Positions 1-64,000 are shown, counted from the stretch's first letter. The stretch: 64,000 bases of DNA from a virus (IMGVR_UViG_3300023179_000030:62242-126241), one strand, 5' to 3'. Numbers and translations: made by a program. The notes: generated by a model from the sequence alone, not told the origin.

Positions 1-650
1 ACTTTACTTTTATTCGCCAATGTAGTTTTCATTTTGGCAACTATGTTGGCATTTTTTAATGGACTAGTAGTTTGATATCTCAATATGTTGGTTTGTTTTA
101 TCTTTTCAACTTGTGATTTATTTTGCATGTGGTGCTCTACACCATATTTTTGAATATAAGTTTGCTTGGTTTTTTCTGCTATACTATTAAGTCGTGATTC
201 AGAAAATTCGGCTCGTGTTTTTTTAATTTTATCTGAAACAGTTGTTGATTGACTGGGCCAATCAACACCGAATTTTTTTTGATTAGTAGATTTTCGTCGT
301 TGTTCTATATTTGGTATCATTGATACCGCGGTAACCCCATATCGTTGTTTTAGTGTTTCAGTTTGTTTATTGAGTCTAATAGTTTTAATGCACTGACATT
401 TATTACCCAATACACATCCTGCTCTATAACCAAGATCAAATGTGTTAAACTGACGTTTATTTCCAAATTCACAATAAGGAGGTGGACCATTTAAAATGAT
501 ATACACACGTTCCATGATATTTTTAACTTCGACGTCAGTATATTGTGCATTGACCCAGGCTAATATTTCAGTATTACGCGATAACCAAGCAGGTAATGTG
601 CTAGATTTGTGAGATGATAACCAAGATTGAATTTGTTCAATATGATGCAT
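1..650 (-). CDS. Partial ORF (runs off left edge), homing-endonuclease-like protein with repeated K/R-Y/F-G-V motifs
   Basis: Not in the ORF track. Hand translation from ATG at 650 gives MHHIEQIQSWLS...CEFGNKRQF...GCVLGNKCQC...KQRYGV...KKFGV...QKYGVEHHMQ and is open to the edge. TAAATA lies at 655-660. Confidence 0.6.
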   Translation of the reverse strand, partial: MHHIEQIQSWLSSHKSSTLPAWLSRNTEILAWVNAQYTDVEVKNIMERVYIILNGPPPYCEFGNKRQFNTFDLGYRAGCVLGNKCQCIKTIRLNKQTETLKQRYGVTAVSMIPNIEQRRKSTNQKKFGVDWPSQSTTVSDKIKKTRAEFSESRLNSIAEKTKQTYIQKYGVEHHMQNKSQVEKIKQTNILRYQTTSPLKNANIVAKMKTTLANKSK

Positions 651-681
651 TATATATTTAGCATTCACCTCGGAGTAGTAA

Positions 682-2772
682 TTAATATGCCGCGTTTAGA
701 ATACGTTGCTGGATATTTCTCGTATCTCTCATTTCTTCCAACAGTTCTCTAGTCAATTCATTTTGTGATTGCATTTCTCTCAGCATTGGGCTGAAATCTA
801 TGTTCATGGGGATTCCGCCACCTTTAAGTGGTATAACTGCCTCTGGTCCAGATTCACCTACAATGCTGGGTGTATTAGCGATGCCGCCCTGAGCTCGAGC
901 TGGTAATCCATTAAGCTGTTTTCTAAGTTCATCAATTTCAGTCTGAAGTTTTTGTATATATTCCCTATTATCTTGAAATGCTGGATTAATATTCTGTACA
1001 CTGCGTTCTTTGATCCCTATCAATGTGGAAATTTGTTCTGCTGTCAAAGATTTTTCAGCATTTTTCTTATTATCATATTGTTTTTGTTCTTCGGGTGTGG
1101 GTCCAGGTCCTGATAAGTCATTTTCTCCAGTAACCGAGAACCCCGGGGCGGACTGCCCATTGGTTGAATTATCCTCTTTAATACCTAATTTTTTAATTAT
1201 TGCGGCTAAATCCCCCCTTATGATATCCCCCAGTATGTCCAATGATTCTGCAAACTTTTCTGCTGATTTGTAACCCAGTGTCAATGCTTCATTAACAAAT
1301 TTTAAATTTTTAATTGTTAACCCTTCCATTTGAATTTTAAAGTTTTCCAGTCCCATCACAGCTTGGTCTACTATACCCACCACTGATTTTTGAGCTTTTT
1401 CTGCTGCTTCGGTAGTGCTTTTGGATGCTTGAAGTTGTGCATCCACCATATTTGACTGTGCCGAATATGACCGTGTTACTGCTACTGTGGTGTCATTAAT
1501 CATTTTTAATAGGTCTGGACCGTAACCCGCAGCAAAAATTTGATTTAGATCCTTATACTGTGCAGCAGCAACCTTAATTAATTCGGTATTGTCTTGAATA
1601 ATTTTTGCCTGTTGCTCTTTGGATCTAGTAGTATCTTGATTGGTTGTAGACAACAGTTGTGTCACTACATTTGATATCTCAGGCATCATAGCTTGAAATT
1701 GTAACCCACCCTTGCTTATAACATTGCCGCCCTGGGCCACCATTTCCATGGCAAGTTTACCAGCTTGTTCACCGTATTGCTGTGAAATTTGTGTTATTGC
1801 GGTATTTGTGTTTTGCCGTTGAGTTAGATCCATGGCATTAAGTGCTGTTTGATATGCTGCAACTTTTGTTCGCTCTTCTTGTTCACGTTTCAAAGCGTCA
1901 ACACTTTTACCTGTCATCACACTTAACTCTTTCTGATTCAATAGATATTCCCTCGCACCTTTTTCCAAATCTCTTTGACTTTTTACTGCATTGTCACCGA
2001 CTCTAGTTTGTGCAACCATGTAATCCGCTAATTCAGATCCCAAGTTTTCAAATCCACCATAAATTGTTATTAGTCCTGGTCCCAATTTTTTTGTCATTGA
2101 CGCAATTGACACCGCCGATGTCTGAGAATTACCTGCCAATTCAGCTAATTGTGCAGCATTTTTACTGGCAAAATGCCCAAAAGTTTCTAAACTCAATCCC
2201 GCATTGGCTGCTTGTTGTTGTGCCTTTTCCAAACTTCCACCAAATATCATACCAACATTAGTTAACTTATTATAATTTGATACCAATGTTTGTGTAGCTT
2301 GTAATTGTTGTTTGGCCACTGCCAATGATATATCTACTGCCTTCATCGCTGCTTTGCCAGTGGCAGTTGACGCTTTTTCCAGAGAACTTCCTAAAAAAGG
2401 TATCCAAGCAGTGGCCGCACCTCCAACTTGGCTGAAAATATCAATTGTAGATTTTAATGCGTGTCCCACTAAATCCAAAACTGGAATAATAGCAGTAAAA
2501 GCCGATGTAGATCCCGAAACTGAATACCCCAAACTAGCTACACCGCCTGCAACACTGTTGGCTGCTGATTTGAACCCTGACCAAGATTTAGATATCTCAT
2601 CTGTTTTGCTTGATAGCCTACTCAGAGCCTCTGCTTCGGCTGAAGCAGCACTGGCCATATTATTGGTTGACCTTGCCATGGAAGCCAACGCCCTAGTCAC
2701 CTCCTGTGCTTGAGCCGTAGTTAAATTTAGCTGGCTAGCCATCTGTCTAAGTGTTTCTTCGGTGTCGATCAT
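682..2772 (-). CDS. Tape-measure-like tail protein
   Basis: 696 aa, Ala/Gln/Ser-rich and helical. C-terminal ARAQGGI...VGESGPEAVIPL motif is typical of tape-measure C-termini. Next to the gp26-like gene. Confidence 0.6.
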   Translation of the reverse strand: MIDTEETLRQMASQLNLTTAQAQEVTRALASMARSTNNMASAASAEAEALSRLSSKTDEISKSWSGFKSAANSVAGGVASLGYSVSGSTSAFTAIIPVLDLVGHALKSTIDIFSQVGGAATAWIPFLGSSLEKASTATGKAAMKAVDISLAVAKQQLQATQTLVSNYNKLTNVGMIFGGSLEKAQQQAANAGLSLETFGHFASKNAAQLAELAGNSQTSAVSIASMTKKLGPGLITIYGGFENLGSELADYMVAQTRVGDNAVKSQRDLEKGAREYLLNQKELSVMTGKSVDALKREQEERTKVAAYQTALNAMDLTQRQNTNTAITQISQQYGEQAGKLAMEMVAQGGNVISKGGLQFQAMMPEISNVVTQLLSTTNQDTTRSKEQQAKIIQDNTELIKVAAAQYKDLNQIFAAGYGPDLLKMINDTTVAVTRSYSAQSNMVDAQLQASKSTTEAAEKAQKSVVGIVDQAVMGLENFKIQMEGLTIKNLKFVNEALTLGYKSAEKFAESLDILGDIIRGDLAAIIKKLGIKEDNSTNGQSAPGFSVTGENDLSGPGPTPEEQKQYDNKKNAEKSLTAEQISTLIGIKERSVQNINPAFQDNREYIQKLQTEIDELRKQLNGLPARAQGGIANTPSIVGESGPEAVIPLKGGGIPMNIDFSPMLREMQSQNELTRELLEEMRDTRNIQQRILNAAY

Positions 2773-2795
2773 TTTTTTAACCCTGAGAATTTTGA

Positions 2796-2815
2796 TAAGT
2801 ATATAACATTATTTA
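2796..2815. promoter_or_regulatory. Divergent late-type promoter pair (TAAGTA on +, TAAATA on -)
   Basis: TAAGTA at 2796-2801 (+) and TAAATA at 2815-2810 (-) lie in the short gap between divergent structural genes. They resemble the T4 late TATAAATA box. Confidence 0.45.
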
Positions 2816-2827
2816 TTGGATTTAAAA

Positions 2828-3670
2828 ATGACAGAAGCAACCTCTAACCCGCTATCTAAATACTTCAGACAACCACAGATATATATTAAATTACCCAGTG
2901 GTGGAGAATGGTGGCCAGCAGGAAGTCTGGATCTCCCAGTAAACAAAGAGATACCAATTTATGCAATGACTGCAAAAGATGAGCTTTCATTAAAAACACC
3001 AGACGCCTTAATGAATGGACAGGCCACTGTTGATATAATTCAAAGCTGTGTCCCCGCTGTCAAGAATGCTTGGCATACCCCTTCAGTGGATATTGATGCA
3101 TTGTTGATAGCTATTAGGCAAGCAACCTACGGCAATCGCATGGAGATAGTCAGTGTATGCCCGCATTGCTCGGCAAAAAATGAAAATGCAGTAGATTTAT
3201 CTGTTATTCAACATAATTTGTCTTGCCCAGACTTCAAAACACCGGTTTCAGTAGAGGGTTTAGAAGTTTATTTAAAACCGCAAAGTTTTTTTGATATAAA
3301 TCAAAGGGGAATCAAAAATTATGAAGAACAAAGGTTATTGAGCATTGTCAGCTCTGAAGAATTATCCGAAACCGAAAAATTAGAAAAATTTAGTGCTTTA
3401 TTCAAAAATGTACTCAATTTGACAGTTGCACAAATGGCCATGAATGTTGGGGGCATTAAAACACCTGAGGGAATCGTTGAAAATAGGCAATTTTTAAATG
3501 AGTTCTTTGCAAATTGCGATCGACCAATTTGGAATGCAGTAAGGGACAGAATTGCAAATATAAATGAAACTTCAAGTCTTAAAAATATCCCAATAACCTG
3601 CGACAATGATGCTTGTCTTAAAGAGTATTCATCACCACTTCAATTCGAGTTGACAAATTTTTTCGGTTAA
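2828..3670 (+). CDS. Baseplate hub assembly protein / tail chaperone, T4 gp26-like
   Basis: NPLSKYFRQP, LPSGG, MTAKDE, CPHC and C-x4-C motifs, ending NFFG. Start moved to ATG 2828. Confidence 0.7.
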   Translation: MTEATSNPLSKYFRQPQIYIKLPSGGEWWPAGSLDLPVNKEIPIYAMTAKDELSLKTPDALMNGQATVDIIQSCVPAVKNAWHTPSVDIDALLIAIRQATYGNRMEIVSVCPHCSAKNENAVDLSVIQHNLSCPDFKTPVSVEGLEVYLKPQSFFDINQRGIKNYEEQRLLSIVSSEELSETEKLEKFSALFKNVLNLTVAQMAMNVGGIKTPEGIVENRQFLNEFFANCDRPIWNAVRDRIANINETSSLKNIPITCDNDACLKEYSSPLQFELTNFFG

Positions 3671-3675
3671 GGCTT

Positions 3676-3879
3676 TTGGCTCAAAGCAATGAGGATATAG
3701 CAAAAATGCTTGATAACTACGACAAAGAGTCAAAAGCCTTAACAAAATCAATTTTGAAATTATGTTTACATATGCATGGTGGTATTACACTAAACGAAGC
3801 TTGGGCTATGTCATTTAGTGATAGAAATATTTTAATTGAGTTAATCAATGAGCAGCAGGAAGCTTCAATGAAATCATGA
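3676..3879 (+). CDS. Small gp51-like protein, probably also made as a -1 frameshift extension of the upstream gene
   Basis: HMHGGITLNEAWAMS..DR motif. Weak TTG start. The frame is open back through slippery T TTT TTC at 3658-3664. Confidence 0.55.
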   Translation: MAQSNEDIAKMLDNYDKESKALTKSILKLCLHMHGGITLNEAWAMSFSDRNILIELINEQQEASMKS

Positions 3880-3912
3880 CATACCATTTACTATCATAGA
3901 CCAATACTATCG

Positions 3913-3933
3913 GGGAAGAGCCTGGCTCTTCCC
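3913..3933 (+). terminator. Hairpin, probable intrinsic terminator
   Basis: GGGAAGAGC-CTG-GCTCTTCCC followed by a pyrimidine run, just after the + strand gene pair. Confidence 0.45.
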
Positions 3934-4080
3934 GCTTCTTCTTGTAATTGCATTCATGCTTCGCATTTCATGCAATTACCATCGAAGCTTTTTTATTAAT
4001 TGGGATTAGCTTTTTTAGATTAATGATTGTGTATAGTGTAACTTTACTATTAGTGGGTGTTTGGTCTTCTAAAAAGTACC

Positions 4081-4415
4081 TCATCCAGATTAATTGCCAT
4101 GATTCGCCTGTTGCCAGGCGAAAAAAAGACTTCATCCGAGTTGTATAGCCATCTATTCAAAAGAGATTACAAGTTACAACATCATAGCAAAATATTGTAG
4201 TTGCGCGGAGGCGGTTGACCGGTACCCCCTACTCTAGCTTCGCGTGTCAACGGTACCCTAGTAATCCGGAATAGACCCAAATCCTATAAGTTCGGGTTGT
4301 ATCTGTTTCACAGAGCCCGGACCATTTATACCTTAAGTTAGTATTATCCTGTGGCGTCCAAGTCCGAATATGGTATCTCACATATCCTCAATGGAGTTGG
4401 GTCAAACACCCAACA
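4081..4415 (-). ncRNA. Candidate large structured non-coding RNA (unassigned)
   Basis: GC-richer intergenic region with many stems, including TTCGCCTG-GCAA-CAGGCGAA (GNRA loop on - strand), GTTGAC/GTCAAC, TCTGT-GAA-ACAGA within CGGG/CCCG, and long-range TCTATTC/GAATAGA. Confidence 0.5.
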
Positions 4416-4439
4416 CAATGCCTGATGTTGCTATGCGGT

Positions 4440-4958
4440 TTACATACAAAGAAGTTTAACTTTGTCTGCGTTTAACCTAAAAAATTCCTCTTGGCCCATA
4501 ATGAGCCAGTTTCCATGATGATTTGATTTATATATTAATGAATTTATTTGTGGATTTGACGTGGTGTCTGTGTCTGTAAATTGAGCGGCTACAAACGTGC
4601 CTTTTCTATTAAACTTCATAAAAATGATATTGAAGTCGCCGGGGTCGGAGACATCCATACACTGATTGATCCAATTTTCTAGAACTTTAACTTGCCCTAA
4701 AAATAATTGATGAAACGGAAAATCCTTATAGGACTTACATTCGACATTTAACCTGGGAAAACTTTCCCCGGGAACAATATCACCTTTGCTATGTCGAATC
4801 TGCGATTCACTTAGTGAGTCTTTTCTAAATGAGTTTTTGCCCCCTATATAAGCTCCGGAATTTTGGACGCGCATAAACGATTCCTTATAGAGATCAGATA
4901 AAAATCTCGCAATTTCTCGTTCGAATCCTGAACCTTTGGATTTTTGTGAAGAAGGCAT
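4440..4958 (-). CDS. Holliday junction resolvase-like PD-(D/E)xK nuclease
   Basis: KSKGSGFEREIA...GDI...VECKSY motif, downstream of gp46/47. Confidence 0.7.
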   Translation of the reverse strand: MPSSQKSKGSGFEREIARFLSDLYKESFMRVQNSGAYIGGKNSFRKDSLSESQIRHSKGDIVPGESFPRLNVECKSYKDFPFHQLFLGQVKVLENWINQCMDVSDPGDFNIIFMKFNRKGTFVAAQFTDTDTTSNPQINSLIYKSNHHGNWLIMGQEEFFRLNADKVKLLCM

Positions 4959-4996
4959 GTTGTTACTTATGTTATATTCCAGGGATAAAAATATTT

Positions 4997-6985
4997 TTAA
5001 TTAGCCATTTCTACATCAGCACTATAAGAAGTAAAACCATTGGATTTAACTACTCGTAAAATGTTGCTAACTCTACTGACAAGGTCATCTTTGTGGGAAA
5101 CTAGCCAAATTGACTTATTTGTATCACGACTCATTTTTTTAAGTATAGCCAGTGTATTCTCTGTGCCATTGGAATCCAAACCATTGTCCACCAGTTCATC
5201 AATAAACAATAAATTAATGGGTTGATAAAGGCTTTCCCAAACATCACGGAAGGCCCAACTTAAACTCAGCACCAGCCTAGTGGTTTCCCCACGACTTAGA
5301 TTACCATAATCTAATTCTCGCCCATATTCCTCGATACTTACAGTCAAATCATTTAAAAACTTAACTGTGTGAGGTAATCCAATCTTGTCAAGATAATATC
5401 CCAAACGTGCATTTAAATAACTTAAATTTTGATCAATGATCTTTTTCCTAATAAAACTATCTTTATTTGTTAGTAATTTCAATAAAAATTCTTGATGTTC
5501 CTTGAACGTTGTTAAATTATTAATGTGATCGTAGCTAATTTCCTGCAAGGCATATTCTTTCATCTCAGAGATTTGATCCGCATAGGGGTCGATCTCTTCC
5601 TTCTTAGCTTTTAATTGAGCAACTACATTTGCTATACTGCTTTTATGCTCGAATGCATCTGATTCATTGTCATAATATACCTGCGGTTTTTTTGTTAGCT
5701 CACCCATAGACTTCAAAGCATCCTCTAATTTGGCTAAATCATTGGTGGTTTTGGAATTTTGAAGTTTTGCATCTGCCAGTGATTTTTGTTTGCCTAATAA
5801 TACTTGCTCTTGTTTTTCGTCATGAAATGCTTGACCGCAACTATGGCAAGTGTGATTTTCCAAGCTTTGTATCTCTAATTCTAACTTTTTAATATCTTTT
5901 TGTTCTCTAGACATATCCAATTTACTGCGACGTATTAGTTCAGTAAGATCTGAAATATCTTTGGATTTTTGTTTGTAAACAGCTAGATCTTTGTGAGCTT
6001 TGAGTTCATTTTCTATATCCAACTTGTTTAACTCATCTAAAGCCAGTGATAAATCTGATATATCCTGTGTGTTCTTTTTACGCCATAGGTTTTGTCTACG
6101 TATTAGGGCATCTATCTGTTCAGAAATCCTGGCATTGGAATCTTTGACTGATTTAATCCTAAAATCTTCTTGGGTGATAGCATCTTTGGTTTCACGATTT
6201 TGTTCTTTGAGAATCTCAGATTTTTCACTGAGTAAAGTAATGCCCAGTAATTGTTCGATGATATTTCTTTGGTCCAGGGCGCGGAGACCCAAAAATGGCT
6301 CAGTGTAAGTGTTGAGAACTACAATATGCTTAAACATATCATAGCTCATATTTAATAATCGTTCTATGTCCTGCTGAGTTTCTCTACTATCTCCCTGACT
6401 GTTGTCATCTTTGGCTTCTTGTAGTTGATCATTGACATAAAACTTCAATATATTGGGTTTTCTTCCACGTTCTATTTTATAGTTTATGCCGGAACATTCA
6501 AAATCTACAGTGACAAGCATACCTTTGCCATTGGTTCTATTGATTAGATTGTCTTTTTTAATATTGGTTATAGCATGGCCGTATAGACCATAACATAGCC
6601 CTTGTATAAGAGTTGTATTGTGGGATAAGATACCATTAGTATAATATCTATGATCATTGGAATTTACTGTAATATCAAACATGTTTTCTTCAGTCTCTGA
6701 TACTACTATGCTAACGACTCGATCTAAACCGCAATCAGTTTGTATATATGATAATGGTTTGATATTTTTAACAAATATCTCGTTAAAATTTTCATCAAAT
6801 ACAATATGATCGTCTGCACACTCCAATCTTTTGCCAGATTCAGTTATCACAGTCCAGACCTGATATGGTATAGTTTTCATTATTTTAGAGATAGGATGCC
6901 ATCCAGAATCGGTTTCAATCTCTAGATTTTGCAAGTCTACAAAATCTATAATTTTTCTTGTTACCGTGTCAGAAATTGTATGCAT
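4997..6985 (-). CDS. gp46: gp46/SbcC(Rad50)-like ATPase, C-terminal fragment fused to C-part of a split intein
   Basis: First 123 aa are intein-like (CADDH, MFDITV, YYTNGILSHN|T). Then coiled coil, CHSC zinc hook, LSRGE signature, LLFIDE Walker B and VSH H-loop. Confidence 0.9.
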   Translation of the reverse strand: MHTISDTVTRKIIDFVDLQNLEIETDSGWHPISKIMKTIPYQVWTVITESGKRLECADDHIVFDENFNEIFVKNIKPLSYIQTDCGLDRVVSIVVSETEENMFDITVNSNDHRYYTNGILSHNTTLIQGLCYGLYGHAITNIKKDNLINRTNGKGMLVTVDFECSGINYKIERGRKPNILKFYVNDQLQEAKDDNSQGDSRETQQDIERLLNMSYDMFKHIVVLNTYTEPFLGLRALDQRNIIEQLLGITLLSEKSEILKEQNRETKDAITQEDFRIKSVKDSNARISEQIDALIRRQNLWRKKNTQDISDLSLALDELNKLDIENELKAHKDLAVYKQKSKDISDLTELIRRSKLDMSREQKDIKKLELEIQSLENHTCHSCGQAFHDEKQEQVLLGKQKSLADAKLQNSKTTNDLAKLEDALKSMGELTKKPQVYYDNESDAFEHKSSIANVVAQLKAKKEEIDPYADQISEMKEYALQEISYDHINNLTTFKEHQEFLLKLLTNKDSFIRKKIIDQNLSYLNARLGYYLDKIGLPHTVKFLNDLTVSIEEYGRELDYGNLSRGETTRLVLSLSWAFRDVWESLYQPINLLFIDELVDNGLDSNGTENTLAILKKMSRDTNKSIWLVSHKDDLVSRVSNILRVVKSNGFTSYSADVEMAN
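6617..6985 (-). mobile_element. Split intein, long C-fragment (123 aa)
   Basis: Block B-like ECADDH, block F DITV, terminal His-Asn followed by Thr+1. Confidence 0.85.
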
Positions 6986-7038
6986 TGTTTAACCTTTGTC
7001 TTTACAATTTTTTCTAGTGTGTTGTTCCAACGCAGCAT
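6961..7038 (-). pseudogene. 25-codon mini-ORF, possible remnant of a deleted intein-associated endonuclease
   Basis: MLRWNNTLEKIVKTKVKQCIQFLTR* in an alternate frame, overlapping the end of IntN and the start of IntC. Confidence 0.4.
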
Positions 7039-7276
7039 TGTATAATTCCCCCATGGTTAATTCGGTTATTTCCCCTGTTATGGTATTACGTAACCTTACA
7101 CTAGTGTTTACTCCAACACATTTACCTGTGCCATTTTTCGCGCCTGAATCTTCTCCGCCAAGATCTATGTTTTCACCCAAAACTAAGGTTAGATCGGATC
7201 GTTCAAAGTTAACTGCTTGAGTATTGTTACCAATGCTAAGAAAATTCCTAGCAGATAATGACTTAATTTTAAACAA
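6989..7276 (-). CDS. gp46: gp46 N-terminal fragment (52 aa) fused to short N-part of a split intein (43 aa)
   Basis: TTG start 1 nt after the gp47 stop. FKIKSLSARNFLSIGN...GAKNGTGK (Walker A) is followed by CVGVNTSV...TMGELY (intein block A). Confidence 0.85.
   Translation of the reverse strand: MFKIKSLSARNFLSIGNNTQAVNFERSDLTLVLGENIDLGGEDSGAKNGTGKCVGVNTSVRLRNTITGEITELTMGELYNAALEQHTRKNCKDKG
6992..7120 (-). mobile_element. Split intein, short N-fragment (43 aa)
   Basis: Begins with Cys directly after the Walker A Lys and ends at a TAA stop. Confidence 0.8.
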
Positions 7277-7277
7277 A

Positions 7278-8294
7278 TTACAAGTTCCTATAAATGTCCA
7301 ATAACAAATTGTTATCAAAATGATCGCTATTAATGGCAGTGAGCTGCTCTGTTACAATTTGATCAACACTTTGAAATACAATATTTCCCTGTATTTCGTA
7401 TTTTTCCAAATCTGTATTTTTTTGAGGTATCAAGGCAATCTCTCTAATTTTGTAGTCAGATATAAATGTCTCTTTGATAAAATTGGCTTCTTCGTAACTG
7501 ATGTCTATATCCAAGTTTACACGTACATGCATACCTGGTTTCAATACAGTTTCTGGGCTAGCCAATATTGCTCCAAGGCCCAGTACCCTATATACCGGTT
7601 GTTCTGGCCAAGAATGAAATACGGGATCCTGCCCCCATTCCAAAATCATCATACCTCGTTCATCGTCGCCGGCGTCAGCATAGTTATGTGGGAAACAATT
7701 TCCAATATACGTAATATTCTTATTTTGTTGCCGTTTATGGAAATGACCAGTGAATACATGATCAAAATGCCCAAAATGCTCACGTTGTATTTCACCATGA
7801 TCTGGCATTGCAACCATGGCATTCATATAAAAGTGTGGTAACTCAAAATGGCCAAACATATATTTACCATTGAGTTTTGGTATACGTTTATGATCGTCGC
7901 CCACCAACCAAGGCGCAATGACTACATCTCCCTGGGAAAACCAATCATTACAAATCTGTACATTTGGTAAGTGTTTGGCCCATTCCACACTTTGAACATC
8001 ACGTTTGTCTCGGTAGTAGAGGTCGTGGTTGCCGGGAATAAAGAATACTTGATCAAAATTGTCGTTTAAATGTTCTAGAGCTTTTAAGCTATAATTCAAG
8101 GTCAAAATGTTTATCGAAGCTCGATTATTATGATAATCGCCTAAAAACAAACAGGTTTCACAGCCCAGAGATTTTGCTTTGGCAGTGGCCCAACGAATAA
8201 AATTCCAACAGTCCTCATTGTGTTGAATACTATTAGACTTTAAACCAAAATGTATGTCGGTAAAAACTGCTGCTTTTTTGAATAGATTACTCAT
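7278..8294 (-). CDS. gp47: gp47/SbcD(Mre11)-like nuclease
   Basis: Metallophosphoesterase motifs DIHFG, LGD, GNHD, GH and GHFH. Start MSNLF at 8294. Confidence 0.9.
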   Translation of the reverse strand: MSNLFKKAAVFTDIHFGLKSNSIQHNEDCWNFIRWATAKAKSLGCETCLFLGDYHNNRASINILTLNYSLKALEHLNDNFDQVFFIPGNHDLYYRDKRDVQSVEWAKHLPNVQICNDWFSQGDVVIAPWLVGDDHKRIPKLNGKYMFGHFELPHFYMNAMVAMPDHGEIQREHFGHFDHVFTGHFHKRQQNKNITYIGNCFPHNYADAGDDERGMMILEWGQDPVFHSWPEQPVYRVLGLGAILASPETVLKPGMHVRVNLDIDISYEEANFIKETFISDYKIREIALIPQKNTDLEKYEIQGNIVFQSVDQIVTEQLTAINSDHFDNNLLLDIYRNL

Positions 8295-8300
8295 TGTCTT

Positions 8301-8329
8301 ATTATAGTGAAGATGGCTGAACAAGTCTA
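8301..8329 (-). promoter_or_regulatory. sigma70-type promoter for gp47 (leaderless)
   Basis: TAGACT-17-TATAAT, with ATG 6 nt after the -10 box. Confidence 0.6.
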
Positions 8330-8347
8330 GCTAAACGAAAGAAGTTT

Positions 8348-9223
8348 TTAATCCTCATCTGAATAACCTCCACCTGAACTCATACCCTGCCTTGTATATG
8401 ATGGATTTAAACCAGCCATTTCAAGTATATCATCACGTAAATTCTGATTGCGCTTTTCTATGTTAAGCACTCGGGTAAAAGAATTTGTCAAAGCAGCAGT
8501 ATAATAAGCAAATGGATTTTGGCTCTTACTTTCATCAAATTGCAGCCCAATTTGGCACAATTGCACTAAGGCTTGCGATCTCATCTCGTCATTATATGTA
8601 TAACCTCTCCAGTTACTGCGAGTAGCATATCTCTCACAGAGTTTCATAAACATAAGTGCTAGCTTTTTAGTCATACTGCCATGATCTCTACTAAATTCAC
8701 CAGTGTGCAAACCCCCTCGCCAGTGGCTTTTTCCAACCATAATGGGTTCATTGTTTTCCGTCACCCGGTAATGTAAAAATGGTGGAAAATTAACCTTTAC
8801 GTATTTGTTATGTTTGGGGTCTTCTTCATCATATTCGGTATGGGCCAGTTCTTCTTCATCTTCATAAAGTTCCTTGGCCGTATCCCTGGCCTTTCGGGTT
8901 TTTATGTCATCTAAAGGTATATGCTCCCAGGTCATGACTCTAAAAACTACTTCAGAGGGTAAAATCTTGCTGATTTTAATTTCAAAATCTGATTGCTTTT
9001 GTTTAGTACCGGTTTCTAAAACCGCATTATCATAGGCCACTTTGCTCAAACGCTCAGCTCTGAGCTTTCTGCCTGCTAGTATAGTTTTTTTATTGATCTC
9101 ACTGACATCATTGATGATAATATCATAATCGGCATCCAGTGGGTCTGAATATGAGCAATAGGAATTTTTACTTTTGTGAATTTCTTTCAAAATATCTTTG
9201 TTGTTTAAATAATTGATTCTAAT
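8348..9223 (-). CDS. gp55: Late-transcription sigma factor, T4 gp55-like (ATT start)
   Basis: NYLNNKD N-terminus, NWRGYTYNDEM and FDESKSQNPFAYYT. AAGGAG-7nt-ATT at 9223. Confidence 0.75.
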   Translation of the reverse strand: MRINYLNNKDILKEIHKSKNSYCSYSDPLDADYDIIINDVSEINKKTILAGRKLRAERLSKVAYDNAVLETGTKQKQSDFEIKISKILPSEVVFRVMTWEHIPLDDIKTRKARDTAKELYEDEEELAHTEYDEEDPKHNKYVKVNFPPFLHYRVTENNEPIMVGKSHWRGGLHTGEFSRDHGSMTKKLALMFMKLCERYATRSNWRGYTYNDEMRSQALVQLCQIGLQFDESKSQNPFAYYTAALTNSFTRVLNIEKRNQNLRDDILEMAGLNPSYTRQGMSSGGGYSDED

Positions 9224-9246
9224 TTTGAATCTCCTTGAGTTTTTTA

Positions 9247-9275
9247 ATAATAGCAATTAAGAACTAAAATGTCAA
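9247..9275 (-). promoter_or_regulatory. sigma70-type promoter for the gp55-like gene
   Basis: TTGACA-17-TATTAT with extended TG. Confidence 0.7.
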
Positions 9276-9302
9276 CCTTAATAATACCTTATATTTAAGG
9301 CA

Positions 9303-9308
9303 TAAATA
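9303..9308 (+). promoter_or_regulatory. Late-type promoter TAAATA heading the structural operon
   Basis: The same hexamer precedes genes at 16040, 19458, 32500 and 32891 (+), and at 655, 50891 and 52215 (-). Confidence 0.5.
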
Positions 9309-9326
9309 TCTAATACAAAGATTTAT

Positions 9327-10238
9327 ATGTCAGCATCAGATTTTTTTTCACTATCTAATAATTCGGATTCGACCTCCCCTGATGGGACTTCAAGATCGCA
9401 AAGTATTGCACCTCTGAACACAGGGGCAAATCCCAATGATCCAAGTTCTATTAGATTAAGTATGTCTGGGCTATTCAGTGGTGCTACACAAGCATTCAAA
9501 AGTGTTGCAGGACAAGTAATAGGCAGTATAGATGCAAGATCCAGTGCAGCAAGTGCAATTAAACCCGAATCAGACTGGCGTGTACGCATTAGTATGCAGC
9601 CATTTTCCTCATTTTACAAGTTATCAACAACAGCTAATAACTCAATAATGAGTCCATTGGTAGAAACCAATGGTGTAGTCTTCCCCTATACTCCAAATAT
9701 TACGATCACGCATAATGCTAGGTATGGTACCACACAGCTAACTCACAGCAATTATTCCAGTTTCAATTATGAGGGTAGTGAAGTAGCGGCCATCACTATA
9801 GCGGCTGATTTTACTGTACAAAATATATCTGAAGGTCAGTATCTAATGGCTGTAATACAATTTTTCAGGTCGTGCACCAAAATGTTTTATGGTAATGAAC
9901 CGTTAGCTGGGACCCCGCCTCCATTGGTATTTTTAGATGGTTATGGGTCACATTATTTGCCACATATTCCCTGTGTGGTCATGTCTTTTCAACATACAAT
10001 GCCCGCAGATGTAGATTATCTAGCAGTGCCAATCGGAGTTGATTTAAAAAACATTCAGGGCAATGCATTGGACACAAACCTAACAAAGAAAACATATTTA
10101 CCAACTATGAGTTCGTTGTCTGTTACCCTACAACCAGTTTACAGTAAAAATAATGTTGCTAGAAATTTTACATTGGAAAAATTTGCTGCTGGATCATTGG
10201 CGAGATCTGGTTCTGACATCACTGGAGGATTTCTATAA
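9327..10238 (+). CDS. Baseplate / tail-tube initiator-like protein
   Basis: GVVFPYTPNI and GTPPPLVFLDGYG motifs. First gene of the baseplate cluster. Confidence 0.5.
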   Translation: MSASDFFSLSNNSDSTSPDGTSRSQSIAPLNTGANPNDPSSIRLSMSGLFSGATQAFKSVAGQVIGSIDARSSAASAIKPESDWRVRISMQPFSSFYKLSTTANNSIMSPLVETNGVVFPYTPNITITHNARYGTTQLTHSNYSSFNYEGSEVAAITIAADFTVQNISEGQYLMAVIQFFRSCTKMFYGNEPLAGTPPPLVFLDGYGSHYLPHIPCVVMSFQHTMPADVDYLAVPIGVDLKNIQGNALDTNLTKKTYLPTMSSLSVTLQPVYSKNNVARNFTLEKFAAGSLARSGSDITGGFL

Positions 10239-10543
10239 TGGCACAAGCTGTTCAATATGCTAAAAATAGCCCATATTCCAAAACATCCACCTATGGTAAG
10301 TATTTAGATATAGCAGTGCTGCCCACTATACCTAGACTCAATGATGATGTGATTTTTTCGGTGAACAAAACTTATCAATATCGTCCAGATTTACTGGCAT
10401 TTGACTTATATGGTGATGCGGGATTGTGGTGGGTATTTGCCTTACGTAACCCCAATACTATACAAGATCCTATATTTGGTATGGAGATAGGTGTGCAAAT
10501 ATTCCTTCCTAAAAAAGAAACTATAATGCCCTTGGTGAGTTAA
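10238..10543 (+). CDS. LysM-like baseplate wedge protein (gp53-like)
   Basis: YRPDLLAFDLYGDAGLWWVFALRN motif. Confidence 0.75.
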   Translation: MAQAVQYAKNSPYSKTSTYGKYLDIAVLPTIPRLNDDVIFSVNKTYQYRPDLLAFDLYGDAGLWWVFALRNPNTIQDPIFGMEIGVQIFLPKKETIMPLVS

Positions 10544-10546
10544 TTA

Positions 10547-13453
10547 ATGGCCACTAGCAACACATCAGATCCAGTCTTAGATGCCGTCAATGTTGCCCCC
10601 TTGACCGAGCAGGAACAGAAAAACACAATCGGAAAGGTGTCAATTTCTGGCTATCCTTCTTTCGTAGACAATACTTCTATTGCTAAACAAATAGAGCTTA
10701 ACAAAAAATTAGCCCCCCTAGGTCAAACTTTGGCGACTATATTACAACAAGAACTAGGCTATGCATTGTATAATGCAGAATTCGATGCTTGGGTAATAAC
10801 CACCACCGGAACTAGCTCTAATTTAGGAACACAGACTGGTCCTGGAGACCCTAGATTTTTAAATTCTGACTATTTGTCATCAACTCCGGGATCCAATACA
10901 CTGCCAAACAATGGAAGTTCCAGTAATTTTGATAGACCTCAGGTGGCCTGCGTAAATCCTCTGCACGACTACGACACTTATACTTACTCATTGAGTCTAC
11001 ATCTAATATCAACTGATCAGTTTAAAGCTGTAATTGAAGATCCCAAAAAGGAATATATACCCAAACATGTATTGGTGAGTAGTGCAGGTAGGTACAATGA
11101 CAACACATTTGCTAGGAATAAATTTTTCACAGAAGATTTCTTTTTTGAAGAATTTAAAATGACAACTTATATAAACACTACTCAGAGGTCTAGAAACAGC
11201 AACTTAATAGAATGCAGTTTTACAATTATAGAACCCAATGGGTTTACTTTTATCAATAGACTCATGTCTGCTTCCTATAGTTCAGTGGCCAATGGGGGTG
11301 TTGCATCTAAGAACTATCTAGCACAACCATACATACTGCAAATTGATTTCTTTGGCACACGTGGTGATAATATGACCATGGGGAAAATACCCAACTGTAC
11401 TAAAATATTGCCCATTAGACTCATTGACATGCAGTCAAGAATTAGTTCCAAAGGCACCGAATATCGCTTTACTGCCACAGCATTTAATCATCAAGCATAT
11501 AATCAATCAATTGTGGTGACCCCTGCGAATTTCCAAGTTAAAGCAACCACAGTGGCTGAGGTGTTTGGGCTGGGGTCAGTGCAAAAGACAGACGTAATAT
11601 CATTTGAACAACAGCAGAGACTTGAACAACAAAACGAACAAGCGAAACGGGATGTTTTAACCAGTAGAAGTGCACCCACCGCCAACCCATTAGACAGTTG
11701 GCAAGCCAGTGGGTCATTGGGTAAAACTCTGGACAATAAAGTTTTTACTGTGACTGGTTTGACTGATGCGTATAATGCATATTATGCTGCCTTGAAAGAT
11801 AGAAAGCAAATCTCAGGGGTCAACAAAATCAGCGTCAAATTTCATGAATCCATTGGAAATGCGCTATTGCATCCTAAATCGGGACCTGTAAATATTACAC
11901 AGGCCACGGCTGGTGGTGGACAATCCGAAACTGATAAAAAAACAGATATTCAGCTAGCTGGCAATGCCACCAAAGGACGTATAGATTTTAATAGTGGAAC
12001 ATTGAACGTAGCTGCCGGCACACAGATAGATGTTTTAATAGATTGGGCTATACGCAATAGCGCATATATAGGTAAACAACTTTTAGATCCAACAAGCAGC
12101 GAGCGTAGAGATGTCACCGGCGCGACCCAGCTCAAAACTCCATTGCAACATTATAAAATTGTGCCACAGCTTAAATTGCTGGATTACGATGAAAAAAATG
12201 GTCGATATGCCATGGAAGTTACTTATTATGTAAAACCCTTTATTATGCAGTCCAGTTATCCCTATGGTCCATTGGGTCGTGTCCCAGGTTGGGTCAAGGA
12301 ATATAACTATATTTTTACTGGCGGCAGAAGTAGGGTCACAGGTGAAAACCTCAGCAATAGAGATGTAATTGATTTGCAATTAGAATTCAACATGAATTAT
12401 TACAATCAAATTACTTCCACTAGAAATTTTGGTAGACTGGGGGAAACAGCACAAAACACGGCAGGGGATCAAAAGTTACAGCGTGAAAATGATGGGGCCC
12501 TAGGGAATAGCAACGGAGATGCCCCCAATGCTGGGTCTTACCCAACTATTCCCTGGGATCCAGCTCAACCACGCACCAATAATTTTGTTGCCAATGATAT
12601 AACGCGATCAAATAGAACAGGTCCCAACCAAGCACAAGCAGTAGACGGTGCAGATTTATCTAATTCATTGATGCTATCTGCCAAAGGGGACATGATTAAT
12701 ATTAAACTGAAGATCATAGGTGACCCACAGCTTATCAAGCAAGACGACATTTTTTATGGGCAAGGACTTGAGGCCACCACATCGCAATGGATCAGTGACA
12801 GCAATAACAGTCTATGGATGGACAATGGTGAACTTTATGTCTTTGTTAATTTCAAAAGCCCCCAAGATTATGATGAACGCACAGGGCTAGCAGTTTCAGA
12901 TAATAGCCAAACTAATTATTCTAGTTTCAGCGGTGTATACAAAATAATAACAATAGATAATTTATTCTCACGTGGTAAATTTGAACAAACACTGGATTTG
13001 GTCAAATTACCTATAACTGATAATGTTAGGAATATGAACAGCTATGCTAGAGAAAGTACGGTGACAAATTTAACTAGCTCATTGAATTATACTGAGCCAT
13101 TGGCTAGAAGTGCAGGTCCACGAGTACTACAAAATCAAATCAATTCGGCGGCCAACAATGCATTTGCAGCAGCATCATCATTGGCTAATTCAGTAACAGG
13201 TAGATTAACTCAGGTTACAAAGGATGCAGTAGAAGGTAAACTAAGCCAATTCACAGGTGAAGTCACAGGGTTGCTTACAACTGGGTTAAAAGATATTTCG
13301 GACCAGTTACCGTCGTTAAATACTATTAAAAATATACAACTAGTATTGGCTGACCCCAATTCTCTAGTGGATACTGCAATTAACACCGTGACTAGCGAAG
13401 CAAATCAGTTGGTTAATTCTGCATTTGATTCTGTTACATCACTTTTCTCTTAG
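10547..13453 (+). CDS. Baseplate hub protein (gp27/late control D-like)
   Basis: Lies between gp53-like and gp5-like genes. LKIIGDP and FSGVYKII...F..GKFEQTL hub motifs. Confidence 0.55.
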   Translation: MATSNTSDPVLDAVNVAPLTEQEQKNTIGKVSISGYPSFVDNTSIAKQIELNKKLAPLGQTLATILQQELGYALYNAEFDAWVITTTGTSSNLGTQTGPGDPRFLNSDYLSSTPGSNTLPNNGSSSNFDRPQVACVNPLHDYDTYTYSLSLHLISTDQFKAVIEDPKKEYIPKHVLVSSAGRYNDNTFARNKFFTEDFFFEEFKMTTYINTTQRSRNSNLIECSFTIIEPNGFTFINRLMSASYSSVANGGVASKNYLAQPYILQIDFFGTRGDNMTMGKIPNCTKILPIRLIDMQSRISSKGTEYRFTATAFNHQAYNQSIVVTPANFQVKATTVAEVFGLGSVQKTDVISFEQQQRLEQQNEQAKRDVLTSRSAPTANPLDSWQASGSLGKTLDNKVFTVTGLTDAYNAYYAALKDRKQISGVNKISVKFHESIGNALLHPKSGPVNITQATAGGGQSETDKKTDIQLAGNATKGRIDFNSGTLNVAAGTQIDVLIDWAIRNSAYIGKQLLDPTSSERRDVTGATQLKTPLQHYKIVPQLKLLDYDEKNGRYAMEVTYYVKPFIMQSSYPYGPLGRVPGWVKEYNYIFTGGRSRVTGENLSNRDVIDLQLEFNMNYYNQITSTRNFGRLGETAQNTAGDQKLQRENDGALGNSNGDAPNAGSYPTIPWDPAQPRTNNFVANDITRSNRTGPNQAQAVDGADLSNSLMLSAKGDMINIKLKIIGDPQLIKQDDIFYGQGLEATTSQWISDSNNSLWMDNGELYVFVNFKSPQDYDERTGLAVSDNSQTNYSSFSGVYKIITIDNLFSRGKFEQTLDLVKLPITDNVRNMNSYARESTVTNLTSSLNYTEPLARSAGPRVLQNQINSAANNAFAAASSLANSVTGRLTQVTKDAVEGKLSQFTGEVTGLLTTGLKDISDQLPSLNTIKNIQLVLADPNSLVDTAINTVTSEANQLVNSAFDSVTSLFS

Positions 13454-13470
13454 AAACTGGATTTTAATTT

Positions 13471-15621
13471 ATGTTTGACAAAACCTTAGGTACAAAACGC
13501 GCCACATTCGCAGACTCAACTAAGGCTGAAATACCACTACGCCTGGGGATATACAAGGGTATTATTAAAAAAGTAGACCGAGAAACTAGAAATGGTAGGC
13601 TTTATGTTTATATAGATGGACCTGGCAGTGCCGATCCTGATAACCCATCGGGCTGGTCAGCGGTTACCTACGCAAGTCCCTATGGTGGTACTACAACTGG
13701 CCCGCAGACTGTAAACACAGTCAATGACTTTGCCAATACAAAACAAACCTATGGTATGTTTATGAGTCCACCTGACGTAGGCAGCACAGTTTTGTGTTGT
13801 TTCCCCAATGGTGAAAATGAAGGATATTGGTTTGCCTGCATTAACCATAATCTAAGCAAATACATGGTACCAGCAATTGGGGCAGTGGATAGAAGCAAAA
13901 TCAATGAAGCCAGCATACCTGCAAATCTCAAAGATATATTGCAGCCCGGAAATTTTTACCCTGTGGGAGAATTCAATGAAAATGAAACTAGTCCTTTTAG
14001 TAAGTCTGATTGGGTAAACTGGCCCAAACCACTGCATATACCTCAGACATTAAATCTTATTCGACAGGGTTTAGACAGTGATAGGGTCAGAGGCGCTATA
14101 TCTAGCAGTATACAACGTGACCCCATTAGTTCAGTACTGGGATTCAGTACACCTGGTAGGCCAATATCAAAACAAGATCCCGCCAATGTTAAAAATTTAG
14201 CAGATATTTTAAAAACCGGGTCATTTAACTCATCACAATTTGATGTAACCACCAGAGTTGGTGGTCATACATTGGTTATGGATGATGGTGATATTTTTGG
14301 TACTGACAATTTATTAAGATTAAAAACTTCAGCAGGACATCAATTATTAATGAACGACACCGAGGGTATTGTCTACATCAGCAATGCTTCGGGCAATGCT
14401 TGGGTGGAATTAACCAAAGATGGAGACGTATTGATCTATGGTAAACGAGACCTAGCAATTAATACCGAGGGGAATATCATGATGCACAGTGCAAAAAATA
14501 TTTCCTTTAACGCACAAAAAAATATTGACATGCATGCTGGTGCAGCAATTAGAATGGAATCTCCGGTTATACAAACTAATGCAGGGCAAACATTGACACT
14601 GTACGGTAAAAAAACTCAGATAAAGGCAGCAAGTAGTGTTACTATGAATGCAGGAAGTACAATGAGTTTAAAAGCCACAGGAAGTCTAGGGGTTACAGGG
14701 TCTGCTATACTATTAAACAGCGGAGCAATAGGAGCATCAATCCCTACACCACAAAAACTCAAACAATATTCTTTGCCCAACGCACAAAAAAACAGTGTTG
14801 TCTGGCAGATACAGCCCAACGCTATAAGTTCTATCAATTATAAAATCCCTACACACGAACCCTATATAAGGCAAACCACTGATACTGCTACTCAGACCAC
14901 CGTTGTCGATGAGGGAACCAGCGTGGATATTGATGGTAACGTAATACGACCACCCAAAATTTATTCGGCACCTGGACCAAGCCGGGCAATGTCGGCGGCA
15001 GTTAAAAGACCAGCTCCAACCTCATCGTTTATTAATCAGACAGACACAGGAAGATCTCTGGGCAATCTAAACAAAGACCAATACCGAGCCTATCTCGCAC
15101 AGCTCGGATACACTGAAAGCGGCGGCAATTATATACCAACAAACTCTAATTCTTCGGTGCCGGGCACTAATCAATTTGGGTATGTGGGTAAGTATCAGCT
15201 TGGAGCCGCAGCACTTGCCGACCTAGGGTTAGTAAAATCGGGAACAGTACAAAATGTTGACGCAATAAATAATCCCAATAACTGGATAGGTGGAACTGGT
15301 AAACCAGCAAATCTTCAAGAGTTTTTGGCAAATCCAGACTACCAAGAACAAGCCATGTATAATTATACCAAAGACAATTACTCAGCATTGCAAAAATATG
15401 GATTAATAACCGCAGAAACATCAGCAGAAGAAACTGCGGGGCTCTTGTCAGCCGCACATATCGGTGGTGCTGGTGGCACAAATAAATGGTTTAAAGGTGG
15501 CTTGGATGCTTCAGACGCCAATGGTACAAGTATTAGTCAATACTATAATCAAGGTAGATACAGCCAGACACAAGTAAGTACTATAATTGCCAGCAATGCC
15601 AGTAAACCTGGACTGATTTAA
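13471..15621 (+). CDS. Central spike gp5/VgrG-like protein with C-terminal lysozyme-like domain
   Basis: OB-fold (GRLYVYI, PPDVGSTV), beta-helix repeats, and C-terminal TESGGNY...GKYQLG...AAHIGG. Confidence 0.75.
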   Translation: MFDKTLGTKRATFADSTKAEIPLRLGIYKGIIKKVDRETRNGRLYVYIDGPGSADPDNPSGWSAVTYASPYGGTTTGPQTVNTVNDFANTKQTYGMFMSPPDVGSTVLCCFPNGENEGYWFACINHNLSKYMVPAIGAVDRSKINEASIPANLKDILQPGNFYPVGEFNENETSPFSKSDWVNWPKPLHIPQTLNLIRQGLDSDRVRGAISSSIQRDPISSVLGFSTPGRPISKQDPANVKNLADILKTGSFNSSQFDVTTRVGGHTLVMDDGDIFGTDNLLRLKTSAGHQLLMNDTEGIVYISNASGNAWVELTKDGDVLIYGKRDLAINTEGNIMMHSAKNISFNAQKNIDMHAGAAIRMESPVIQTNAGQTLTLYGKKTQIKAASSVTMNAGSTMSLKATGSLGVTGSAILLNSGAIGASIPTPQKLKQYSLPNAQKNSVVWQIQPNAISSINYKIPTHEPYIRQTTDTATQTTVVDEGTSVDIDGNVIRPPKIYSAPGPSRAMSAAVKRPAPTSSFINQTDTGRSLGNLNKDQYRAYLAQLGYTESGGNYIPTNSNSSVPGTNQFGYVGKYQLGAAALADLGLVKSGTVQNVDAINNPNNWIGGTGKPANLQEFLANPDYQEQAMYNYTKDNYSALQKYGLITAETSAEETAGLLSAAHIGGAGGTNKWFKGGLDASDANGTSISQYYNQGRYSQTQVSTIIASNASKPGLI

Positions 15622-15640
15622 CTAATAAAAGGAAAAAGCA

Positions 15641-16018
15641 ATGGCGCTATATAACGGTTTTAGTACAGTTGGAAGGAATAAACATTTTCGCATCACCAAT
15701 TTTGAATTGGTTAAACAGGATTTAATCAATCATTTCAATGTACGCAAAGGTGAAAAAGTAATGAACCCAGATTTTGGTACAATAATCTGGGATACGTTAT
15801 TTGAGCCATTGGATGAGGATACAAAAAATACTATAGCACAGGATATTAGACGTATTATAGCTTCAGATCCCAGAGTTGCCGCTCAAAATATCATTATAAC
15901 TCAATTTGAAAAGGGTCTACAGATTGAAATAGAGCTAATTTACATTTCCAGCAATCAAACCAGTACCTTGGCTTTGACCTTTAATCAAGATTCCCGTAAT
16001 ATCACTAGAACTCTTTAA
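15641..16018 (+). CDS. gp25: Baseplate wedge gp25-like
   Basis: RKGEKVMNPDFGTIIWDTLFEP...DPRV motif. Confidence 0.85.
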   Translation: MALYNGFSTVGRNKHFRITNFELVKQDLINHFNVRKGEKVMNPDFGTIIWDTLFEPLDEDTKNTIAQDIRRIIASDPRVAAQNIIITQFEKGLQIEIELIYISSNQTSTLALTFNQDSRNITRTL

Positions 16019-16072
16019 TAGTACCATATTTTGACGTGCTAAATATTAAAAAGATATCAGCAAGGCAAATCA

Positions 16073-19000
16073 ATGGCAAATACCACACGTCAAAATTCAC
16101 TATTGGTCAATCAAGATTGGACTAGGGTCTACGAGAGTTTTAGAAACGCAGACTTTCAAAGTTATGATTTTCAGACCCTACGTAAAAGTATGGTTGACTA
16201 TCTGCAAATTTACTATCCCGAAGATTTCAATGATTTTGTCGAGTCCAGTGAATATATTGCATTAATTGACTTGATTGCCTTTTTGGGTCAAAGTCTAGCG
16301 TTTAGAACAGACTTAAACGCCAGAGAAAATTTTATTGACACTGCTGAAAGAAGGGACAGTGTTTTAAAATTAGCTAGATTAATTAGCTATGTGCCCAAAC
16401 GTAATCAAACTGCTTCGGGATTTCTGAAATTTGACAGTGTTCAAACCACCGAAAGTTTAACTGACAGCAATGGGTTAGACCTAACAAATTTAATTGTAAA
16501 ATGGAACGACAGCACAAATAATAATTGGTATGAACAATTCGCTACCATTATAAATGCAGCATTGCCCAACAATCAATTAGTAGGCAGACCAGCAAACAGC
16601 AAAGTAATCGGTGGTATAACTAATGAGGAGTACAATTTAAATATATCTCCTGGGGCCTTGCCCATATATAAGTTTTCTACACAAGTAGAGAACTCGGCAT
16701 TGTCATTTGAGGTTGTCAGTGGTACAAGTGCAGATAAGGAATACATATATGAGGCCGCACCTTACCCAGGAAAACCACTAAACATATTATACAAGAATGA
16801 CAATTTAGGCAATGCCAGCAACAACACAGGGTTTTTCTTTTACTTTAAACAGGGTGACTTACAAAACTTAGACTTTAGCTTTGCGGAAAATATCCCAAAT
16901 AATATAGCATCAATAAATTATGATAATATCAACAACACCGATGTTTGGTTATACGAACTCAGTAATTTAAACTCAATTTTAACTCAATGGGAACAAACCC
17001 CTGCGGTCAGTGGTGTCAACATCATTTATAACAGTAACGCAGCTAAGAAAAGTTTTCAAGTAACAACTAGGAACAATGACCAGATTAATCTAGTTTTCGG
17101 TGATGGTACATTTGCTGCTATACCTCAGGGTAGATTTAGGGCATATTTTAGAACCAGCGCAGGTTTAGATTACAAGATAACTCCAGATGAAATGCAAAAC
17201 ATTTCTATGTCTATACCCTATGTCAGCAGATTGGGTAGGCTTGAAACTCTTACAGTGGTTGCCAGTTTAAAATATACAGTAGTCAACGCTATTTCCAGGG
17301 AAAGTATATCAGATATAAAAGCCAAGGCACCACAGCAATACTACACACAAAATCGAATGATTACAGGAGAGGACTACAATACTTTCCCTTACAGTAAGTT
17401 CAACTCTATAAGCAAAGTAAAATCGGTAAATCGAACAAGTAGCGGGGTAAGTAGATATTTGGATGTAATTGACTCCACCGGAACTTATTCTAGTACGAAT
17501 ATTTTTGGTGAGGATGGCATTTTATACAAAAATAATATTAATCCAAATATAGATTTTACTTGGACTACCACAGCTGACATCAATCGCATAATTCAAAATC
17601 AAATTATACCTGAGGTAGAGTCCAAGTCTTTGCAGCATTTTTATTATAAAAATTTTACTAGGTTTGCTCTCAGCACTTTATATTGGAATAGAACTACAGT
17701 GGGATCAAATTCTTCGACTGGGTATTTTGTAAATGGAACTGGGGTAGCACAGCAAGTAGGATATGGTGTAGTTGGGAATAATTCTTATATTACCAATGGT
17801 AGCATAGTAATTTTTAGCCCTGGCTCAGGGAATTATTTTAACTCATTGAACGAAATAGTTGCGTTGCCAACAAGTGGTTTACTGCCCAGCAATGGACAGC
17901 TACTGTTATATGTTGCCGTGACTAATCTAATTGGAAATGGGAATCAGGGAGTTTTAAGTACAGGCTATGGTCCAGTGTCACTGAGTGAAAATGTACCAGC
18001 CAATGCCCAAGCTATAACTGTTATCCCGGCGTTTAGTAATAGTTTTAGCACCACATTTGTGACAACATTGATTCAATTGATATCTTCATACAGTGAATTT
18101 GGAATTAGGTACAATCAGTCCACTAGAGAATGGGTGTTGGTCTTAGAGCAAGATTTAGATAGTTCCAGTGCATTTAGCCAAGCAAATCAGGGATCGTCAA
18201 CTGGTGCCAATTTAGATGCAAGTTGGTTAATGCATTTTACAGTCAGCGGTCTCACTTATACTGTAGTTACCCGAGGATTGGATTATATATTTGAAAGTAG
18301 CAAACAAACAAAGTTTTATTTTGACAAAACAGTTAAAGTTTTTGATAAGACCACTGGCCTAACGATCAATGACAATATCAATATATTAAAGGTCAATGGT
18401 GATCCTGATACCAACTACCCCCTAACTAAAAACATAATTTGGAACATTTATAATCAAAAGGAAGAAGCCGATGGGTATATTAATACAAATAGTGTAAATG
18501 TTACATTCAGTGACTCAAATGACGACGGTGTGCCAGACAATCCTGATATTTTTGATACTATAGTTGCCCCAAGTGTTAACTCAAACAACAAATACGTTTT
18601 TTTACAATCAGTACTGGGATATAATAATTTTGAAACATATGTTCCTGTTAGTAATGAGTTAGTAAATACTAGCTATGGCCTAAAATCTTCCATATTACCA
18701 TATATCAACAATTATGTAATAGGACAAATATTCTATGCCACAGAGTCTAACTTATTCTATGTGCTAACATTAACTGGTTCTACTAGGTCACTGGTCTTGG
18801 ACACAACCTATACTGCTTATGTGGGTCGTCAGGATTTATATTTTCAATATAGACATAATGCTCCCGGGGATAGAAGAATAGACCCAACCCCCAGCAACCT
18901 AATAGATATGTTTATTTTGACCAAGGAATTTGAGACCAACTACAGAACTTGGGCTTTGGATACAACCAATACTGTAACAGAACCAGAAGTCCCCAGCAGT

Positions 19001-19477
19001 GAAACTCTGCGTCTAGCTTATAGCGATCTTGAAAATTATAAAAGTGTCAGTGATGCCATAATTTTCAATAGCGCCAAATTTAAACCATTATTTGGTAGCA
19101 AGGCCTCATCAGAACTTCAAGCTACCTTCAAGGTTATTAAGAACTCTAATATAAATTTAAGTGACAGTGAAATTCGCAGCCAAGTTTTAGCTTATATTAA
19201 TGCGTTCTTTGATACAGGTAACTGGGATTTTGGAGAAACTTTTTACTTCACTGAATTGGCCACTTACATACAGCAGGGATTGGTTCCCAATATCAGCAGC
19301 ATAGTAATTGTGCCCAATAGTGAGACTCAGACTTTTGGATCTCTACAGCAGATTTCCTCGGAACCCAACGAAATTCTCATCAGCTGTGCTACGGTACAGA
19401 ACATAGAAGTAATTAGTGCAATTACTGCTGCACAATTAAACTTGCAAAATCAATCGGTAAATACTGTGATAAATTAA
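16073..19477 (+). CDS. gp6: Baseplate wedge gp6-like
   Basis: YDFQTLR, ENFIDTAERRDSVL, FGDG and QNRMITGEDY motifs. Follows gp25. Confidence 0.8.
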   Translation: MANTTRQNSLLVNQDWTRVYESFRNADFQSYDFQTLRKSMVDYLQIYYPEDFNDFVESSEYIALIDLIAFLGQSLAFRTDLNARENFIDTAERRDSVLKLARLISYVPKRNQTASGFLKFDSVQTTESLTDSNGLDLTNLIVKWNDSTNNNWYEQFATIINAALPNNQLVGRPANSKVIGGITNEEYNLNISPGALPIYKFSTQVENSALSFEVVSGTSADKEYIYEAAPYPGKPLNILYKNDNLGNASNNTGFFFYFKQGDLQNLDFSFAENIPNNIASINYDNINNTDVWLYELSNLNSILTQWEQTPAVSGVNIIYNSNAAKKSFQVTTRNNDQINLVFGDGTFAAIPQGRFRAYFRTSAGLDYKITPDEMQNISMSIPYVSRLGRLETLTVVASLKYTVVNAISRESISDIKAKAPQQYYTQNRMITGEDYNTFPYSKFNSISKVKSVNRTSSGVSRYLDVIDSTGTYSSTNIFGEDGILYKNNINPNIDFTWTTTADINRIIQNQIIPEVESKSLQHFYYKNFTRFALSTLYWNRTTVGSNSSTGYFVNGTGVAQQVGYGVVGNNSYITNGSIVIFSPGSGNYFNSLNEIVALPTSGLLPSNGQLLLYVAVTNLIGNGNQGVLSTGYGPVSLSENVPANAQAITVIPAFSNSFSTTFVTTLIQLISSYSEFGIRYNQSTREWVLVLEQDLDSSSAFSQANQGSSTGANLDASWLMHFTVSGLTYTVVTRGLDYIFESSKQTKFYFDKTVKVFDKTTGLTINDNINILKVNGDPDTNYPLTKNIIWNIYNQKEEADGYINTNSVNVTFSDSNDDGVPDNPDIFDTIVAPSVNSNNKYVFLQSVLGYNNFETYVPVSNELVNTSYGLKSSILPYINNYVIGQIFYATESNLFYVLTLTGSTRSLVLDTTYTAYVGRQDLYFQYRHNAPGDRRIDPTPSNLIDMFILTKEFETNYRTWALDTTNTVTEPEVPSSETLRLAYSDLENYKSVSDAIIFNSAKFKPLFGSKASSELQATFKVIKNSNINLSDSEIRSQVLAYINAFFDTGNWDFGETFYFTELATYIQQGLVPNISSIVIVPNSETQTFGSLQQISSEPNEILISCATVQNIEVISAITAAQLNLQNQSVNTVIN

Positions 19478-19489
19478 TAATTTAGATTC

Positions 19490-22400
19490 ATGCCAACTAC
19501 TAAAACATCACCACTACTGCCATCGGTCTTTCAGACTGTAACAAACCAAAAGTTCTTAAATGCAACCCTGGATCAGCTGGTTACTGAACCCAATTTAAAA
19601 CCACTAAACGGTTATGTTGGTAGGAAATTTGCTCCGGGTTTCTCCAGCATTTCGGACTATGTGCGTGAACCAGATGCTGCTCGAGCAGATTACCAATTAG
19701 AACCCAGCGTTGTGGTCAAAAATACCAATACCGCAGAGGTTGAGTTTCACGTAACCTACCCTGAAGTATTGCAGAAAATAAATTATTATGGGGGTAATAT
19801 AGCAAACCCTGGTCACCTATGGTCCAGCGAATATTATAGCTATACCCCTCACATAAATTTAGACGCATTTATAAATTTTGGTCAATATTATTGGTTGCCC
19901 AATGGGCCAGATTCCGTGCCTGTTATAAGTAACCTAGTAGAATTAGAAAAAACATTTTATGTATATCCTGATTCAGGCCTGTCCACATATAATCTAAGTG
20001 GATTTGGTACAATATCCAATCCCGACTTGGTATTGACACGTGGTGGAACCTATAAATTCATTGTCAATCAAACAGGCAAACCTTTTTGGATACAAAGTGA
20101 TCCTGGAATTTCTGGCTTGCAAACGTCTAGTAATAACTTATCTAGTAGAGAAATATTGGGAGTTACAAATAATGGAGAAGATGCAGGCACAGTGACTTTT
20201 ACTGTTCCAGATAAAACAGCCCAGGATGTTTATATCTCCTTGCCTGTTGTGGATAGCATTGACCTAGTAACTACATTGAAGTATTCTCAGATACAGGGCC
20301 AATTACTTAGTACTTTAAACACTACTTATGGTGGCATTGATGGGCAAACTTCTAATTTGAATAATAAGTTGATGGTATTTGGTACTTATTATGCAAATTC
20401 TTCAGACTGGACAGCAAACAGTATAACTGTTCCAATTAATCAGAGATATGACATCTGGAGAATTCAATTGACACCTGTGGGCAGCGATTTTACCGTATCA
20501 TTAGTATACGTTCAAGATATTCCCATGGTCAATAAAGTAATAGTACAATCAGGCAATACTTATGCAAATACTCAGTGGTTTAAAAACGGCAGCGAGTATC
20601 TTGAAATAGTTCCCAATATAACTGCAAATTTAGATACACTATATTACCAAGATGGTGTTAACCCTGGTCAATTTGGTGTAATAAAAATAGTTGATGCAGG
20701 CGCTAACATATTAAATGTTACAACTGAAATTCTGGGCAAGCAAAACTACATTAGTCCCAATGGCATAAAATTTACCAATGGTTTGAAGGTTAAATTTGAT
20801 TCAGATGTGATCCCTGCAAAATATCAAAATTCGGAATTTTATGTTGAGGGGGTGGGGGACGCCATTACCTTAACTGCGGTCAATGATTTGATAGTTTCTT
20901 TCTCTGGGTCAAGGTCGAATTTTGACCCAACGTCGCGCTTCTTGCAAGCTGCCACCAGTGCAAATTTGAATACTACTAAAACTGAACTAGTGATAACTAC
21001 TACCGATGTACCAGATGGCACTTCGGTTAAACATGGAGTATTCCCCAATACATCTAATACAAATTATATTGTTGAACAAACCTTGGTGTTAACTTACCCA
21101 TATCGTGGTGGGCTAAATTCTATTGGGGAGCATACCAGCACCACCTTGACTTCTGACCCAATTGGTGTCACAGTACCAGGCATTTTAATAAATGGTGTCA
21201 GCAATCAATGGTATGTGCCGGGCCAAAATGGCAGCACATGGCATTATGATGCCGAACAAGTTTTAATAAACGGTGAAGATATCTATGGCGGATCTACCGG
21301 TGACGCTGGTGATTATCATTATAGAAGCAGTAAATTTATAACAGCCAATGCTTGGGGTAGTTTAACTGGATTTACCAGTGGTTACACTGAAACAGATGGC
21401 CACAGTAAGTTAATTGGTTTTGCGGCAGACGGATATCCTATATATGGGCCATATGGATATGCCAATGCCAATAGTTCATTGGGTGGTGTAACGAGAATGA
21501 CTAGTTCATACACTGCATCAAATACTGGTGCTTACCGGCCAGTTAGTAAAACCGTTACGGTTACCACTGGAACTACAGGAAATATAATAGTTGTTTCCAG
21601 CACCGTGGGTCTGAATCCCGGCATGCGTATCACAATCAATGATGCAGGTATAACCTCTGGCTCAGTCTGGATACTTAACAATGGGTTGCATACCGCTGTG
21701 GGCCCCAGCTTGTTTACAGCAGGTGCCACACAAGTGTTATTGAGTTCAAACGTCACTGTTACAGCAGGTGCATCATTGACTTTTGAATTTCTGGCCGGTG
21801 CATTTATAGAGGATTATACTTATGTACCGGGCTCGGGTACTCTGGACCAATTCAATGGTAGATACGGAGTAACACCAGACTTTCCCAATAAAACATATGC
21901 TTACTTTGCTACAGTTGATACACTGGGCAATCCTGTATATCCATATTTTGTTGGGCAATCTTTTTATGGGAGTTTAGAGGCAGATATAAACACAAGTTTA
22001 TTAGAACCTGACTATATAATTTCTAATAGGTCAAGCACAGATTTGAATCCCTGGAGCAGACGTAACCGTTGGTTCCACAGCGATGTTATCTCAATTTCCA
22101 ATCAATACAATAAAACTACTGCAATACTGGATCAAAACTACAGAGCCAAACGGCCAATTATTGAATTCAATCCAAATCTACAGATGTACGATTTTGGAAA
22201 ACGTGGTCTTGCCCCAGTGGATTTATTTGACACCACAATAACTCAGCCATTTATTGATATAGAAGGTGCCTCTAGTTATTATATAGATGATATTAACTTA
22301 TTCGATGGCATGCGAATTATTTTTGCAGCCGATGCCGACCCACTGACCAGAGGTAAAATTTGGGTAGTTAATTTCATTGATGTAGTGGGAACCTCTACAT

Positions 22401-25400
22401 CAGACCCAACTATAATACATTTAACTCTGGCCGACGACGGAGATGTACAGGATAATGACACTGTCAGTGTGTTCAATGGCTCTAACAATGGTAAAAGCTT
22501 TTGGTATCATGATTCACAGTGGGACGAAGGTCAAGCTAAAACTGGTTTAAACCAGGCGCCTAAATTTGATGTATTTGACAACGAAGGGGTAAGTTTCAGC
22601 GACTTAACCAAGTATCAAATAAACAACAATAGTCTAGCATTTACTGGTACAAAGTTGTTTAGCTACAAGTTGGGCACTGGCAGCGATGATCCGGTCTTGG
22701 GTTTCCCACTGAGCTACAAGAATTTTAATAATATTGGGGATATTTTGTTTGAGAACAATTTTGATGTTGACACGTTCTCCTACAGAGTTAACTCAGTGGA
22801 CTATACCAGCAATGTCAATTTGGGATTTTTGCACCGAAATAACAGTGATTCTACCACTACCAAATTAAATGTTTGGACTACTGTGGTGGAAGACAGCAAG
22901 CAATACCAGGACATATCCTATATCTATGATGGAATAAACAACGAATTTTTGATAGATGTAAGCCCACAACCAACAGCAACCATACCTAATTTAAAAGTCT
23001 ATGTTAATTTTAATTTATTGAAGACTGCTGATTATCAAATTTATAATTTGTCGGGGTCCAATAAAAATATCGCCATAGATAAAACATTAATCAAGGACGG
23101 GGATAAAATAGATATATTGGTCTACAGTGAAGAAATAAGCAAAATTGGCTTCTTTGAAATTCCCAGTAACTTGAACTTAAATGCTCAGAATACAGTATTG
23201 TCCACACCAACATTGGGGGAATTGAGAAACCACATAAGCAAGCTTACACAAAATTCTGTGTTATTTTCAGGCACATACCCTGGCGCAAGTAATCTCAGGG
23301 ATATTAATGTAGAAGCGCAGGGCGGTACGATGCTGCAACAAAGTTCACCAACTAGTTTAGCTTCACTGTTCCTAACTGACGATTCAATGAATTTTGTCAA
23401 TAGTTTAAATTCTGCATCTCAGGAGTACACTAGATTTAAAAATAAATTTATCACTACAGCAAGTCAAAGTAACTTAATAGATTACTCAAACCCAGTGGAC
23501 TCTGTTGACCTAATTATTAAACAGATTAATCAAGTTAAAAACAAATCATTTCCTTGGTTTTACAGTGATATGGTGCCACACGGCGATAACAAAAACACCA
23601 TTACTTATACTGTTTATAATACTTTATTGACTAACTATGAAATAACCAATGTATTTTCTAATACTGAATTAAGTAATCAAGCCTGTTTGGTTTATCTAAA
23701 TGGAATTCAGCTTTTATACGGAATTGATTATACATTTTTAACTACTGGGCCAGGTGTGCAATTGACCAGTCAAGTGTCATTAACAGTGGGAGACGTTATA
23801 ACTATTGTTGAATACAATGACACAGATGGAAATTGGATTCCTGAAACTCCTACAAAATTGGGACTATACCCAAAGTTTACTCCCAAGTTATATGTTGATT
23901 ATACATATCTAACTCCACAAACAATGATACAGGGTCACGATGGTAGTCTAACTCCTGCATTTGGTGATTTCCGTGACGATTTGATTTTAGAATTAGAAAA
24001 AAGAATTTACAACAATATCAAATCTAATTATGATTTTAAGTCATTTAATATATTTGACAGCAAGCCTGGAAAATTCAGAGATACAGGATACAGCCAATCA
24101 GATTTTAATAACATTGTGGCCAAGGGTTACTTGCCCTGGATAGGATTCAATAGATTAGACTATAGCACTAACAGCACCTATGATAGCACAAACGCATTTA
24201 CCTTTAACTATAGCAAAGCGTTAGATGTCATCGACGGTAAACAATTGCCGGGATCATGGCGTGCGTGTTTTGAATATTTCTATGATACTCAACGTCCCAA
24301 TACTAACCCCTGGGAGATGTTGGGTTTCAGTGAGCAACCTGAATGGTGGGAGGAAACCTATGGGCCAGCCCCATATACTTCAGGAAATCTTGATTTGTGG
24401 ACAGATTTGCAAAATGGGTATATTGCCGGAGGCGATCGTGCTGGTATTGATACTAAATTTGCACGACCTGGGTTATTAAGCATTATTCCAGTAAATGAAA
24501 ATGGTCAATTAATACCCCCTCAGGGATTGTTAACGTCCAAATATAATACCAGTGATTTCAATAGAAACTGGGCAGTTGGGCAATACAGCCCCACTGAAAC
24601 TGCTTGGCGAAACTCCAGTGAATATCCGTTTGCGGTGCAATTGATGATGGCGCTTACTCAGCCCGCAAAGTATTTTGCATTAGCTGCAATGCCTGACAAA
24701 TATCGTTATAATTCTGAACTGAAACAGTATTTAAATACTGAAACTAATAGAAGATTAAATCAGTCTGACATCGTAATCAACGGTGATTTTGACTCGGGTA
24801 TAATTTCACGTAGTGCAGGGTATATTAATTGGATTGGGGATTACCTAACTACGCTGGGTATAACATCCAAGGCAAATTTAAAACACTATATCTCTGACTA
24901 TACAATACAGTTGTCATATAGAATGGCGGGATTCAGTGGTAAACAATATCTAAAAGTATTGGCCGAGCAAAATAGCCCTAATAGTATCAATGAATCGATT
25001 TTGATACCTGACAGTGATTTTGATTTAATATTAAACAAGTCTACCCCTGTATCAAATCCTAGATATAGTGCGGTGATAGTGGAAAAAACAGCTACAGGTT
25101 ATAAACTCAGTGGTTACGATAATCGAAACCCTTACTTTACAGTGGTGCAGCCAGCGATTACTGGTGATTATAAAGTTATTGAAGTATTGTCTTCTTCAGT
25201 TAACTACTATACTACCTTTACTAACTATAAAGTAAGTATACCCTATGGTACTGAATTTGCCAATGTACAACAGATTGCTGGGTTTTTGGCAGGATATGAG
25301 AGATATCTAATAGCTCAGGGATTTAGATTTGACTATTATGATTCTGATTTGGGTCAAATTCGCAATTGGGAATTGAGTATAAAAGAATTTATGTTCTGGC

Positions 25401-28400
25401 AGAAGCAGAATTGGCCAGTATCCAGCATACTTGTACTGGGCCCCGCAGCTGATATAATTACTCTATCAAATACAAATGCAGCAGTAGACGAAATAATGAA
25501 TTCATACTATGGCAGCAAAATAATGACTCAAAATTTTGTGGTCTTAGATTCTGACTCCTATAGTGTGTTGCGTGACGGTAACGTTTTTAGGGTTAATCTA
25601 GACACCAAAAACGGCGACCTAATTGCGTTTGCTGATTTTAATTTGGTTCAATACGAACATGTTTTAATTTGCAATAATAAAACTCAATTTAACGATGTTA
25701 TCTACGATCCGGCAATGGGTCAACGACAATTCCGACTAAAATTGGTGGGAGCAAAAACTGGCGGCTGGACTGGTACATTGACCCCTGAGGGTTATATGTA
25801 TAACAAGCCCGGAGTTCCATCATGGAGAGCTGCTACCGACTATTTGCGTGGTGACCTAATAGAATATAAGAATTTTTACTATACAGCTATTGCAGATATA
25901 CCCGGCACAACAGATTTTAACTCCAATAATTGGTTACCTGTGGATAAAAACAAAATTAAATCTGGGTTACTCAACAATTTAGCAACCAATGCAGGCGCGG
26001 CGGTTAATTTTTATGATACTGATATAGTTAATTTAGAATCCAAATTTGATTTGTATAGTTTAGGACTAATAGGGTATAGAAATCGTAGCTATTTAAATGA
26101 CCTTGGGTTAGATGACACCAGTCAAGTTAAATTTTATCAGGGCTTTATTAAAGAAAAAGGCACACTAAATGCCATTGATGCCTTGGGTAAAGTCAGTTTT
26201 ACTGGGCAAGACAGCAATGTTGAGATATCAGAAAAATGGGCATTTAGAGTTGGCAACTATGGCAGTTTGGGTACTAATCAATTTGTAGAAATGGTACTCG
26301 ATGAAAACTACGTTTTAAATAATCCAACTAGTTTAGCGGTACTGAGCAATAATACTGTAGTTTATTCATCAATATATAGTGATGATACTGCCTTGTTCAA
26401 AACTTCTGAATCAAATTGGGCTCCGCCTTTTCTACTGAATCGAAACAGCAATAGTAATCGCAGCGATGATATTCAGACTGCAGGATTTGTGAATATCGAC
26501 GACGTAGACTATACTGTCTTTGATCTTAATGATACCGCATCATTGAGTACGGACATAAGCAACATAGGAGTGGGGTCCATTATATGGGCCGCCAAGGATT
26601 ATACCCAAAAATGGAATGTTTTTAGAGTCAATGAGAATCAAACCAATGTCATTGAGATTTACAATGGGTTAGACAATAAATTGTTGATGGTTACTGATAC
26701 CCCTCACTCTTTAAGTATTGATGATGCAATAGTTATTAATAATGCTGACACATTTAATGGCTTTTATAGAGTGCAGACAGTTGAATCACAGACCACATTT
26801 ACCGTGTTGTATTCTGGGTCTCTGACTGGATTTAGCACTGTGACCTTATTGTGTCCGTTGTATAAATTAAGCAGTCTACGTGTAAAATATGCCAGCGACA
26901 TTACCTCATTGCCAATGTCTACCCCAGGCTGGCAAGATGATGATAAAGTTTGGGTGGGGGAAGATTCATCAACTGTAGAATGGGCAGTGTATAATAAGTC
27001 ATCTCCCTGGGCTGCACAATCTGCACTACCACGTGGCGCAATATATAGCAATGACAAATTTGGTTCTACAGTGGTATTGAGTTTAGATAATAACTTTGCG
27101 GCTGCTGGTGTTCCGGGTTTCAGTTCCAATGTAGGAGCTATTGTAAATTACGTAAGAACTGTGTCTGGAGATCTATTGGAGGACCAAACATTTGTTTCAT
27201 TGGCCAATGCCACAGTGAACATGGGTTCAAGTTTAGCCAATGGTAACAAATATTTAATAACCGGTGCACCAGGCAGCTCAACAAACCGCGGCTATGCATT
27301 TGTGTACAATCGTTCAACTTCTGGTCAATTAACACCATATCAAATTTTGACCACAAGTTCAGCATCCAGTGGAAAATTTGGTTACAGTGTAGCCATAAGT
27401 AAAGATGATCAATGGGCATTTGTTGGATGCCCAGGTACTGATACTGTTGCAGTCTACGGATTTGACTCAACTATAAGCACAGTAACACAGACTATTATTG
27501 CCAATGGTGTACTGACATCTTTCGCCCTGTCATTTACTCCGGCCAGCGCTGAGCTTCTTTATGTGTCGTCATCATTGACTTCTTATGTACCCTATGTTGA
27601 TTATACTATAACAGGCTCCACCATAGTATTTTCTACTGCTCCTGCAGCATCTAGTATTGTGATAAGACAACGAGCCGGCTTTAAGTATTTTACCACAATT
27701 TCCTATTCTGGAACTGGCAGCAATTTTGGCTTTAGTCTAGCATGTTCAACAGAAGGTGCTCAGGTTGTAATAGGTGCGCCATTGGCCACCGTTACGTATA
27801 ATTCAACCCCACTAACTAAGTCAGGCTCAGTTATTGTATATAATAGGTCAGTGGATAATTTTATAGCCATAGCAAATCAAACTATATTTGGCGGCTCTAC
27901 TATATCTTTGACTAATTTTAACAAAGTCTATATAGATGGAGTATTAAAAACTATAGCAGTTGATTATATAATAGCGGCGTCAACTAAAGTGCAATTCAAT
28001 ACTCCGCTGACCGCTGGGCAAGTGGTTACTATTGAAACTAACTCATTCAATCGAATTGGTGAGTACACCCCCAAGGTTCCCACTGCGCTGAGCCAATTTG
28101 GCTACAGTGTTGATATATGTCCAAATAACTGTAGTGTATATATTGGAGCACCATACAAGTCAACTACCAAATATTTTACAGGATCTGCATATAGGTTTTT
28201 AAATCAGGGCAGAGTCTACGGTACTATAACTGGTACTGTTAGTAACCCAACTGTTAACAGTGGAGATTCTATACGTATTAATAATTTTGAAGTGGTCTTC
28301 ACTACAACATCATTGGGATCGGTAGTAAATGCTATCAATGCCACCCTAATACCTGGAGTCACTGCATCAGCAGTAAATGGCTATTTGAAATTAGATAGCA

Positions 28401-31400
28401 TATCAACTTTGTCAGCTGATAAACTTAGGATATTACCTGGTGTTGGCAGTGCGATTACAGATTTAGGATTGAAGACTTTTGTTGAAACTGAGGAAATCTC
28501 AAATCCAACAGGTAATGCCTATGATTACTTTGGCCAAAAGGTAAAAATAAACACCAACAGCGATGTATTGGGTGTGGGTAGTACTGAAGCCACCACAATA
28601 GTGCCAACTACTTTTGACCTAACAACTAAAGTTACCACATTTGATTCCTCATCTACCACATTCAATGATCCTATCCCCAGCGGAGCAGTATGGGTATTGA
28701 GTTATCTCAATGATTCTAGGAATAATATAGATCATGCAGGTAAATTTAGCTTTGTACAACAATTAACATTGTCTGTTCTTAAAGATCTTGGAATAAGTTT
28801 AGCCAACTATGTTAAGTTTGGCAGCGATTTCGCATTTACCAATACTAACTTACTGGTAGGAGCTTCAGCTGAAAATTCTATAGCTACCAACGGTGGCAGA
28901 ATTTATCAGTTTAGCAACAGTGAAGAATTAAAGGGCTGGGACGTAGTTAGATCTCAAACAGACAAAGTTGACATAGATAGCTTAAAGCGAGCATATATCT
29001 ATAACACAGATACACAAACTATTCTTTACAATTTGGATTATATAGATCCAGCCAAGGGAAAGATATTGGGTCAGGCCGAACAGAATATAACCTACAAAAC
29101 AGATTATGATCCGGCATTCTATAATTATTCCGTTAGTTCAAGTGCAACACTTGACCAGCAATTTCATTGGAACAGTACACAAGTTGGACAAGTGTGGTGG
29201 GATCTGTCTACAGTAAAGTACATTGATTATGAGCAAGGTACCAACAGTTATAGAACTGCAAACTGGGGAAGAGTTTTTCCTGGTAGTAGCATCAATGTCT
29301 ATGAATGGGTAGAAAGTTTATACCTACCAAGTTTATATGTAACCAATGGTGGGGACGGTATTCCCAAATACCCCGATGATTCCGCTTATGTATTGATGAC
29401 ACATGTAGATCCTGCAACCAATGTGGTAACACTGCGCTATTATTTCTGGGTCAGCGGCAAAACTTCAGTGAGTTTAGGCCTAGCCAATAGAACTATGCCC
29501 ATTGTGACTATTGCAGATTATATATCTAACCCCAAGAACAGCGGTATCAAGTATTTGGCAGCAATTAAAGATGATGCTGTGGCAGTATACAATGTAGTGG
29601 GACAAACCACAGGAAAAAGCATTATACTACACATAGACTATGCCACAGAGCTTAACTCCAATCTGATTCACAGTGAATATGCTTTATTATCGGAAGTTGG
29701 TACTAACGTATCTTCGATACCAACAAGTTTGTATAAAAAGTTAGTAGATAGTGCCAGTGGTATAGATCTATTTGGAAATACAGTACCAGATCCAGCGCTA
29801 TCAGTGCAAAATAGATATGGTATAAGCGTTAGACCACGACAAAGTATGTTTGTGAACCGAAAACTGGCGTTAAAAGAAATGGTTTCTTACGTCAATACGG
29901 TATTTGCTGAAAACATTATCAGTCAAGGGTTTGATTTAACCAAATTAAGTTCAGGTGAACCAATACCAATGTCTGAGTCTGGTGCTTATGATGTTGAAGT
30001 GCAAACAATTGAAGAACTGGGTTATCTTGACATAACCTCATTGGCCACCGGATATAAAGTTTTAGTGGCTACAGACACTTCAGTTAGTGGATTATGGACC
30101 ATATATACCAAACAGTCATCTAACACTTGGTTGTTAACTCGAAGCCAAAGCTATCGAACCACTGATTACTGGCAATATATAGATTGGTATGCTCCTGGAT
30201 TTGATAAAACCGTACGCCCAGCATATACTGTTAACACACTAGCTGATTTAGCCAATTTAAAATTAGTGGCTCAGGACATTGTCAAGATTAAAAACAATGG
30301 TCAAGGGAAATGGTTATTATTACAAATATTTCCAAATGTAATAAACACCATTGGTATTGAGTCCGGAACGATTGAATTGAAGTCTAATTTGTACAATTTA
30401 TCTAACTATAGTATGGGCTATGGCAATGATAATTTTGATTCGGGCCCATTTGATAAGAATCCCAATTTAGAAATAAGAATTATCATGGAGGCTCTAAGAG
30501 ACGATATCTTTATCAATCAACTCAAAGATAAATTTCTGACTTTATTCTTTGTCTTTATCTATTACATTTTGGACGAGCAAAAATTTGTAGACTGGGTATT
30601 TAAAACCAGTTTTATTGATGTGCTTCATAAAATTAAAGGTCTCGCTCAGCCTCAAATTTATTCCAAAGAAAATCAAGATTATTACAGGCAATACATTGAG
30701 GAAGTTAAACCATATCACACCACGATTCGTGAATATGTGATAGATTATCAGGGAACTGATAACTTTACAGGTTATGTGGGTGACTTTGATGTGCCAGCAT
30801 ATTATGACAACACGTTGCAAATGTATAGAAGTCCCAGCGGTGAATTCCTACAAGACATTGATGCTCTAAACACCGGGTTACAATATAGGGATTGGCTGCT
30901 TTCTTATACTTATAGCATCAGTGAAATAACCATAGCCAATGGTGGATCTGGATATACCTCGGCTCCAACTATAACCATAACTGGCAGTACAATTGGCAAT
31001 GATGCTTTGGCTCGAGCTACAATTAACAATGGGGCTATAACGGGTGTAGAAATATTATACGCTGGGACCAATTATACCTCTCAACCGGTTATAACGGTAA
31101 CCGGAGGCGGTGGATCTGGTGCTGCGCTCTATGCTAGACTTGGTAATTCTACAACACGTAAAATGAAAACAACCTTGGTTTATGACAGATTAACCTATGG
31201 AACTTCAGTCCAGCTTTGGGCAGCAAATACTGCGTTTACACAGGGAAGTTTGGTGTCTTACAATCAAACAGCATATATTGTTGATACTACATTTACCAGT
31301 GGTAGCACATTTAGTGCAGATAATCTCACAGTGTACCCAGCTTACAAGTTGGATAACGCCAACGACAGAATTCAATCCTACTATTCTCCAACTACTGGCC

Positions 31401-32497
31401 AGCCAGGAAAGGATTTTAGCCTGTTGCAAAGTGGTATAGAGTATCCAGGTCTGATGCTTGATGGAACAACTTATACTGGAACTGCTAACATAGATACAAC
31501 AATTTCCAGCTTATATTCTGACTTGGCACTTGGTACTAGATCTGAGGACATCATCATTGATGGCAATGCCTATGTAAGCACTTACAGCAGTCATGCTCCT
31601 GAAGAATTGATACCGGGCCGTGTCTATGACACAATGGATATGAAAATAACTACTCTAGCAGTTAATCCACTATCAGCGGCCTATTCGTATTGGATTTATA
31701 ACCTAGGATTTTATGTGCTAAGTGTACCAGTAATTGACGGTGGTAGGGGTTACAGTGCTGGAAATGTCGCAGTTACAATACAAGGCGGGTCTCCCACCAC
31801 TATTGCAACTGCATCCCCAATCTTGGATGCCAATGGTAGCATAACTTCAATAACACTGGTAGCTCCTGGCTATAACGGCCAAAGATATTATACCGTTCCA
31901 AATGTAGTAATAACAGGATCCAATACAAGCCCGGCTAGAGCAGCAGCCTATCTTGGACAAACTGACTGGGGAACATTTGATTATCGATTGTTTAAAGACA
32001 TGAATGATAATTGGCAATTTTTGAAGATACCCAGCGATGGTACAACTACATTGGTAACCACTGATGCTTTAACCAACAACTTTTTACAAGTGGCTAATGC
32101 TTCTGTGCTATCAGGACCTGATCCCACTGGGGCAAATCCTGGCGTGGTTTATATCAACGGGGAACGTATTACTTACTGGACTAAAGAATCTACTTATAAC
32201 ACGATGACAAATTTAAGGCGTGGCACTGCTGGTACAGGTGCCAAAGCACATGCTATAGGTAGTTTGGTAGTGGACGCCGGGGCTTCCCAGATTGTCCCAA
32301 GCAGTGATAATTATACTTGGACTCCAAATGCAAATGTGACTAAAACAACCACATCGGGTGCAACTTATACTTTCCTAGCAAATACACCATATATACGTAG
32401 TAATCTATGGTATAATACTGGATCTACCACAGCAACCGATGGTTCAGGGCTGTATAACAGTACTAAATTGCAGGTTATATTTGTCAAACAGTCTTAG
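19490..32497 (+). CDS. Giant 4335-aa baseplate wedge / structural protein (gp7 position) with YHYH domain and FG-GAP-like repeats
   Basis: Uninterrupted ORF after gp6. YHY...IGFAADGYPIYGPYG near 21100-21960. FGxSV...GAP repeats near 27050-28900. KPYHT motif and GGSGY repeats. Confidence 0.7.
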   Translation: MPTTKTSPLLPSVFQTVTNQKFLNATLDQLVTEPNLKPLNGYVGRKFAPGFSSISDYVREPDAARADYQLEPSVVVKNTNTAEVEFHVTYPEVLQKINYYGGNIANPGHLWSSEYYSYTPHINLDAFINFGQYYWLPNGPDSVPVISNLVELEKTFYVYPDSGLSTYNLSGFGTISNPDLVLTRGGTYKFIVNQTGKPFWIQSDPGISGLQTSSNNLSSREILGVTNNGEDAGTVTFTVPDKTAQDVYISLPVVDSIDLVTTLKYSQIQGQLLSTLNTTYGGIDGQTSNLNNKLMVFGTYYANSSDWTANSITVPINQRYDIWRIQLTPVGSDFTVSLVYVQDIPMVNKVIVQSGNTYANTQWFKNGSEYLEIVPNITANLDTLYYQDGVNPGQFGVIKIVDAGANILNVTTEILGKQNYISPNGIKFTNGLKVKFDSDVIPAKYQNSEFYVEGVGDAITLTAVNDLIVSFSGSRSNFDPTSRFLQAATSANLNTTKTELVITTTDVPDGTSVKHGVFPNTSNTNYIVEQTLVLTYPYRGGLNSIGEHTSTTLTSDPIGVTVPGILINGVSNQWYVPGQNGSTWHYDAEQVLINGEDIYGGSTGDAGDYHYRSSKFITANAWGSLTGFTSGYTETDGHSKLIGFAADGYPIYGPYGYANANSSLGGVTRMTSSYTASNTGAYRPVSKTVTVTTGTTGNIIVVSSTVGLNPGMRITINDAGITSGSVWILNNGLHTAVGPSLFTAGATQVLLSSNVTVTAGASLTFEFLAGAFIEDYTYVPGSGTLDQFNGRYGVTPDFPNKTYAYFATVDTLGNPVYPYFVGQSFYGSLEADINTSLLEPDYIISNRSSTDLNPWSRRNRWFHSDVISISNQYNKTTAILDQNYRAKRPIIEFNPNLQMYDFGKRGLAPVDLFDTTITQPFIDIEGASSYYIDDINLFDGMRIIFAADADPLTRGKIWVVNFIDVVGTSTSDPTIIHLTLADDGDVQDNDTVSVFNGSNNGKSFWYHDSQWDEGQAKTGLNQAPKFDVFDNEGVSFSDLTKYQINNNSLAFTGTKLFSYKLGTGSDDPVLGFPLSYKNFNNIGDILFENNFDVDTFSYRVNSVDYTSNVNLGFLHRNNSDSTTTKLNVWTTVVEDSKQYQDISYIYDGINNEFLIDVSPQPTATIPNLKVYVNFNLLKTADYQIYNLSGSNKNIAIDKTLIKDGDKIDILVYSEEISKIGFFEIPSNLNLNAQNTVLSTPTLGELRNHISKLTQNSVLFSGTYPGASNLRDINVEAQGGTMLQQSSPTSLASLFLTDDSMNFVNSLNSASQEYTRFKNKFITTASQSNLIDYSNPVDSVDLIIKQINQVKNKSFPWFYSDMVPHGDNKNTITYTVYNTLLTNYEITNVFSNTELSNQACLVYLNGIQLLYGIDYTFLTTGPGVQLTSQVSLTVGDVITIVEYNDTDGNWIPETPTKLGLYPKFTPKLYVDYTYLTPQTMIQGHDGSLTPAFGDFRDDLILELEKRIYNNIKSNYDFKSFNIFDSKPGKFRDTGYSQSDFNNIVAKGYLPWIGFNRLDYSTNSTYDSTNAFTFNYSKALDVIDGKQLPGSWRACFEYFYDTQRPNTNPWEMLGFSEQPEWWEETYGPAPYTSGNLDLWTDLQNGYIAGGDRAGIDTKFARPGLLSIIPVNENGQLIPPQGLLTSKYNTSDFNRNWAVGQYSPTETAWRNSSEYPFAVQLMMALTQPAKYFALAAMPDKYRYNSELKQYLNTETNRRLNQSDIVINGDFDSGIISRSAGYINWIGDYLTTLGITSKANLKHYISDYTIQLSYRMAGFSGKQYLKVLAEQNSPNSINESILIPDSDFDLILNKSTPVSNPRYSAVIVEKTATGYKLSGYDNRNPYFTVVQPAITGDYKVIEVLSSSVNYYTTFTNYKVSIPYGTEFANVQQIAGFLAGYERYLIAQGFRFDYYDSDLGQIRNWELSIKEFMFWQKQNWPVSSILVLGPAADIITLSNTNAAVDEIMNSYYGSKIMTQNFVVLDSDSYSVLRDGNVFRVNLDTKNGDLIAFADFNLVQYEHVLICNNKTQFNDVIYDPAMGQRQFRLKLVGAKTGGWTGTLTPEGYMYNKPGVPSWRAATDYLRGDLIEYKNFYYTAIADIPGTTDFNSNNWLPVDKNKIKSGLLNNLATNAGAAVNFYDTDIVNLESKFDLYSLGLIGYRNRSYLNDLGLDDTSQVKFYQGFIKEKGTLNAIDALGKVSFTGQDSNVEISEKWAFRVGNYGSLGTNQFVEMVLDENYVLNNPTSLAVLSNNTVVYSSIYSDDTALFKTSESNWAPPFLLNRNSNSNRSDDIQTAGFVNIDDVDYTVFDLNDTASLSTDISNIGVGSIIWAAKDYTQKWNVFRVNENQTNVIEIYNGLDNKLLMVTDTPHSLSIDDAIVINNADTFNGFYRVQTVESQTTFTVLYSGSLTGFSTVTLLCPLYKLSSLRVKYASDITSLPMSTPGWQDDDKVWVGEDSSTVEWAVYNKSSPWAAQSALPRGAIYSNDKFGSTVVLSLDNNFAAAGVPGFSSNVGAIVNYVRTVSGDLLEDQTFVSLANATVNMGSSLANGNKYLITGAPGSSTNRGYAFVYNRSTSGQLTPYQILTTSSASSGKFGYSVAISKDDQWAFVGCPGTDTVAVYGFDSTISTVTQTIIANGVLTSFALSFTPASAELLYVSSSLTSYVPYVDYTITGSTIVFSTAPAASSIVIRQRAGFKYFTTISYSGTGSNFGFSLACSTEGAQVVIGAPLATVTYNSTPLTKSGSVIVYNRSVDNFIAIANQTIFGGSTISLTNFNKVYIDGVLKTIAVDYIIAASTKVQFNTPLTAGQVVTIETNSFNRIGEYTPKVPTALSQFGYSVDICPNNCSVYIGAPYKSTTKYFTGSAYRFLNQGRVYGTITGTVSNPTVNSGDSIRINNFEVVFTTTSLGSVVNAINATLIPGVTASAVNGYLKLDSISTLSADKLRILPGVGSAITDLGLKTFVETEEISNPTGNAYDYFGQKVKINTNSDVLGVGSTEATTIVPTTFDLTTKVTTFDSSSTTFNDPIPSGAVWVLSYLNDSRNNIDHAGKFSFVQQLTLSVLKDLGISLANYVKFGSDFAFTNTNLLVGASAENSIATNGGRIYQFSNSEELKGWDVVRSQTDKVDIDSLKRAYIYNTDTQTILYNLDYIDPAKGKILGQAEQNITYKTDYDPAFYNYSVSSSATLDQQFHWNSTQVGQVWWDLSTVKYIDYEQGTNSYRTANWGRVFPGSSINVYEWVESLYLPSLYVTNGGDGIPKYPDDSAYVLMTHVDPATNVVTLRYYFWVSGKTSVSLGLANRTMPIVTIADYISNPKNSGIKYLAAIKDDAVAVYNVVGQTTGKSIILHIDYATELNSNLIHSEYALLSEVGTNVSSIPTSLYKKLVDSASGIDLFGNTVPDPALSVQNRYGISVRPRQSMFVNRKLALKEMVSYVNTVFAENIISQGFDLTKLSSGEPIPMSESGAYDVEVQTIEELGYLDITSLATGYKVLVATDTSVSGLWTIYTKQSSNTWLLTRSQSYRTTDYWQYIDWYAPGFDKTVRPAYTVNTLADLANLKLVAQDIVKIKNNGQGKWLLLQIFPNVINTIGIESGTIELKSNLYNLSNYSMGYGNDNFDSGPFDKNPNLEIRIIMEALRDDIFINQLKDKFLTLFFVFIYYILDEQKFVDWVFKTSFIDVLHKIKGLAQPQIYSKENQDYYRQYIEEVKPYHTTIREYVIDYQGTDNFTGYVGDFDVPAYYDNTLQMYRSPSGEFLQDIDALNTGLQYRDWLLSYTYSISEITIANGGSGYTSAPTITITGSTIGNDALARATINNGAITGVEILYAGTNYTSQPVITVTGGGGSGAALYARLGNSTTRKMKTTLVYDRLTYGTSVQLWAANTAFTQGSLVSYNQTAYIVDTTFTSGSTFSADNLTVYPAYKLDNANDRIQSYYSPTTGQPGKDFSLLQSGIEYPGLMLDGTTYTGTANIDTTISSLYSDLALGTRSEDIIIDGNAYVSTYSSHAPEELIPGRVYDTMDMKITTLAVNPLSAAYSYWIYNLGFYVLSVPVIDGGRGYSAGNVAVTIQGGSPTTIATASPILDANGSITSITLVAPGYNGQRYYTVPNVVITGSNTSPARAAAYLGQTDWGTFDYRLFKDMNDNWQFLKIPSDGTTTLVTTDALTNNFLQVANASVLSGPDPTGANPGVVYINGERITYWTKESTYNTMTNLRRGTAGTGAKAHAIGSLVVDAGASQIVPSSDNYTWTPNANVTKTTTSGATYTFLANTPYIRSNLWYNTGSTTATDGSGLYNSTKLQVIFVKQS

Positions 32498-32525
32498 GCT
32501 AAATAATGTACAACGAGAATATATT

Positions 32526-32897
32526 ATGAATGATTTTTTACCATTGGTATTGGTTGCGCTGGGGTTGGTGCTGTATGTCTGGTTATTTTGGATCGCTTAT
32601 GTACTTGTCATGGGGTTTTATCGTGCAAAATTGGATAATAGATTGACATTGACCACCATGATTTTGGGAGCACCATTTATACTTACTGGTTTAATTATGG
32701 ATGTGATCGCTAACATAGTCATTGCTCCTATAGTGTTTTTAGATCCGCCACAAGAACTACTGGTGACCTTAAGATTGCAAAGGTATCTAAAACAACCTGC
32801 AGGTTGGAGAAATAGCCTAGCACAGTACATTTGTACTAACTTCTTAGATATTTTTGACCCATCAGGTAAACATTGCTTTCATCCAATGGATAAATAA
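32526..32897 (+). CDS. Small membrane protein
   Basis: Two hydrophobic segments and C-terminal LDIFDPSGKHC. Start ATG 32526 follows TAAATA. Confidence 0.55.
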   Translation: MNDFLPLVLVALGLVLYVWLFWIAYVLVMGFYRAKLDNRLTLTTMILGAPFILTGLIMDVIANIVIAPIVFLDPPQELLVTLRLQRYLKQPAGWRNSLAQYICTNFLDIFDPSGKHCFHPMDK

Positions 32898-32905
32898 TTA
32901 ATACT

Positions 32906-33061
32906 ATGAATCAAACAAAAGACGAAACTCAAGAAAAGAAATCTGAACTGATACTGGAATCCACTGACCGACCACATGAATCCACTGGAATTTATGTACG
33001 CGGATTTTTAAAAATCAGTGACCCAGAGACCAAAGAGGTTCTAATAGAAACATCAAATTAA
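32906..33061 (+). CDS. Small 51-aa protein (not in ORF track)
   Basis: MNQTKDETQEKK...GIYVRGFLKISDPETKEVLIETSN. It fills the gap and has TAAATA upstream. Confidence 0.6.
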   Translation: MNQTKDETQEKKSELILESTDRPHESTGIYVRGFLKISDPETKEVLIETSN

Positions 33062-33071
33062 TGGATTAACA

Positions 33072-33665
33072 ATGTTTGACAAAAATAATACAATAATTCA
33101 AGGCCATATTAAAATATATGACCCAGTCTCAGGGGAAGTTTTTCAAGACAGACCCAACGCTATTCATTATGAAAATATCAGTGAAGCATTAGCTCAAAGT
33201 TTGGGCAATAAAGGCACAGGCTTTATAGAATATATGGCTTTTGGCAACGGGGGAACAGCGGTGGACAGCACTGGGGTCATAACATATTTGCCTGCTAATA
33301 CTTATGGTCAAAATGCAGCTCTATATAATCAAACTTATTCTAAAATAGTAGATAACACCAGCGCCTTAAATCTGGACCCTGCAAGAAATTATATTGAGGT
33401 ACGACATACTCCGGGGTTAATATATACTGATTTGTTTGTTAGTTGCCTATTAGACTATGCTGAACCAGCAGATCAGCAAACATTTGACAACAGCGCTACT
33501 ATGCAGGGTTCCTATGTATTTGATGAAATGGGACTGGTCAGTGGCAGCGGGAAATTGCTTACCCACGTGATTTTTCACCCTGCACAAAAAGCATTGAATA
33601 GATTAATACAAATTGATTACACAATTAGAATTCAGTCACTTACTAATCTAAGCAGCAATTTGTAA
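33072..33665 (+). CDS. Virion structural protein (baseplate / tail-fibre attachment)
   Basis: GHIKIYD, MAFGNGG, FDEMGL, LLTHVIFHP motifs. Located in the tail module. Confidence 0.55.
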   Translation: MFDKNNTIIQGHIKIYDPVSGEVFQDRPNAIHYENISEALAQSLGNKGTGFIEYMAFGNGGTAVDSTGVITYLPANTYGQNAALYNQTYSKIVDNTSALNLDPARNYIEVRHTPGLIYTDLFVSCLLDYAEPADQQTFDNSATMQGSYVFDEMGLVSGSGKLLTHVIFHPAQKALNRLIQIDYTIRIQSLTNLSSNL

Positions 33666-33683
33666 TAACTGGAATTACTGGAC

Positions 33684-35294
33684 ATGTCATATACTATAAA
33701 CTTAACCAATGGTACAACATTAACAACGATTGATGACGGCACTATCAATAACACGTCAACAACATTGACGTTGGTGGGAAAAAACTATTCGGGTTATGGT
33801 GCCTTTTTAGCAGACAATTTTGTACAATTATTGGAAAACGGCAGCAACAGTACCGCCCCAGAGACACCACTGACTGGACAATTATGGTGGGATACTGCTG
33901 GTAATTTAAAAGTATATACAGGGTCAACTTTTAAGACATTAAGCAGCACCACAGTGGGCAACGCTGCTCCCACCAGCGCAGTAACCGGCAATGCTTGGTG
34001 GGATACTGTCAATCAACAATTTAATGTTTACAATGGCTCAAGTTGGGTACTAGTTGGTCCATCGTTTAGTGCAGCAGGCACCAACGGCACAGTGGTGGGC
34101 ACTATCTTAGATACTTCTAGTGCACCACACATAACAGTCAATGTTTATATTTCCAGCACCTTGGTTGCTGTGGTAAGCAAAGATCCCAGTTATACTCCCC
34201 AGACTCCTATAACTGGATTCTCAACTATTAACCCAGGTTTTAATTTGGCCAGCACCAGCGCAATCTCCAATATTGCTTATTGGGGAACAGCCAGTGATGC
34301 CAGTACATTGGGCAATGTCGCAGCAGCTAAGTATGCTCGAAAAGATATTGCAGAAACTTTTGCCAATGCTGTAAGTATCAATAATAATTTAGGTTTAACC
34401 ATTGGAAATGCCGGCGTACTAACAGCCAGTGTAAGTGGAAACCTAGCACAAATAACCAATAATGTCAACAACGCCAACATTGCTATTAGAGCAAATATCG
34501 GTGGCAGTGTCACTAATGCTATATTTGTCAATGGTGCCAGTGGAGCAGCATCATTTGCAAATGCAATTAGCACAACTGGAAACATTTCTGGCGGTTCAAA
34601 TATTACGGCGTCAGCCAACATAACAGCCAGTGGCGCACTTGTGACCTCAAACACCACAGCCTCAACTAGCACCACTACAGGTGCATTATTAGTTTCGGGT
34701 GGTGCGGGCATTGCCGGCAACGTAGTTGCAGGCGGCAACGTAGTTGCAGGCGGCAATGTCACAGCTTCAGGATTTAAACTAAGCTCTGGTATATCCATGG
34801 TACCAATGGGTGTTATTGTATTGTGGTATGGATCAATTGCTACAATCCCTTCAGGGTGGGCATTATGCGATGGAAATAATGGTACTCCCAATCTAGTAGA
34901 TAGATTTGTTGTTGGTGCTAATACCTCTCCAGCAGTTGGAGCTACCGGTGGTAGCAAAGATGCAACTTTAGTATCACATAGTCATGCGATCACTGTCAGC
35001 AACCCTTCTCATAGTCACACTGCAACGTTCTCAGGTACAGCATTAGCTGGCCACACCCATACATTTGGGGCTGGGCTGTCACCTGGCGGTGGCGGCGGTC
35101 TGGGTGGCGGAGATTTGAATTCCGCATCGGGTACCACAACAACATCATCTGAATCTGCCGGGACCCCAGCTGGTACAGTATCTGTTAATTCCGCTACAAC
35201 CAGTATTTCAGCATCATCAGACACTCAAGGTGTGACAGCTACCAATGCTAACTTACCGCCATACTACGCATTAGCATATATAATGAAACTGTGA
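33684..35294 (+). CDS. Tail fibre protein with collar domain
   Basis: LVGKNYSGYG N-terminus, GQLWWD, collar-like PSGWALCDG...PNLVDRF, and NLPPYYALAYIMK end. Confidence 0.8.
   Translation: MSYTINLTNGTTLTTIDDGTINNTSTTLTLVGKNYSGYGAFLADNFVQLLENGSNSTAPETPLTGQLWWDTAGNLKVYTGSTFKTLSSTTVGNAAPTSAVTGNAWWDTVNQQFNVYNGSSWVLVGPSFSAAGTNGTVVGTILDTSSAPHITVNVYISSTLVAVVSKDPSYTPQTPITGFSTINPGFNLASTSAISNIAYWGTASDASTLGNVAAAKYARKDIAETFANAVSINNNLGLTIGNAGVLTASVSGNLAQITNNVNNANIAIRANIGGSVTNAIFVNGASGAASFANAISTTGNISGGSNITASANITASGALVTSNTTASTSTTTGALLVSGGAGIAGNVVAGGNVVAGGNVTASGFKLSSGISMVPMGVIVLWYGSIATIPSGWALCDGNNGTPNLVDRFVVGANTSPAVGATGGSKDATLVSHSHAITVSNPSHSHTATFSGTALAGHTHTFGAGLSPGGGGGLGGGDLNSASGTTTTSSESAGTPAGTVSVNSATTSISASSDTQGVTATNANLPPYYALAYIMKL
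34716..34757 (+). repeat. 18-nt in-frame tandem repeat (GNVVAG x2+)
   Basis: GGCAACGTAGTTGCAGGC occurs twice, followed by GGCAAT. Confidence 0.85.
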
Positions 35295-35857
35295 AAGTAC
35301 AGCTCTCAGCTATTTTTGAACAATTCGAATTTATCACGCCAGGTGCAAAATTCGATGAATTATGGGATCAAATTAATAATCACTTAGCTGTGTCTGAACT
35401 CAATGATGTCTACATTGAAATCACAGTGAACATATTGACTATCGCCAGTTTTCAAACTATAATAAATTTAATTTTTGGTCTAAGGCAAATTTATTCACAA
35501 CGTCGCCCACGTGTATTTTTTGAATTATCCAATCTGTCTCCAGAATTCCTTAATGCTCAGTTGTTGCCAGCTAGTAGTTATGATATTGTTGAACATGCCT
35601 GGGCCTTTATGATGAAGAAATCTACGTCTGACTCAATTTTTACCAGTGATGAATTAGATCAAGTTCAGACGCTATTGGATTGGTTAAATCAAGGTTGCAA
35701 TAAGTCAAAAGAATATGCTAAACTACAATATGTTGAGTTCTATCACCACATAATGAAGTTGCAAAATTCCAGCGATAAAAAATTTGAAGATGTATTTCCG
35801 GAATTGCAGAATTTTTATAAAACGGCTGAACATCAATACTTACAAACATTAGAATAG
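35291..35857 (+). CDS. Hypothetical protein resembling the C-terminal half of phage radical-SAM proteins
   Basis: TVNILTI...PEFLNAQLLP...FEDVFPEL pattern, but no CxxxCxxC. Confidence 0.35.
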   Translation: MKVQLSAIFEQFEFITPGAKFDELWDQINNHLAVSELNDVYIEITVNILTIASFQTIINLIFGLRQIYSQRRPRVFFELSNLSPEFLNAQLLPASSYDIVEHAWAFMMKKSTSDSIFTSDELDQVQTLLDWLNQGCNKSKEYAKLQYVEFYHHIMKLQNSSDKKFEDVFPELQNFYKTAEHQYLQTLE

Positions 35858-35866
35858 GATCACATT

Positions 35867-36721
35867 GTGGCACAAAAAATCTTAATCATGGGGTTACCCG
35901 GGGCGGGCAAGACCTTTTTAGCAACGGCTTTGAAATCTTACCTAGAGGAAAACTCCAGTGTTAGCACTATGCCAGCAAATCGCCTGGCTAATTATGAAAG
36001 TATGCCCAGATCTTATTCGTCAAAGGTAGATTGGTTTAATGCCGACGACATACGACAACGTTTTAATGATTGGGATTTTAGCAAAGATGGTAGAATTCGT
36101 CAAAGTTTAAGAATGGCTGAGTTTGCATTAAAGTGCACTGGTGATTATGTGATCTGTGATTTTGTAGCACCACTAGTTGAGATGCGTGATAATTTTAAAG
36201 CAGACTGGACAATCTGGGTTGATACCTTGGATGCAGGTAGATTCGAAGATACTAATCGAATTTTTGTACCTCCCACTGACTACGACTTCAGAGTAACCGA
36301 ACAAGAGGCAGAAAAATGGGCAGCTTTTATTGGTGATCACATATTGCATCAACGGCGCCGACCAATATTTGAATGGAAACGTGAAAGTGCGTTACTATTG
36401 GGAAGATTTCAGCCCTGGCACACTGGTCATCGTGCGTTATTTGAAAGAGCACTCAGCAAAACAGGACAGGTGATTATTCAAATACGTGACTGTCAAGGTT
36501 GGAATGGGTCTAATCCTTTTGAGCTAGAGCAAGTAAAGAACTTTATACGACGTGATTTGGATCCTCAATATCAAGGCACTTACGAAATTCAAGTGGTGCC
36601 CAATATTACAGAAATTGTCTACGGTAGAGATGTCGGCTACAAGATAACTCAAGAAGTATTTTCCGACGAGATTCATGCAATCAGCGCCACAAACATTAGA
36701 AAATCACTGGGTTTGCAATGA
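35867..36721 (+). CDS. APS-kinase-like P-loop kinase fused to HxGH nucleotidyltransferase
   Basis: GLPGAGKT, NADDIR and DFVAP, then LGRFQPWHTGH...ISATNIR. Confidence 0.75.
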   Translation: MAQKILIMGLPGAGKTFLATALKSYLEENSSVSTMPANRLANYESMPRSYSSKVDWFNADDIRQRFNDWDFSKDGRIRQSLRMAEFALKCTGDYVICDFVAPLVEMRDNFKADWTIWVDTLDAGRFEDTNRIFVPPTDYDFRVTEQEAEKWAAFIGDHILHQRRRPIFEWKRESALLLGRFQPWHTGHRALFERALSKTGQVIIQIRDCQGWNGSNPFELEQVKNFIRRDLDPQYQGTYEIQVVPNITEIVYGRDVGYKITQEVFSDEIHAISATNIRKSLGLQ

Positions 36722-37158
36722 TTAAACCTAGATTTAGAGAATATTACATGGATATTGCAGATAGAACTGCACTATTGAGTCGAGCTCGTCGATTGCAAGT
36801 GGGCTGCGTTATAGTCAAAGATGATAGAATTATCAGTGTTGGCTACAATGGCACTCCCAGCGGCTGGGACAACAATTGTGAGTTTGAATATCTGAATCCA
36901 GAAACAAATGTAGTAGAACTAGTGACCAAACCAGAAGTCTTACACGCAGAAATGAATGCATTAATGAAGTTAGCGAGAAGCGTTGAGTCAGGAGAATCCG
37001 CAAGCTTGTTTGTTACTCATGCTCCTTGCATGAACTGTGCAAAAAGCATATATCAAAGCGGAATTAAAGAAGTGTTTTATCGACAAACTTATAAAGATTC
37101 ACAGGGAACAGAATTCCTAATTAAATGCGGGATTAAAATTGAGAGTTTATCTATATAG
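36718..37158 (+). CDS. dCMP deaminase
   Basis: VGC...GYNG, HAEMNA and PCMNC motifs. Confidence 0.9.
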   Translation: MIKPRFREYYMDIADRTALLSRARRLQVGCVIVKDDRIISVGYNGTPSGWDNNCEFEYLNPETNVVELVTKPEVLHAEMNALMKLARSVESGESASLFVTHAPCMNCAKSIYQSGIKEVFYRQTYKDSQGTEFLIKCGIKIESLSI

Positions 37159-37390
37159 GCTTTTTCAGTTCATATAATATGCTTGTGTCTTCATCGAAAT
37201 CCGCCACTATGCTTACTTTGGTCATCATACTATCAAGATGAGTTGATGTGTGATAACTCACTGATTTGGCATTGTCTTTGACCCACATACCGAAATCCTC
37301 CAGCAGCCAACTATGATGTTTAGTAAAATGCAATTCAATACCTGACACGACTTCAGGGGCAATCAAAAACTCGTAGACAACTTTTTTCAT
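37151..37390 (-). CDS. Hypothetical protein
   Basis: ATG immediately after the thyA stop. Confidence 0.5.
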   Translation of the reverse strand: MKKVVYEFLIAPEVVSGIELHFTKHHSWLLEDFGMWVKDNAKSVSYHTSTHLDSMMTKVSIVADFDEDTSILYELKKPI

Positions 37391-37391
37391 A

Positions 37392-38291
37392 TTAAACAGC
37401 CATGGGTGCCGATATAGCGGAATGTGACTGATAGTCAATGAGTTTTATGTCATCCATGGTGAACTTAGTAATGTCTTTAATATCGGGATTAAGCCAAAGT
37501 TTTGGCCTAGGCAGTGGCTGTCGTGCTAGTTGCTCTTTGGCCTGTGTAATGTGGTTATTATATAAATGTGCATCACCTATAGTGTGAATAAAGTCACCAA
37601 CTTTTAGGTTGCACACTTGCGCGATCATGTGTGTTAGTAATGAATAGCTGGCAATATTAAACGGAATCCCCAATAAGAAATCTCCGCTGCGTTGATACAT
37701 TTGGCAACTTAATTCATCATTGGCGACATAAAATTGAGCAAAGGAGTGGCAGGGTGGGAGCGCCATTTCTTTTAAATCAGCGACGTTCCAAGTATTAATA
37801 ATATGTCGTCGTCCCTCAGGGTCTCGTTTAATGCCATTGATAATTTCTATTAGTTGATCAATTTCATCTTTTTCAGCCAAGACCTCAACCACATTGTTTC
37901 CACTGTGGCCCAACTCCTTTTTCTCAATATATCGTCTCCAGTGGCGCCATTGTACGCCATAGACTCGACCCAAATCGCCTGGAAATTTAGCTTGTCCTTT
38001 CCAATATGGGGCTTGAGCATTTTCAGTCCATACAGTTTTTTTACCAGTATCCCTGGTACCATGCAATATTTCAGACAAACGTCTTTCATCACCTGAACCT
38101 TCAATCATCCACAATAATTCACTTACCACAGCGCGCCAGGCCAACTTTTTAGTGGTAACTGCTGGAAACTCAGAACGCAAATTATAACGAGTTTGCATAC
38201 CAAATACACTTAGTGTACCTGTACCAGTTCTATCTCCCTTGGCGATTCCATGGGTAAGCACGTAGTTTAGATCTTCAAGATACTGCTTCAT
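37392..38291 (-). CDS. thyA: Thymidylate synthase
   Basis: DRTGTG, RRHII, LPPCH, YQRSGD..LGIPFN and GDAHLY motifs. Confidence 0.95.
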   Translation of the reverse strand: MKQYLEDLNYVLTHGIAKGDRTGTGTLSVFGMQTRYNLRSEFPAVTTKKLAWRAVVSELLWMIEGSGDERRLSEILHGTRDTGKKTVWTENAQAPYWKGQAKFPGDLGRVYGVQWRHWRRYIEKKELGHSGNNVVEVLAEKDEIDQLIEIINGIKRDPEGRRHIINTWNVADLKEMALPPCHSFAQFYVANDELSCQMYQRSGDFLLGIPFNIASYSLLTHMIAQVCNLKVGDFIHTIGDAHLYNNHITQAKEQLARQPLPRPKLWLNPDIKDITKFTMDDIKLIDYQSHSAISAPMAV

Positions 38292-38294
38292 TTA

Positions 38295-38801
38295 TTATTT
38301 AGATTTAAAAATGTCAATGTTTTTGTATACGAGCCAGCTGCATTTACGGTCTGAGCTGGTAGCTGCACTTTTTGTTTGAAATACAGACAAATAATTTCTC
38401 AAATCAATTTGAGTATCTGTTCTATATTGACCTTTGAAATGTGTAATGTGTACCTCGTCAACCAAAGATCTAGTTTCCATTAGTAGTTTGGGACCTCCAA
38501 TTATCCATATTGTTTGATTGGGATGATCCTGTTCTATTTTCTTCAATCTATCTGCAATGTCACCTCGTATTGTGGTGACATTATATCCAAAAAGTGGTCG
38601 AGTGGTGGCAACATAATTAATGCGCCCTGGCAGGGGCTTGGGGAACTTGGGATCGTCCCAGGTCCTCCTACCCATTACTACTATACCGCCCAAAGTCTGC
38701 GATTTGAAGTATTGCAAATCTTCACTGTGGCTGGGCCAAGGAAGCCCACCCTTATATCCCATGCCGCCCCAAACATCACAGGCAAATATCGCCTTAATCA
38801 T
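38295..38801 (-). CDS. folA: Dihydrofolate reductase
   Basis: GLPW..EDLQYFK, VVMGRRTW, PLPGR and IIGG motifs. Confidence 0.92.
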   Translation of the reverse strand: MIKAIFACDVWGGMGYKGGLPWPSHSEDLQYFKSQTLGGIVVMGRRTWDDPKFPKPLPGRINYVATTRPLFGYNVTTIRGDIADRLKKIEQDHPNQTIWIIGGPKLLMETRSLVDEVHITHFKGQYRTDTQIDLRNYLSVFQTKSAATSSDRKCSWLVYKNIDIFKSK

Positions 38802-39133
38802 AAATTAGATAAAATCCTATCAGTTTCGGGCTGTACCGTTCTCTCAACCTCGTCTATGTCCACAAAAAAATCCACGTTCTCAATGTAATCCCCAAGATCA
38901 TCTAATCTCTGATTTAAGTGATTTTGAATGTCATCAGGATCTAGACCCTCAGTTAGCAATTGTTTGATGTCCACAAAAACGGTAGTACCATCCTTGAGAT
39001 AAACTACCAATTTTTCCAATACCTGTATGGGTACTTCGCTTTTTTCAACGTCTTTGAGAATATTTTTCCAAGCGGCCTTAGTACTAAGATTAAGCTTCTT
39101 TGACTTTGGCTTTTTTGGGCTTTGCTGTGACAT
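38798..39133 (-). CDS. Hypothetical protein
   Basis: Acidic protein overlapping the DHFR start. Start MSQQSP. Confidence 0.55.
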   Translation of the reverse strand: MSQQSPKKPKSKKLNLSTKAAWKNILKDVEKSEVPIQVLEKLVVYLKDGTTVFVDIKQLLTEGLDPDDIQNHLNQRLDDLGDYIENVDFFVDIDEVERTVQPETDRILSNL

Positions 39134-39779
39134 TTTTAATTTTTGTATTTGTATTGCTAAATGCTTCTGATTCTTGTTGTAACCTAGCAGCCTCAGCCAA
39201 CATTGCACGAGCTTCTCTTTCGAGTTTTTGCGCCTGAGCTAATCTCTGTGTAGCAAGTTGCTCATCAGTCAGAACATCACTGATATTGATGTTGCTTTGT
39301 GACTCAGCTGGGGTACTGCGGCTTTGTGCTGGGGTACGAACTTCACCTAGTATATTTCCTTCAGACGTTTTGCGTTTGCCATTCATTCCTCGATTAGAAT
39401 CAAGCTCAGCTAGTTCTTTGACCGCTTCTTCTCCCAAAGCCATTTTGGCTAAAATACTGTTGAGTTCATCTAACCTAATGTTGCTTTTAGCATCGGGGGT
39501 TACTAAAATTTGATTAGTGGGCACCTTTTTAATCATACCCTCTTTATGTAGAGTGTGAAGTCCATTGGTGCCATCTACTAGAGTATATCTAAATAGATAA
39601 TCTGCAAATTCTTTGGCTTGTTGACCTGAATCAGATTCCAAGGCTTTCATGACGTCATCATGAATGTGTCTTGGGAGAACTTCGGGGTAGATTACTAATG
39701 CCATATGATCTTCATTTGGCACAGTTTTAAATAGTATCACCACTTGCTTGTTATTGTGTTTTCCTACATGTTTAATAAT
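39090..39779 (-). CDS. Hypothetical protein (ATT start)
   Basis: AAGGAG-7nt-ATT, in frame 12 codons upstream of the tracked GTG. Confidence 0.6.
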   Translation of the reverse strand: MIKHVGKHNNKQVVILFKTVPNEDHMALVIYPEVLPRHIHDDVMKALESDSGQQAKEFADYLFRYTLVDGTNGLHTLHKEGMIKKVPTNQILVTPDAKSNIRLDELNSILAKMALGEEAVKELAELDSNRGMNGKRKTSEGNILGEVRTPAQSRSTPAESQSNINISDVLTDEQLATQRLAQAQKLEREARAMLAEAARLQQESEAFSNTNTKIKNVTAKPKKAKVKEA

Positions 39780-39791
39780 TTTAGTTCTCCT

Positions 39792-40001
39792 TTAAATGCC
39801 GGCTTCTTTGGCCTGCTTGGGTTCGTTGTTGGAAACGACTCCGTGTGTTTCCAAGAATTTAAAAATTCTCTCGTAACAACCGCCGATTCTGGTAAATTCT
39901 TTGGGTCCGAATGCACCCCTGCTACTGGCTAGATTTATTGCCTCTAGCACTAATACTAGATCGCCATATTGTAATTGATTCTCTTGCTGCTCCAATGACA
40001 T
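39792..40001 (-). CDS. Hypothetical protein
   Basis: AGGAG SD and ASSRGAF motif. Confidence 0.65.
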   Translation of the reverse strand: MSLEQQENQLQYGDLVLVLEAINLASSRGAFGPKEFTRIGGCYERIFKFLETHGVVSNNEPKQAKEAGI

Positions 40002-40046
40002 GCTTTACTCCTAATGTCATTGATATTTAATCAAGTTAATTCTTAC

Positions 40047-40328
40047 CTAAATATTTCCTAGGTCGTGTACATTAATCTTGTCCAACAATAGAGAAAAATA
40101 CCCAGCTTCTGCTGGGTTTTCAAAGGCAACACATGCTTGCAGATCATTTGAATCGGTCATAACAGTTCCCATCCAAAACCTGCCAGATAAGTTGGCCCAA
40201 ATCCAATTTTTAAGATCTAGCTCTGTGCATCTTCGATCAAAATATATGGCGACCAAATGAGGTGCCAAATATGAAAATTCTCTTTGACCAGTGACATTTA
40301 ATGGGTTAATTTCACCATGAACTAACAT
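40047..40328 (-). CDS. Hypothetical protein
   Basis: Co-oriented ORF with tight packing. Confidence 0.55.
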   Translation of the reverse strand: MLVHGEINPLNVTGQREFSYLAPHLVAIYFDRRCTELDLKNWIWANLSGRFWMGTVMTDSNDLQACVAFENPAEAGYFSLLLDKINVHDLGNI

Positions 40329-40330
40329 AA

Positions 40331-40528
40331 TTATGTCTTAGAGTTTAACATTTTCCTACAGGTTGTATAAACAAATGCAGAATAATACCCGGGAGGCATA
40401 GCTAATACAACACGGCAATCGTAGGTAATAGTGAGATCGTAGTCATTGGTCTCACTGTCAAAAGGTATCATCATGGCAGCAGTTATGATTACCATGAGGA
40501 TTATGGTTAATAAAATTTTAAGCATACG
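40331..40528 (-). CDS. Small membrane-anchored hypothetical protein
   Basis: Hydrophobic N-terminus. Start MLKILL. Confidence 0.45.
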   Translation of the reverse strand, partial: RMLKILLTIILMVIITAAMMIPFDSETNDYDLTITYDCRVVLAMPPGYYSAFVYTTCRKMLNSKT

Positions 40529-40533
40529 CCTAT

Positions 40534-40995
40534 TTATATGTCTTCGTGCTTTGAGCATAGCTTGCTGATAACAATAAACTCGTCAAACGCGGCTTTTACA
40601 CTTGGGTTTGACATATTCTTTTGGGCCTCTGCATACAACGCTTGCAGCCCAGCTTGAACTATTTCGTAGGCGCTGGCCCCGTGTAAGGTGCGACCTTGAT
40701 CACCAAACTCTTTAACTAAATTATCCCAGGCTTTTTTCTGACCGAGTGTCAATGGAGCCGTGTTTGGTTTTAGCTCAGACGCTTTGACCATTGCATTACA
40801 CATAACATCTTGAGCAATTTCCCCTGCTGCAATCAATCCAGCATAGTTTGGGTCTACATTATATTTACGGCTTACCCCACCAGGTTTACAAACAACCAAA
40901 TGTGCACCCTGTGGATAGCTATCTATTAGCTCTGTGTCGTATTCAAGGACCTCGACATATCGACGGCCTACTCGTTTATAAAATGTCGTCTTCAT
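40534..40995 (-). CDS. Hypothetical protein
   Basis: TFYKRVGRRY N-terminus. Overlaps its neighbour. Confidence 0.6.
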   Translation of the reverse strand: MKTTFYKRVGRRYVEVLEYDTELIDSYPQGAHLVVCKPGGVSRKYNVDPNYAGLIAAGEIAQDVMCNAMVKASELKPNTAPLTLGQKKAWDNLVKEFGDQGRTLHGASAYEIVQAGLQALYAEAQKNMSNPSVKAAFDEFIVISKLCSKHEDI

Positions 40996-41269
40996 TGGTA
41001 TTCGATCCGTTACTGCGCCTATCTGTTGTTTTATCTAAATCTTGAAACAATCGATTTTCTTGATGGGTAAGTTCTTTGAACGCTTTTCTAGGATTCATAC
41101 ACATCACACAATTGGGATTACCGCAATTAAGTGCGTGGCGTTTGGAGAATTTATGTGGTGTTGCCAATGGCAAATTAAAGGTTTTTGCGATCTTAGTTTG
41201 CTTTTTAACAATATTTTCGTCATTGAGCCTACGTTTTGAATTTTTAAATTTATCTGATTCGTTACTCAT
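40976..41269 (-). CDS. Basic hypothetical protein with putative Zn site
   Basis: H...CGNPNCVMC motif. Confidence 0.6.
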   Translation of the reverse strand: MSNESDKFKNSKRRLNDENIVKKQTKIAKTFNLPLATPHKFSKRHALNCGNPNCVMCMNPRKAFKELTHQENRLFQDLDKTTDRRSNGSNTNEDDIL

Positions 41270-41342
41270 GCCAACTCCAATTCACTAATTTTCTCAAAAG
41301 TAGCCACCGCAGGCAACAACAAAATTGCCGCTGAATCTTCGC

Positions 41343-41756
41343 TCAATAACGTCCATGTCTCAATTGGTCACAGCGCATATCGAGATAGTGGGCACAATCA
41401 TCATAAGCAATTAGTGCGAAAATAGAAGCGCCAACCACATTTCGAGCCGCGGTTTTGTAAATGCTTTGCTCCAAACCGCACCCCCTACCCAAATTATTAA
41501 TTTGTATTCGAGTCAATCGCAAAGCTTCGTCACGAACTCCAGGGCCTAATCCAAAAGTACCAGTAATAGTATTATAACGGCTATAAGACCGTACCAATTC
41601 TAATGGGTTATTAACCAATAAATTCAGTATTCGATCAATTTGAGAAGCATTGGGTAAAAACTCCCACAGTGGGTTCTTGTCAAGAAAATCACCAGATGTA
41701 TCGGTGGATTTGACTCTGGTATTCTCAGTTCTAGTCATTGTTGTCAGAGATTCCAT
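41343..41756 (-). CDS. Hypothetical protein
   Basis: Co-oriented ORF. Confidence 0.45.
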   Translation of the reverse strand: MESLTTMTRTENTRVKSTDTSGDFLDKNPLWEFLPNASQIDRILNLLVNNPLELVRSYSRYNTITGTFGLGPGVRDEALRLTRIQINNLGRGCGLEQSIYKTAARNVVGASIFALIAYDDCAHYLDMRCDQLRHGRY

Positions 41757-41762
41757 TGACGA

Positions 41763-42167
41763 TTAATGATATTTTTCATCTAGCTTTACATTTGCTAGAC
41801 CTGCAATTACTTGAAAATTATCCCAGGCCTCTCGAGCCACGTGATTGGTTTCAAGTTCAGTGCTGGTCAATACCGTCTCCAACCAAACATTATCAAATTT
41901 GGGGTGAACCATAGCTCCAAAAGTTCGTGGCTGATGTATCAACCCACGGTCCCATAACTGTTCTACTAGACGACGAATTCTATCTTCGTCGCTTTCCTTA
42001 AAACCTGCCCAAACAGAGTGTCGATAACCATTCCAGAGAGTAGTCCAATGACTTGAATCATTCATGTCGAAACAAGTTCGAGCAATAATAATCAATATAT
42101 CATCTATTTCGACTCGACCCTCGTCAATATCTAGTATACATTGACTAAAAGAAAGACCAATTTTCAA
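41763..42167 (-). CDS. Hypothetical protein
   Basis: MKIGLSFSQCILDI...HQPR. Overlaps the upstream stop. Confidence 0.6.
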   Translation of the reverse strand: MKIGLSFSQCILDIDEGRVEIDDILIIIARTCFDMNDSSHWTTLWNGYRHSVWAGFKESDEDRIRRLVEQLWDRGLIHQPRTFGAMVHPKFDNVWLETVLTSTELETNHVAREAWDNFQVIAGLANVKLDEKYH

Positions 42168-42676
42168 GATTGCTCCCCGGTGCTGATAAAATCATATAAA
42201 ATCTTTTCTACAAAATCATTTAAGGACATATCTGCATCATGCGCCAATTTAAACAAATTTAAAAGATCATCATCATTGAGATCCAAGGTAACACTTACGC
42301 GGGTATCGTATTCTTCGCCGGCAACGATTGCTCGAGTCTTTTCCAGCATATCATCAATGACTTCAAGGTCGATATATTTAACATCGTCCCAGGCTGAGTC
42401 GTCGATATTTCGACTTTTGCATTCATCGAAGTATGCTTGCCTGTAATTGGGATTGAGTAGCCTATATGCTCGATTATTTGCATAGTCACAGGCCTCCATG
42501 GAATACACTTCCTGGGTGATAGTGTCAAAGGTTAAACAAACACTGTGCCCATTGTTAACATTGTTCCAGTAAGTCAGTAAATAGGCATTAGAACCAAAAC
42601 AGTTCCAACCATAATTACTACCCTCACTGATACGGAAGTTTACCGTTTCCATAAAATCTTTAATTGTAATCATCTC
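42164..42676 (-). CDS. Hypothetical protein with C-terminal ribbon-helix-helix-like segment
   Basis: Start MITIKDF. C-terminal VTLDL..LFKLAH..MSLNDFVEKIL. Confidence 0.55.
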   Translation of the reverse strand, partial: EMITIKDFMETVNFRISEGSNYGWNCFGSNAYLLTYWNNVNNGHSVCLTFDTITQEVYSMEACDYANNRAYRLLNPNYRQAYFDECKSRNIDDSAWDDVKYIDLEVIDDMLEKTRAIVAGEEYDTRVSVTLDLNDDDLLNLFKLAHDADMSLNDFVEKILYDFISTGEQS

Positions 42677-42690
42677 TGTACTTTCTTTGA

Positions 42691-43989
42691 TTAACGCTCT
42701 TTTTTCGCTTCGTCTTCGTAGATTGCCCAAACTCCAAATGGGGGTTTAGCTGATTCATTGCCTTTGATAACAAACACTGTGTCGCAGTAGTCAGGGTCTC
42801 CCCAAGTATGTGCAGGGAATCCGTCTGTAAACATAATGAACTTTTTGGGTTCAATGTCATTTTCTTTCATATAATCCCAGTTAGCTTCGAACAATGTTCC
42901 TCCGCCTCCCTGAGGCTCATAGTTGGAGATATCATCAATACTATCGCTGGAATATTCCTGATAGTTATGCACCGAAGTATCAAAACTCCAGACACGTATT
43001 CTGTATTCGTCGTAGGCTTCCATAATCCCTTTGATCTCGCCCATAAAGGCCGAGATGTCGTCAGAGCCAATACTGCCAGAAGTGTCAATGGCAATGCAAA
43101 CATCAATTTGAGTTCCGGGTTTCATTCCGGGCATAATTGCATCCATATGCCAACTACGACGATTAGGGCGCATCCAGCTGAAGTCATCTTTGATAGTGCT
43201 TTGGATTTGCTGCTCGAGCAACTCTCGCCAATTAACTACAGGTTGTGTCATTGACTCAACCAGTCGACGAACATTAGCCGGTAAATCGCTTGCACCCACA
43301 GCCTGGGCGGCCTGCAACACTGCTTCGCGGACTTCGTTTTTAATCTTTTCGAGATCTTCTTTACTGTACCGTGGGCGTCCCTTACCTTCTTCTCCGCGTG
43401 GGCCGCCGTCACCGTCGCCATCTTTGTCACCGTCGCCATCATTGTCACTGTCGTCAAAGTGCTCATCTAGCATTTGGTTTAACAAGTCTGAGATATCATT
43501 TTGTGCATTTTTATAGAGATCATCGTAGACTTCCTCAGCACTCCAACCCTCGTATTTACTGTCATACAAACACGGGGTAATCTTGCTACCAATCTTTTGT
43601 TGAATAAGATCGGCATTTACACAATAATCTGCCGCACAGTTGAACAACATACGATCTCGAAATTCTGTACGACCCATGTGGTCATAGACATTATGCAAAA
43701 CTTCATGACCAAAAAGAAATTCAGTTTCACGCGGTGACAACTTGTTAATGAATTCCGTGTTGTAGAAAAACTTACGCCCATCGGTAGCGGCAGTGGTCAA
43801 CCAGCTGTCTGCATTTACCAGTTCAAGACGTGTGGCCATATTTCCAAAAAACGGAGCACGAAGCAGCAAAGCGATTCGAGCAGTGATCAATTTTTCACGC
43901 ACAACTCGATCCAGCGCGGTATCAATCTGATCAGTTATTCGGCCACCGAGTTTGTGTTTGGTATTACTGGTAGTTGCAGTTTTCGACAT
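42691..43989 (-). CDS. HExxH metallopeptidase-like + vWA domain protein
   Basis: TAATDG, HEVLH, acidic linker, and MIDAS residues DTSGS, GGGT and FTDG. Confidence 0.85.
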   Translation of the reverse strand: MSKTATTSNTKHKLGGRITDQIDTALDRVVREKLITARIALLLRAPFFGNMATRLELVNADSWLTTAATDGRKFFYNTEFINKLSPRETEFLFGHEVLHNVYDHMGRTEFRDRMLFNCAADYCVNADLIQQKIGSKITPCLYDSKYEGWSAEEVYDDLYKNAQNDISDLLNQMLDEHFDDSDNDGDGDKDGDGDGGPRGEEGKGRPRYSKEDLEKIKNEVREAVLQAAQAVGASDLPANVRRLVESMTQPVVNWRELLEQQIQSTIKDDFSWMRPNRRSWHMDAIMPGMKPGTQIDVCIAIDTSGSIGSDDISAFMGEIKGIMEAYDEYRIRVWSFDTSVHNYQEYSSDSIDDISNYEPQGGGGTLFEANWDYMKENDIEPKKFIMFTDGFPAHTWGDPDYCDTVFVIKGNESAKPPFGVWAIYEDEAKKER

Positions 43990-44013
43990 TTGTATTCCTT
44001 TCGTTATGATACT

Positions 44014-44042
44014 ATTATAACAGACATTGTATTTAAATGCAA
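44014..44042 (-). promoter_or_regulatory. sigma70-type early promoter
   Basis: TTGCAT-17-TATAAT with extended TG. Confidence 0.65.
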
Positions 44043-44097
44043 GACCTAAATGTCTTATCTACAGTAGTCAAAACCAACAATAGATCTATGTAACATA

Positions 44098-44124
44098 GAA
44101 AACGGGATCTTAGATCCCGTTTTC
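44098..44124 (-). terminator. Intrinsic terminator-like hairpin
   Basis: GAAAACGGGATC-TTA-GATCCCGTTTTC inverted repeat just after the AAA gene stop. Confidence 0.65.
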
Positions 44125-44138
44125 GTAGCTAATTTAGA

Positions 44139-45251
44139 TTAGCTCTTGGCTGCGGCAGCGGTAACATATTTACCGAAACGTTTAGTAAACTCTTTCATAT
44201 GTTCCAATTTTCCGGGCACAAAGGGCAAATTGTAAGTAGTCAATGCAACTCGAGCACCCATAACAGTGAGTTCAGTACTGAAGTTTGCCATCATGAACTT
44301 GAAAAAGTTATCTGCCATAGTGTGCCATTCCTGTGACAGCTTGCCCTTGTTGTTATCAACGTACTCCTTGAGGTGATAGCATAGGCTGATCACCAAACTG
44401 TACATCGCAGAAATTTCCTTAATTTTGAGTTCGGTAACTTTACCAGACAAAACATCTTCGGGGCTGGGCAATTCGCCTGCAATTTTACGATGTGCCATAA
44501 ACTTGATGGCAATGCCTTCGCCCACTGCACCTGCAATCAGGTCAGTGAGATCGCTTTCAGAGCAGTCTTCATCGGCCAACAGTTCAGATACAAAGGTCCA
44601 GCTGCGCGGGGTAGCAAAGCTACGGCTAGAGCTACGCGGGTCAAAATTGTATAGATCCTGTTTGGCAAACCCACAGTAACCAACGACATCCTTATGCAGT
44701 TGATGCTCAACTGCCCAAATTTCCCAAGAGGCGTGATCAACTCGCATTTCCAAATGGATAAAGCGATTGGCCAACGGTGCAGGCATGCGGAAAGTAACAC
44801 CTTTGTCGCTTTCACGATTGCCAGCAGCAATCACAACTACATTATTCGGCAAGTGATATTTGCCGATTCGACGATTCAAAATCAGTTGATATGCCGCAGC
44901 TTGAATGCTGGGAGAGGCAGAGTTCATTTCGTCCAGGAACAACACCACAATAGGATATTTGCTGGCAAATTCTTCGTCGGGAAGATCGATTGGTGCGGCC
45001 CAATCCATTTTGCCGAGATCCTTGTTATAAAAAGGAATACCACGCAGGTCTGTGGGTTCCATTTGTGCAAGACGCAAGTCAATCATTGCGCCCCCCAAAT
45101 CTTTAGCGATGTTGGCTACAACCTCGCTTTTGCCAATGCCCGGGGGGCCCCAGATAAAAGCAGGTCGCTTCAATTTGAAGCATTTGGTAATTGCTCGACG
45201 AGCAGTGATTGCAGTGATCGTGCGATGTTCGCTGATGATTTCCTTAGCCAT
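44139..45251 (-). CDS. MoxR-like AAA+ ATPase
   Basis: GPPGIGKS, LFLDE, AAGN and LANRF motifs. AAGGAG SD before MAKEI. Confidence 0.85.
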   Translation of the reverse strand: MAKEIISEHRTITAITARRAITKCFKLKRPAFIWGPPGIGKSEVVANIAKDLGGAMIDLRLAQMEPTDLRGIPFYNKDLGKMDWAAPIDLPDEEFASKYPIVVLFLDEMNSASPSIQAAAYQLILNRRIGKYHLPNNVVVIAAGNRESDKGVTFRMPAPLANRFIHLEMRVDHASWEIWAVEHQLHKDVVGYCGFAKQDLYNFDPRSSSRSFATPRSWTFVSELLADEDCSESDLTDLIAGAVGEGIAIKFMAHRKIAGELPSPEDVLSGKVTELKIKEISAMYSLVISLCYHLKEYVDNNKGKLSQEWHTMADNFFKFMMANFSTELTVMGARVALTTYNLPFVPGKLEHMKEFTKRFGKYVTAAAAKS

Positions 45252-45328
45252 TAGAGCTCCTTTGTGATAAAACTGTATTATACAATAAACTTGAATATTT
45301 GTCTGTAATTTGTCTGCGATTGTTGTTT

Positions 45329-45616
45329 TTACACAACTTCCAACATACTTGCAGGTACCCGCCAAACAGATTGTGGGGTTCGAACAGTCACAAATTTAAT
45401 TGCGACCTTTTCCACAATGCCAGACATTTTGATGCCAGAGCGGCTACTGTCCCATTGAACACGACTACCAATTGACAGATGTCGTTTGTTACTTTTGCCA
45501 AGTTGGCTACGAGCCCACCTAATGGCCTCAGCCATAGTATTGAGTTCAGCATTGGTCCAGGATCCACGGATAATGCTATTCTGAATGTCTTCAACTTTCA
45601 TAAATGTACCAATCAT
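45329..45616 (-). CDS. Hypothetical protein (SH3-like C-terminus)
   Basis: Follows tandem early promoters. WRVPASMLE end. Confidence 0.55.
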   Translation of the reverse strand: MIGTFMKVEDIQNSIIRGSWTNAELNTMAEAIRWARSQLGKSNKRHLSIGSRVQWDSSRSGIKMSGIVEKVAIKFVTVRTPQSVWRVPASMLEVV

Positions 45617-45629
45617 TTAGTAAGTTTCA

Positions 45630-45723
45630 ATTATAACAAAAACGGTATTTAACGTCAAATGTTGCAGTAGCACTATTGCTTCTGCAATGTAGATATTATA
45701 CTAGATCAGTGATTTATCGTCAA
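45630..45723 (-). promoter_or_regulatory. Two tandem near-consensus sigma70 promoters
   Basis: TTGACG-17-TATAAT at 45658-45630 and again at 45723-45695. Confidence 0.8.
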
Positions 45724-45821
45724 TCAAAAAAAGAGCCTTTAAGGGCGACTCACAGTGCTTTTTGACGGAAAAATGCACGATTTTGCTAGTTTAACTGATC
45801 AGGATGTACTGTATTAGATTT

Positions 45822-46205
45822 TCAATTATAGCCAGAGACCTTGGCTAAGTGATTGAGATAAGCGGTTAAATCGCCATCATGCAGTGTAAGCATAGTGGCT
45901 TCTTGCTCGTCGAAAACAGTTATTTTGAATTGGTCTCCTAAATAATAGATACTGGGGAATAGCTTCCCAAGTTGTAGCAAGTTACGATTAACCAGTGGCT
46001 CTGAAAAACTAAACTCCCAGTGTTTAAAGCCCAGATGTTTGGTTAAAAAGATAAATCCTGTTCTATTAAGCCTAAGGCTATTTTCGTTGGTGGGATCAAC
46101 CCAGATCTTATATTTAAAGTCGGCCACCAAATGAGCTGGCAATTTAGCTTCTTCAATAAAAGACTTGGTAAAAGAAGATTGTTTTAGATCCGAGTTAGTA
46201 ATCAA
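45822..46205 (-). CDS. Hypothetical protein
   Basis: SLRLNRTGF motif. Co-oriented. Confidence 0.55.
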   Translation of the reverse strand: MITNSDLKQSSFTKSFIEEAKLPAHLVADFKYKIWVDPTNENSLRLNRTGFIFLTKHLGFKHWEFSFSEPLVNRNLLQLGKLFPSIYYLGDQFKITVFDEQEATMLTLHDGDLTAYLNHLAKVSGYN

Positions 46206-46211
46206 GATTGT

Positions 46212-46499
46212 TCATGGGAAAATTTTATCACCCTGAGTCAACAATACCACTGTGAACTTGTCAGTTTTAAATAGAGCATTGAGCTTTTTGCTCAAATTGA
46301 TAGCATGACCCTTGTTGGCAAAACTGGTTTTTTTATATTTTGGTCCAGGATAACTAACCAACATATTGCTGGATTTTAAATTAAATGGCTGATTGTCAAA
46401 AAAAACAGCCCAAATGCCTTCTGACAGTAATATTTGTTCGCTTTTGTAATTTACTTTGTTTACATGCTCAAGTAAAATTGCTGGTTTAGGGCGTGACAT
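46212..46499 (-). CDS. Hypothetical protein
   Basis: AGGAG-7nt-ATG before MSRPKP. YPGPKYKKTSF motif. Confidence 0.7.
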   Translation of the reverse strand: MSRPKPAILLEHVNKVNYKSEQILLSEGIWAVFFDNQPFNLKSSNMLVSYPGPKYKKTSFANKGHAINLSKKLNALFKTDKFTVVLLTQGDKIFP

Positions 46500-46529
46500 T
46501 GCGATTCTCCTGTGGCTGTGAGACAAACA

Positions 46530-46760
46530 TTAAAAGTTGCCGCCGTCCATTTGTAAGGTATTTGATTCCACAGTGGGGATTGATACAGTTTTTTCAACCA
46601 CAGCGGCATGTTGATTTAAAAGGTCAAACAAGTCGCTATGCAAATTACGTGCTTCAGCAGCACTCAGCGTCAGTGTTTTCCCATTGAGATGATTCATGAG
46701 CTTAACTTTATCGTTAAACATTTTAAAATGAACTGTTAGCATTGGGTTATTTGGTGTCAT
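46530..46760 (-). CDS. Hypothetical protein
   Basis: Ends MDGGNF. Overlaps its neighbour. Confidence 0.55.
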   Translation of the reverse strand: MTPNNPMLTVHFKMFNDKVKLMNHLNGKTLTLSAAEARNLHSDLFDLLNQHAAVVEKTVSIPTVESNTLQMDGGNF

Positions 46761-47235
46761 TAGCTTGTATTCTTTCTTGAGCTTGTTTAATGGTTTTAAA
46801 AGGGCCCTGGTATTCGTAACGGTTTAATGTTATCAATTTAGGATAACTTACCACAGACCAAAACCCGTTGATTTTAATTGCATAATGACCTGCGCAGAAA
46901 AAGCTCTTACTTTTACTTGATTTGGTATAGACTGGAAACTGATACTTTACATTCCACAGTGGATTATGTGGTTTTTGATCCACAGGATAGCCATAGACTG
47001 TGTTTCCGTTTTCGTATGTTCGACGTTGAGTGTTTTTGGATATCTTTTTGTCAAATTGTACATTGTGTTCTTTTGACAAAATTTTAATAGTGGGATATTG
47101 ACTTCTACTTAGGTTTTGATCAACATACACTACACCACCATTGTCAATGGCTTGAATAGTGGCAATTTTAGTGCCCTGTGATTCTACAATCCAAAACTTG
47201 TTTTTTAAAATGGGTTTGGCTAATAGTTGAGACAT
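46747..47235 (-). CDS. Hypothetical protein
   Basis: AKPILKNKFWIV...SKSFFCAGHY...RYEYQGPF. Confidence 0.65.
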   Translation of the reverse strand: MSQLLAKPILKNKFWIVESQGTKIATIQAIDNGGVVYVDQNLSRSQYPTIKILSKEHNVQFDKKISKNTQRRTYENGNTVYGYPVDQKPHNPLWNVKYQFPVYTKSSKSKSFFCAGHYAIKINGFWSVVSYPKLITLNRYEYQGPFKTIKQAQERIQANDTK

Positions 47236-47419
47236 TGATTTTACCTATTTGGTTTTTTTTGTTGAAATCTATATTCACGCTTCAACCAGTATTTATACTT
47301 TTGAAAATACTCTTTTTGTGTATATGGTGGTTCATTAAACCCATCACGCTCAATTACGTTTTCAGCCCAGATTGCACGTAGCCAAGTTTTAAAATCTAAA
47401 CGATTGTTGTCTTTTTCCA

Positions 47420-48415
47420 TCAGCTTTTCCCTGGATAAGCAGCAGATAACATATTTGCAAAGGCGTTGGCATTGTCTGATAATTTAACTAACTGATATTT
47501 AGAGCAAAACTTCAAAAATTGTGCGCCAATCATTGGGTTATTTTTGATTTCTTGGCCAGCAAGTATTGTATCATTGATAAGTTTTTTAATGTGCGTTGGT
47601 TGGGCTGTGAGGTCTATTAGAGTTCTATTTCGTTCATAGTCATCCAATACCCTGTGAGTTTTTCCTTCGTGGTCAACCCATTGCTGCAACATTAAATTAT
47701 TCCAAGCAAAGCCTTGACGTCCAATATCTGCGTAGGCTTCTTTCAAGCCAATTTTATTTTTGGAGCCCACGGTGCGAACACCAGGATAAGCACTGAAGAC
47801 ATTATCACTGGAGTCGCCGCGCATACATTTTTCAAATAACATCCAACCTGGGTCTGGTACGGTCTTAGGCAATTTGGTTTTCTTATCAATAACCAATTTG
47901 CCTTTTTTATCAAAGATACCGTTTATGGTATGCAATTCACAAGTTATACCATTATATTGTTTTACTGTATTTGACAATAACTGATAGTAGTCGGTATCGC
48001 TACTGACAATTACATGTGTGTCATTGGGGTGATTCTGAACCCAACCTGCTATGAGATCATCAGCTTCAAGCTCTGAATGTTGTAAAGTGGTGCAATTGGT
48101 TTTATTGACAATAAAATTCTGTAATTTTTCCAAGGTGTCCCAGAATAACTGGTCTTCCTCTTGCTCTGCAATAGATGAAGCGGCCCTGGCTACACTACGA
48201 TTTTTTTTATAGGGTGGATACACATCCTTGCGCCAACTACGACCCTCAAAACAAAAGACTACATGATTGGCTTTTTGATCACGCCAAGCTGCATGAACGC
48301 TTGCTAGGGTTACATGAGTGGCAAATGCTACTCTTTCTTCCAGAGAAGATCCACGATGTGCAGCATGGCGAGCTCGAGTAAAAGTATTAGCGGTGTCAAT
48401 GATTAAATTAAGCAT
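47420..48415 (-). CDS. rnh: RNase H / 5'-3' exonuclease (T4 Rnh-like)
   Basis: IIDTAN, SWRK..YPPYK, EADDLI, SSDTD and GDSSDN motifs. Confidence 0.88.
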   Translation of the reverse strand: MLNLIIDTANTFTRARHAAHRGSSLEERVAFATHVTLASVHAAWRDQKANHVVFCFEGRSWRKDVYPPYKKNRSVARAASSIAEQEEDQLFWDTLEKLQNFIVNKTNCTTLQHSELEADDLIAGWVQNHPNDTHVIVSSDTDYYQLLSNTVKQYNGITCELHTINGIFDKKGKLVIDKKTKLPKTVPDPGWMLFEKCMRGDSSDNVFSAYPGVRTVGSKNKIGLKEAYADIGRQGFAWNNLMLQQWVDHEGKTHRVLDDYERNRTLIDLTAQPTHIKKLINDTILAGQEIKNNPMIGAQFLKFCSKYQLVKLSDNANAFANMLSAAYPGKS

Positions 48416-48421
48416 GACCTA

Positions 48422-48450
48422 ATAATAGCATATTATTAAATAAAATGCAA
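48422..48450 (-). promoter_or_regulatory. sigma70-type promoter for rnh (leaderless)
   Basis: TTGCAT-17-TATTAT with extended TG. ATG lies 6 nt after the -10 box. Confidence 0.55.
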
Positions 48451-48466
48451 TTAAAAAGGCAGAAGA

Positions 48467-48910
48467 TTATTTTGCAACAGTGGCATTCCAGTCGTTACGT
48501 TTATCTGGATCTGCCATTTCTTGCTCAAAAGCTTCTGCAATTACATTTCTACAAATAGAATTAAACCATTGATCCACTATATCAAAATCGGTTTTACCTT
48601 TGTACCCCGCCTTTACCAATCGTGCCACAAAAATCTCATTAAAGTCCAAGTTAAAGCTGCCATTGCCCAAATTGTTGGGGTCTAATTCAATTGCCAATAC
48701 TCCAACCCAGGGTTCTCCTTTTCTGGTTGCCTCGTCCTTTTCGCTGAGAGCTAAGTTCGTTGGGTTAGATTTGGGTTTACGTTGACGACGTGCTTTTGTA
48801 ATGGTGGGTGTTTGATCTGGTTTAGTAAGATCCTGTTCCTTTAAGGAAGGGTTAGGGGGCAGGTTTGGTGTGTCTGAAACACCTAAAATACGTTTAAAAA
48901 AGTTATTCAT
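48467..48910 (-). CDS. Hypothetical protein
   Basis: ATRKGEPWV...LDFN...VDQWF. Confidence 0.6.
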   Translation of the reverse strand: MNNFFKRILGVSDTPNLPPNPSLKEQDLTKPDQTPTITKARRQRKPKSNPTNLALSEKDEATRKGEPWVGVLAIELDPNNLGNGSFNLDFNEIFVARLVKAGYKGKTDFDIVDQWFNSICRNVIAEAFEQEMADPDKRNDWNATVAK

Positions 48911-48927
48911 TACATATTCTTTCTAAA

Positions 48928-49824
48928 TTATGTTCCCCAGGCGTTTTTCCAAAGGTCGACGTGCAGTCTAGCGCTATACCGTAGCCCATGTTCTAGGGCA
49001 AGTTCTGCTACATGTTTGGCATTCATAAAATAAGTATCACTGGTCCCACCCACAGGCATCAAGTATACTGGCCCTTGAAATCCGGCTTGACGATATTCGT
49101 CAATGGCCTTTAAAGCTTCATTGGCGTCAGATTCTGTAGCTACCACAAATTTAAGATAAGTGTGGCCCACGAATTCATAAGATTTAACTATCTCAGGGCA
49201 AATAGCATCCGACCATTTTTCACCGCTGACGCTTAATTTTGGACTCACTGAAAAGGCCAAAGCATCTCGACCACGTGCAGACCCACGGTTGCTGTACTTT
49301 GAATTTAAAGTCCAATTAAGCAAGTATTGTTGAAAATCTGCGGATAACGGTTGTGTGCCATTGGTTTCAAATGTTAATTCTTTGAGCCAGGACATGTCTT
49401 CGTTGGACAGTAGGTCAGGATATGCTCGTTGCCAACCCAACAGTGGCTCACCACCAGTGATTACCAAATGCTCATCTTCCCAGCGTCGATGAGGCAAAAG
49501 ATTGATTATGTTAGTGGTTAGTTCATCTGTGGTTTCTTTGATTACAAATCGTTTAAACTCAGGGTAAACTGAACTATAGCTATCACAACCTGTGGCCACC
49601 AAAGGTAAATCTTTAAATGTTTTGTATTGGTCTAAATTCTTAATGATAACTGCTACTTCAGGGTTGTGAACTTCTTGATCACTGAGAATATCCTGTTCTA
49701 GACGACCAAAATTTTTGCATCGAAAATTGCATCCAAACATACGTAGGAATATTGAAGGGACACCCATAAAACGCCCTTCGCCCTGAGTGCTGTAAAACAG
49801 CTCTGTATAATTGACATTAGCCAT
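48928..49824 (-). CDS. queE: 7-carboxy-7-deazaguanine synthase (radical SAM)
   Basis: ELFYSTQGEG, LRMFGCNFRC...GCDS, ITGGEP, ETNG, SPKL and RLH motifs. Confidence 0.9.
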   Translation of the reverse strand: MANVNYTELFYSTQGEGRFMGVPSIFLRMFGCNFRCKNFGRLEQDILSDQEVHNPEVAVIIKNLDQYKTFKDLPLVATGCDSYSSVYPEFKRFVIKETTDELTTNIINLLPHRRWEDEHLVITGGEPLLGWQRAYPDLLSNEDMSWLKELTFETNGTQPLSADFQQYLLNWTLNSKYSNRGSARGRDALAFSVSPKLSVSGEKWSDAICPEIVKSYEFVGHTYLKFVVATESDANEALKAIDEYRQAGFQGPVYLMPVGGTSDTYFMNAKHVAELALEHGLRYSARLHVDLWKNAWGT

Positions 49825-49853
49825 GATTCTAAAATCCTAATTGATTGTTGTTG

Positions 49854-50126
49854 TTACCAATGGTGAATAACTCCTGCGATGATAAACAGGTTTGTAACTA
49901 TGTATACTAACACAATCGTGCTTCGAATACAAGCTATTTGGTTTGCTTCCAGATTATCTTTGCCAGATTTCTCGCCCAAAGCCAGTGCCCATAAACGCCA
50001 CAGTTTAGACATAGATGAATTCTTTTTAATATTGATGGGTATATCTGTAATTATCACTGGTGCTGTATATCCATCCCAAAGTGGAATAGATAACAAAATT
50101 GTTTCCTGACTAACTGTTTTTTCCAT
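49854..50126 (-). CDS. Small membrane protein (start uncertain)
   Basis: LWRLWALALGEK...TNLFIIAGVIHHW. Confidence 0.5.
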   Translation of the reverse strand: MEKTVSQETILLSIPLWDGYTAPVIITDIPINIKKNSSMSKLWRLWALALGEKSGKDNLEANQIACIRSTIVLVYIVTNLFIIAGVIHHW

Positions 50127-50307
50127 CTCTTATTTGTTCTTGAGATGTTTTTAATTCACTGTGACATTTGCAAAATATTTTAATACTCATTAGATATCGA
50201 AGATATTTATAAAAATCAATGACATTGATATAGGCATTAATTATTAAAATTACAGGTATTAGCCACACCCAGTGGAGACCAAAATTTGGATACATAATAA
50301 AACTCAA
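50110..50307 (-). CDS. Small hydrophobic hypothetical protein
   Basis: Fills the gap on the coding strand. Confidence 0.35.
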   Translation of the reverse strand: MSFIMYPNFGLHWVWLIPVILIINAYINVIDFYKYLRYLMSIKIFCKCHSELKTSQEQIRDGKNS

Positions 50308-50319
50308 TTATTTAAAAAG

Positions 50320-50823
50320 TTAATCAAAAAGCGACTCGTTCCAGCATCTATGGCCTTCTCTGAAAGCCATATTATTTTGAGTTTCGCGCACTTCGACCCT
50401 ATAGCACCATAGACGTTCTGCTTCACTCTGTCCCCACATGTCAGGAATATAAACACCATTGACATACTTATACAGCATGTCGGCAAGACTTTCGCAACCT
50501 AAATTGGGAAGAATAGTTAATTTCAAGATTCCACGGCGTTCTGCTTCTTTATACCAGTCTAAATGTGGGTCCGACTCAGCTACCAATGTTGTATGATCAA
50601 ATTGACTTTCAAGTGTTTGTTTTAACTCACTCAACCCACCGTAATCTGCGGCCCACCTACGTGCATCTAAGTCGTCTGTTCCAAAATAAAATTTCATACT
50701 AAATGCATATCCGTGTAGAAATTTACAATGACTGTTGGCTTTGTATTGCCTATAAGCGCAAGGAAAAGCGTCGTGATATTCCTTGGTGGAAGTCCATTTG
50801 TATGTTACAGGTTGTAATGCCAT
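50320..50823 (-). CDS. queD: 6-carboxytetrahydropterin synthase
   Basis: HCKFLHGY, FDH, GCESLA and VRET motifs. Confidence 0.85.
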   Translation of the reverse strand: MALQPVTYKWTSTKEYHDAFPCAYRQYKANSHCKFLHGYAFSMKFYFGTDDLDARRWAADYGGLSELKQTLESQFDHTTLVAESDPHLDWYKEAERRGILKLTILPNLGCESLADMLYKYVNGVYIPDMWGQSEAERLWCYRVEVRETQNNMAFREGHRCWNESLFD

Positions 50824-50828
50824 ATTTT

Positions 50829-50887
50829 TCTCCTATGATTAGCATAGGCGGCGGAGTTTATTAAGCGGGACGGCGCCAAGACCGCTG
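50829..50887 (-). ncRNA. preQ1-I-like riboswitch candidate with SD-sequestering hairpin
   Basis: AGCGG-[TCTTGGCGCCGTC]-CCGCT-TAATAAACT-CCGCC pseudoknot, then CCTATG-CTAAT-CATAGG overlapping the AGGAG of queD. Confidence 0.6.
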
Positions 50888-50893
50888 TATTAT

Positions 50894-51220
50894 TTATGAT
50901 TCTTCTAAGATACTATTGATTTCTTTGACATAGCTGCCAGTTATTTTATGCCCAGCAATAAAAACAAATAGCAAAGCTTCGTCATCGTTGGGGAAGAATA
51001 TTCTAGCTGAACCTGGACGTCCAGGTCTTTGAGCCGCATTGTGGTGAACTGGTTTACATCCTGGAAAATGTATCGCGTTAAAAACCAGTTTATCTCGATT
51101 TGTTCCTTCAAAATCTATTGCACCACGCGACCTCAAATAGTCGTCGATTTCTCGATCATATTCACAAACATCAACAACCGAAGTACCCACCAAAGAATTA
51201 TTAGTTTTTAATCTAGCCAC
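50894..51220 (-). CDS. Hypothetical protein
   Basis: Co-oriented and overlapping its neighbour. Confidence 0.5.
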   Translation of the reverse strand: MARLKTNNSLVGTSVVDVCEYDREIDDYLRSRGAIDFEGTNRDKLVFNAIHFPGCKPVHHNAAQRPGRPGSARIFFPNDDEALLFVFIAGHKITGSYVKEINSILEES

Positions 51221-51494
51221 GCAACATCTCCATGTTTATAATATTGCCAATATTTTGAGCGATGTCGTCGTCATCATGTAATACATAGACGTTTTCTTTG
51301 GATTCGTCACGATTTCGGTCATAACGTCTAATAGATAATACTACTCCGCCCTGAGCCACTGTAACAGAAAAATTAAATGATTCCCGAATCTCTGGGCCTT
51401 TTGAAAGAGTTGTTATTTTGCCAGGTCTAGTTGAATTTAGAATTGGGCCATCATTAAATAACCAATCCCTAAGCCAGTTTTTAAATCGTTTCAT
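51213..51494 (-). CDS. Hypothetical protein
   Basis: Directly after folE. Confidence 0.6.
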   Translation of the reverse strand: MKRFKNWLRDWLFNDGPILNSTRPGKITTLSKGPEIRESFNFSVTVAQGGVVLSIRRYDRNRDESKENVYVLHDDDDIAQNIGNIINMEMLRG

Positions 51495-51496
51495 AA

Positions 51497-52192
51497 TTAG
51501 TTACCACTGTGGCCTTTCATAGTACTAAGCAGGGTATAAAACTCCGCCTTCAATGGTGGATGTGTATCAAATGCTCCCAACATAATAGCAGTAGACATAT
51601 CACTATTGTGTTCCCTAACCCCGCGCTGTGACATGCAGTGATGCTCTGCCTTTAAAACCACTGCAATGTTGTCGGTTTTGGCATACTTCCTCAGAGCTTC
51701 TGCAATTTGTGTAGTCATTTCCTCTTGAATCTGAGGACGCTCACATATATGATGCACAATGCGATTAAACTTGCTGAGACCAATAACTTCATCTTCTGGT
51801 ACTATGCCAACCCAGCAGTTACCCACAATGTTTTGAAAGTGGTGAGCACAAGTGGATCTTATGCTAATGGGTCCAGTGGTATATAAGCTTTTATAACCCA
51901 AGTTAGGAAAAGCTGTTACTTTGGGAACTGGTCTATATCGACCTGCAAATGTTTCTTTGATATACATTTTAGCCACCCGCCTGGCAGTGTCATTGGTATT
52001 GTGATCGTTGGCTGTGTCAATAATTAAACTAGTTAATACCCCCTGAAATTGCTCGGCAACTTCATCAACTAACAGATCTATTTCACCATCATTGATAAAG
52101 TCTGCAATGTTGTCATTGCTGTTAAACCTAGCACCAGCTAGTTGTATTCGTTCACGTATCACTTGTGACAGTGGTTTGCTGTTGTCTTTCAT
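51497..52192 (-). CDS. folE: GTP cyclohydrolase I
   Basis: TARRVAKMY, STCAHHF, GLSKFNR, PQIQE and HHCMSQRG motifs. Confidence 0.95.
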   Translation of the reverse strand: MKDNSKPLSQVIRERIQLAGARFNSNDNIADFINDGEIDLLVDEVAEQFQGVLTSLIIDTANDHNTNDTARRVAKMYIKETFAGRYRPVPKVTAFPNLGYKSLYTTGPISIRSTCAHHFQNIVGNCWVGIVPEDEVIGLSKFNRIVHHICERPQIQEEMTTQIAEALRKYAKTDNIAVVLKAEHHCMSQRGVREHNSDMSTAIMLGAFDTHPPLKAEFYTLLSTMKGHSGN

Positions 52193-52240
52193 GTTTTTCC
52201 TAATTGATAATATGTATTTAGAACGTTAATTATAGCAAAA

Positions 52241-52450
52241 TTATTTTGTAAATTTAAGAGCTTTGAGCACCAAGTATTCTGAAAACAGTTGAGCTAATTC
52301 TGAGTCATCACCATTTAGAATATAGTCACTGGCGGCATAATTTCTAAGATCAAGCAAATTAACATCATTGAGACTGGGGTATTTGGGCCCAACTATGTCT
52401 TTCCAAAGTTGAAGTCTTTCCAAATATTCCACATCTTTATCATTGGTCAC
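52241..52450 (-). CDS. Hypothetical protein
   Basis: Overlaps the glycosyltransferase stop. Confidence 0.45.
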   Translation of the reverse strand: MTNDKDVEYLERLQLWKDIVGPKYPSLNDVNLLDLRNYAASDYILNGDDSELAQLFSEYLVLKALKFTK

Positions 52451-53535
52451 TGTTGTAGCCTTTTAATTAGTTCTTGGGCACTAAAGAAATACTCGCTTAA
52501 ATCCTCCGCTTGCTCACGGATTGTGGGAATTCTAGAAGTATAATTAACCATATGTTCTATAAGCTTACGGCATAGGTCAGGTCTATAAACAGTATAAGTA
52601 TCATAACTTTCAGTCCATACACTGGGATATTTAAATCCTTCATAATACATTTCACTGTATGAGAGTCGATCCGGAACCATGGGGATAGCATCTACTAACG
52701 CGCCTTCGTAACATCCTATTCCTAAAGTTTCCTGTAGACTTGCACTAAACACAATCTTTGCTTGACCTAGCAACGTATGATATTCGTGTTTAGATAAATT
52801 TTGATCCTGGCAAACAACGAATTCATATTGAGGTAATTGTTTAGCTAGATCACGGAAGATTTCAACTTGCTTTTCTGGCGCAATACGATGCGGAAACAAA
52901 ATAAGGTCACGCTTGGGAATAGTGCAATAGTTCGCCAATGTTTCTTTCATATACTCCATGGGCCAGCCTGTCTTGACAATATTATGCGCTCGATGATTAG
53001 CAGATCGCATTTCTTGTGGCCAACCTAACAAGTTTTTACCAAACATCTGAATATGAAAGTCTGTGGCAAAGTAGTTATAATCAAATGCATGATAGAAACT
53101 CTTTTCAGCATGCCGTACCCAAGGTTTAGCGCCGACTAATCGACCTAGGAAATCTTGAGGATCATAGCTGCCGGCATGCCATAACCCGTGCAATGTCCAG
53201 TTGAATCCCAGCAAATCCTTCATATATTTGAGTTGAATAATGGTGGGATTCCAAGCGTCTGTAAAAAGTATGTGATCGTCGGTAGAAGTCTCGCCTCTAT
53301 TGTGATGTTCTAAAAAATTACATAACTGCGAACTTTTCCAATAGTTAGTATCCGAAAAGTTTAGGAACGCACCAGGAGTAAGTTGCGAGTCCTTTTGGAC
53401 TCCATCAATCTGTACTACATTAAACTTTACCCCTACATTCTTATTAAGAAGTTTTGGAATGTGTTCATGCCATTGTGCTGTATATCTGGTCTCAATCGGC
53501 TCAAGGCTAAAGATCCAAATTGTGGGTTTATTCAT
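52447..53535 (-). CDS. GT-B (GT4-like) glycosyltransferase
   Basis: FPHRIAPEK, QETLGIGCYEG (E-x7-E) and VPDRLSYSEMY motifs. Confidence 0.8.
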   Translation of the reverse strand: MNKPTIWIFSLEPIETRYTAQWHEHIPKLLNKNVGVKFNVVQIDGVQKDSQLTPGAFLNFSDTNYWKSSQLCNFLEHHNRGETSTDDHILFTDAWNPTIIQLKYMKDLLGFNWTLHGLWHAGSYDPQDFLGRLVGAKPWVRHAEKSFYHAFDYNYFATDFHIQMFGKNLLGWPQEMRSANHRAHNIVKTGWPMEYMKETLANYCTIPKRDLILFPHRIAPEKQVEIFRDLAKQLPQYEFVVCQDQNLSKHEYHTLLGQAKIVFSASLQETLGIGCYEGALVDAIPMVPDRLSYSEMYYEGFKYPSVWTESYDTYTVYRPDLCRKLIEHMVNYTSRIPTIREQAEDLSEYFFSAQELIKRLQQ

Positions 53536-53590
53536 ATGTGTGATTTGATGATTAAACTCTTAGTGGTTAAATGAAAAAGCCATAACTAAA

Positions 53591-53794
53591 TCATTGTGCT
53601 TCAGTCTCTGCTCGGCGGCTCATCCAATTTTTGTATTTTTCAAATTTGCGATATTGCTCACTGCGATACAAATCCTTTACGTCAAATTTCAACATGTAAA
53701 GGGCGCAATAATCTCTGTAATCTTCGAGATCTTGAAAGATACGCTCAACTTCTGGTTTCATACGCAAATACTTTTTAGTCCACTCTTGTGCCAT
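53591..53794 (-). CDS. Hypothetical protein
   Basis: TAAGGAG SD. Confidence 0.6.
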   Translation of the reverse strand: MAQEWTKKYLRMKPEVERIFQDLEDYRDYCALYMLKFDVKDLYRSEQYRKFEKYKNWMSRRAETEAQ

Positions 53795-53822
53795 GATAAC
53801 TCCTTAATAAGACACGGTTGAT

Positions 53823-54251
53823 TTAAACTGCAATAGAACGAGCGTGGCGATATCGATTATACTCAATTAAACACCCGCACTCACCATCTTCACTGACATT
53901 GATTTTCATTGAACGATCTGGATATTTGGCAGCTAGTGCCAAATATAAACCATCTGCCATCATTTCTACACTTTTGTAGTCAATTTCCAATTGTCGATCC
54001 TGATATAGGGATTCGCAATAGTTTAGTACCTGATGAAACTCCAACTCACGGTCATTATGAAATATTTCAATATGTACTGAAAATTTAAATAAATGCCTAT
54101 GACGCTCACCTAAATAGGATACATCAGCTAATTTTGGATCAGTGGCTGCTGCTGGATACTTGTGAAACCCGGGCCTTTGGAAAGTGACCCAAATGTATCT
54201 AGGTGCTGCTGCCATAATACGTTGAATTTTATCTCGTTGTTCTTGATTCAT
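53823..54251 (-). CDS. Second QueD-like T-fold protein (DpdL-like?)
   Basis: GFHKYP...HRHLF...DRELEF...SVEMMA...VSEDGE. Start MNQEQ at 54251. Confidence 0.6.
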   Translation of the reverse strand: MNQEQRDKIQRIMAAAPRYIWVTFQRPGFHKYPAAATDPKLADVSYLGERHRHLFKFSVHIEIFHNDRELEFHQVLNYCESLYQDRQLEIDYKSVEMMADGLYLALAAKYPDRSMKINVSEDGECGCLIEYNRYRHARSIAV

Positions 54252-54261
54252 TGTTGTTAAT

Positions 54262-55153
54262 TTACCAGTAAATAAAACCTCTACTATAGTTTGGAGGACG
54301 ACTTCTACCATCCAGAAAAGCTTGTTGCCATTCTGTGTTTCTATTGTACGCTTTAGACCAAAAGCTGTCAACTTGCATTTGTCCGTTTTTTACCCAATAT
54401 GCAGCATCATTCATTGCCAAGAAAAACTTATCAGTGCGTGGGCTAGGAAAAACCATGGTGCAAGCTTTCCAAAGCAAATTGGCAAAATCGGTTTTAACTT
54501 GCTTCTGAGAACCAAATATAACCAAACCCTCTGTTTGCATAATATCCTGTTCAAAAACATCTAACCTGCTGCTGAGATCCAAGACCACGTCAAATTTGCC
54601 GCTATGGCTCTGAACCAAAATGTCACCCCAAAGATTTTTATTGCTATTTCCCAACACTGTTATTTCAAACTCCAACTTGTTGAGTAATACTGTATGATAT
54701 GCTACCCAAGCAAGAAATCCACTGCCCAAGATAAGCATTCGTCGACCTGGTCCAGATCTCTTGATATATTCACCAATAGACTGATGTACAAGGTTTATAC
54801 CACAGGCCACAGGCTCCAATATATATCTAGGATGAGCTTCAGGGACTATCACATATTCTCGATGTTTTACAACATAGCGATCTGCGTAGGCTGGTTCTCC
54901 CCTAGTAGCAACTAAGTTACCGACCTCGACATCTTTGACTGCTGAACCCAGACTCAACACCTTACCCAAACCCTCATGACCTTGCATATGCAAAGGCAAT
55001 GGGCCAAACATACCACACATCATGTCAATGTCACTGCGGCAAACCCCAGTCATTACACTTTGAACCAAAATTTCATCTGCGCCCAGCTTTGGTATTTCAA
55101 ATGTGGTTTCCACAAATTTACCACCACCCTGAGTCATCAAAATTCTATTTACA
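54262..55153 (-). CDS. Zn-dependent medium-chain (polyol/sugar) dehydrogenase
   Basis: GVCRSD, GHEGLG, EPVAC and ILGSGF Rossmann motif. Start approximate. Confidence 0.8.
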
Positions 55154-56030
55154 TTCGTTCCAGCTGCTGATGTATCCATATATCTTGATCAAATTGATTT
55201 TTCCAAAAATCAGCATTGTTCTGCTGATCGATAGCTGTCTGTATCATTTTATTATACGCGGATTCCGGGCATAACCCCAGCTCAAATCTAATTGCACTGT
55301 TGCCCAGATCAAAGCTAATACTAGCGTCATCTTGTCTATTATTTTTCCAGTTTGCTTCCAATATCCAACGAGTTTTTCCAACAACAAAGGATAAGTTTGC
55401 ATAATCATCTACATTATATACTCCATTATGGTCGATGACTCCGTAGTCTGTGCTAGTTATATCAGGCAAAGTAAAATTTTGCATTACTACACTGGTAGTT
55501 TGAAGACTCGTGTAATCAGTGAATGCAGTGACATAACTCAACAAGTGAGGCATTAGATCGCGGCTAACACCTCCAAACGACAGATATTTATTAGTAAACC
55601 AGCTGCCGGGATTGGGTATTCTGTTTTTATTATTCCAACGTAAATATACATTATTAGATTGCTGGGCTAGATCTTTAAATTTTTCTATTTCAGTTCGGTA
55701 TTGATTATTTTTAACCATCATAAACCGAGTTTTTGGGAAATCATCATGTAATGCTTGCCAGTGAGTGGCAGTTCTTACACCGGGTTTTTCCACAAAGATA
55801 ATATCAGTTTGAGCTGCCAGAGACCTAGCAATTGATTCATGTGTATAGTTTGGTGTGCAAATATTAACAGTTCCAAAATGCTGGTGCTCTGCCAGTGCAT
55901 CATTGATATGCTTAAAATCAGCTGGGCGAACGGGATCAACGGTGATTACTTGACGACCCTGATCTTCCAGCACAGACTTGTAGACTGCTTGACCAAATCC
56001 CATACCTACTATTAGACTTTTATTATTCAT
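55149..56030 (-). CDS. Gfo/Idh/MocA-family NAD(P) oxidoreductase
   Basis: IVGMGFG, ICTPNYTH, FVEKP and GGVSRDLMPH motifs. Confidence 0.85.
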   Translation of the reverse strand: MNNKSLIVGMGFGQAVYKSVLEDQGRQVITVDPVRPADFKHINDALAEHQHFGTVNICTPNYTHESIARSLAAQTDIIFVEKPGVRTATHWQALHDDFPKTRFMMVKNNQYRTEIEKFKDLAQQSNNVYLRWNNKNRIPNPGSWFTNKYLSFGGVSRDLMPHLLSYVTAFTDYTSLQTTSVVMQNFTLPDITSTDYGVIDHNGVYNVDDYANLSFVVGKTRWILEANWKNNRQDDASISFDLGNSAIRFELGLCPESAYNKMIQTAIDQQNNADFWKNQFDQDIWIHQQLERM

Positions 56031-57687
56031 CGGCGTTCAATGATTCAAGCTTTCTTTCATCTAACTCAGTGGAATCTTTGGGATCGTCTTCATCCACTTC
56101 TTCAAATAAGACTCTAAATTGACTGTGAGAATTAACAGATTTTTTGCCACTGAGCCCACGGGTACCAGTTATTCCCATCCAAAATTTGCTGTGTTCCTCA
56201 ATGATGTCCAAACTTTTTTGTTTATCACTGGTTTCGAATATAGCATTAATGATGTCCCTAAATAAAACTCGGTCAAAGGTCTCGCGTATTAACATGCCAG
56301 GAATAGAAGTACCAGATTCATATAGCCTATTGGCTTCTTGAACTGCTTCAATATGAGCCCAGATATTGTGACCCATTTGTATTGCATAACTAAAACTATC
56401 CCAACTTGTGGCGCCCACTTTGCCTATTTTATTTTTATCCCCCAGTGTCAACCAATATTTGGGATCGTTTAACAGTAACGGGTCTTTGAATAATTTAACA
56501 TGATCTATTCCGTCAGCGTTGACCTTGTTCCAGTCAGGGGTCCCTGCACCGTATATGCAGATGTCCTTCATTTGTGTACGCTTACTTATTGGGCTGGCCA
56601 TGAGTTCTTTAAGAATTTTATCTTGTAAAATAGCTTCACGCCAATTTCTAGTATCCAGTGAGTAACGTCGATCATCAGCACCAGATGTCATTCTATAAGT
56701 CCAATTACCTCGATCCTTGTATTCATTGTGATGATAAATCATACCATTGGCTGTGGCTAAAAAGGCACTGGCGGCATCAAAACTAGCGGTCCAATTTTCA
56801 TTATGATTTTTTCTAATGGCATTTTGTATGTCGGTTAACATGCATGCCCATTCTAATTTAGCCACTCCCAAGAAGTGCATCCAATCGTGTATTCCTTTTT
56901 CTAATAGACCATCGTGTCTGAGTTCCACCAGTCTGCGTAATATCAAGTGAATTTCACTCATATTATTGCCCCCCATGGCCCAGCCATTAAAATGTTCATT
57001 GGGATATTGTTTGGGGTCGCAGAACTTCTTTACGTGGCTATACCAATCGTCGGCTTCACGGAAATTACTGCCTTGTAGTACATTCAAAAATTTGGCATCA
57101 CCATTGCGATTACGAATAAAGTATTCATTATTATACAATGTGGTGTTAATACAATCGGCATAGGTTTTTATCCCTACTTTTTTACCTGCTTCTTTGTCGT
57201 GTGTTACCCAAGTTGGAACATCCAAAGTCATAGCATAGTCACTGATGCCATCCAGCCATTTTAACACACTGGCTCTGCGTTTTTCGCTTTTTACATCTGT
57301 GGGGTCAGCCCAGTTTCCCTCCCAGACTCCCTTGGCAATTTGGAATCCTCCACTGTCTCCCAAGATCATGGTGTTTTTCCTATCGCGATTTCTAATCATG
57401 TCCTCTGATGGATCTGGAATAGATAAGTCCAAATTAGCATGACCTGCGCTGTAGAGACTCCACTTATAGGTAAAATATCCTTGATCGGCATTTAGATAAT
57501 TTAACCCTTCTACTCCGTGTTCAAAACTTACAGGTAAACGTGCGGGGTCTACATAGTTCTCAACTCGTTGTTTGCCAATGAAGGTAGAATAAAACCCGCT
57601 AAGTGCCGGTAAGAAAACAGCATAACGAGATTTGCCATCAGCGGCTAGTTGCTTGGCAGTTAGATTGTCGCGATCCATACTGATCAC
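56023..57687 (-). CDS. tRNA-guanine-transglycosylase-fold protein (DpdA-like DNA base-exchange enzyme)
   Basis: LGDSGGFQ, MTLDVP, NVLQG, GWAMGG, MHFLGV and SFDAAS in TGT order. Sits beside folE/queD/queE and the replisome. Confidence 0.75.
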   Translation of the reverse strand: MISMDRDNLTAKQLAADGKSRYAVFLPALSGFYSTFIGKQRVENYVDPARLPVSFEHGVEGLNYLNADQGYFTYKWSLYSAGHANLDLSIPDPSEDMIRNRDRKNTMILGDSGGFQIAKGVWEGNWADPTDVKSEKRRASVLKWLDGISDYAMTLDVPTWVTHDKEAGKKVGIKTYADCINTTLYNNEYFIRNRNGDAKFLNVLQGSNFREADDWYSHVKKFCDPKQYPNEHFNGWAMGGNNMSEIHLILRRLVELRHDGLLEKGIHDWMHFLGVAKLEWACMLTDIQNAIRKNHNENWTASFDAASAFLATANGMIYHHNEYKDRGNWTYRMTSGADDRRYSLDTRNWREAILQDKILKELMASPISKRTQMKDICIYGAGTPDWNKVNADGIDHVKLFKDPLLLNDPKYWLTLGDKNKIGKVGATSWDSFSYAIQMGHNIWAHIEAVQEANRLYESGTSIPGMLIRETFDRVLFRDIINAIFETSDKQKSLDIIEEHSKFWMGITGTRGLSGKKSVNSHSQFRVLFEEVDEDDPKDSTELDERKLESLNADE

Positions 57688-58427
57688 TTGGTCTGAGCCG
57701 GCAAGATGTAATTGTACAGGGCCATTCCGCTATCCACTGTAATCATTGCTGCCCCTTCATCGCTGATTTTAAAAGTTTTGTCTCCGGGTAAACTTAGAAT
57801 ACTTAGCACTGCTGTCACAGGCCAAGCCCAAGCCTTGGATAATGTTCCAGTAACACCTGCTTGGAACACAAAGTTACCCGCATGGCTGCTGTGATCGCCG
57901 AAGAAAAACTTTAGATCGCCATTTTCAGTTTTAGCAACAAACGTGCTTTCTTCACTGTTGGCGCTGGCCTGAAATTTTAAACGTTGAATGCTGGCTGCGC
58001 TGGGTACAATGTCTACATTCCAATTTACATTTTTGAACTTGATTGTTTTCAATTTGTCATTGACGATTTCAGAGCTCATAAACCTGTAATCGTTTTTAAA
58101 GTCTCCAACTTTGTTTTCAAAGTGAATGCCCACTGGTACATTTTCATCATTTTTAATCTGAGTTACAACTTTGAGTTTCGCTCCTTCCTTGTACTCTGAT
58201 ATGTTCAAAATTGTATTAAGTTTGCCTAGGTTTGGCATACCAAAAACTCCAATGAGGTTGCTGATAATGCCATTGAATTTGGCCTGAACAATAACAGATC
58301 TGTCTTCCGCTAGTGCCGAAAGCTGTGTATCAACTTCAGTGCCTGTGACCTTTACTAAATCAATAAAGCCAAGTCCATGTGTGTGTTGAACGATGTCGCG
58401 TAGAACATCTTGAAGGTTATCTACCAT
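57684..58427 (-). CDS. gp45: Sliding clamp (gp45-like)
   Basis: About 247 aa next to PolB. FGMPNLGKL, YRFM, ISDEGA and YILPA end. Confidence 0.7.
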   Translation of the reverse strand: MVDNLQDVLRDIVQHTHGLGFIDLVKVTGTEVDTQLSALAEDRSVIVQAKFNGIISNLIGVFGMPNLGKLNTILNISEYKEGAKLKVVTQIKNDENVPVGIHFENKVGDFKNDYRFMSSEIVNDKLKTIKFKNVNWNVDIVPSAASIQRLKFQASANSEESTFVAKTENGDLKFFFGDHSSHAGNFVFQAGVTGTLSKAWAWPVTAVLSILSLPGDKTFKISDEGAAMITVDSGMALYNYILPAQTK

Positions 58428-58451
58428 AATTATCCTTAAAGTTATTTTATG

Positions 58452-58481
58452 ATTGTAGCATAAATGCCGGTGAAATTACAA
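58452..58481 (-). promoter_or_regulatory. sigma70-type promoter heading the clamp-TGT-oxidoreductase run
   Basis: TTGTAA-18-TACAAT with extended TG. Confidence 0.45.
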
Positions 58482-58530
58482 GAGAAATGCTGAATTTTAT
58501 TCTCGTCATTTCACCATCTATTAGAGACTA

Positions 58531-61500
58531 TTATTCAAATGTAAAAAGAGAGTTAAAAGTGGAATCAATGTCAGTGTTCTCTGTAATGTGCCAGTTGAGT
58601 ACCCCCAAGAGGTTCTCGACCTTTTGATCCACGATACCAGCTTCCATCAATGAATCATCGAATGGAAGATCCCTAAACCAACTTGGAATACGAGTTTCGT
58701 CAGTGGGGTATCCCACACTGGTATAGCCCATGGGGTTATTTTTTAACTTACATACTATGGTTTTCATGCCATCTACGATTGCCAAACTGTGATTGTCACC
58801 GTGTAATCTCCTAAGATTATTCCAATTCATGGCAGCTCTGACATGACCTGGCATAGAGGCGCGGCCTTTTACATGTTCTGTTTCTGTGTAATTTGTTAAG
58901 TTATTAACCCGTTTTGGTGTTCCTTTTTCCCAGGGTTTTTTATCCTGAAATTTAATTTTAAACTCTCGAACTTTGGCAATGATCTCATCGCGTTGAGCAC
59001 CAGTGAGTACGTCTAGTAAAATCTCACTGAGAAAATCTTGGACTACTTTGGGAGTGTCGCTGCGTTTCAAGTCCAAACCCATGGCCTTGACTTTTCCTGG
59101 TTTACCATTGACATCCAACCGCTTACCTTCTTTGTCAATAATAATTGCAGCATAGCGTTTCTTTTTAATAAACAATCCCTTGCTGGCAACCAGTTCCCTA
59201 CCGCCTCGGATTATTTCACCCATACTGCGAGGGCAATGAAACGCACGTTCCATAAATCCAGGAAAACTGGCATTTACTTGGTCTGCAATGTTATCGTAGA
59301 CTTGAATGCAAGTTTCTTTGTCCCAGGGCATTGTGCCAGCCGCAACCTCAGATTTGACTACAGGCCACGCACTGAAATAGACCGAGTCTGTATTATGTAA
59401 AAGTATATCATTTCCAAAGAAAAATGGGTCTTGTTTATCTATACTGATATCATAAACATAATCATCTATTTCCCCAATACATACTACACTTTTTACCGTT
59501 GTGCGTTCAACATCTATTTTGTCACCTTTTGAATGACATAAACAAATAATTAGATCATTGTCTAAAATTTCAGTTGGTTTAACTTCTATTAGAAAACCAT
59601 CTCTATCGACCATTACACTATGATCTTCAGTTACTTTGACTATTTTTCCGTTTTCTAGTGTTATTTCATAAATATTCTTTTTAGTTTTATGACGCATAAC
59701 ATAAGTAATTTCACTCATCACCGGAGAATCTTCAAACGCATTAAACCCAATTACTTTAGCAAAGGAGTGTGTGCCATATTCTTTGCCTTCTATAATGGAA
59801 TGATGTTGACATTGATTAAATAACTCCTTGATAGTTATTTCTCCTGAGTCGGTTTTAATTTTTGTGTCCTCAGTAACGCTGTCACCATAAATAATTGACT
59901 CTCCTCGATGGTCAGCATTTCCAGTTATGATATCGTTAACTGTGGCAGACATATGCTTGGCTATGGCTCTACCAGTTAACGTAGTTGATTGACCAATTCT
60001 TATGTCTGAAAATCTACAACCTGGATTCAAAATTGCACCATACAGTGAATTCAAATTAATTTTTTTCACCAATTGCCTTTTGTCCCAGTATTCTATATCT
60101 TCAGCATTGCCCGCGGCCTGAGCTTCTTTGAGTTTCTTTTGTAGATCTTTACGTTCAGAATACCAACGAGCCAATAAACCTGGTATTATACCAGGTTTTT
60201 CATAACTAAAAATGGTCCCATTAGCGCTGAGTATCCAGGGTTTACCACTGTTAAATATTATGTTCCAGACTTCGTTGGCAGTAACCGATGAGCTAGTACC
60301 ATCTGCTTCCCAGTCAATGGTTAAATTTAGTCTGTTATCACCGTTCATAACGGCTTCATACTCCAAACTACCAAACAACCCCTCCCAAGCACCAGAAAAT
60401 GTTTCACCTGCCAGCATTTTGTCGGAGATGTATTTTTCGGTATGGTCTTGTCTCAATTGCCCAATGATTGTTTCAGGCCCCATGTTGAGGGCGCGTATGG
60501 TTGATGGGTACAGGCTGTTGATGTCGATTGCTCCGATCCATTCATGCATTCCCTTTTTGGGAGTAGCAACATAGGCACCTGCCGCATGTGTTTCGTCTTC
60601 GTCTCGGCCTTTTCTATCAGGAACGACCAATCCTTTGCTGTGTGCTTCATTTATAATTGCCTGCTCCGTGGTTTGTACTACTCCCATTGTTGTGGGCAAC
60701 AACACAGTATTGTCGTGTGCAATGGTGTTGACTAAATCTAAAAAACGGAGCTTTCTATCTAGCTTTGCCAACAAACGAGTATCTTGCCTATTGTATTCAA
60801 GGAATTTTTCAAAGTCCCTGTTGTACAATTGATCCAATGTTCCTTCATAGGGCACTTTATGTTCATTTAATTCATATTCACCTATGGCATCCAAACTATA
60901 ACTATGCCGTTCCTCATAATTATATTTTCTATAGAGTTGCATGTAGTCTAAGTGAATCCTACCTATTAGGTCATAGGTGATATTCTTAGCGCCAAAACGT
61001 TCAAACTCTCTAGCTTTGGGATATTGGTCCCACAAGCATAAGCGTCTAGTATCATCTTTGCTGAGCACTCTAACAATTCTACCCACTGTATAGGGTATAT
61101 CATAGGTTTCTGAATTCCAACCACTGATGACATCGGCATCATCAATTAAATTTAGAAAGGAATCCAACATATCTTCTTCACGCTCAAAGATGTAACAATC
61201 TTCGAACTTTGAGCATATCTCCAGGGCGGTTTCCCAACTTATTGTTTTGGGTGGCAAAGCCAATGTCACCAGTCTGTCTAACCAGTCTAGATACACAGAT
61301 ATGGCAGTTATATTATTAAAGGGGTCGCTGGCAGGCGCAAATCCTCGTGAAGGGTGAAAATTTGATTCAATGTCGAAAAAAGCAGTATGCAGTTTGGGAG
61401 TATCGGCATTTAAATAATTTGTTTCAAGACATCGGTTTACTGGTTTGATGTCGCTTTCCCAAATTTGTGTTCCGCTATGCATGCGTTTTTCTTTTTGGAA

Positions 61501-61689
61501 CTCTTTACCACTGCGTGTAGTAAACTTAGTAACGGGGGTATCAAAGATGGTTCTATGCTTTCCTTTTGGATCAGAATAATAAAAAACATAATTGGCAGGG
61601 TATTCTTGATATACCCTCAAGCCATTGACACGTTCAACGACATGAACTATATCTGTTTGTTTGTCTAATAAAGCATCAATATAACTAAT
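58531..61689 (-). CDS. gp43: Family B DNA polymerase with mini-intein (ATT start)
   Basis: FDIE exonuclease, DINSLYP, KINLNSLYG, YGD|intein|TDS and KKRYA. The frame extends to AGGAG-7nt-ATT at 61689 (MSYIDA...). Confidence 0.93.
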   Translation of the reverse strand: MSYIDALLDKQTDIVHVVERVNGLRVYQEYPANYVFYYSDPKGKHRTIFDTPVTKFTTRSGKEFQKEKRMHSGTQIWESDIKPVNRCLETNYLNADTPKLHTAFFDIESNFHPSRGFAPASDPFNNITAISVYLDWLDRLVTLALPPKTISWETALEICSKFEDCYIFEREEDMLDSFLNLIDDADVISGWNSETYDIPYTVGRIVRVLSKDDTRRLCLWDQYPKAREFERFGAKNITYDLIGRIHLDYMQLYRKYNYEERHSYSLDAIGEYELNEHKVPYEGTLDQLYNRDFEKFLEYNRQDTRLLAKLDRKLRFLDLVNTIAHDNTVLLPTTMGVVQTTEQAIINEAHSKGLVVPDRKGRDEDETHAAGAYVATPKKGMHEWIGAIDINSLYPSTIRALNMGPETIIGQLRQDHTEKYISDKMLAGETFSGAWEGLFGSLEYEAVMNGDNRLNLTIDWEADGTSSSVTANEVWNIIFNSGKPWILSANGTIFSYEKPGIIPGLLARWYSERKDLQKKLKEAQAAGNAEDIEYWDKRQLVKKINLNSLYGAILNPGCRFSDIRIGQSTTLTGRAIAKHMSATVNDIITGNADHRGESIIYGDSVTEDTKIKTDSGEITIKELFNQCQHHSIIEGKEYGTHSFAKVIGFNAFEDSPVMSEITYVMRHKTKKNIYEITLENGKIVKVTEDHSVMVDRDGFLIEVKPTEILDNDLIICLCHSKGDKIDVERTTVKSVVCIGEIDDYVYDISIDKQDPFFFGNDILLHNTDSVYFSAWPVVKSEVAAGTMPWDKETCIQVYDNIADQVNASFPGFMERAFHCPRSMGEIIRGGRELVASKGLFIKKKRYAAIIIDKEGKRLDVNGKPGKVKAMGLDLKRSDTPKVVQDFLSEILLDVLTGAQRDEIIAKVREFKIKFQDKKPWEKGTPKRVNNLTNYTETEHVKGRASMPGHVRAAMNWNNLRRLHGDNHSLAIVDGMKTIVCKLKNNPMGYTSVGYPTDETRIPSWFRDLPFDDSLMEAGIVDQKVENLLGVLNWHITENTDIDSTFNSLFTFE
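59392..59880 (-). mobile_element. Contiguous mini-intein (163 aa) in PolB YGD|TDS
   Basis: Ser1 (SVTEDT), VTEDH, VYDI, terminal LLHN then Thr. No endonuclease domain. Confidence 0.9.
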
Positions 61690-61705
61690 GATAAATCTCC
61701 TGCAA

Positions 61706-61999
61706 TTAAGTAGTTAACATTCTGATGAGACCTATGCTGTCAATCGTCACCAGTAAGCAGTAATTAGCCAACATACTAAAACTTTTACGAGTCCAAGCAG
61801 CCCAGGCATACATACAGCATCCCAGCATCCAAATTGGATATAAAATCATAAGTGGAGGATTTGGCACTGTTAGAGACATCGCTATGGAGCAGCCAATACT
61901 AATGGCCCAGGCAAAGATCTCAATTGCAAACCTAATAGGGTGTGTGCGGTAGTCATCTTTTATCCACGACAAAACACCACGAGTGACATCCAAGATCAC
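61706..61999 (-). CDS. Small multi-pass membrane protein
   Basis: Three hydrophobic segments. Confidence 0.65.
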   Translation of the reverse strand: MILDVTRGVLSWIKDDYRTHPIRFAIEIFAWAISIGCSIAMSLTVPNPPLMILYPIWMLGCCMYAWAAWTRKSFSMLANYCLLVTIDSIGLIRMLTT

Positions 62000-62256
62000 A
62001 ACGTTTTTCCAACAACTTCAAGTATGGAATTCAATTCCTCATGATCTCGATTGGTATCCCCCAAGTTTGCCTTGTGGGCAATTTTAATAGCTTTGCGTAA
62101 AATAGCCGGTTTGATTTCAAGTTCTTCTGCTATTGCCTTTATGGTATCACTGAGACCTGCGGATAAATCTTCTACTTCTCGCAAAACACTCATGCCTTCA
62201 TTGACTAAATTAACTAATTTAATTTTGGCTTCGCCATTAAATGACCGTTCTGACAT
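61996..62256 (-). CDS. Small dsDNA-binding protein (T4 DsbA/GapR-like)
   Basis: Helical EVEDL...DTIKAIAEELEIKPAILRKAIKIAHK pattern. AGGAG SD. Confidence 0.55.
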   Translation of the reverse strand: MSERSFNGEAKIKLVNLVNEGMSVLREVEDLSAGLSDTIKAIAEELEIKPAILRKAIKIAHKANLGDTNRDHEELNSILEVVGKTL

Positions 62257-62274
62257 ATATACTCCTAAATAAAC

Positions 62275-62318
62275 AGTTTAACAGATTGAAAATGAAAAGT
62301 CAAACACCTTGGTGTTTG
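62275..62318 (-). promoter_or_regulatory. sigma70 promoter with overlapping palindrome
   Basis: TTGACT-17-TAAACT. CAAACACC-TT-GGTGTTTG at 62301-62318 overlaps the -35 box. Confidence 0.55.
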
Positions 62319-62333
62319 TTTTAGTCGAAAAAA

Positions 62334-62419
62334 GTGCTACCACTTTCGAGATTCTGAGTAGCGAATTCAGCAGTCTTGAGGCAGGTAGCCGCCCACACAC
62401 GGTCCTAGAGGTAGTGTGA
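62334..62419 (-). ncRNA. Candidate small pseudoknotted RNA
   Basis: Three stems plus a 3' GGTAGC complementary to loop GCTACC, followed by T6. Confidence 0.45.
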
Positions 62420-62422
62420 TCG

Positions 62423-62860
62423 TTATCTGGTGCTTGCCCTAAGCATCCAGCTGTGTTTTCTATGAGCGTCCATTCTATCAGCTAAAAAGTTACATAACCC
62501 ATATTCTCCTGCTGACTCAGAAAGATCATAGACTAATTTAAGTATTTTGACCGTTTTGTCGCTGTCAGACAGTAATTCTTCTATCATCATTGACACTGGT
62601 GGGACTTGGGTTTCGTCCTGGATCTCAGTGAGCATGCTTAATCGTGTAAAACTGCCGGGAGTATAACTTCCCAATTTGCGAATGTTTTCGGCAAAATCGT
62701 CGATACTACCGTAGACTTCTTCATAAATTTTGCCAAATAGTTCGTGGTATTCAGCAAAGTCTGGGCCCTCCACATTCCAATGATAGAAAGCAGATTTTAA
62801 ATAGAATGAAAATTCTGTAGAGAATGCAATTTTCATTGCTTTAATTAGTTCATCGTTCAT
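62423..62860 (-). CDS. dps: Dps/ferritin-like protein
   Basis: HWNVEGPDF..HELF, DDFAENIR and HRKHSWML motifs. Confidence 0.9.
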   Translation of the reverse strand: MNDELIKAMKIAFSTEFSFYLKSAFYHWNVEGPDFAEYHELFGKIYEEVYGSIDDFAENIRKLGSYTPGSFTRLSMLTEIQDETQVPPVSMMIEELLSDSDKTVKILKLVYDLSESAGEYGLCNFLADRMDAHRKHSWMLRASTR

Positions 62861-62864
62861 ATAA

Positions 62865-64000
62865 TTATTTAGTCCTTGTCTTTTTGTGCTGCGCTTTAAC
62901 TAAGCTGGGTTGTTTTTTTGGTATACTGCCAATGGGGCTAACTGGGCTGTCACCACCTAGTGTATTTGCTGATCCTGTATAAGCAGAGAAGTTTGCGCCT
63001 TCTTTAATAATTTTGGGGCTACCAAATGCACGATATGCGTCAATCTTTTGTTTGCTACTTGCTGTTTCTAATAAGAACCATCCATTCTGGTCCTGAGTCA
63101 GACCAAAATCTTTTGTCAATGATTCATCAGTTGTGCCTGTTACTGTATAGTATTTTTTACCTTCTGACAGATTGCCACCCAATCCAAAATTATAAGCAGC
63201 ATACTCTCGAGCTTCTTCTTCTGTTTCAAATGGGCCAGCAACTTCTGCACTACGACCATAGTCTCGGTTTATCCATTGCATGACATCATTGGGGCTTAAA
63301 TATCCCATATAAGATCCTCCCCAAGCATAAGGGGTATTACCAGCTATAGCAGTCTCACGCCATTTGCCACCTTCTTTGTTAATCATACCAATAAACCCTC
63401 CATCCTCTTCGTCCCCAATGGCAACAAAAAAGCCAATTTCTTGATGATCCTCATCCCCCTCATATTCTTCACCTATATTATCCCAATTACTGGCATTGCG
63501 GTCACGATCATAATGGTAAGCTTCCTCTACCCCTTGCTCTTTAACTTCGACAGGTTCGCTAGCTTTTCTCGCTGCTGCAACTCTTTTGGCTTTTTCTAAA
63601 TCTTTTGCAGTAAAAATAACTTTGCGGCCATCAGTTAGAGTCATTTCAAATTTTTTGTCTCCATCACTAGATATGGACTTTACACTTTCTATTCCTTGAC
63701 CAATTGAACTTTTTACGTTATTCCTACGATTAACCCCACTGTTCCAATTTGTCCAGACATTAGTTGGTTCACCTGTAATTTCTGAATTAACCAAATCACT
63801 TAGACGATTAATTGCACCAAAACTTAACAAACCTACTAAAGCAGTGTACCCCACTCCCTCCTTCCATCCCTCTGCCACACCTTTCTTCAAATGTGCGCTT
63901 TGTAATTCATCATTGGTAATGCACTTTACCGGCAAAGTTTCTATTTTGTTTTTAACGGCTTTGGCTAGTCTATGAAGACCATCGATGACAGTTAATTTAC
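62865..64000 (-). CDS. Partial multi-module protein with ParB-like segment and repeated xxE-G/A linkers (possible head-internal polyprotein)
   Basis: The frame is open to the right edge (..KLTVIDGLHRLAKA..). Linkers include GVAEG, VKEQGVEEA, LSEG and IKEG. Confidence 0.55.
   Translation of the reverse strand, partial: KLTVIDGLHRLAKAVKNKIETLPVKCITNDELQSAHLKKGVAEGWKEGVGYTALVGLLSFGAINRLSDLVNSEITGEPTNVWTNWNSGVNRRNNVKSSIGQGIESVKSISSDGDKKFEMTLTDGRKVIFTAKDLEKAKRVAAARKASEPVEVKEQGVEEAYHYDRDRNASNWDNIGEEYEGDEDHQEIGFFVAIGDEEDGGFIGMINKEGGKWRETAIAGNTPYAWGGSYMGYLSPNDVMQWINRDYGRSAEVAGPFETEEEAREYAAYNFGLGGNLSEGKKYYTVTGTTDESLTKDFGLTQDQNGWFLLETASSKQKIDAYRAFGSPKIIKEGANFSAYTGSANTLGGDSPVSPIGSIPKKQPSLVKAQHKKTRTK

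Follow-up and report, generated by a model that had tools for sequence, protein, structure and literature searches.

A candidate deazaguanine DNA-modification module with a linked glycosyltransferase in a putative PA5oct-like jumbo phage

Described systems and the layout of the locus

FolE, QueD and QueE convert GTP to 7-carboxy-7-deazaguanine (CDG) in an established pathway. The Cellulophaga phage phiST carries a DpdL/DpdA3 system that yields 2'-deoxy-7-deazaguanosine (dDG) (Cui, Hutinet et al., NAR 2023, PMC10516641). The same paper predicts dDG as the product of the system type consisting of FolE, QueD, QueE, DpdL and DpdA3 without QueC, proposes that DpdL decarboxylates CDG to 7-deazaguanine, and defines an LxxxHRHxF motif for DpdL in its section 16. 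When DpdL and DpdA2 of the Acidovorax phage ACP17 were co-expressed without the glycosyltransferase (GT), no dDG resulted, and the authors consider that further enzymes may be required (PMC10516641). The DNA of the Pseudomonas jumbo phage PA5oct (Wroclawvirus) is reported to resist five restriction enzymes. GT-B enzymes also occur in the DNA-modification clusters of phages with 5-hydroxymethylcytosine, namely the T4 alpha- and beta-GT and metavirome GTs (bioRxiv 10.1101/2023.12.21.572611). These decorate the hydroxymethyl group of a pyrimidine, and the word "guanine" is absent from the text of that preprint.

The window, a stretch of 64,000 nucleotides of viral DNA (IMGVR_UViG_3300023179_000030:62242-126241), holds at positions 48928-57687 a single tightly packed gene run, all on the minus strand (Table 1). 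ORFs were scanned against Pfam, PHROG and NCBIfam, the Pfam scans covering 19 + 78 ORFs across the 126-kb record. Overlaps were computed for the genes of the 247-aa clamp-like protein and DpdA (4 nt), DpdA and Gfo (8 nt), Gfo and MDR (31 nt), GT and p69 (4 nt), and p93 and p108 (8 nt), in agreement with an earlier note on this DNA that had claimed several overlapping genes. The genes named in that note were confirmed at their coordinates and on their strand, the only exception being the label "clamp".

Table 1 Features of the gene run and its upstream neighbors
Feature	Position	Strand	Basis or context
QueE, 7-carboxy-7-deazaguanine synthase, radical SAM	48928..49824	-	PHROG QueE-like 4.1e-49, full length
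90-aa ORF	49854..50126	-	PHROG 1679, unknown function, 1.8e-22
QueD, 6-carboxy-tetrahydropterin synthase type	50320..50823	-	PTPS 5.6e-14; PHROG QueD-like 2e-34
Two small ORFs, 93 and 108 aa	50894..51494	-	between FolE and QueD genes
GTP cyclohydrolase I (FolE)	51497..52192	-	Pfam 7.6e-44; PHROG 4.2e-50
69-aa ORF (p69)	52241..52450	-	4-nt overlap with GT stop
GT-B glycosyltransferase, GT4-like, retaining type, 362 aa	52447..53535	-	structure match
67-aa conserved protein	53591..53794	-	between DpdL and GT
DpdL, QueD-like T-fold protein, proposed CDG decarboxylase	53823..54251	-	signature and profile match
Zn-type medium-chain (MDR) dehydrogenase, 305 aa, accessory	54262..55179	-	ADH_N 6.6e-11
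Gfo/Idh/MocA dehydrogenase, 293 aa, accessory	55149..56030	-	GFO_IDH_MocA 6.6e-5
DpdA-like DNA-guanine transglycosylase, 554 aa, TGT fold	56023..57687	-	structure match and homology
247-aa conserved protein	57684..58427	-	PHROG 12062, unknown function, 1.6e-31
Family B DNA polymerase (PolB) with intein	58531..61620	-	upstream neighbor of module

The set FolE, QueD, QueE, DpdL and DpdA3 without QueC is an already published system type, a match that the earlier note overlooked, and the undescribed part of the module is the glycosyltransferase. Like phiST, the locus has FolE, a QueD with the CxxxHGY signature, QueE, a DpdL with LxxxHRHxF and a distant TGT-fold DpdA, and no QueC. It differs in that phiST is without a GT and without the dehydrogenases, has a MazG-like gene, and encodes a DpdA3 of 259 aa versus 554 aa here. 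PA5oct shares the syntenic PolB, 247-aa protein, DpdA3, GT, DpdL, QueE and exonuclease, with identities of 38% for DpdA (QCG76197.1), 45% for the GT and 43% for DpdL, whereas its GT precedes DpdL, its locus has no Gfo/MDR pair, and its FolE and QueD lie elsewhere. ACP17 likewise has adjacent genes for the GT (identity 38.5%) and DpdL (62.5%), in a cluster of QueD, FolE, DpdA, GT, DpdL and QueE, but its transglycosylase falls into a different subfamily, DpdA2. We consider the run to be best explained as a module by which a PA5oct-like jumbo phage replaces guanine in its DNA, with a sugar added to the base, a reading to which we give a probability of about 0.48.

PolB was recognized from its Pfam polymerase (DNA_pol_B, 2.8e-30) and exonuclease (7.4e-16) domains and from PHROG (DNA polymerase, 2.2e-180), and its intein occupies residues 593-743 (Intein_splicing, 3.3e-13). 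The "clamp" label of the 247-aa protein was not borne out, as only the PHROG family of Table 1 was matched. The protein has no Pfam match, and a 26-sequence profile found no solved relative (best E 0.14). In PA5oct and Phosso, its homologs have been labeled virion or structural proteins. Its gene is found on the upstream side of that for the DpdA-like protein in 81/83 loci. None of the 67-, 69-, 93- and 108-aa ORFs matched a family in Pfam, PHROG or NCBIfam. By tblastn, 45/83 loci hold a same-position homolog of the 67-aa protein, and the cluster to which this protein belongs covers 54 loci; homologs of the 93-aa ORF occur in 12/83 and of the 69-aa ORF in none of the 83.

Synthesis and exchange of the base

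The signature of QueD is the phage variant, CxxxHGY, common to all 10 phage QueDs aligned, including that of phiST. QueE also reaches NCBIfam QueE models down to 3.7e-12, under their cut-offs. As the earlier note had stated for the window, no queC, queF or arcS is present among the ORFs scanned with Pfam, which contain no canonical TGT domain either. Whole-record searches of the 126-kb record (~36% complete) found no QueC and no TGT. QueC is also missing from a 372-kb relative rated 100% complete and from PA5oct. If QueC is indeed absent, the route would bypass preQ0.

What had been called a QueD paralog is indeed QueD-like, but its specific identity, DpdL, had gone unrecognized. The LxxxHRHxF signature is invariant across 36 DpdL homologs, the DpdL profile matches phiST DpdL (CGPG_00067) at 3.4e-21, and remote DpdL representatives score above the Pfam PTPS cut-off. 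The ORF spans 53823-54371, up to a TTG, and the starts of homologs fall close to the ATG at 54251. This ATG is likely the true start, giving 142 aa, and with it the large overlap with the MDR gene vanishes. As the core set is of the published dDG type, with DpdL as the proposed CDG decarboxylase, the base carrying any sugar is probably not CDG.

The 554-aa protein has no match in Pfam, PHROG or NCBIfam, and the TGT fold assigned to it in the earlier note was borne out by structure prediction. Its AlphaFold2 model (pLDDT 85.2) matches tRNA-guanine transglycosylases in Foldseek at E about 1e-6 (prob 1.0) and DpdA (7ui4) at 5.2e-6, and aligns over 302 residues with 2ash_A in VIA (Z 20.0, rmsd 4.3). 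The residues D111-S-G-G-F-Q, D156, Q205-G, G239-G240 and D304 are invariant in 30 homologs. Neither phiST DpdA3 nor ACP17 DpdA2 was recovered with the profile of this family, even at an E-value limit of 1. Since the best structural matches are tRNA-guanine transglycosylases, which share the fold, the substrate might be a phage or host tRNA and not DNA. We find this extremely improbable, as PA5oct, which has a homolog, carries DNA resistant to restriction at G-containing sites, the gene adjoins the polymerase, in the replication block, in 73/83 loci, and the authors who described the family placed the PA5oct homolog QCG76197.1 among DNA enzymes, under DpdA3 in Supplementary Data S1 (Cui/Hutinet 2023, PMC10516641), where the PA5oct DpdL homolog is also tabulated as DpdL. 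The fold, the conserved aspartates and the restriction resistance of PA5oct DNA together lead us to infer guanine exchange in DNA.

The glycosyltransferase and its linkage to DpdL

The GT has no Pfam match. Its model (pLDDT 70.5) is good in the C-terminal domain and poor in the N-terminal acceptor domain, which is of low confidence (28-57 over residues 50-200). The top matches in Foldseek and VIA are all of GT4 type, the best being 7qsg_B with Z 15.1, which bears out the GT-B fold proposed before. The 50 best structural matches from these searches include no DNA glucosyltransferase and neither of the T4 enzymes. The enzyme appears active, judging from its invariant E269-x7-E277, R217 and K222. 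At least 8000 candidate homologs pass E 0.001, and the best 120 of these, with the query's own record set aside, are 68-79% identical to it.

The tetrahydrobiopterin glucosyltransferase BGluT is among the structural matches (5zes Z 13.5, 5zer Z 13.3). As FolE and PTPS-fold enzymes also begin pterin synthesis, the module could be imagined to make a pterin glycoside unrelated to DNA, using FolE, a PTPS-type enzyme, the reductases and a BGluT-like GT. This appears very unlikely, because BGluT scores no higher than many GT4 enzymes, the T-fold paralog bears the DpdL signature and not that of PTPS, and QueE is conserved in the run together with the DpdA-fold transglycosylase (among 34 loci with 9.9 kb downstream, FolE is found in 32 and QueE in 25).

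Linkage was assessed in those related loci, 41 in number, that extend for 6 kb or more past the TGT-like gene on its downstream side; they are kin, and the counts are therefore not independent events. DpdL is present in 41/41 and the GT in 39/41 by tblastn. In the two negative loci a divergent GT4-like gene occupies the GT position, so that the slot is filled in all 41. The co-occurrence of the GT with the TGT and que genes, on which the earlier note had staked its proposal of a sugar or cyclitol on the inserted base, thus holds among relatives and lends that proposal partial support. A second set was sampled by way of DpdL; of its 35 loci with flanks, 27 have the GT within 3.5 kb, four of them without a jumbo-type DpdA, and eight lack it. 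The GT is also found in deazaguanine clusters of cultured phages with different DpdA types, in the orders DpdA3-GT-DpdL (PA5oct), DpdA2-GT-DpdL-QueE (ACP17), GT-DpdA-DpdL-QueE (X1), DpdL-GT-x-FolE (Phosso) and DpdL-GT (BUCT-ZZ01). T4-like contigs show the order DpdL-GT-QueD with overlapping stops and starts. On the DpdL tree, in which phiST DpdL forms a very long branch, the GT label requires 6 changes versus a shuffled mean of 9.7, with 0/500 shuffles as low, a contrast inflated by relatedness.

Full dDG replacement in phiST is attained through DpdL without a GT, so DpdL can do without one. The module may then yield plain dDG, with the GT and dehydrogenases merely co-travelling in the replication block and serving a protein, an envelope glycan or another nucleic-acid base. 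The DpdL loci that lack a GT fit this account, as does the separate glycan island, through which the phage handles sugars for other ends, and 7-deazaguanine offers no obvious acceptor group. We nevertheless hold it to be somewhat unlikely, since the adjacency of GT and DpdL survives rearrangements across lineages with different DpdA types, the GT gene often lies in translational coupling with those of DpdL and QueD on either side, the tree shows the clustering described above, and the ordinary Pfam-recognizable GTs of the phage are located away from the module.

Sugar tailoring and the proposed pathway

The Pfam score of the Gfo protein equals the 24-bit cut-off. Built from 16 homologs, a profile finds DgpA (7xr9) at 4.5e-13, levoglucosan dehydrogenase (6a3f) at 2.5e-7 and DgpA1 at 1e-7, and the protein is, by sequence, nearest to glycoside 3-dehydrogenases of the DgpA type. 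The best solved relatives of its family are DgpA-type enzymes (7xr9, 9m3d) and 6a3f. DgpA-type and levoglucosan dehydrogenases oxidize a hydroxyl group on a sugar that is already conjugated or in anhydro form, and the known DgpA-type enzymes serve glycoside breakdown in bacteria. In contrast, the protein found here is encoded by a phage and is shorter by about 70 residues; its partner is an MDR dehydrogenase, to whose gene its own is coupled through their overlap. The MDR enzyme matches PHROG Zn alcohol dehydrogenase at 2.4e-8 and, over its N-terminal part only, alcohol, threonine and sorbitol dehydrogenases of the PDB, with E-values as low as 6.3e-8. The Gfo gene occurs in 11/80 related loci, every time between DpdA and DpdL, and the MDR gene in 10/80, invariably with Gfo; the co-occurrence of the oxidoreductases claimed earlier therefore stands only as an optional add-on. 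The tailoring genes near the GT vary among relatives and include an SDR epimerase/dehydratase, a DegT aminotransferase, a UDP-sugar dehydrogenase and a B12 radical SAM protein, Gfo and MDR being the set of this window. Variable sugar-tailoring genes are a feature shared with the 5-hydroxymethylcytosine GT clusters and fit an anti-restriction role.

In the proposed pathway, GTP would be converted to CDG by FolE, QueD and QueE, all identified in the module, and DpdL would act on CDG without the preQ0 route, by the published proposal decarboxylating it to 7-deazaguanine. The 554-aa DpdA3-like transglycosylase would then act on replicated phage DNA, putting the deazapurine in the place of guanine. 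Homology to the described system makes these steps, from CDG synthesis to DpdA exchange, very likely. The GT4-like GT, genetically locked to DpdL, might transfer a sugar from a nucleotide sugar to the deazaguanine, either as the free base or in DNA. Plain 7-deazaguanine lacks an evident hydroxyl on which a GT4-type enzyme could act, so a C-glycoside or another DpdL product has to be assumed. The DgpA-like Gfo and the MDR dehydrogenase may subsequently remodel the transferred sugar, most likely by epimerization through C3 oxidation and re-reduction. The sugar steps, suggested by gene linkage, are tentative, and a glycosylated deazaguanine in DNA is a plausible prediction. The fusion of DpdL domains to sugar deacetylases in other proteins, and the lack of dDG when ACP17 DpdL and DpdA2 were expressed without the GT, also point towards it. 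Such a product would shield G-containing sites against host nucleases and, if real, would be an undescribed sugar-bearing purine in DNA.

The sugar may also be transient, with the GT and DpdL acting on a free pterin or deazapurine and the sugar lost before or at insertion, so that it would activate, solubilize or protect an intermediate and leave the DNA base unglycosylated. The DpdL model in the supplement of PMC10516641 accommodates the free base only. DpdL domains are fused to LmbE/PIG-L sugar deacetylases of small-molecule type in 12 of 14 long DpdL-containing proteins aligned, and also to the precursor transporter YhhQ/Vut_1. MshA, BshA and the pterin glucosyltransferase BGluT, GT4 enzymes with small acceptors, are among the structural matches of the GT. 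Even so, we judge this unlikely, as no sugar-removing glycosidase or phosphorylase was found in the module and the diversified tailoring genes look like selection on a final, exposed product.

In contrast to the phages whose GTs act on 5-hydroxymethylcytosine, the Pfam-scanned ORFs of the 126-kb record gave no sign of a cytosine pathway, and the thymidylate synthase of the phage is ordinary-looking (6.7e-103). A separate large glycan gene island is present elsewhere in this phage.

Gene run and transglycosylase

The source record comprises 126,241 bases with an IMG/VR completeness rating of about 36%. A family scan of its ORFs found the Gp23 capsid, the Gp20 portal and T4 baseplate proteins, which place it among the T4-like jumbo phages, and the phage is a distant relative of Pseudomonas phage PA5oct. 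A megablast comparison of the region with cultured phages gave no match. The genes from PolB to a 5'-3' exonuclease form a single tightly packed minus-strand run, as an earlier note on this DNA had described for the stretch downstream of PolB. FolE, QueD and QueE, also named there, have clear matches in Pfam and PHROGs. Isoelectric points were uninformative.

Table. Coordinates of the features discussed, with the run genes in their order. Positions are those of the window unless a related locus (L number) or the source record (G000) is named.
Feature	Position	Strand	Length (aa)
Packed gene run	61620 down to 47420	-	
PolB with intein	58531-61620	-	
247-aa protein (called the clamp in the earlier note)	57684-58427	-	247
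DpdA-like transglycosylase	56023-57687	-	554
Gfo/Idh/MocA dehydrogenase (Gfo)	55149-56030	-	293
Zn-type dehydrogenase (MDR)	54262-55179	-	305
DpdL (small T-fold protein)	53823-54251	-	142
67-aa ORF		-	67
Glycosyltransferase (GT)	52447-53535	-	362
69-aa ORF		-	69
FolE		-	
Two small ORFs		-	
QueD	50320-50823	-	
90-aa ORF		-	90
QueE		-	
147-aa protein		-	147
5'-3' exonuclease		-	
Single long open reading frame	19490-32497	+	4335
dCMP deaminase, thymidylate synthase and DHFR cluster; ferritin-like protein near the window end	36718-38801 and 62423-62860		
Phosphoribosyltransferase and HIT protein, examples in relatives	L021 11061-11603, L023 17325-17702		
Xanthine-guanine phosphoribosyltransferase of phage BUCT-ZZ01	L088 2084-2545		
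Conserved protein of relatives, example	L010 11610-12137		~175
Glycan-biosynthesis island, outside the window	L091 16371-19767 and L092 1764-14761 (G000:C1 about 16.4-32.8 kb)		

The 554-aa protein has no match in Pfam (TGT included), PHROG or NCBIfam, and none in PDB sequences either as a protein or as a profile. PDB-sequence searches likewise gave nothing meaningful for the 362-aa and the 182-aa protein or for the profile of each. Structure models alone resolved the three. An AlphaFold2 model of the 554-aa protein (input 30 homologs, pLDDT 85.2) bears out the TGT fold that had been read from the sequence. It adopts the TGT (beta/alpha)8-barrel, with a VIA Z of 20.0 and an rmsd of 4.3 over 302 residues on T. 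maritima TGT 2ash_A. Foldseek returned many tRNA-guanine transglycosylases at E about 1e-6 (prob 1.0) and the DNA preQ0 insertase DpdA (7ui4) at 5.2e-6. Invariant across the 30 homologs are D111 in a D-S-G-G-F-Q motif, D156, Q-G, G-G and D304. These resemble the catalytic motifs of TGT, and D111, D156 and D304 may be the equivalents of its catalytic aspartates.

In Supplementary Data S1 of Cui, Hutinet et al. (PMC10516641), the PA5oct row places QCG76197.1 under DpdA3 and QCG76199.1 under DpdL. These two are the PA5oct homologs of the 554-aa protein (38% identity, profile 3.5e-112) and of the small T-fold protein, and the core of the module therefore probably belongs to the described DpdL/DpdA3 type. 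The proven example of this type is Cellulophaga phage phiST, in which 2'-deoxy-7-deazaguanosine (dDG) replaces all dG (PMC10516641). The founding DpdA3 of phiST, CGPG_00065, is beyond the reach of the 554-aa family profile at E up to 1. A deazaguanine synthesis and incorporation system in PA5oct was noted by Iyer et al. 2021, and a 2025 preprint reports that PA5oct DNA resists digestion by five restriction enzymes, from which it deduces that G is modified in GA and/or GG. With this resistance as indirect evidence, the 554-aa protein is a putative enzyme swapping guanine in DNA for a 7-deazaguanine. The deazaguanine core is known.

The 247-aa protein lies upstream of the DpdA-like gene in 81 of 83 loci. 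It has no Pfam family, its PHROG match (12062) is of unknown function, and a profile against PDB sequences found no solved relative; the annotation of its PA5oct homolog records detection in virions by mass spectrometry. The window PolB carries an intein (Intein_splicing 3.3e-13, residues 593-743), whereas the annotation of PA5oct divides the polymerase into two genes with a homing-endonuclease gene between them.

DpdL and the absence of QueC

The small T-fold protein had been taken for a QueD paralog. It is indeed QueD-like, but its identity is DpdL. It carries the motif LxxxHRHxF, with L47, H51, R52, H53 and F55 (142-aa numbering) unchanged across 36 sequences, and the profile of its family matches phiST DpdL CGPG_00067 over the full length at 3.4e-21. 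Cui, Hutinet et al. (PMC10516641) define DpdL by this signature, which stands in place of the QueD motif CxxxHGH. The start is probably the ATG at 54251, because homologs have 120-170 aa; the 182-aa version is the same ORF read from a TTG at 54371. Neither the window DpdL nor any of 36 homologs scanned singly matches Pfam PTPS. Searched against 1.84 billion representatives, the DpdL profile collected 3181 relatives, and PTPS is above cut-off in 4 of 35 remote ones. The link to the PTPS/QueD fold comes from these remote representatives together with phiST DpdL.

DpdL occurs here with FolE, QueD, QueE and DpdA and without QueC. The earlier note had reported no queC or queF in the window, and this holds more widely: QueC is absent from the record itself (about 36% complete), from a 372-kb complete relative and from PA5oct, and a scan of 97 ORFs of this partial record found no QueC, QueF, Gat-QueC or ArcS domain. 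The module, as far as the record goes, differs in this from canonical preQ0/archaeosine-type phage systems, since it has neither QueC nor a QueC-derived enzyme. Vibrio phage 2.275.O has a homolog of the 554-aa protein, QueC and QueF, but no GT or DpdL. The proposed activity of DpdL would be the decarboxylation of 7-carboxy-7-deazaguanine (CDG). Expression of ACP17 DpdL with DpdA2 in queC-deficient, CDG-accumulating E. coli, as reported in PMC10516641, yielded no dDG.

Among 14 long proteins aligned, 12 have an LmbE/PIG-L-type deacetylase domain with the motif A-P-H-x-D-D-E fused to DpdL. Metagenomic proteins with PIG-L and a C-terminal DpdL are P0258, P0263, P0285, P0346, P0348, P0349, P0370, P0375, P0376, P0378, P0380 and P0390; single cases join DpdL to a YhhQ/Vut_1 transporter domain, a dUTPase or a PAPS-reductase-like domain. 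A search of viral contigs for relatives of one PIG-L-DpdL fusion found a single locus, matching the DpdL part only, and an alignment-based scan for such fusions returned mostly stand-alone DpdL genes. The window QueD and nine other phage QueDs, phiST included, all carry CxxxHGY (10 of 10 aligned); the cellular signature, as quoted in PMC10516641, is CxxxHGH.

Glycosyltransferase and sugar-tailoring genes

The 362-aa protein has a two-Rossmann-domain GT-B fold, which agrees with the earlier assignment. VIA aligns its model with 7qsg_B at Z 15.1 and with TarM, HepE, PglA, BshA, PimA, GlgM and BGluT at Z 13-15, and in both Foldseek and VIA all the best structural matches are GT4-type retaining enzymes. 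The model has a pLDDT of 70.5, with a well-modelled C-terminal domain and an N-terminal (acceptor) domain of low confidence. In the donor site, all 30 homologs compared keep E269-x7-E277, R217 and K222; the E-x7-E motif and the basic phosphate-binding residues are GT4 hallmarks. The window GT has no match to Pfam Glycos_transf_1 at E 0.01, and divergent relatives score 1.1e-4 and 9.4e-3, under the cut-off. No DNA-base glycosyltransferase of the T4 alpha/beta-GT type is among the best 50 matches of either structural search, in which the acceptor domain was poorly modelled.

Co-occurrence of the GT and the oxidoreductases with the transglycosylase and que genes in relatives had been set beforehand as a test. 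For the GT it held. A first set comprised the best 80 of 591 related viral loci found by the DpdA-like profile. In 41 of these the downstream sequence extends for at least 6 kb, and tblastn found DpdL in every one of the 41 and the GT in 39. The two remaining loci have, after DpdL and a small protein, a 398-aa gene that resembles Glycos_transf_1 weakly and that the GT profile detects; next come genes for an SDR epimerase/dehydratase, a B12 radical SAM enzyme and a DegT aminotransferase. Where 9.9 kb of downstream sequence is available, FolE is present in 32/34 loci and QueE in 25/34.

A second set of eighty further loci was sampled via the DpdL domain, and 35 of them have 3.5 kb on both sides. 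The GT lies within 3.5 kb of DpdL in 27. Four of the 27, without a jumbo-type DpdA, have the order DpdL-GT-QueD in T4-like contigs, and in one of them an epimerase/dehydratase gene separates GT from QueD. The other eight of the 35 lack the GT and are of the QueE-QueD-FolE-DpdL type, as in Rhizobium phage RHph_I1_18. Cultured phages show several arrangements: DpdA2-GT-DpdL-QueE in ACP17, where the GT is YP_009609724.1, GT-DpdA-DpdL-QueE in X1, DpdL-GT-x-FolE in Phosso, whose DpdA-like gene is elsewhere, and DpdL-GT in BUCT-ZZ01. A DpdL tree was built from 144 distinct sequences (99 GT-linked, 10 not, 35 undecidable), and on it the GT label requires 6 changes against a shuffled mean of 9.7. Since the phages are related and the sampling is biased, these counts indicate a stable linkage and not independent events. 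The phiST DpdL sits on a very long branch. In RHph_I1_18 and two further GT-less loci (L109 and L117) there is no recognisable DpdA in the locus, and in RHph_I1_18 (L090) a gene annotated as a macro-domain (Appr-1-p processing) protein follows DpdL.

The PA5oct homolog of the GT, QCG76198.1 (45% identity), lies between the DpdA3 and DpdL genes of that phage. It is mentioned in neither the main text of PMC10516641 nor the supplement searched; the string "glycosyl" has 0 occurrences in the former and appears in the latter only for chemical synthesis. The literature searched contains no description of a glycosylated deazaguanine in DNA, of a GT embedded in such a module alongside changing sugar genes, or of the Gfo/MDR variant.

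Both dehydrogenases of the earlier note find support in Pfam, Gfo through GFO_IDH_MocA at 6.6e-5, right at the cut-off, and MDR through ADH_N at 6.6e-11. These sequence-based assignments appear weaker than those of FolE, QueD and QueE, yet consistent. Their expected co-occurrence held in part: Gfo is found in 11/80 loci and MDR in 10/80 only, and wherever present they lie between DpdA and DpdL. A profile of 16 Gfo homologs has DgpA as its closest match (4.5e-13, over positions 43-239 of 295), followed by a second DgpA and levoglucosan dehydrogenase, both near 1e-7. Gfo has the NAD-binding and C-terminal domains of the Gfo/Idh/MocA family, and its closest relatives are glycoside 3-dehydrogenases of the DgpA type, which is its putative activity. 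DgpA-type enzymes and levoglucosan dehydrogenase oxidise C3 of a sugar already in a glycoside. This would fit remodelling of the sugar after its transfer and not while it is a nucleotide sugar. A cyclitol instead of a sugar had weak IolM/inositol dehydrogenase similarity as its sole hint and was set aside.

Relatives carry other genes between GT and FolE, namely an SDR epimerase/dehydratase (7 loci), a DegT aminotransferase (14 loci), a UDP-glucose/GDP-mannose dehydrogenase (4 loci), a B12 radical SAM enzyme (7 loci) and a 2OG oxygenase. The module is also accompanied by a phosphoribosyltransferase in 39 loci and by a HIT protein in 27. None of these genes is in the window, which has Gfo and MDR instead. 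The BUCT-ZZ01 cluster includes an annotated xanthine-guanine phosphoribosyltransferase. In 72/80 related loci the DpdA-like gene and DpdL are separated by the gene for a conserved protein of ~175 aa, which is absent from the window.

Proposed modified base

We propose, with a probability of roughly 0.4, that a sugar-bearing 7-deazaguanine is present in the virion DNA of the window phage and of cultured relatives such as PA5oct, ACP17, X1 and Phosso. DpdL would strip the carboxyl group first. The GT4-like enzyme, acting on the deazapurine, would then form a C-glycoside by adding a sugar to C7, which is electron-rich, or would place the sugar on a C7 substituent. In the window phage the DgpA-like and MDR dehydrogenases might act on that sugar as a pair and epimerise it at C3, with MDR re-reducing the ketone left by the Gfo oxidation. 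The sugar would vary among phages with the tailoring genes beside the GT, giving amino, deoxy, C-methyl or uronic forms.

The main objections to a sugar-bearing base are that phiST needs no GT, that plain 7-deazaguanine has no hydroxyl for a GT, and that the acceptor domain, as predicted, is poorly modelled. Cytosine or thymine as the GT target was set aside, because the thymidylate synthase (canonical-looking, 6.7e-103), DHFR and dCMP deaminase of the window look ordinary.

To our knowledge, all eight described 7-deazaguanine DNA bases bear small side groups, and sugars on DNA are known on pyrimidines only (hydroxymethylcytosine, hydroxymethyluracil and hydroxycytosine). A sugar-bearing 7-deazaguanine, if true, would be the first case of a glycosylated purine in DNA and would form a new class among DNA bases. 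In very abundant aquatic and soil jumbo phages, a different base would then face restriction enzymes, modification-dependent nucleases and sequencing chemistries; the two marker proteins of the module have >7000 metagenomic homologs each. The failure of the published reconstitution with DpdL and DpdA, without a GT, would also have an explanation. The prediction is open to immediate test in phages already cultured.

The same record has a large glycan-biosynthesis island outside the window, adjoining the gene for a fibre-like protein of 1653 aa that contains an S74 chaperone domain. The genes of the island encode two 2OG oxygenases, a GT10-like protein, WcbI, a GDP-mannose 4,6-dehydratase, a DegT aminotransferase, a hexapeptide transferase, two Pfam-recognisable GT4 enzymes, two sulfotransferases, a carbamoyltransferase and FkbM-type methyltransferases.
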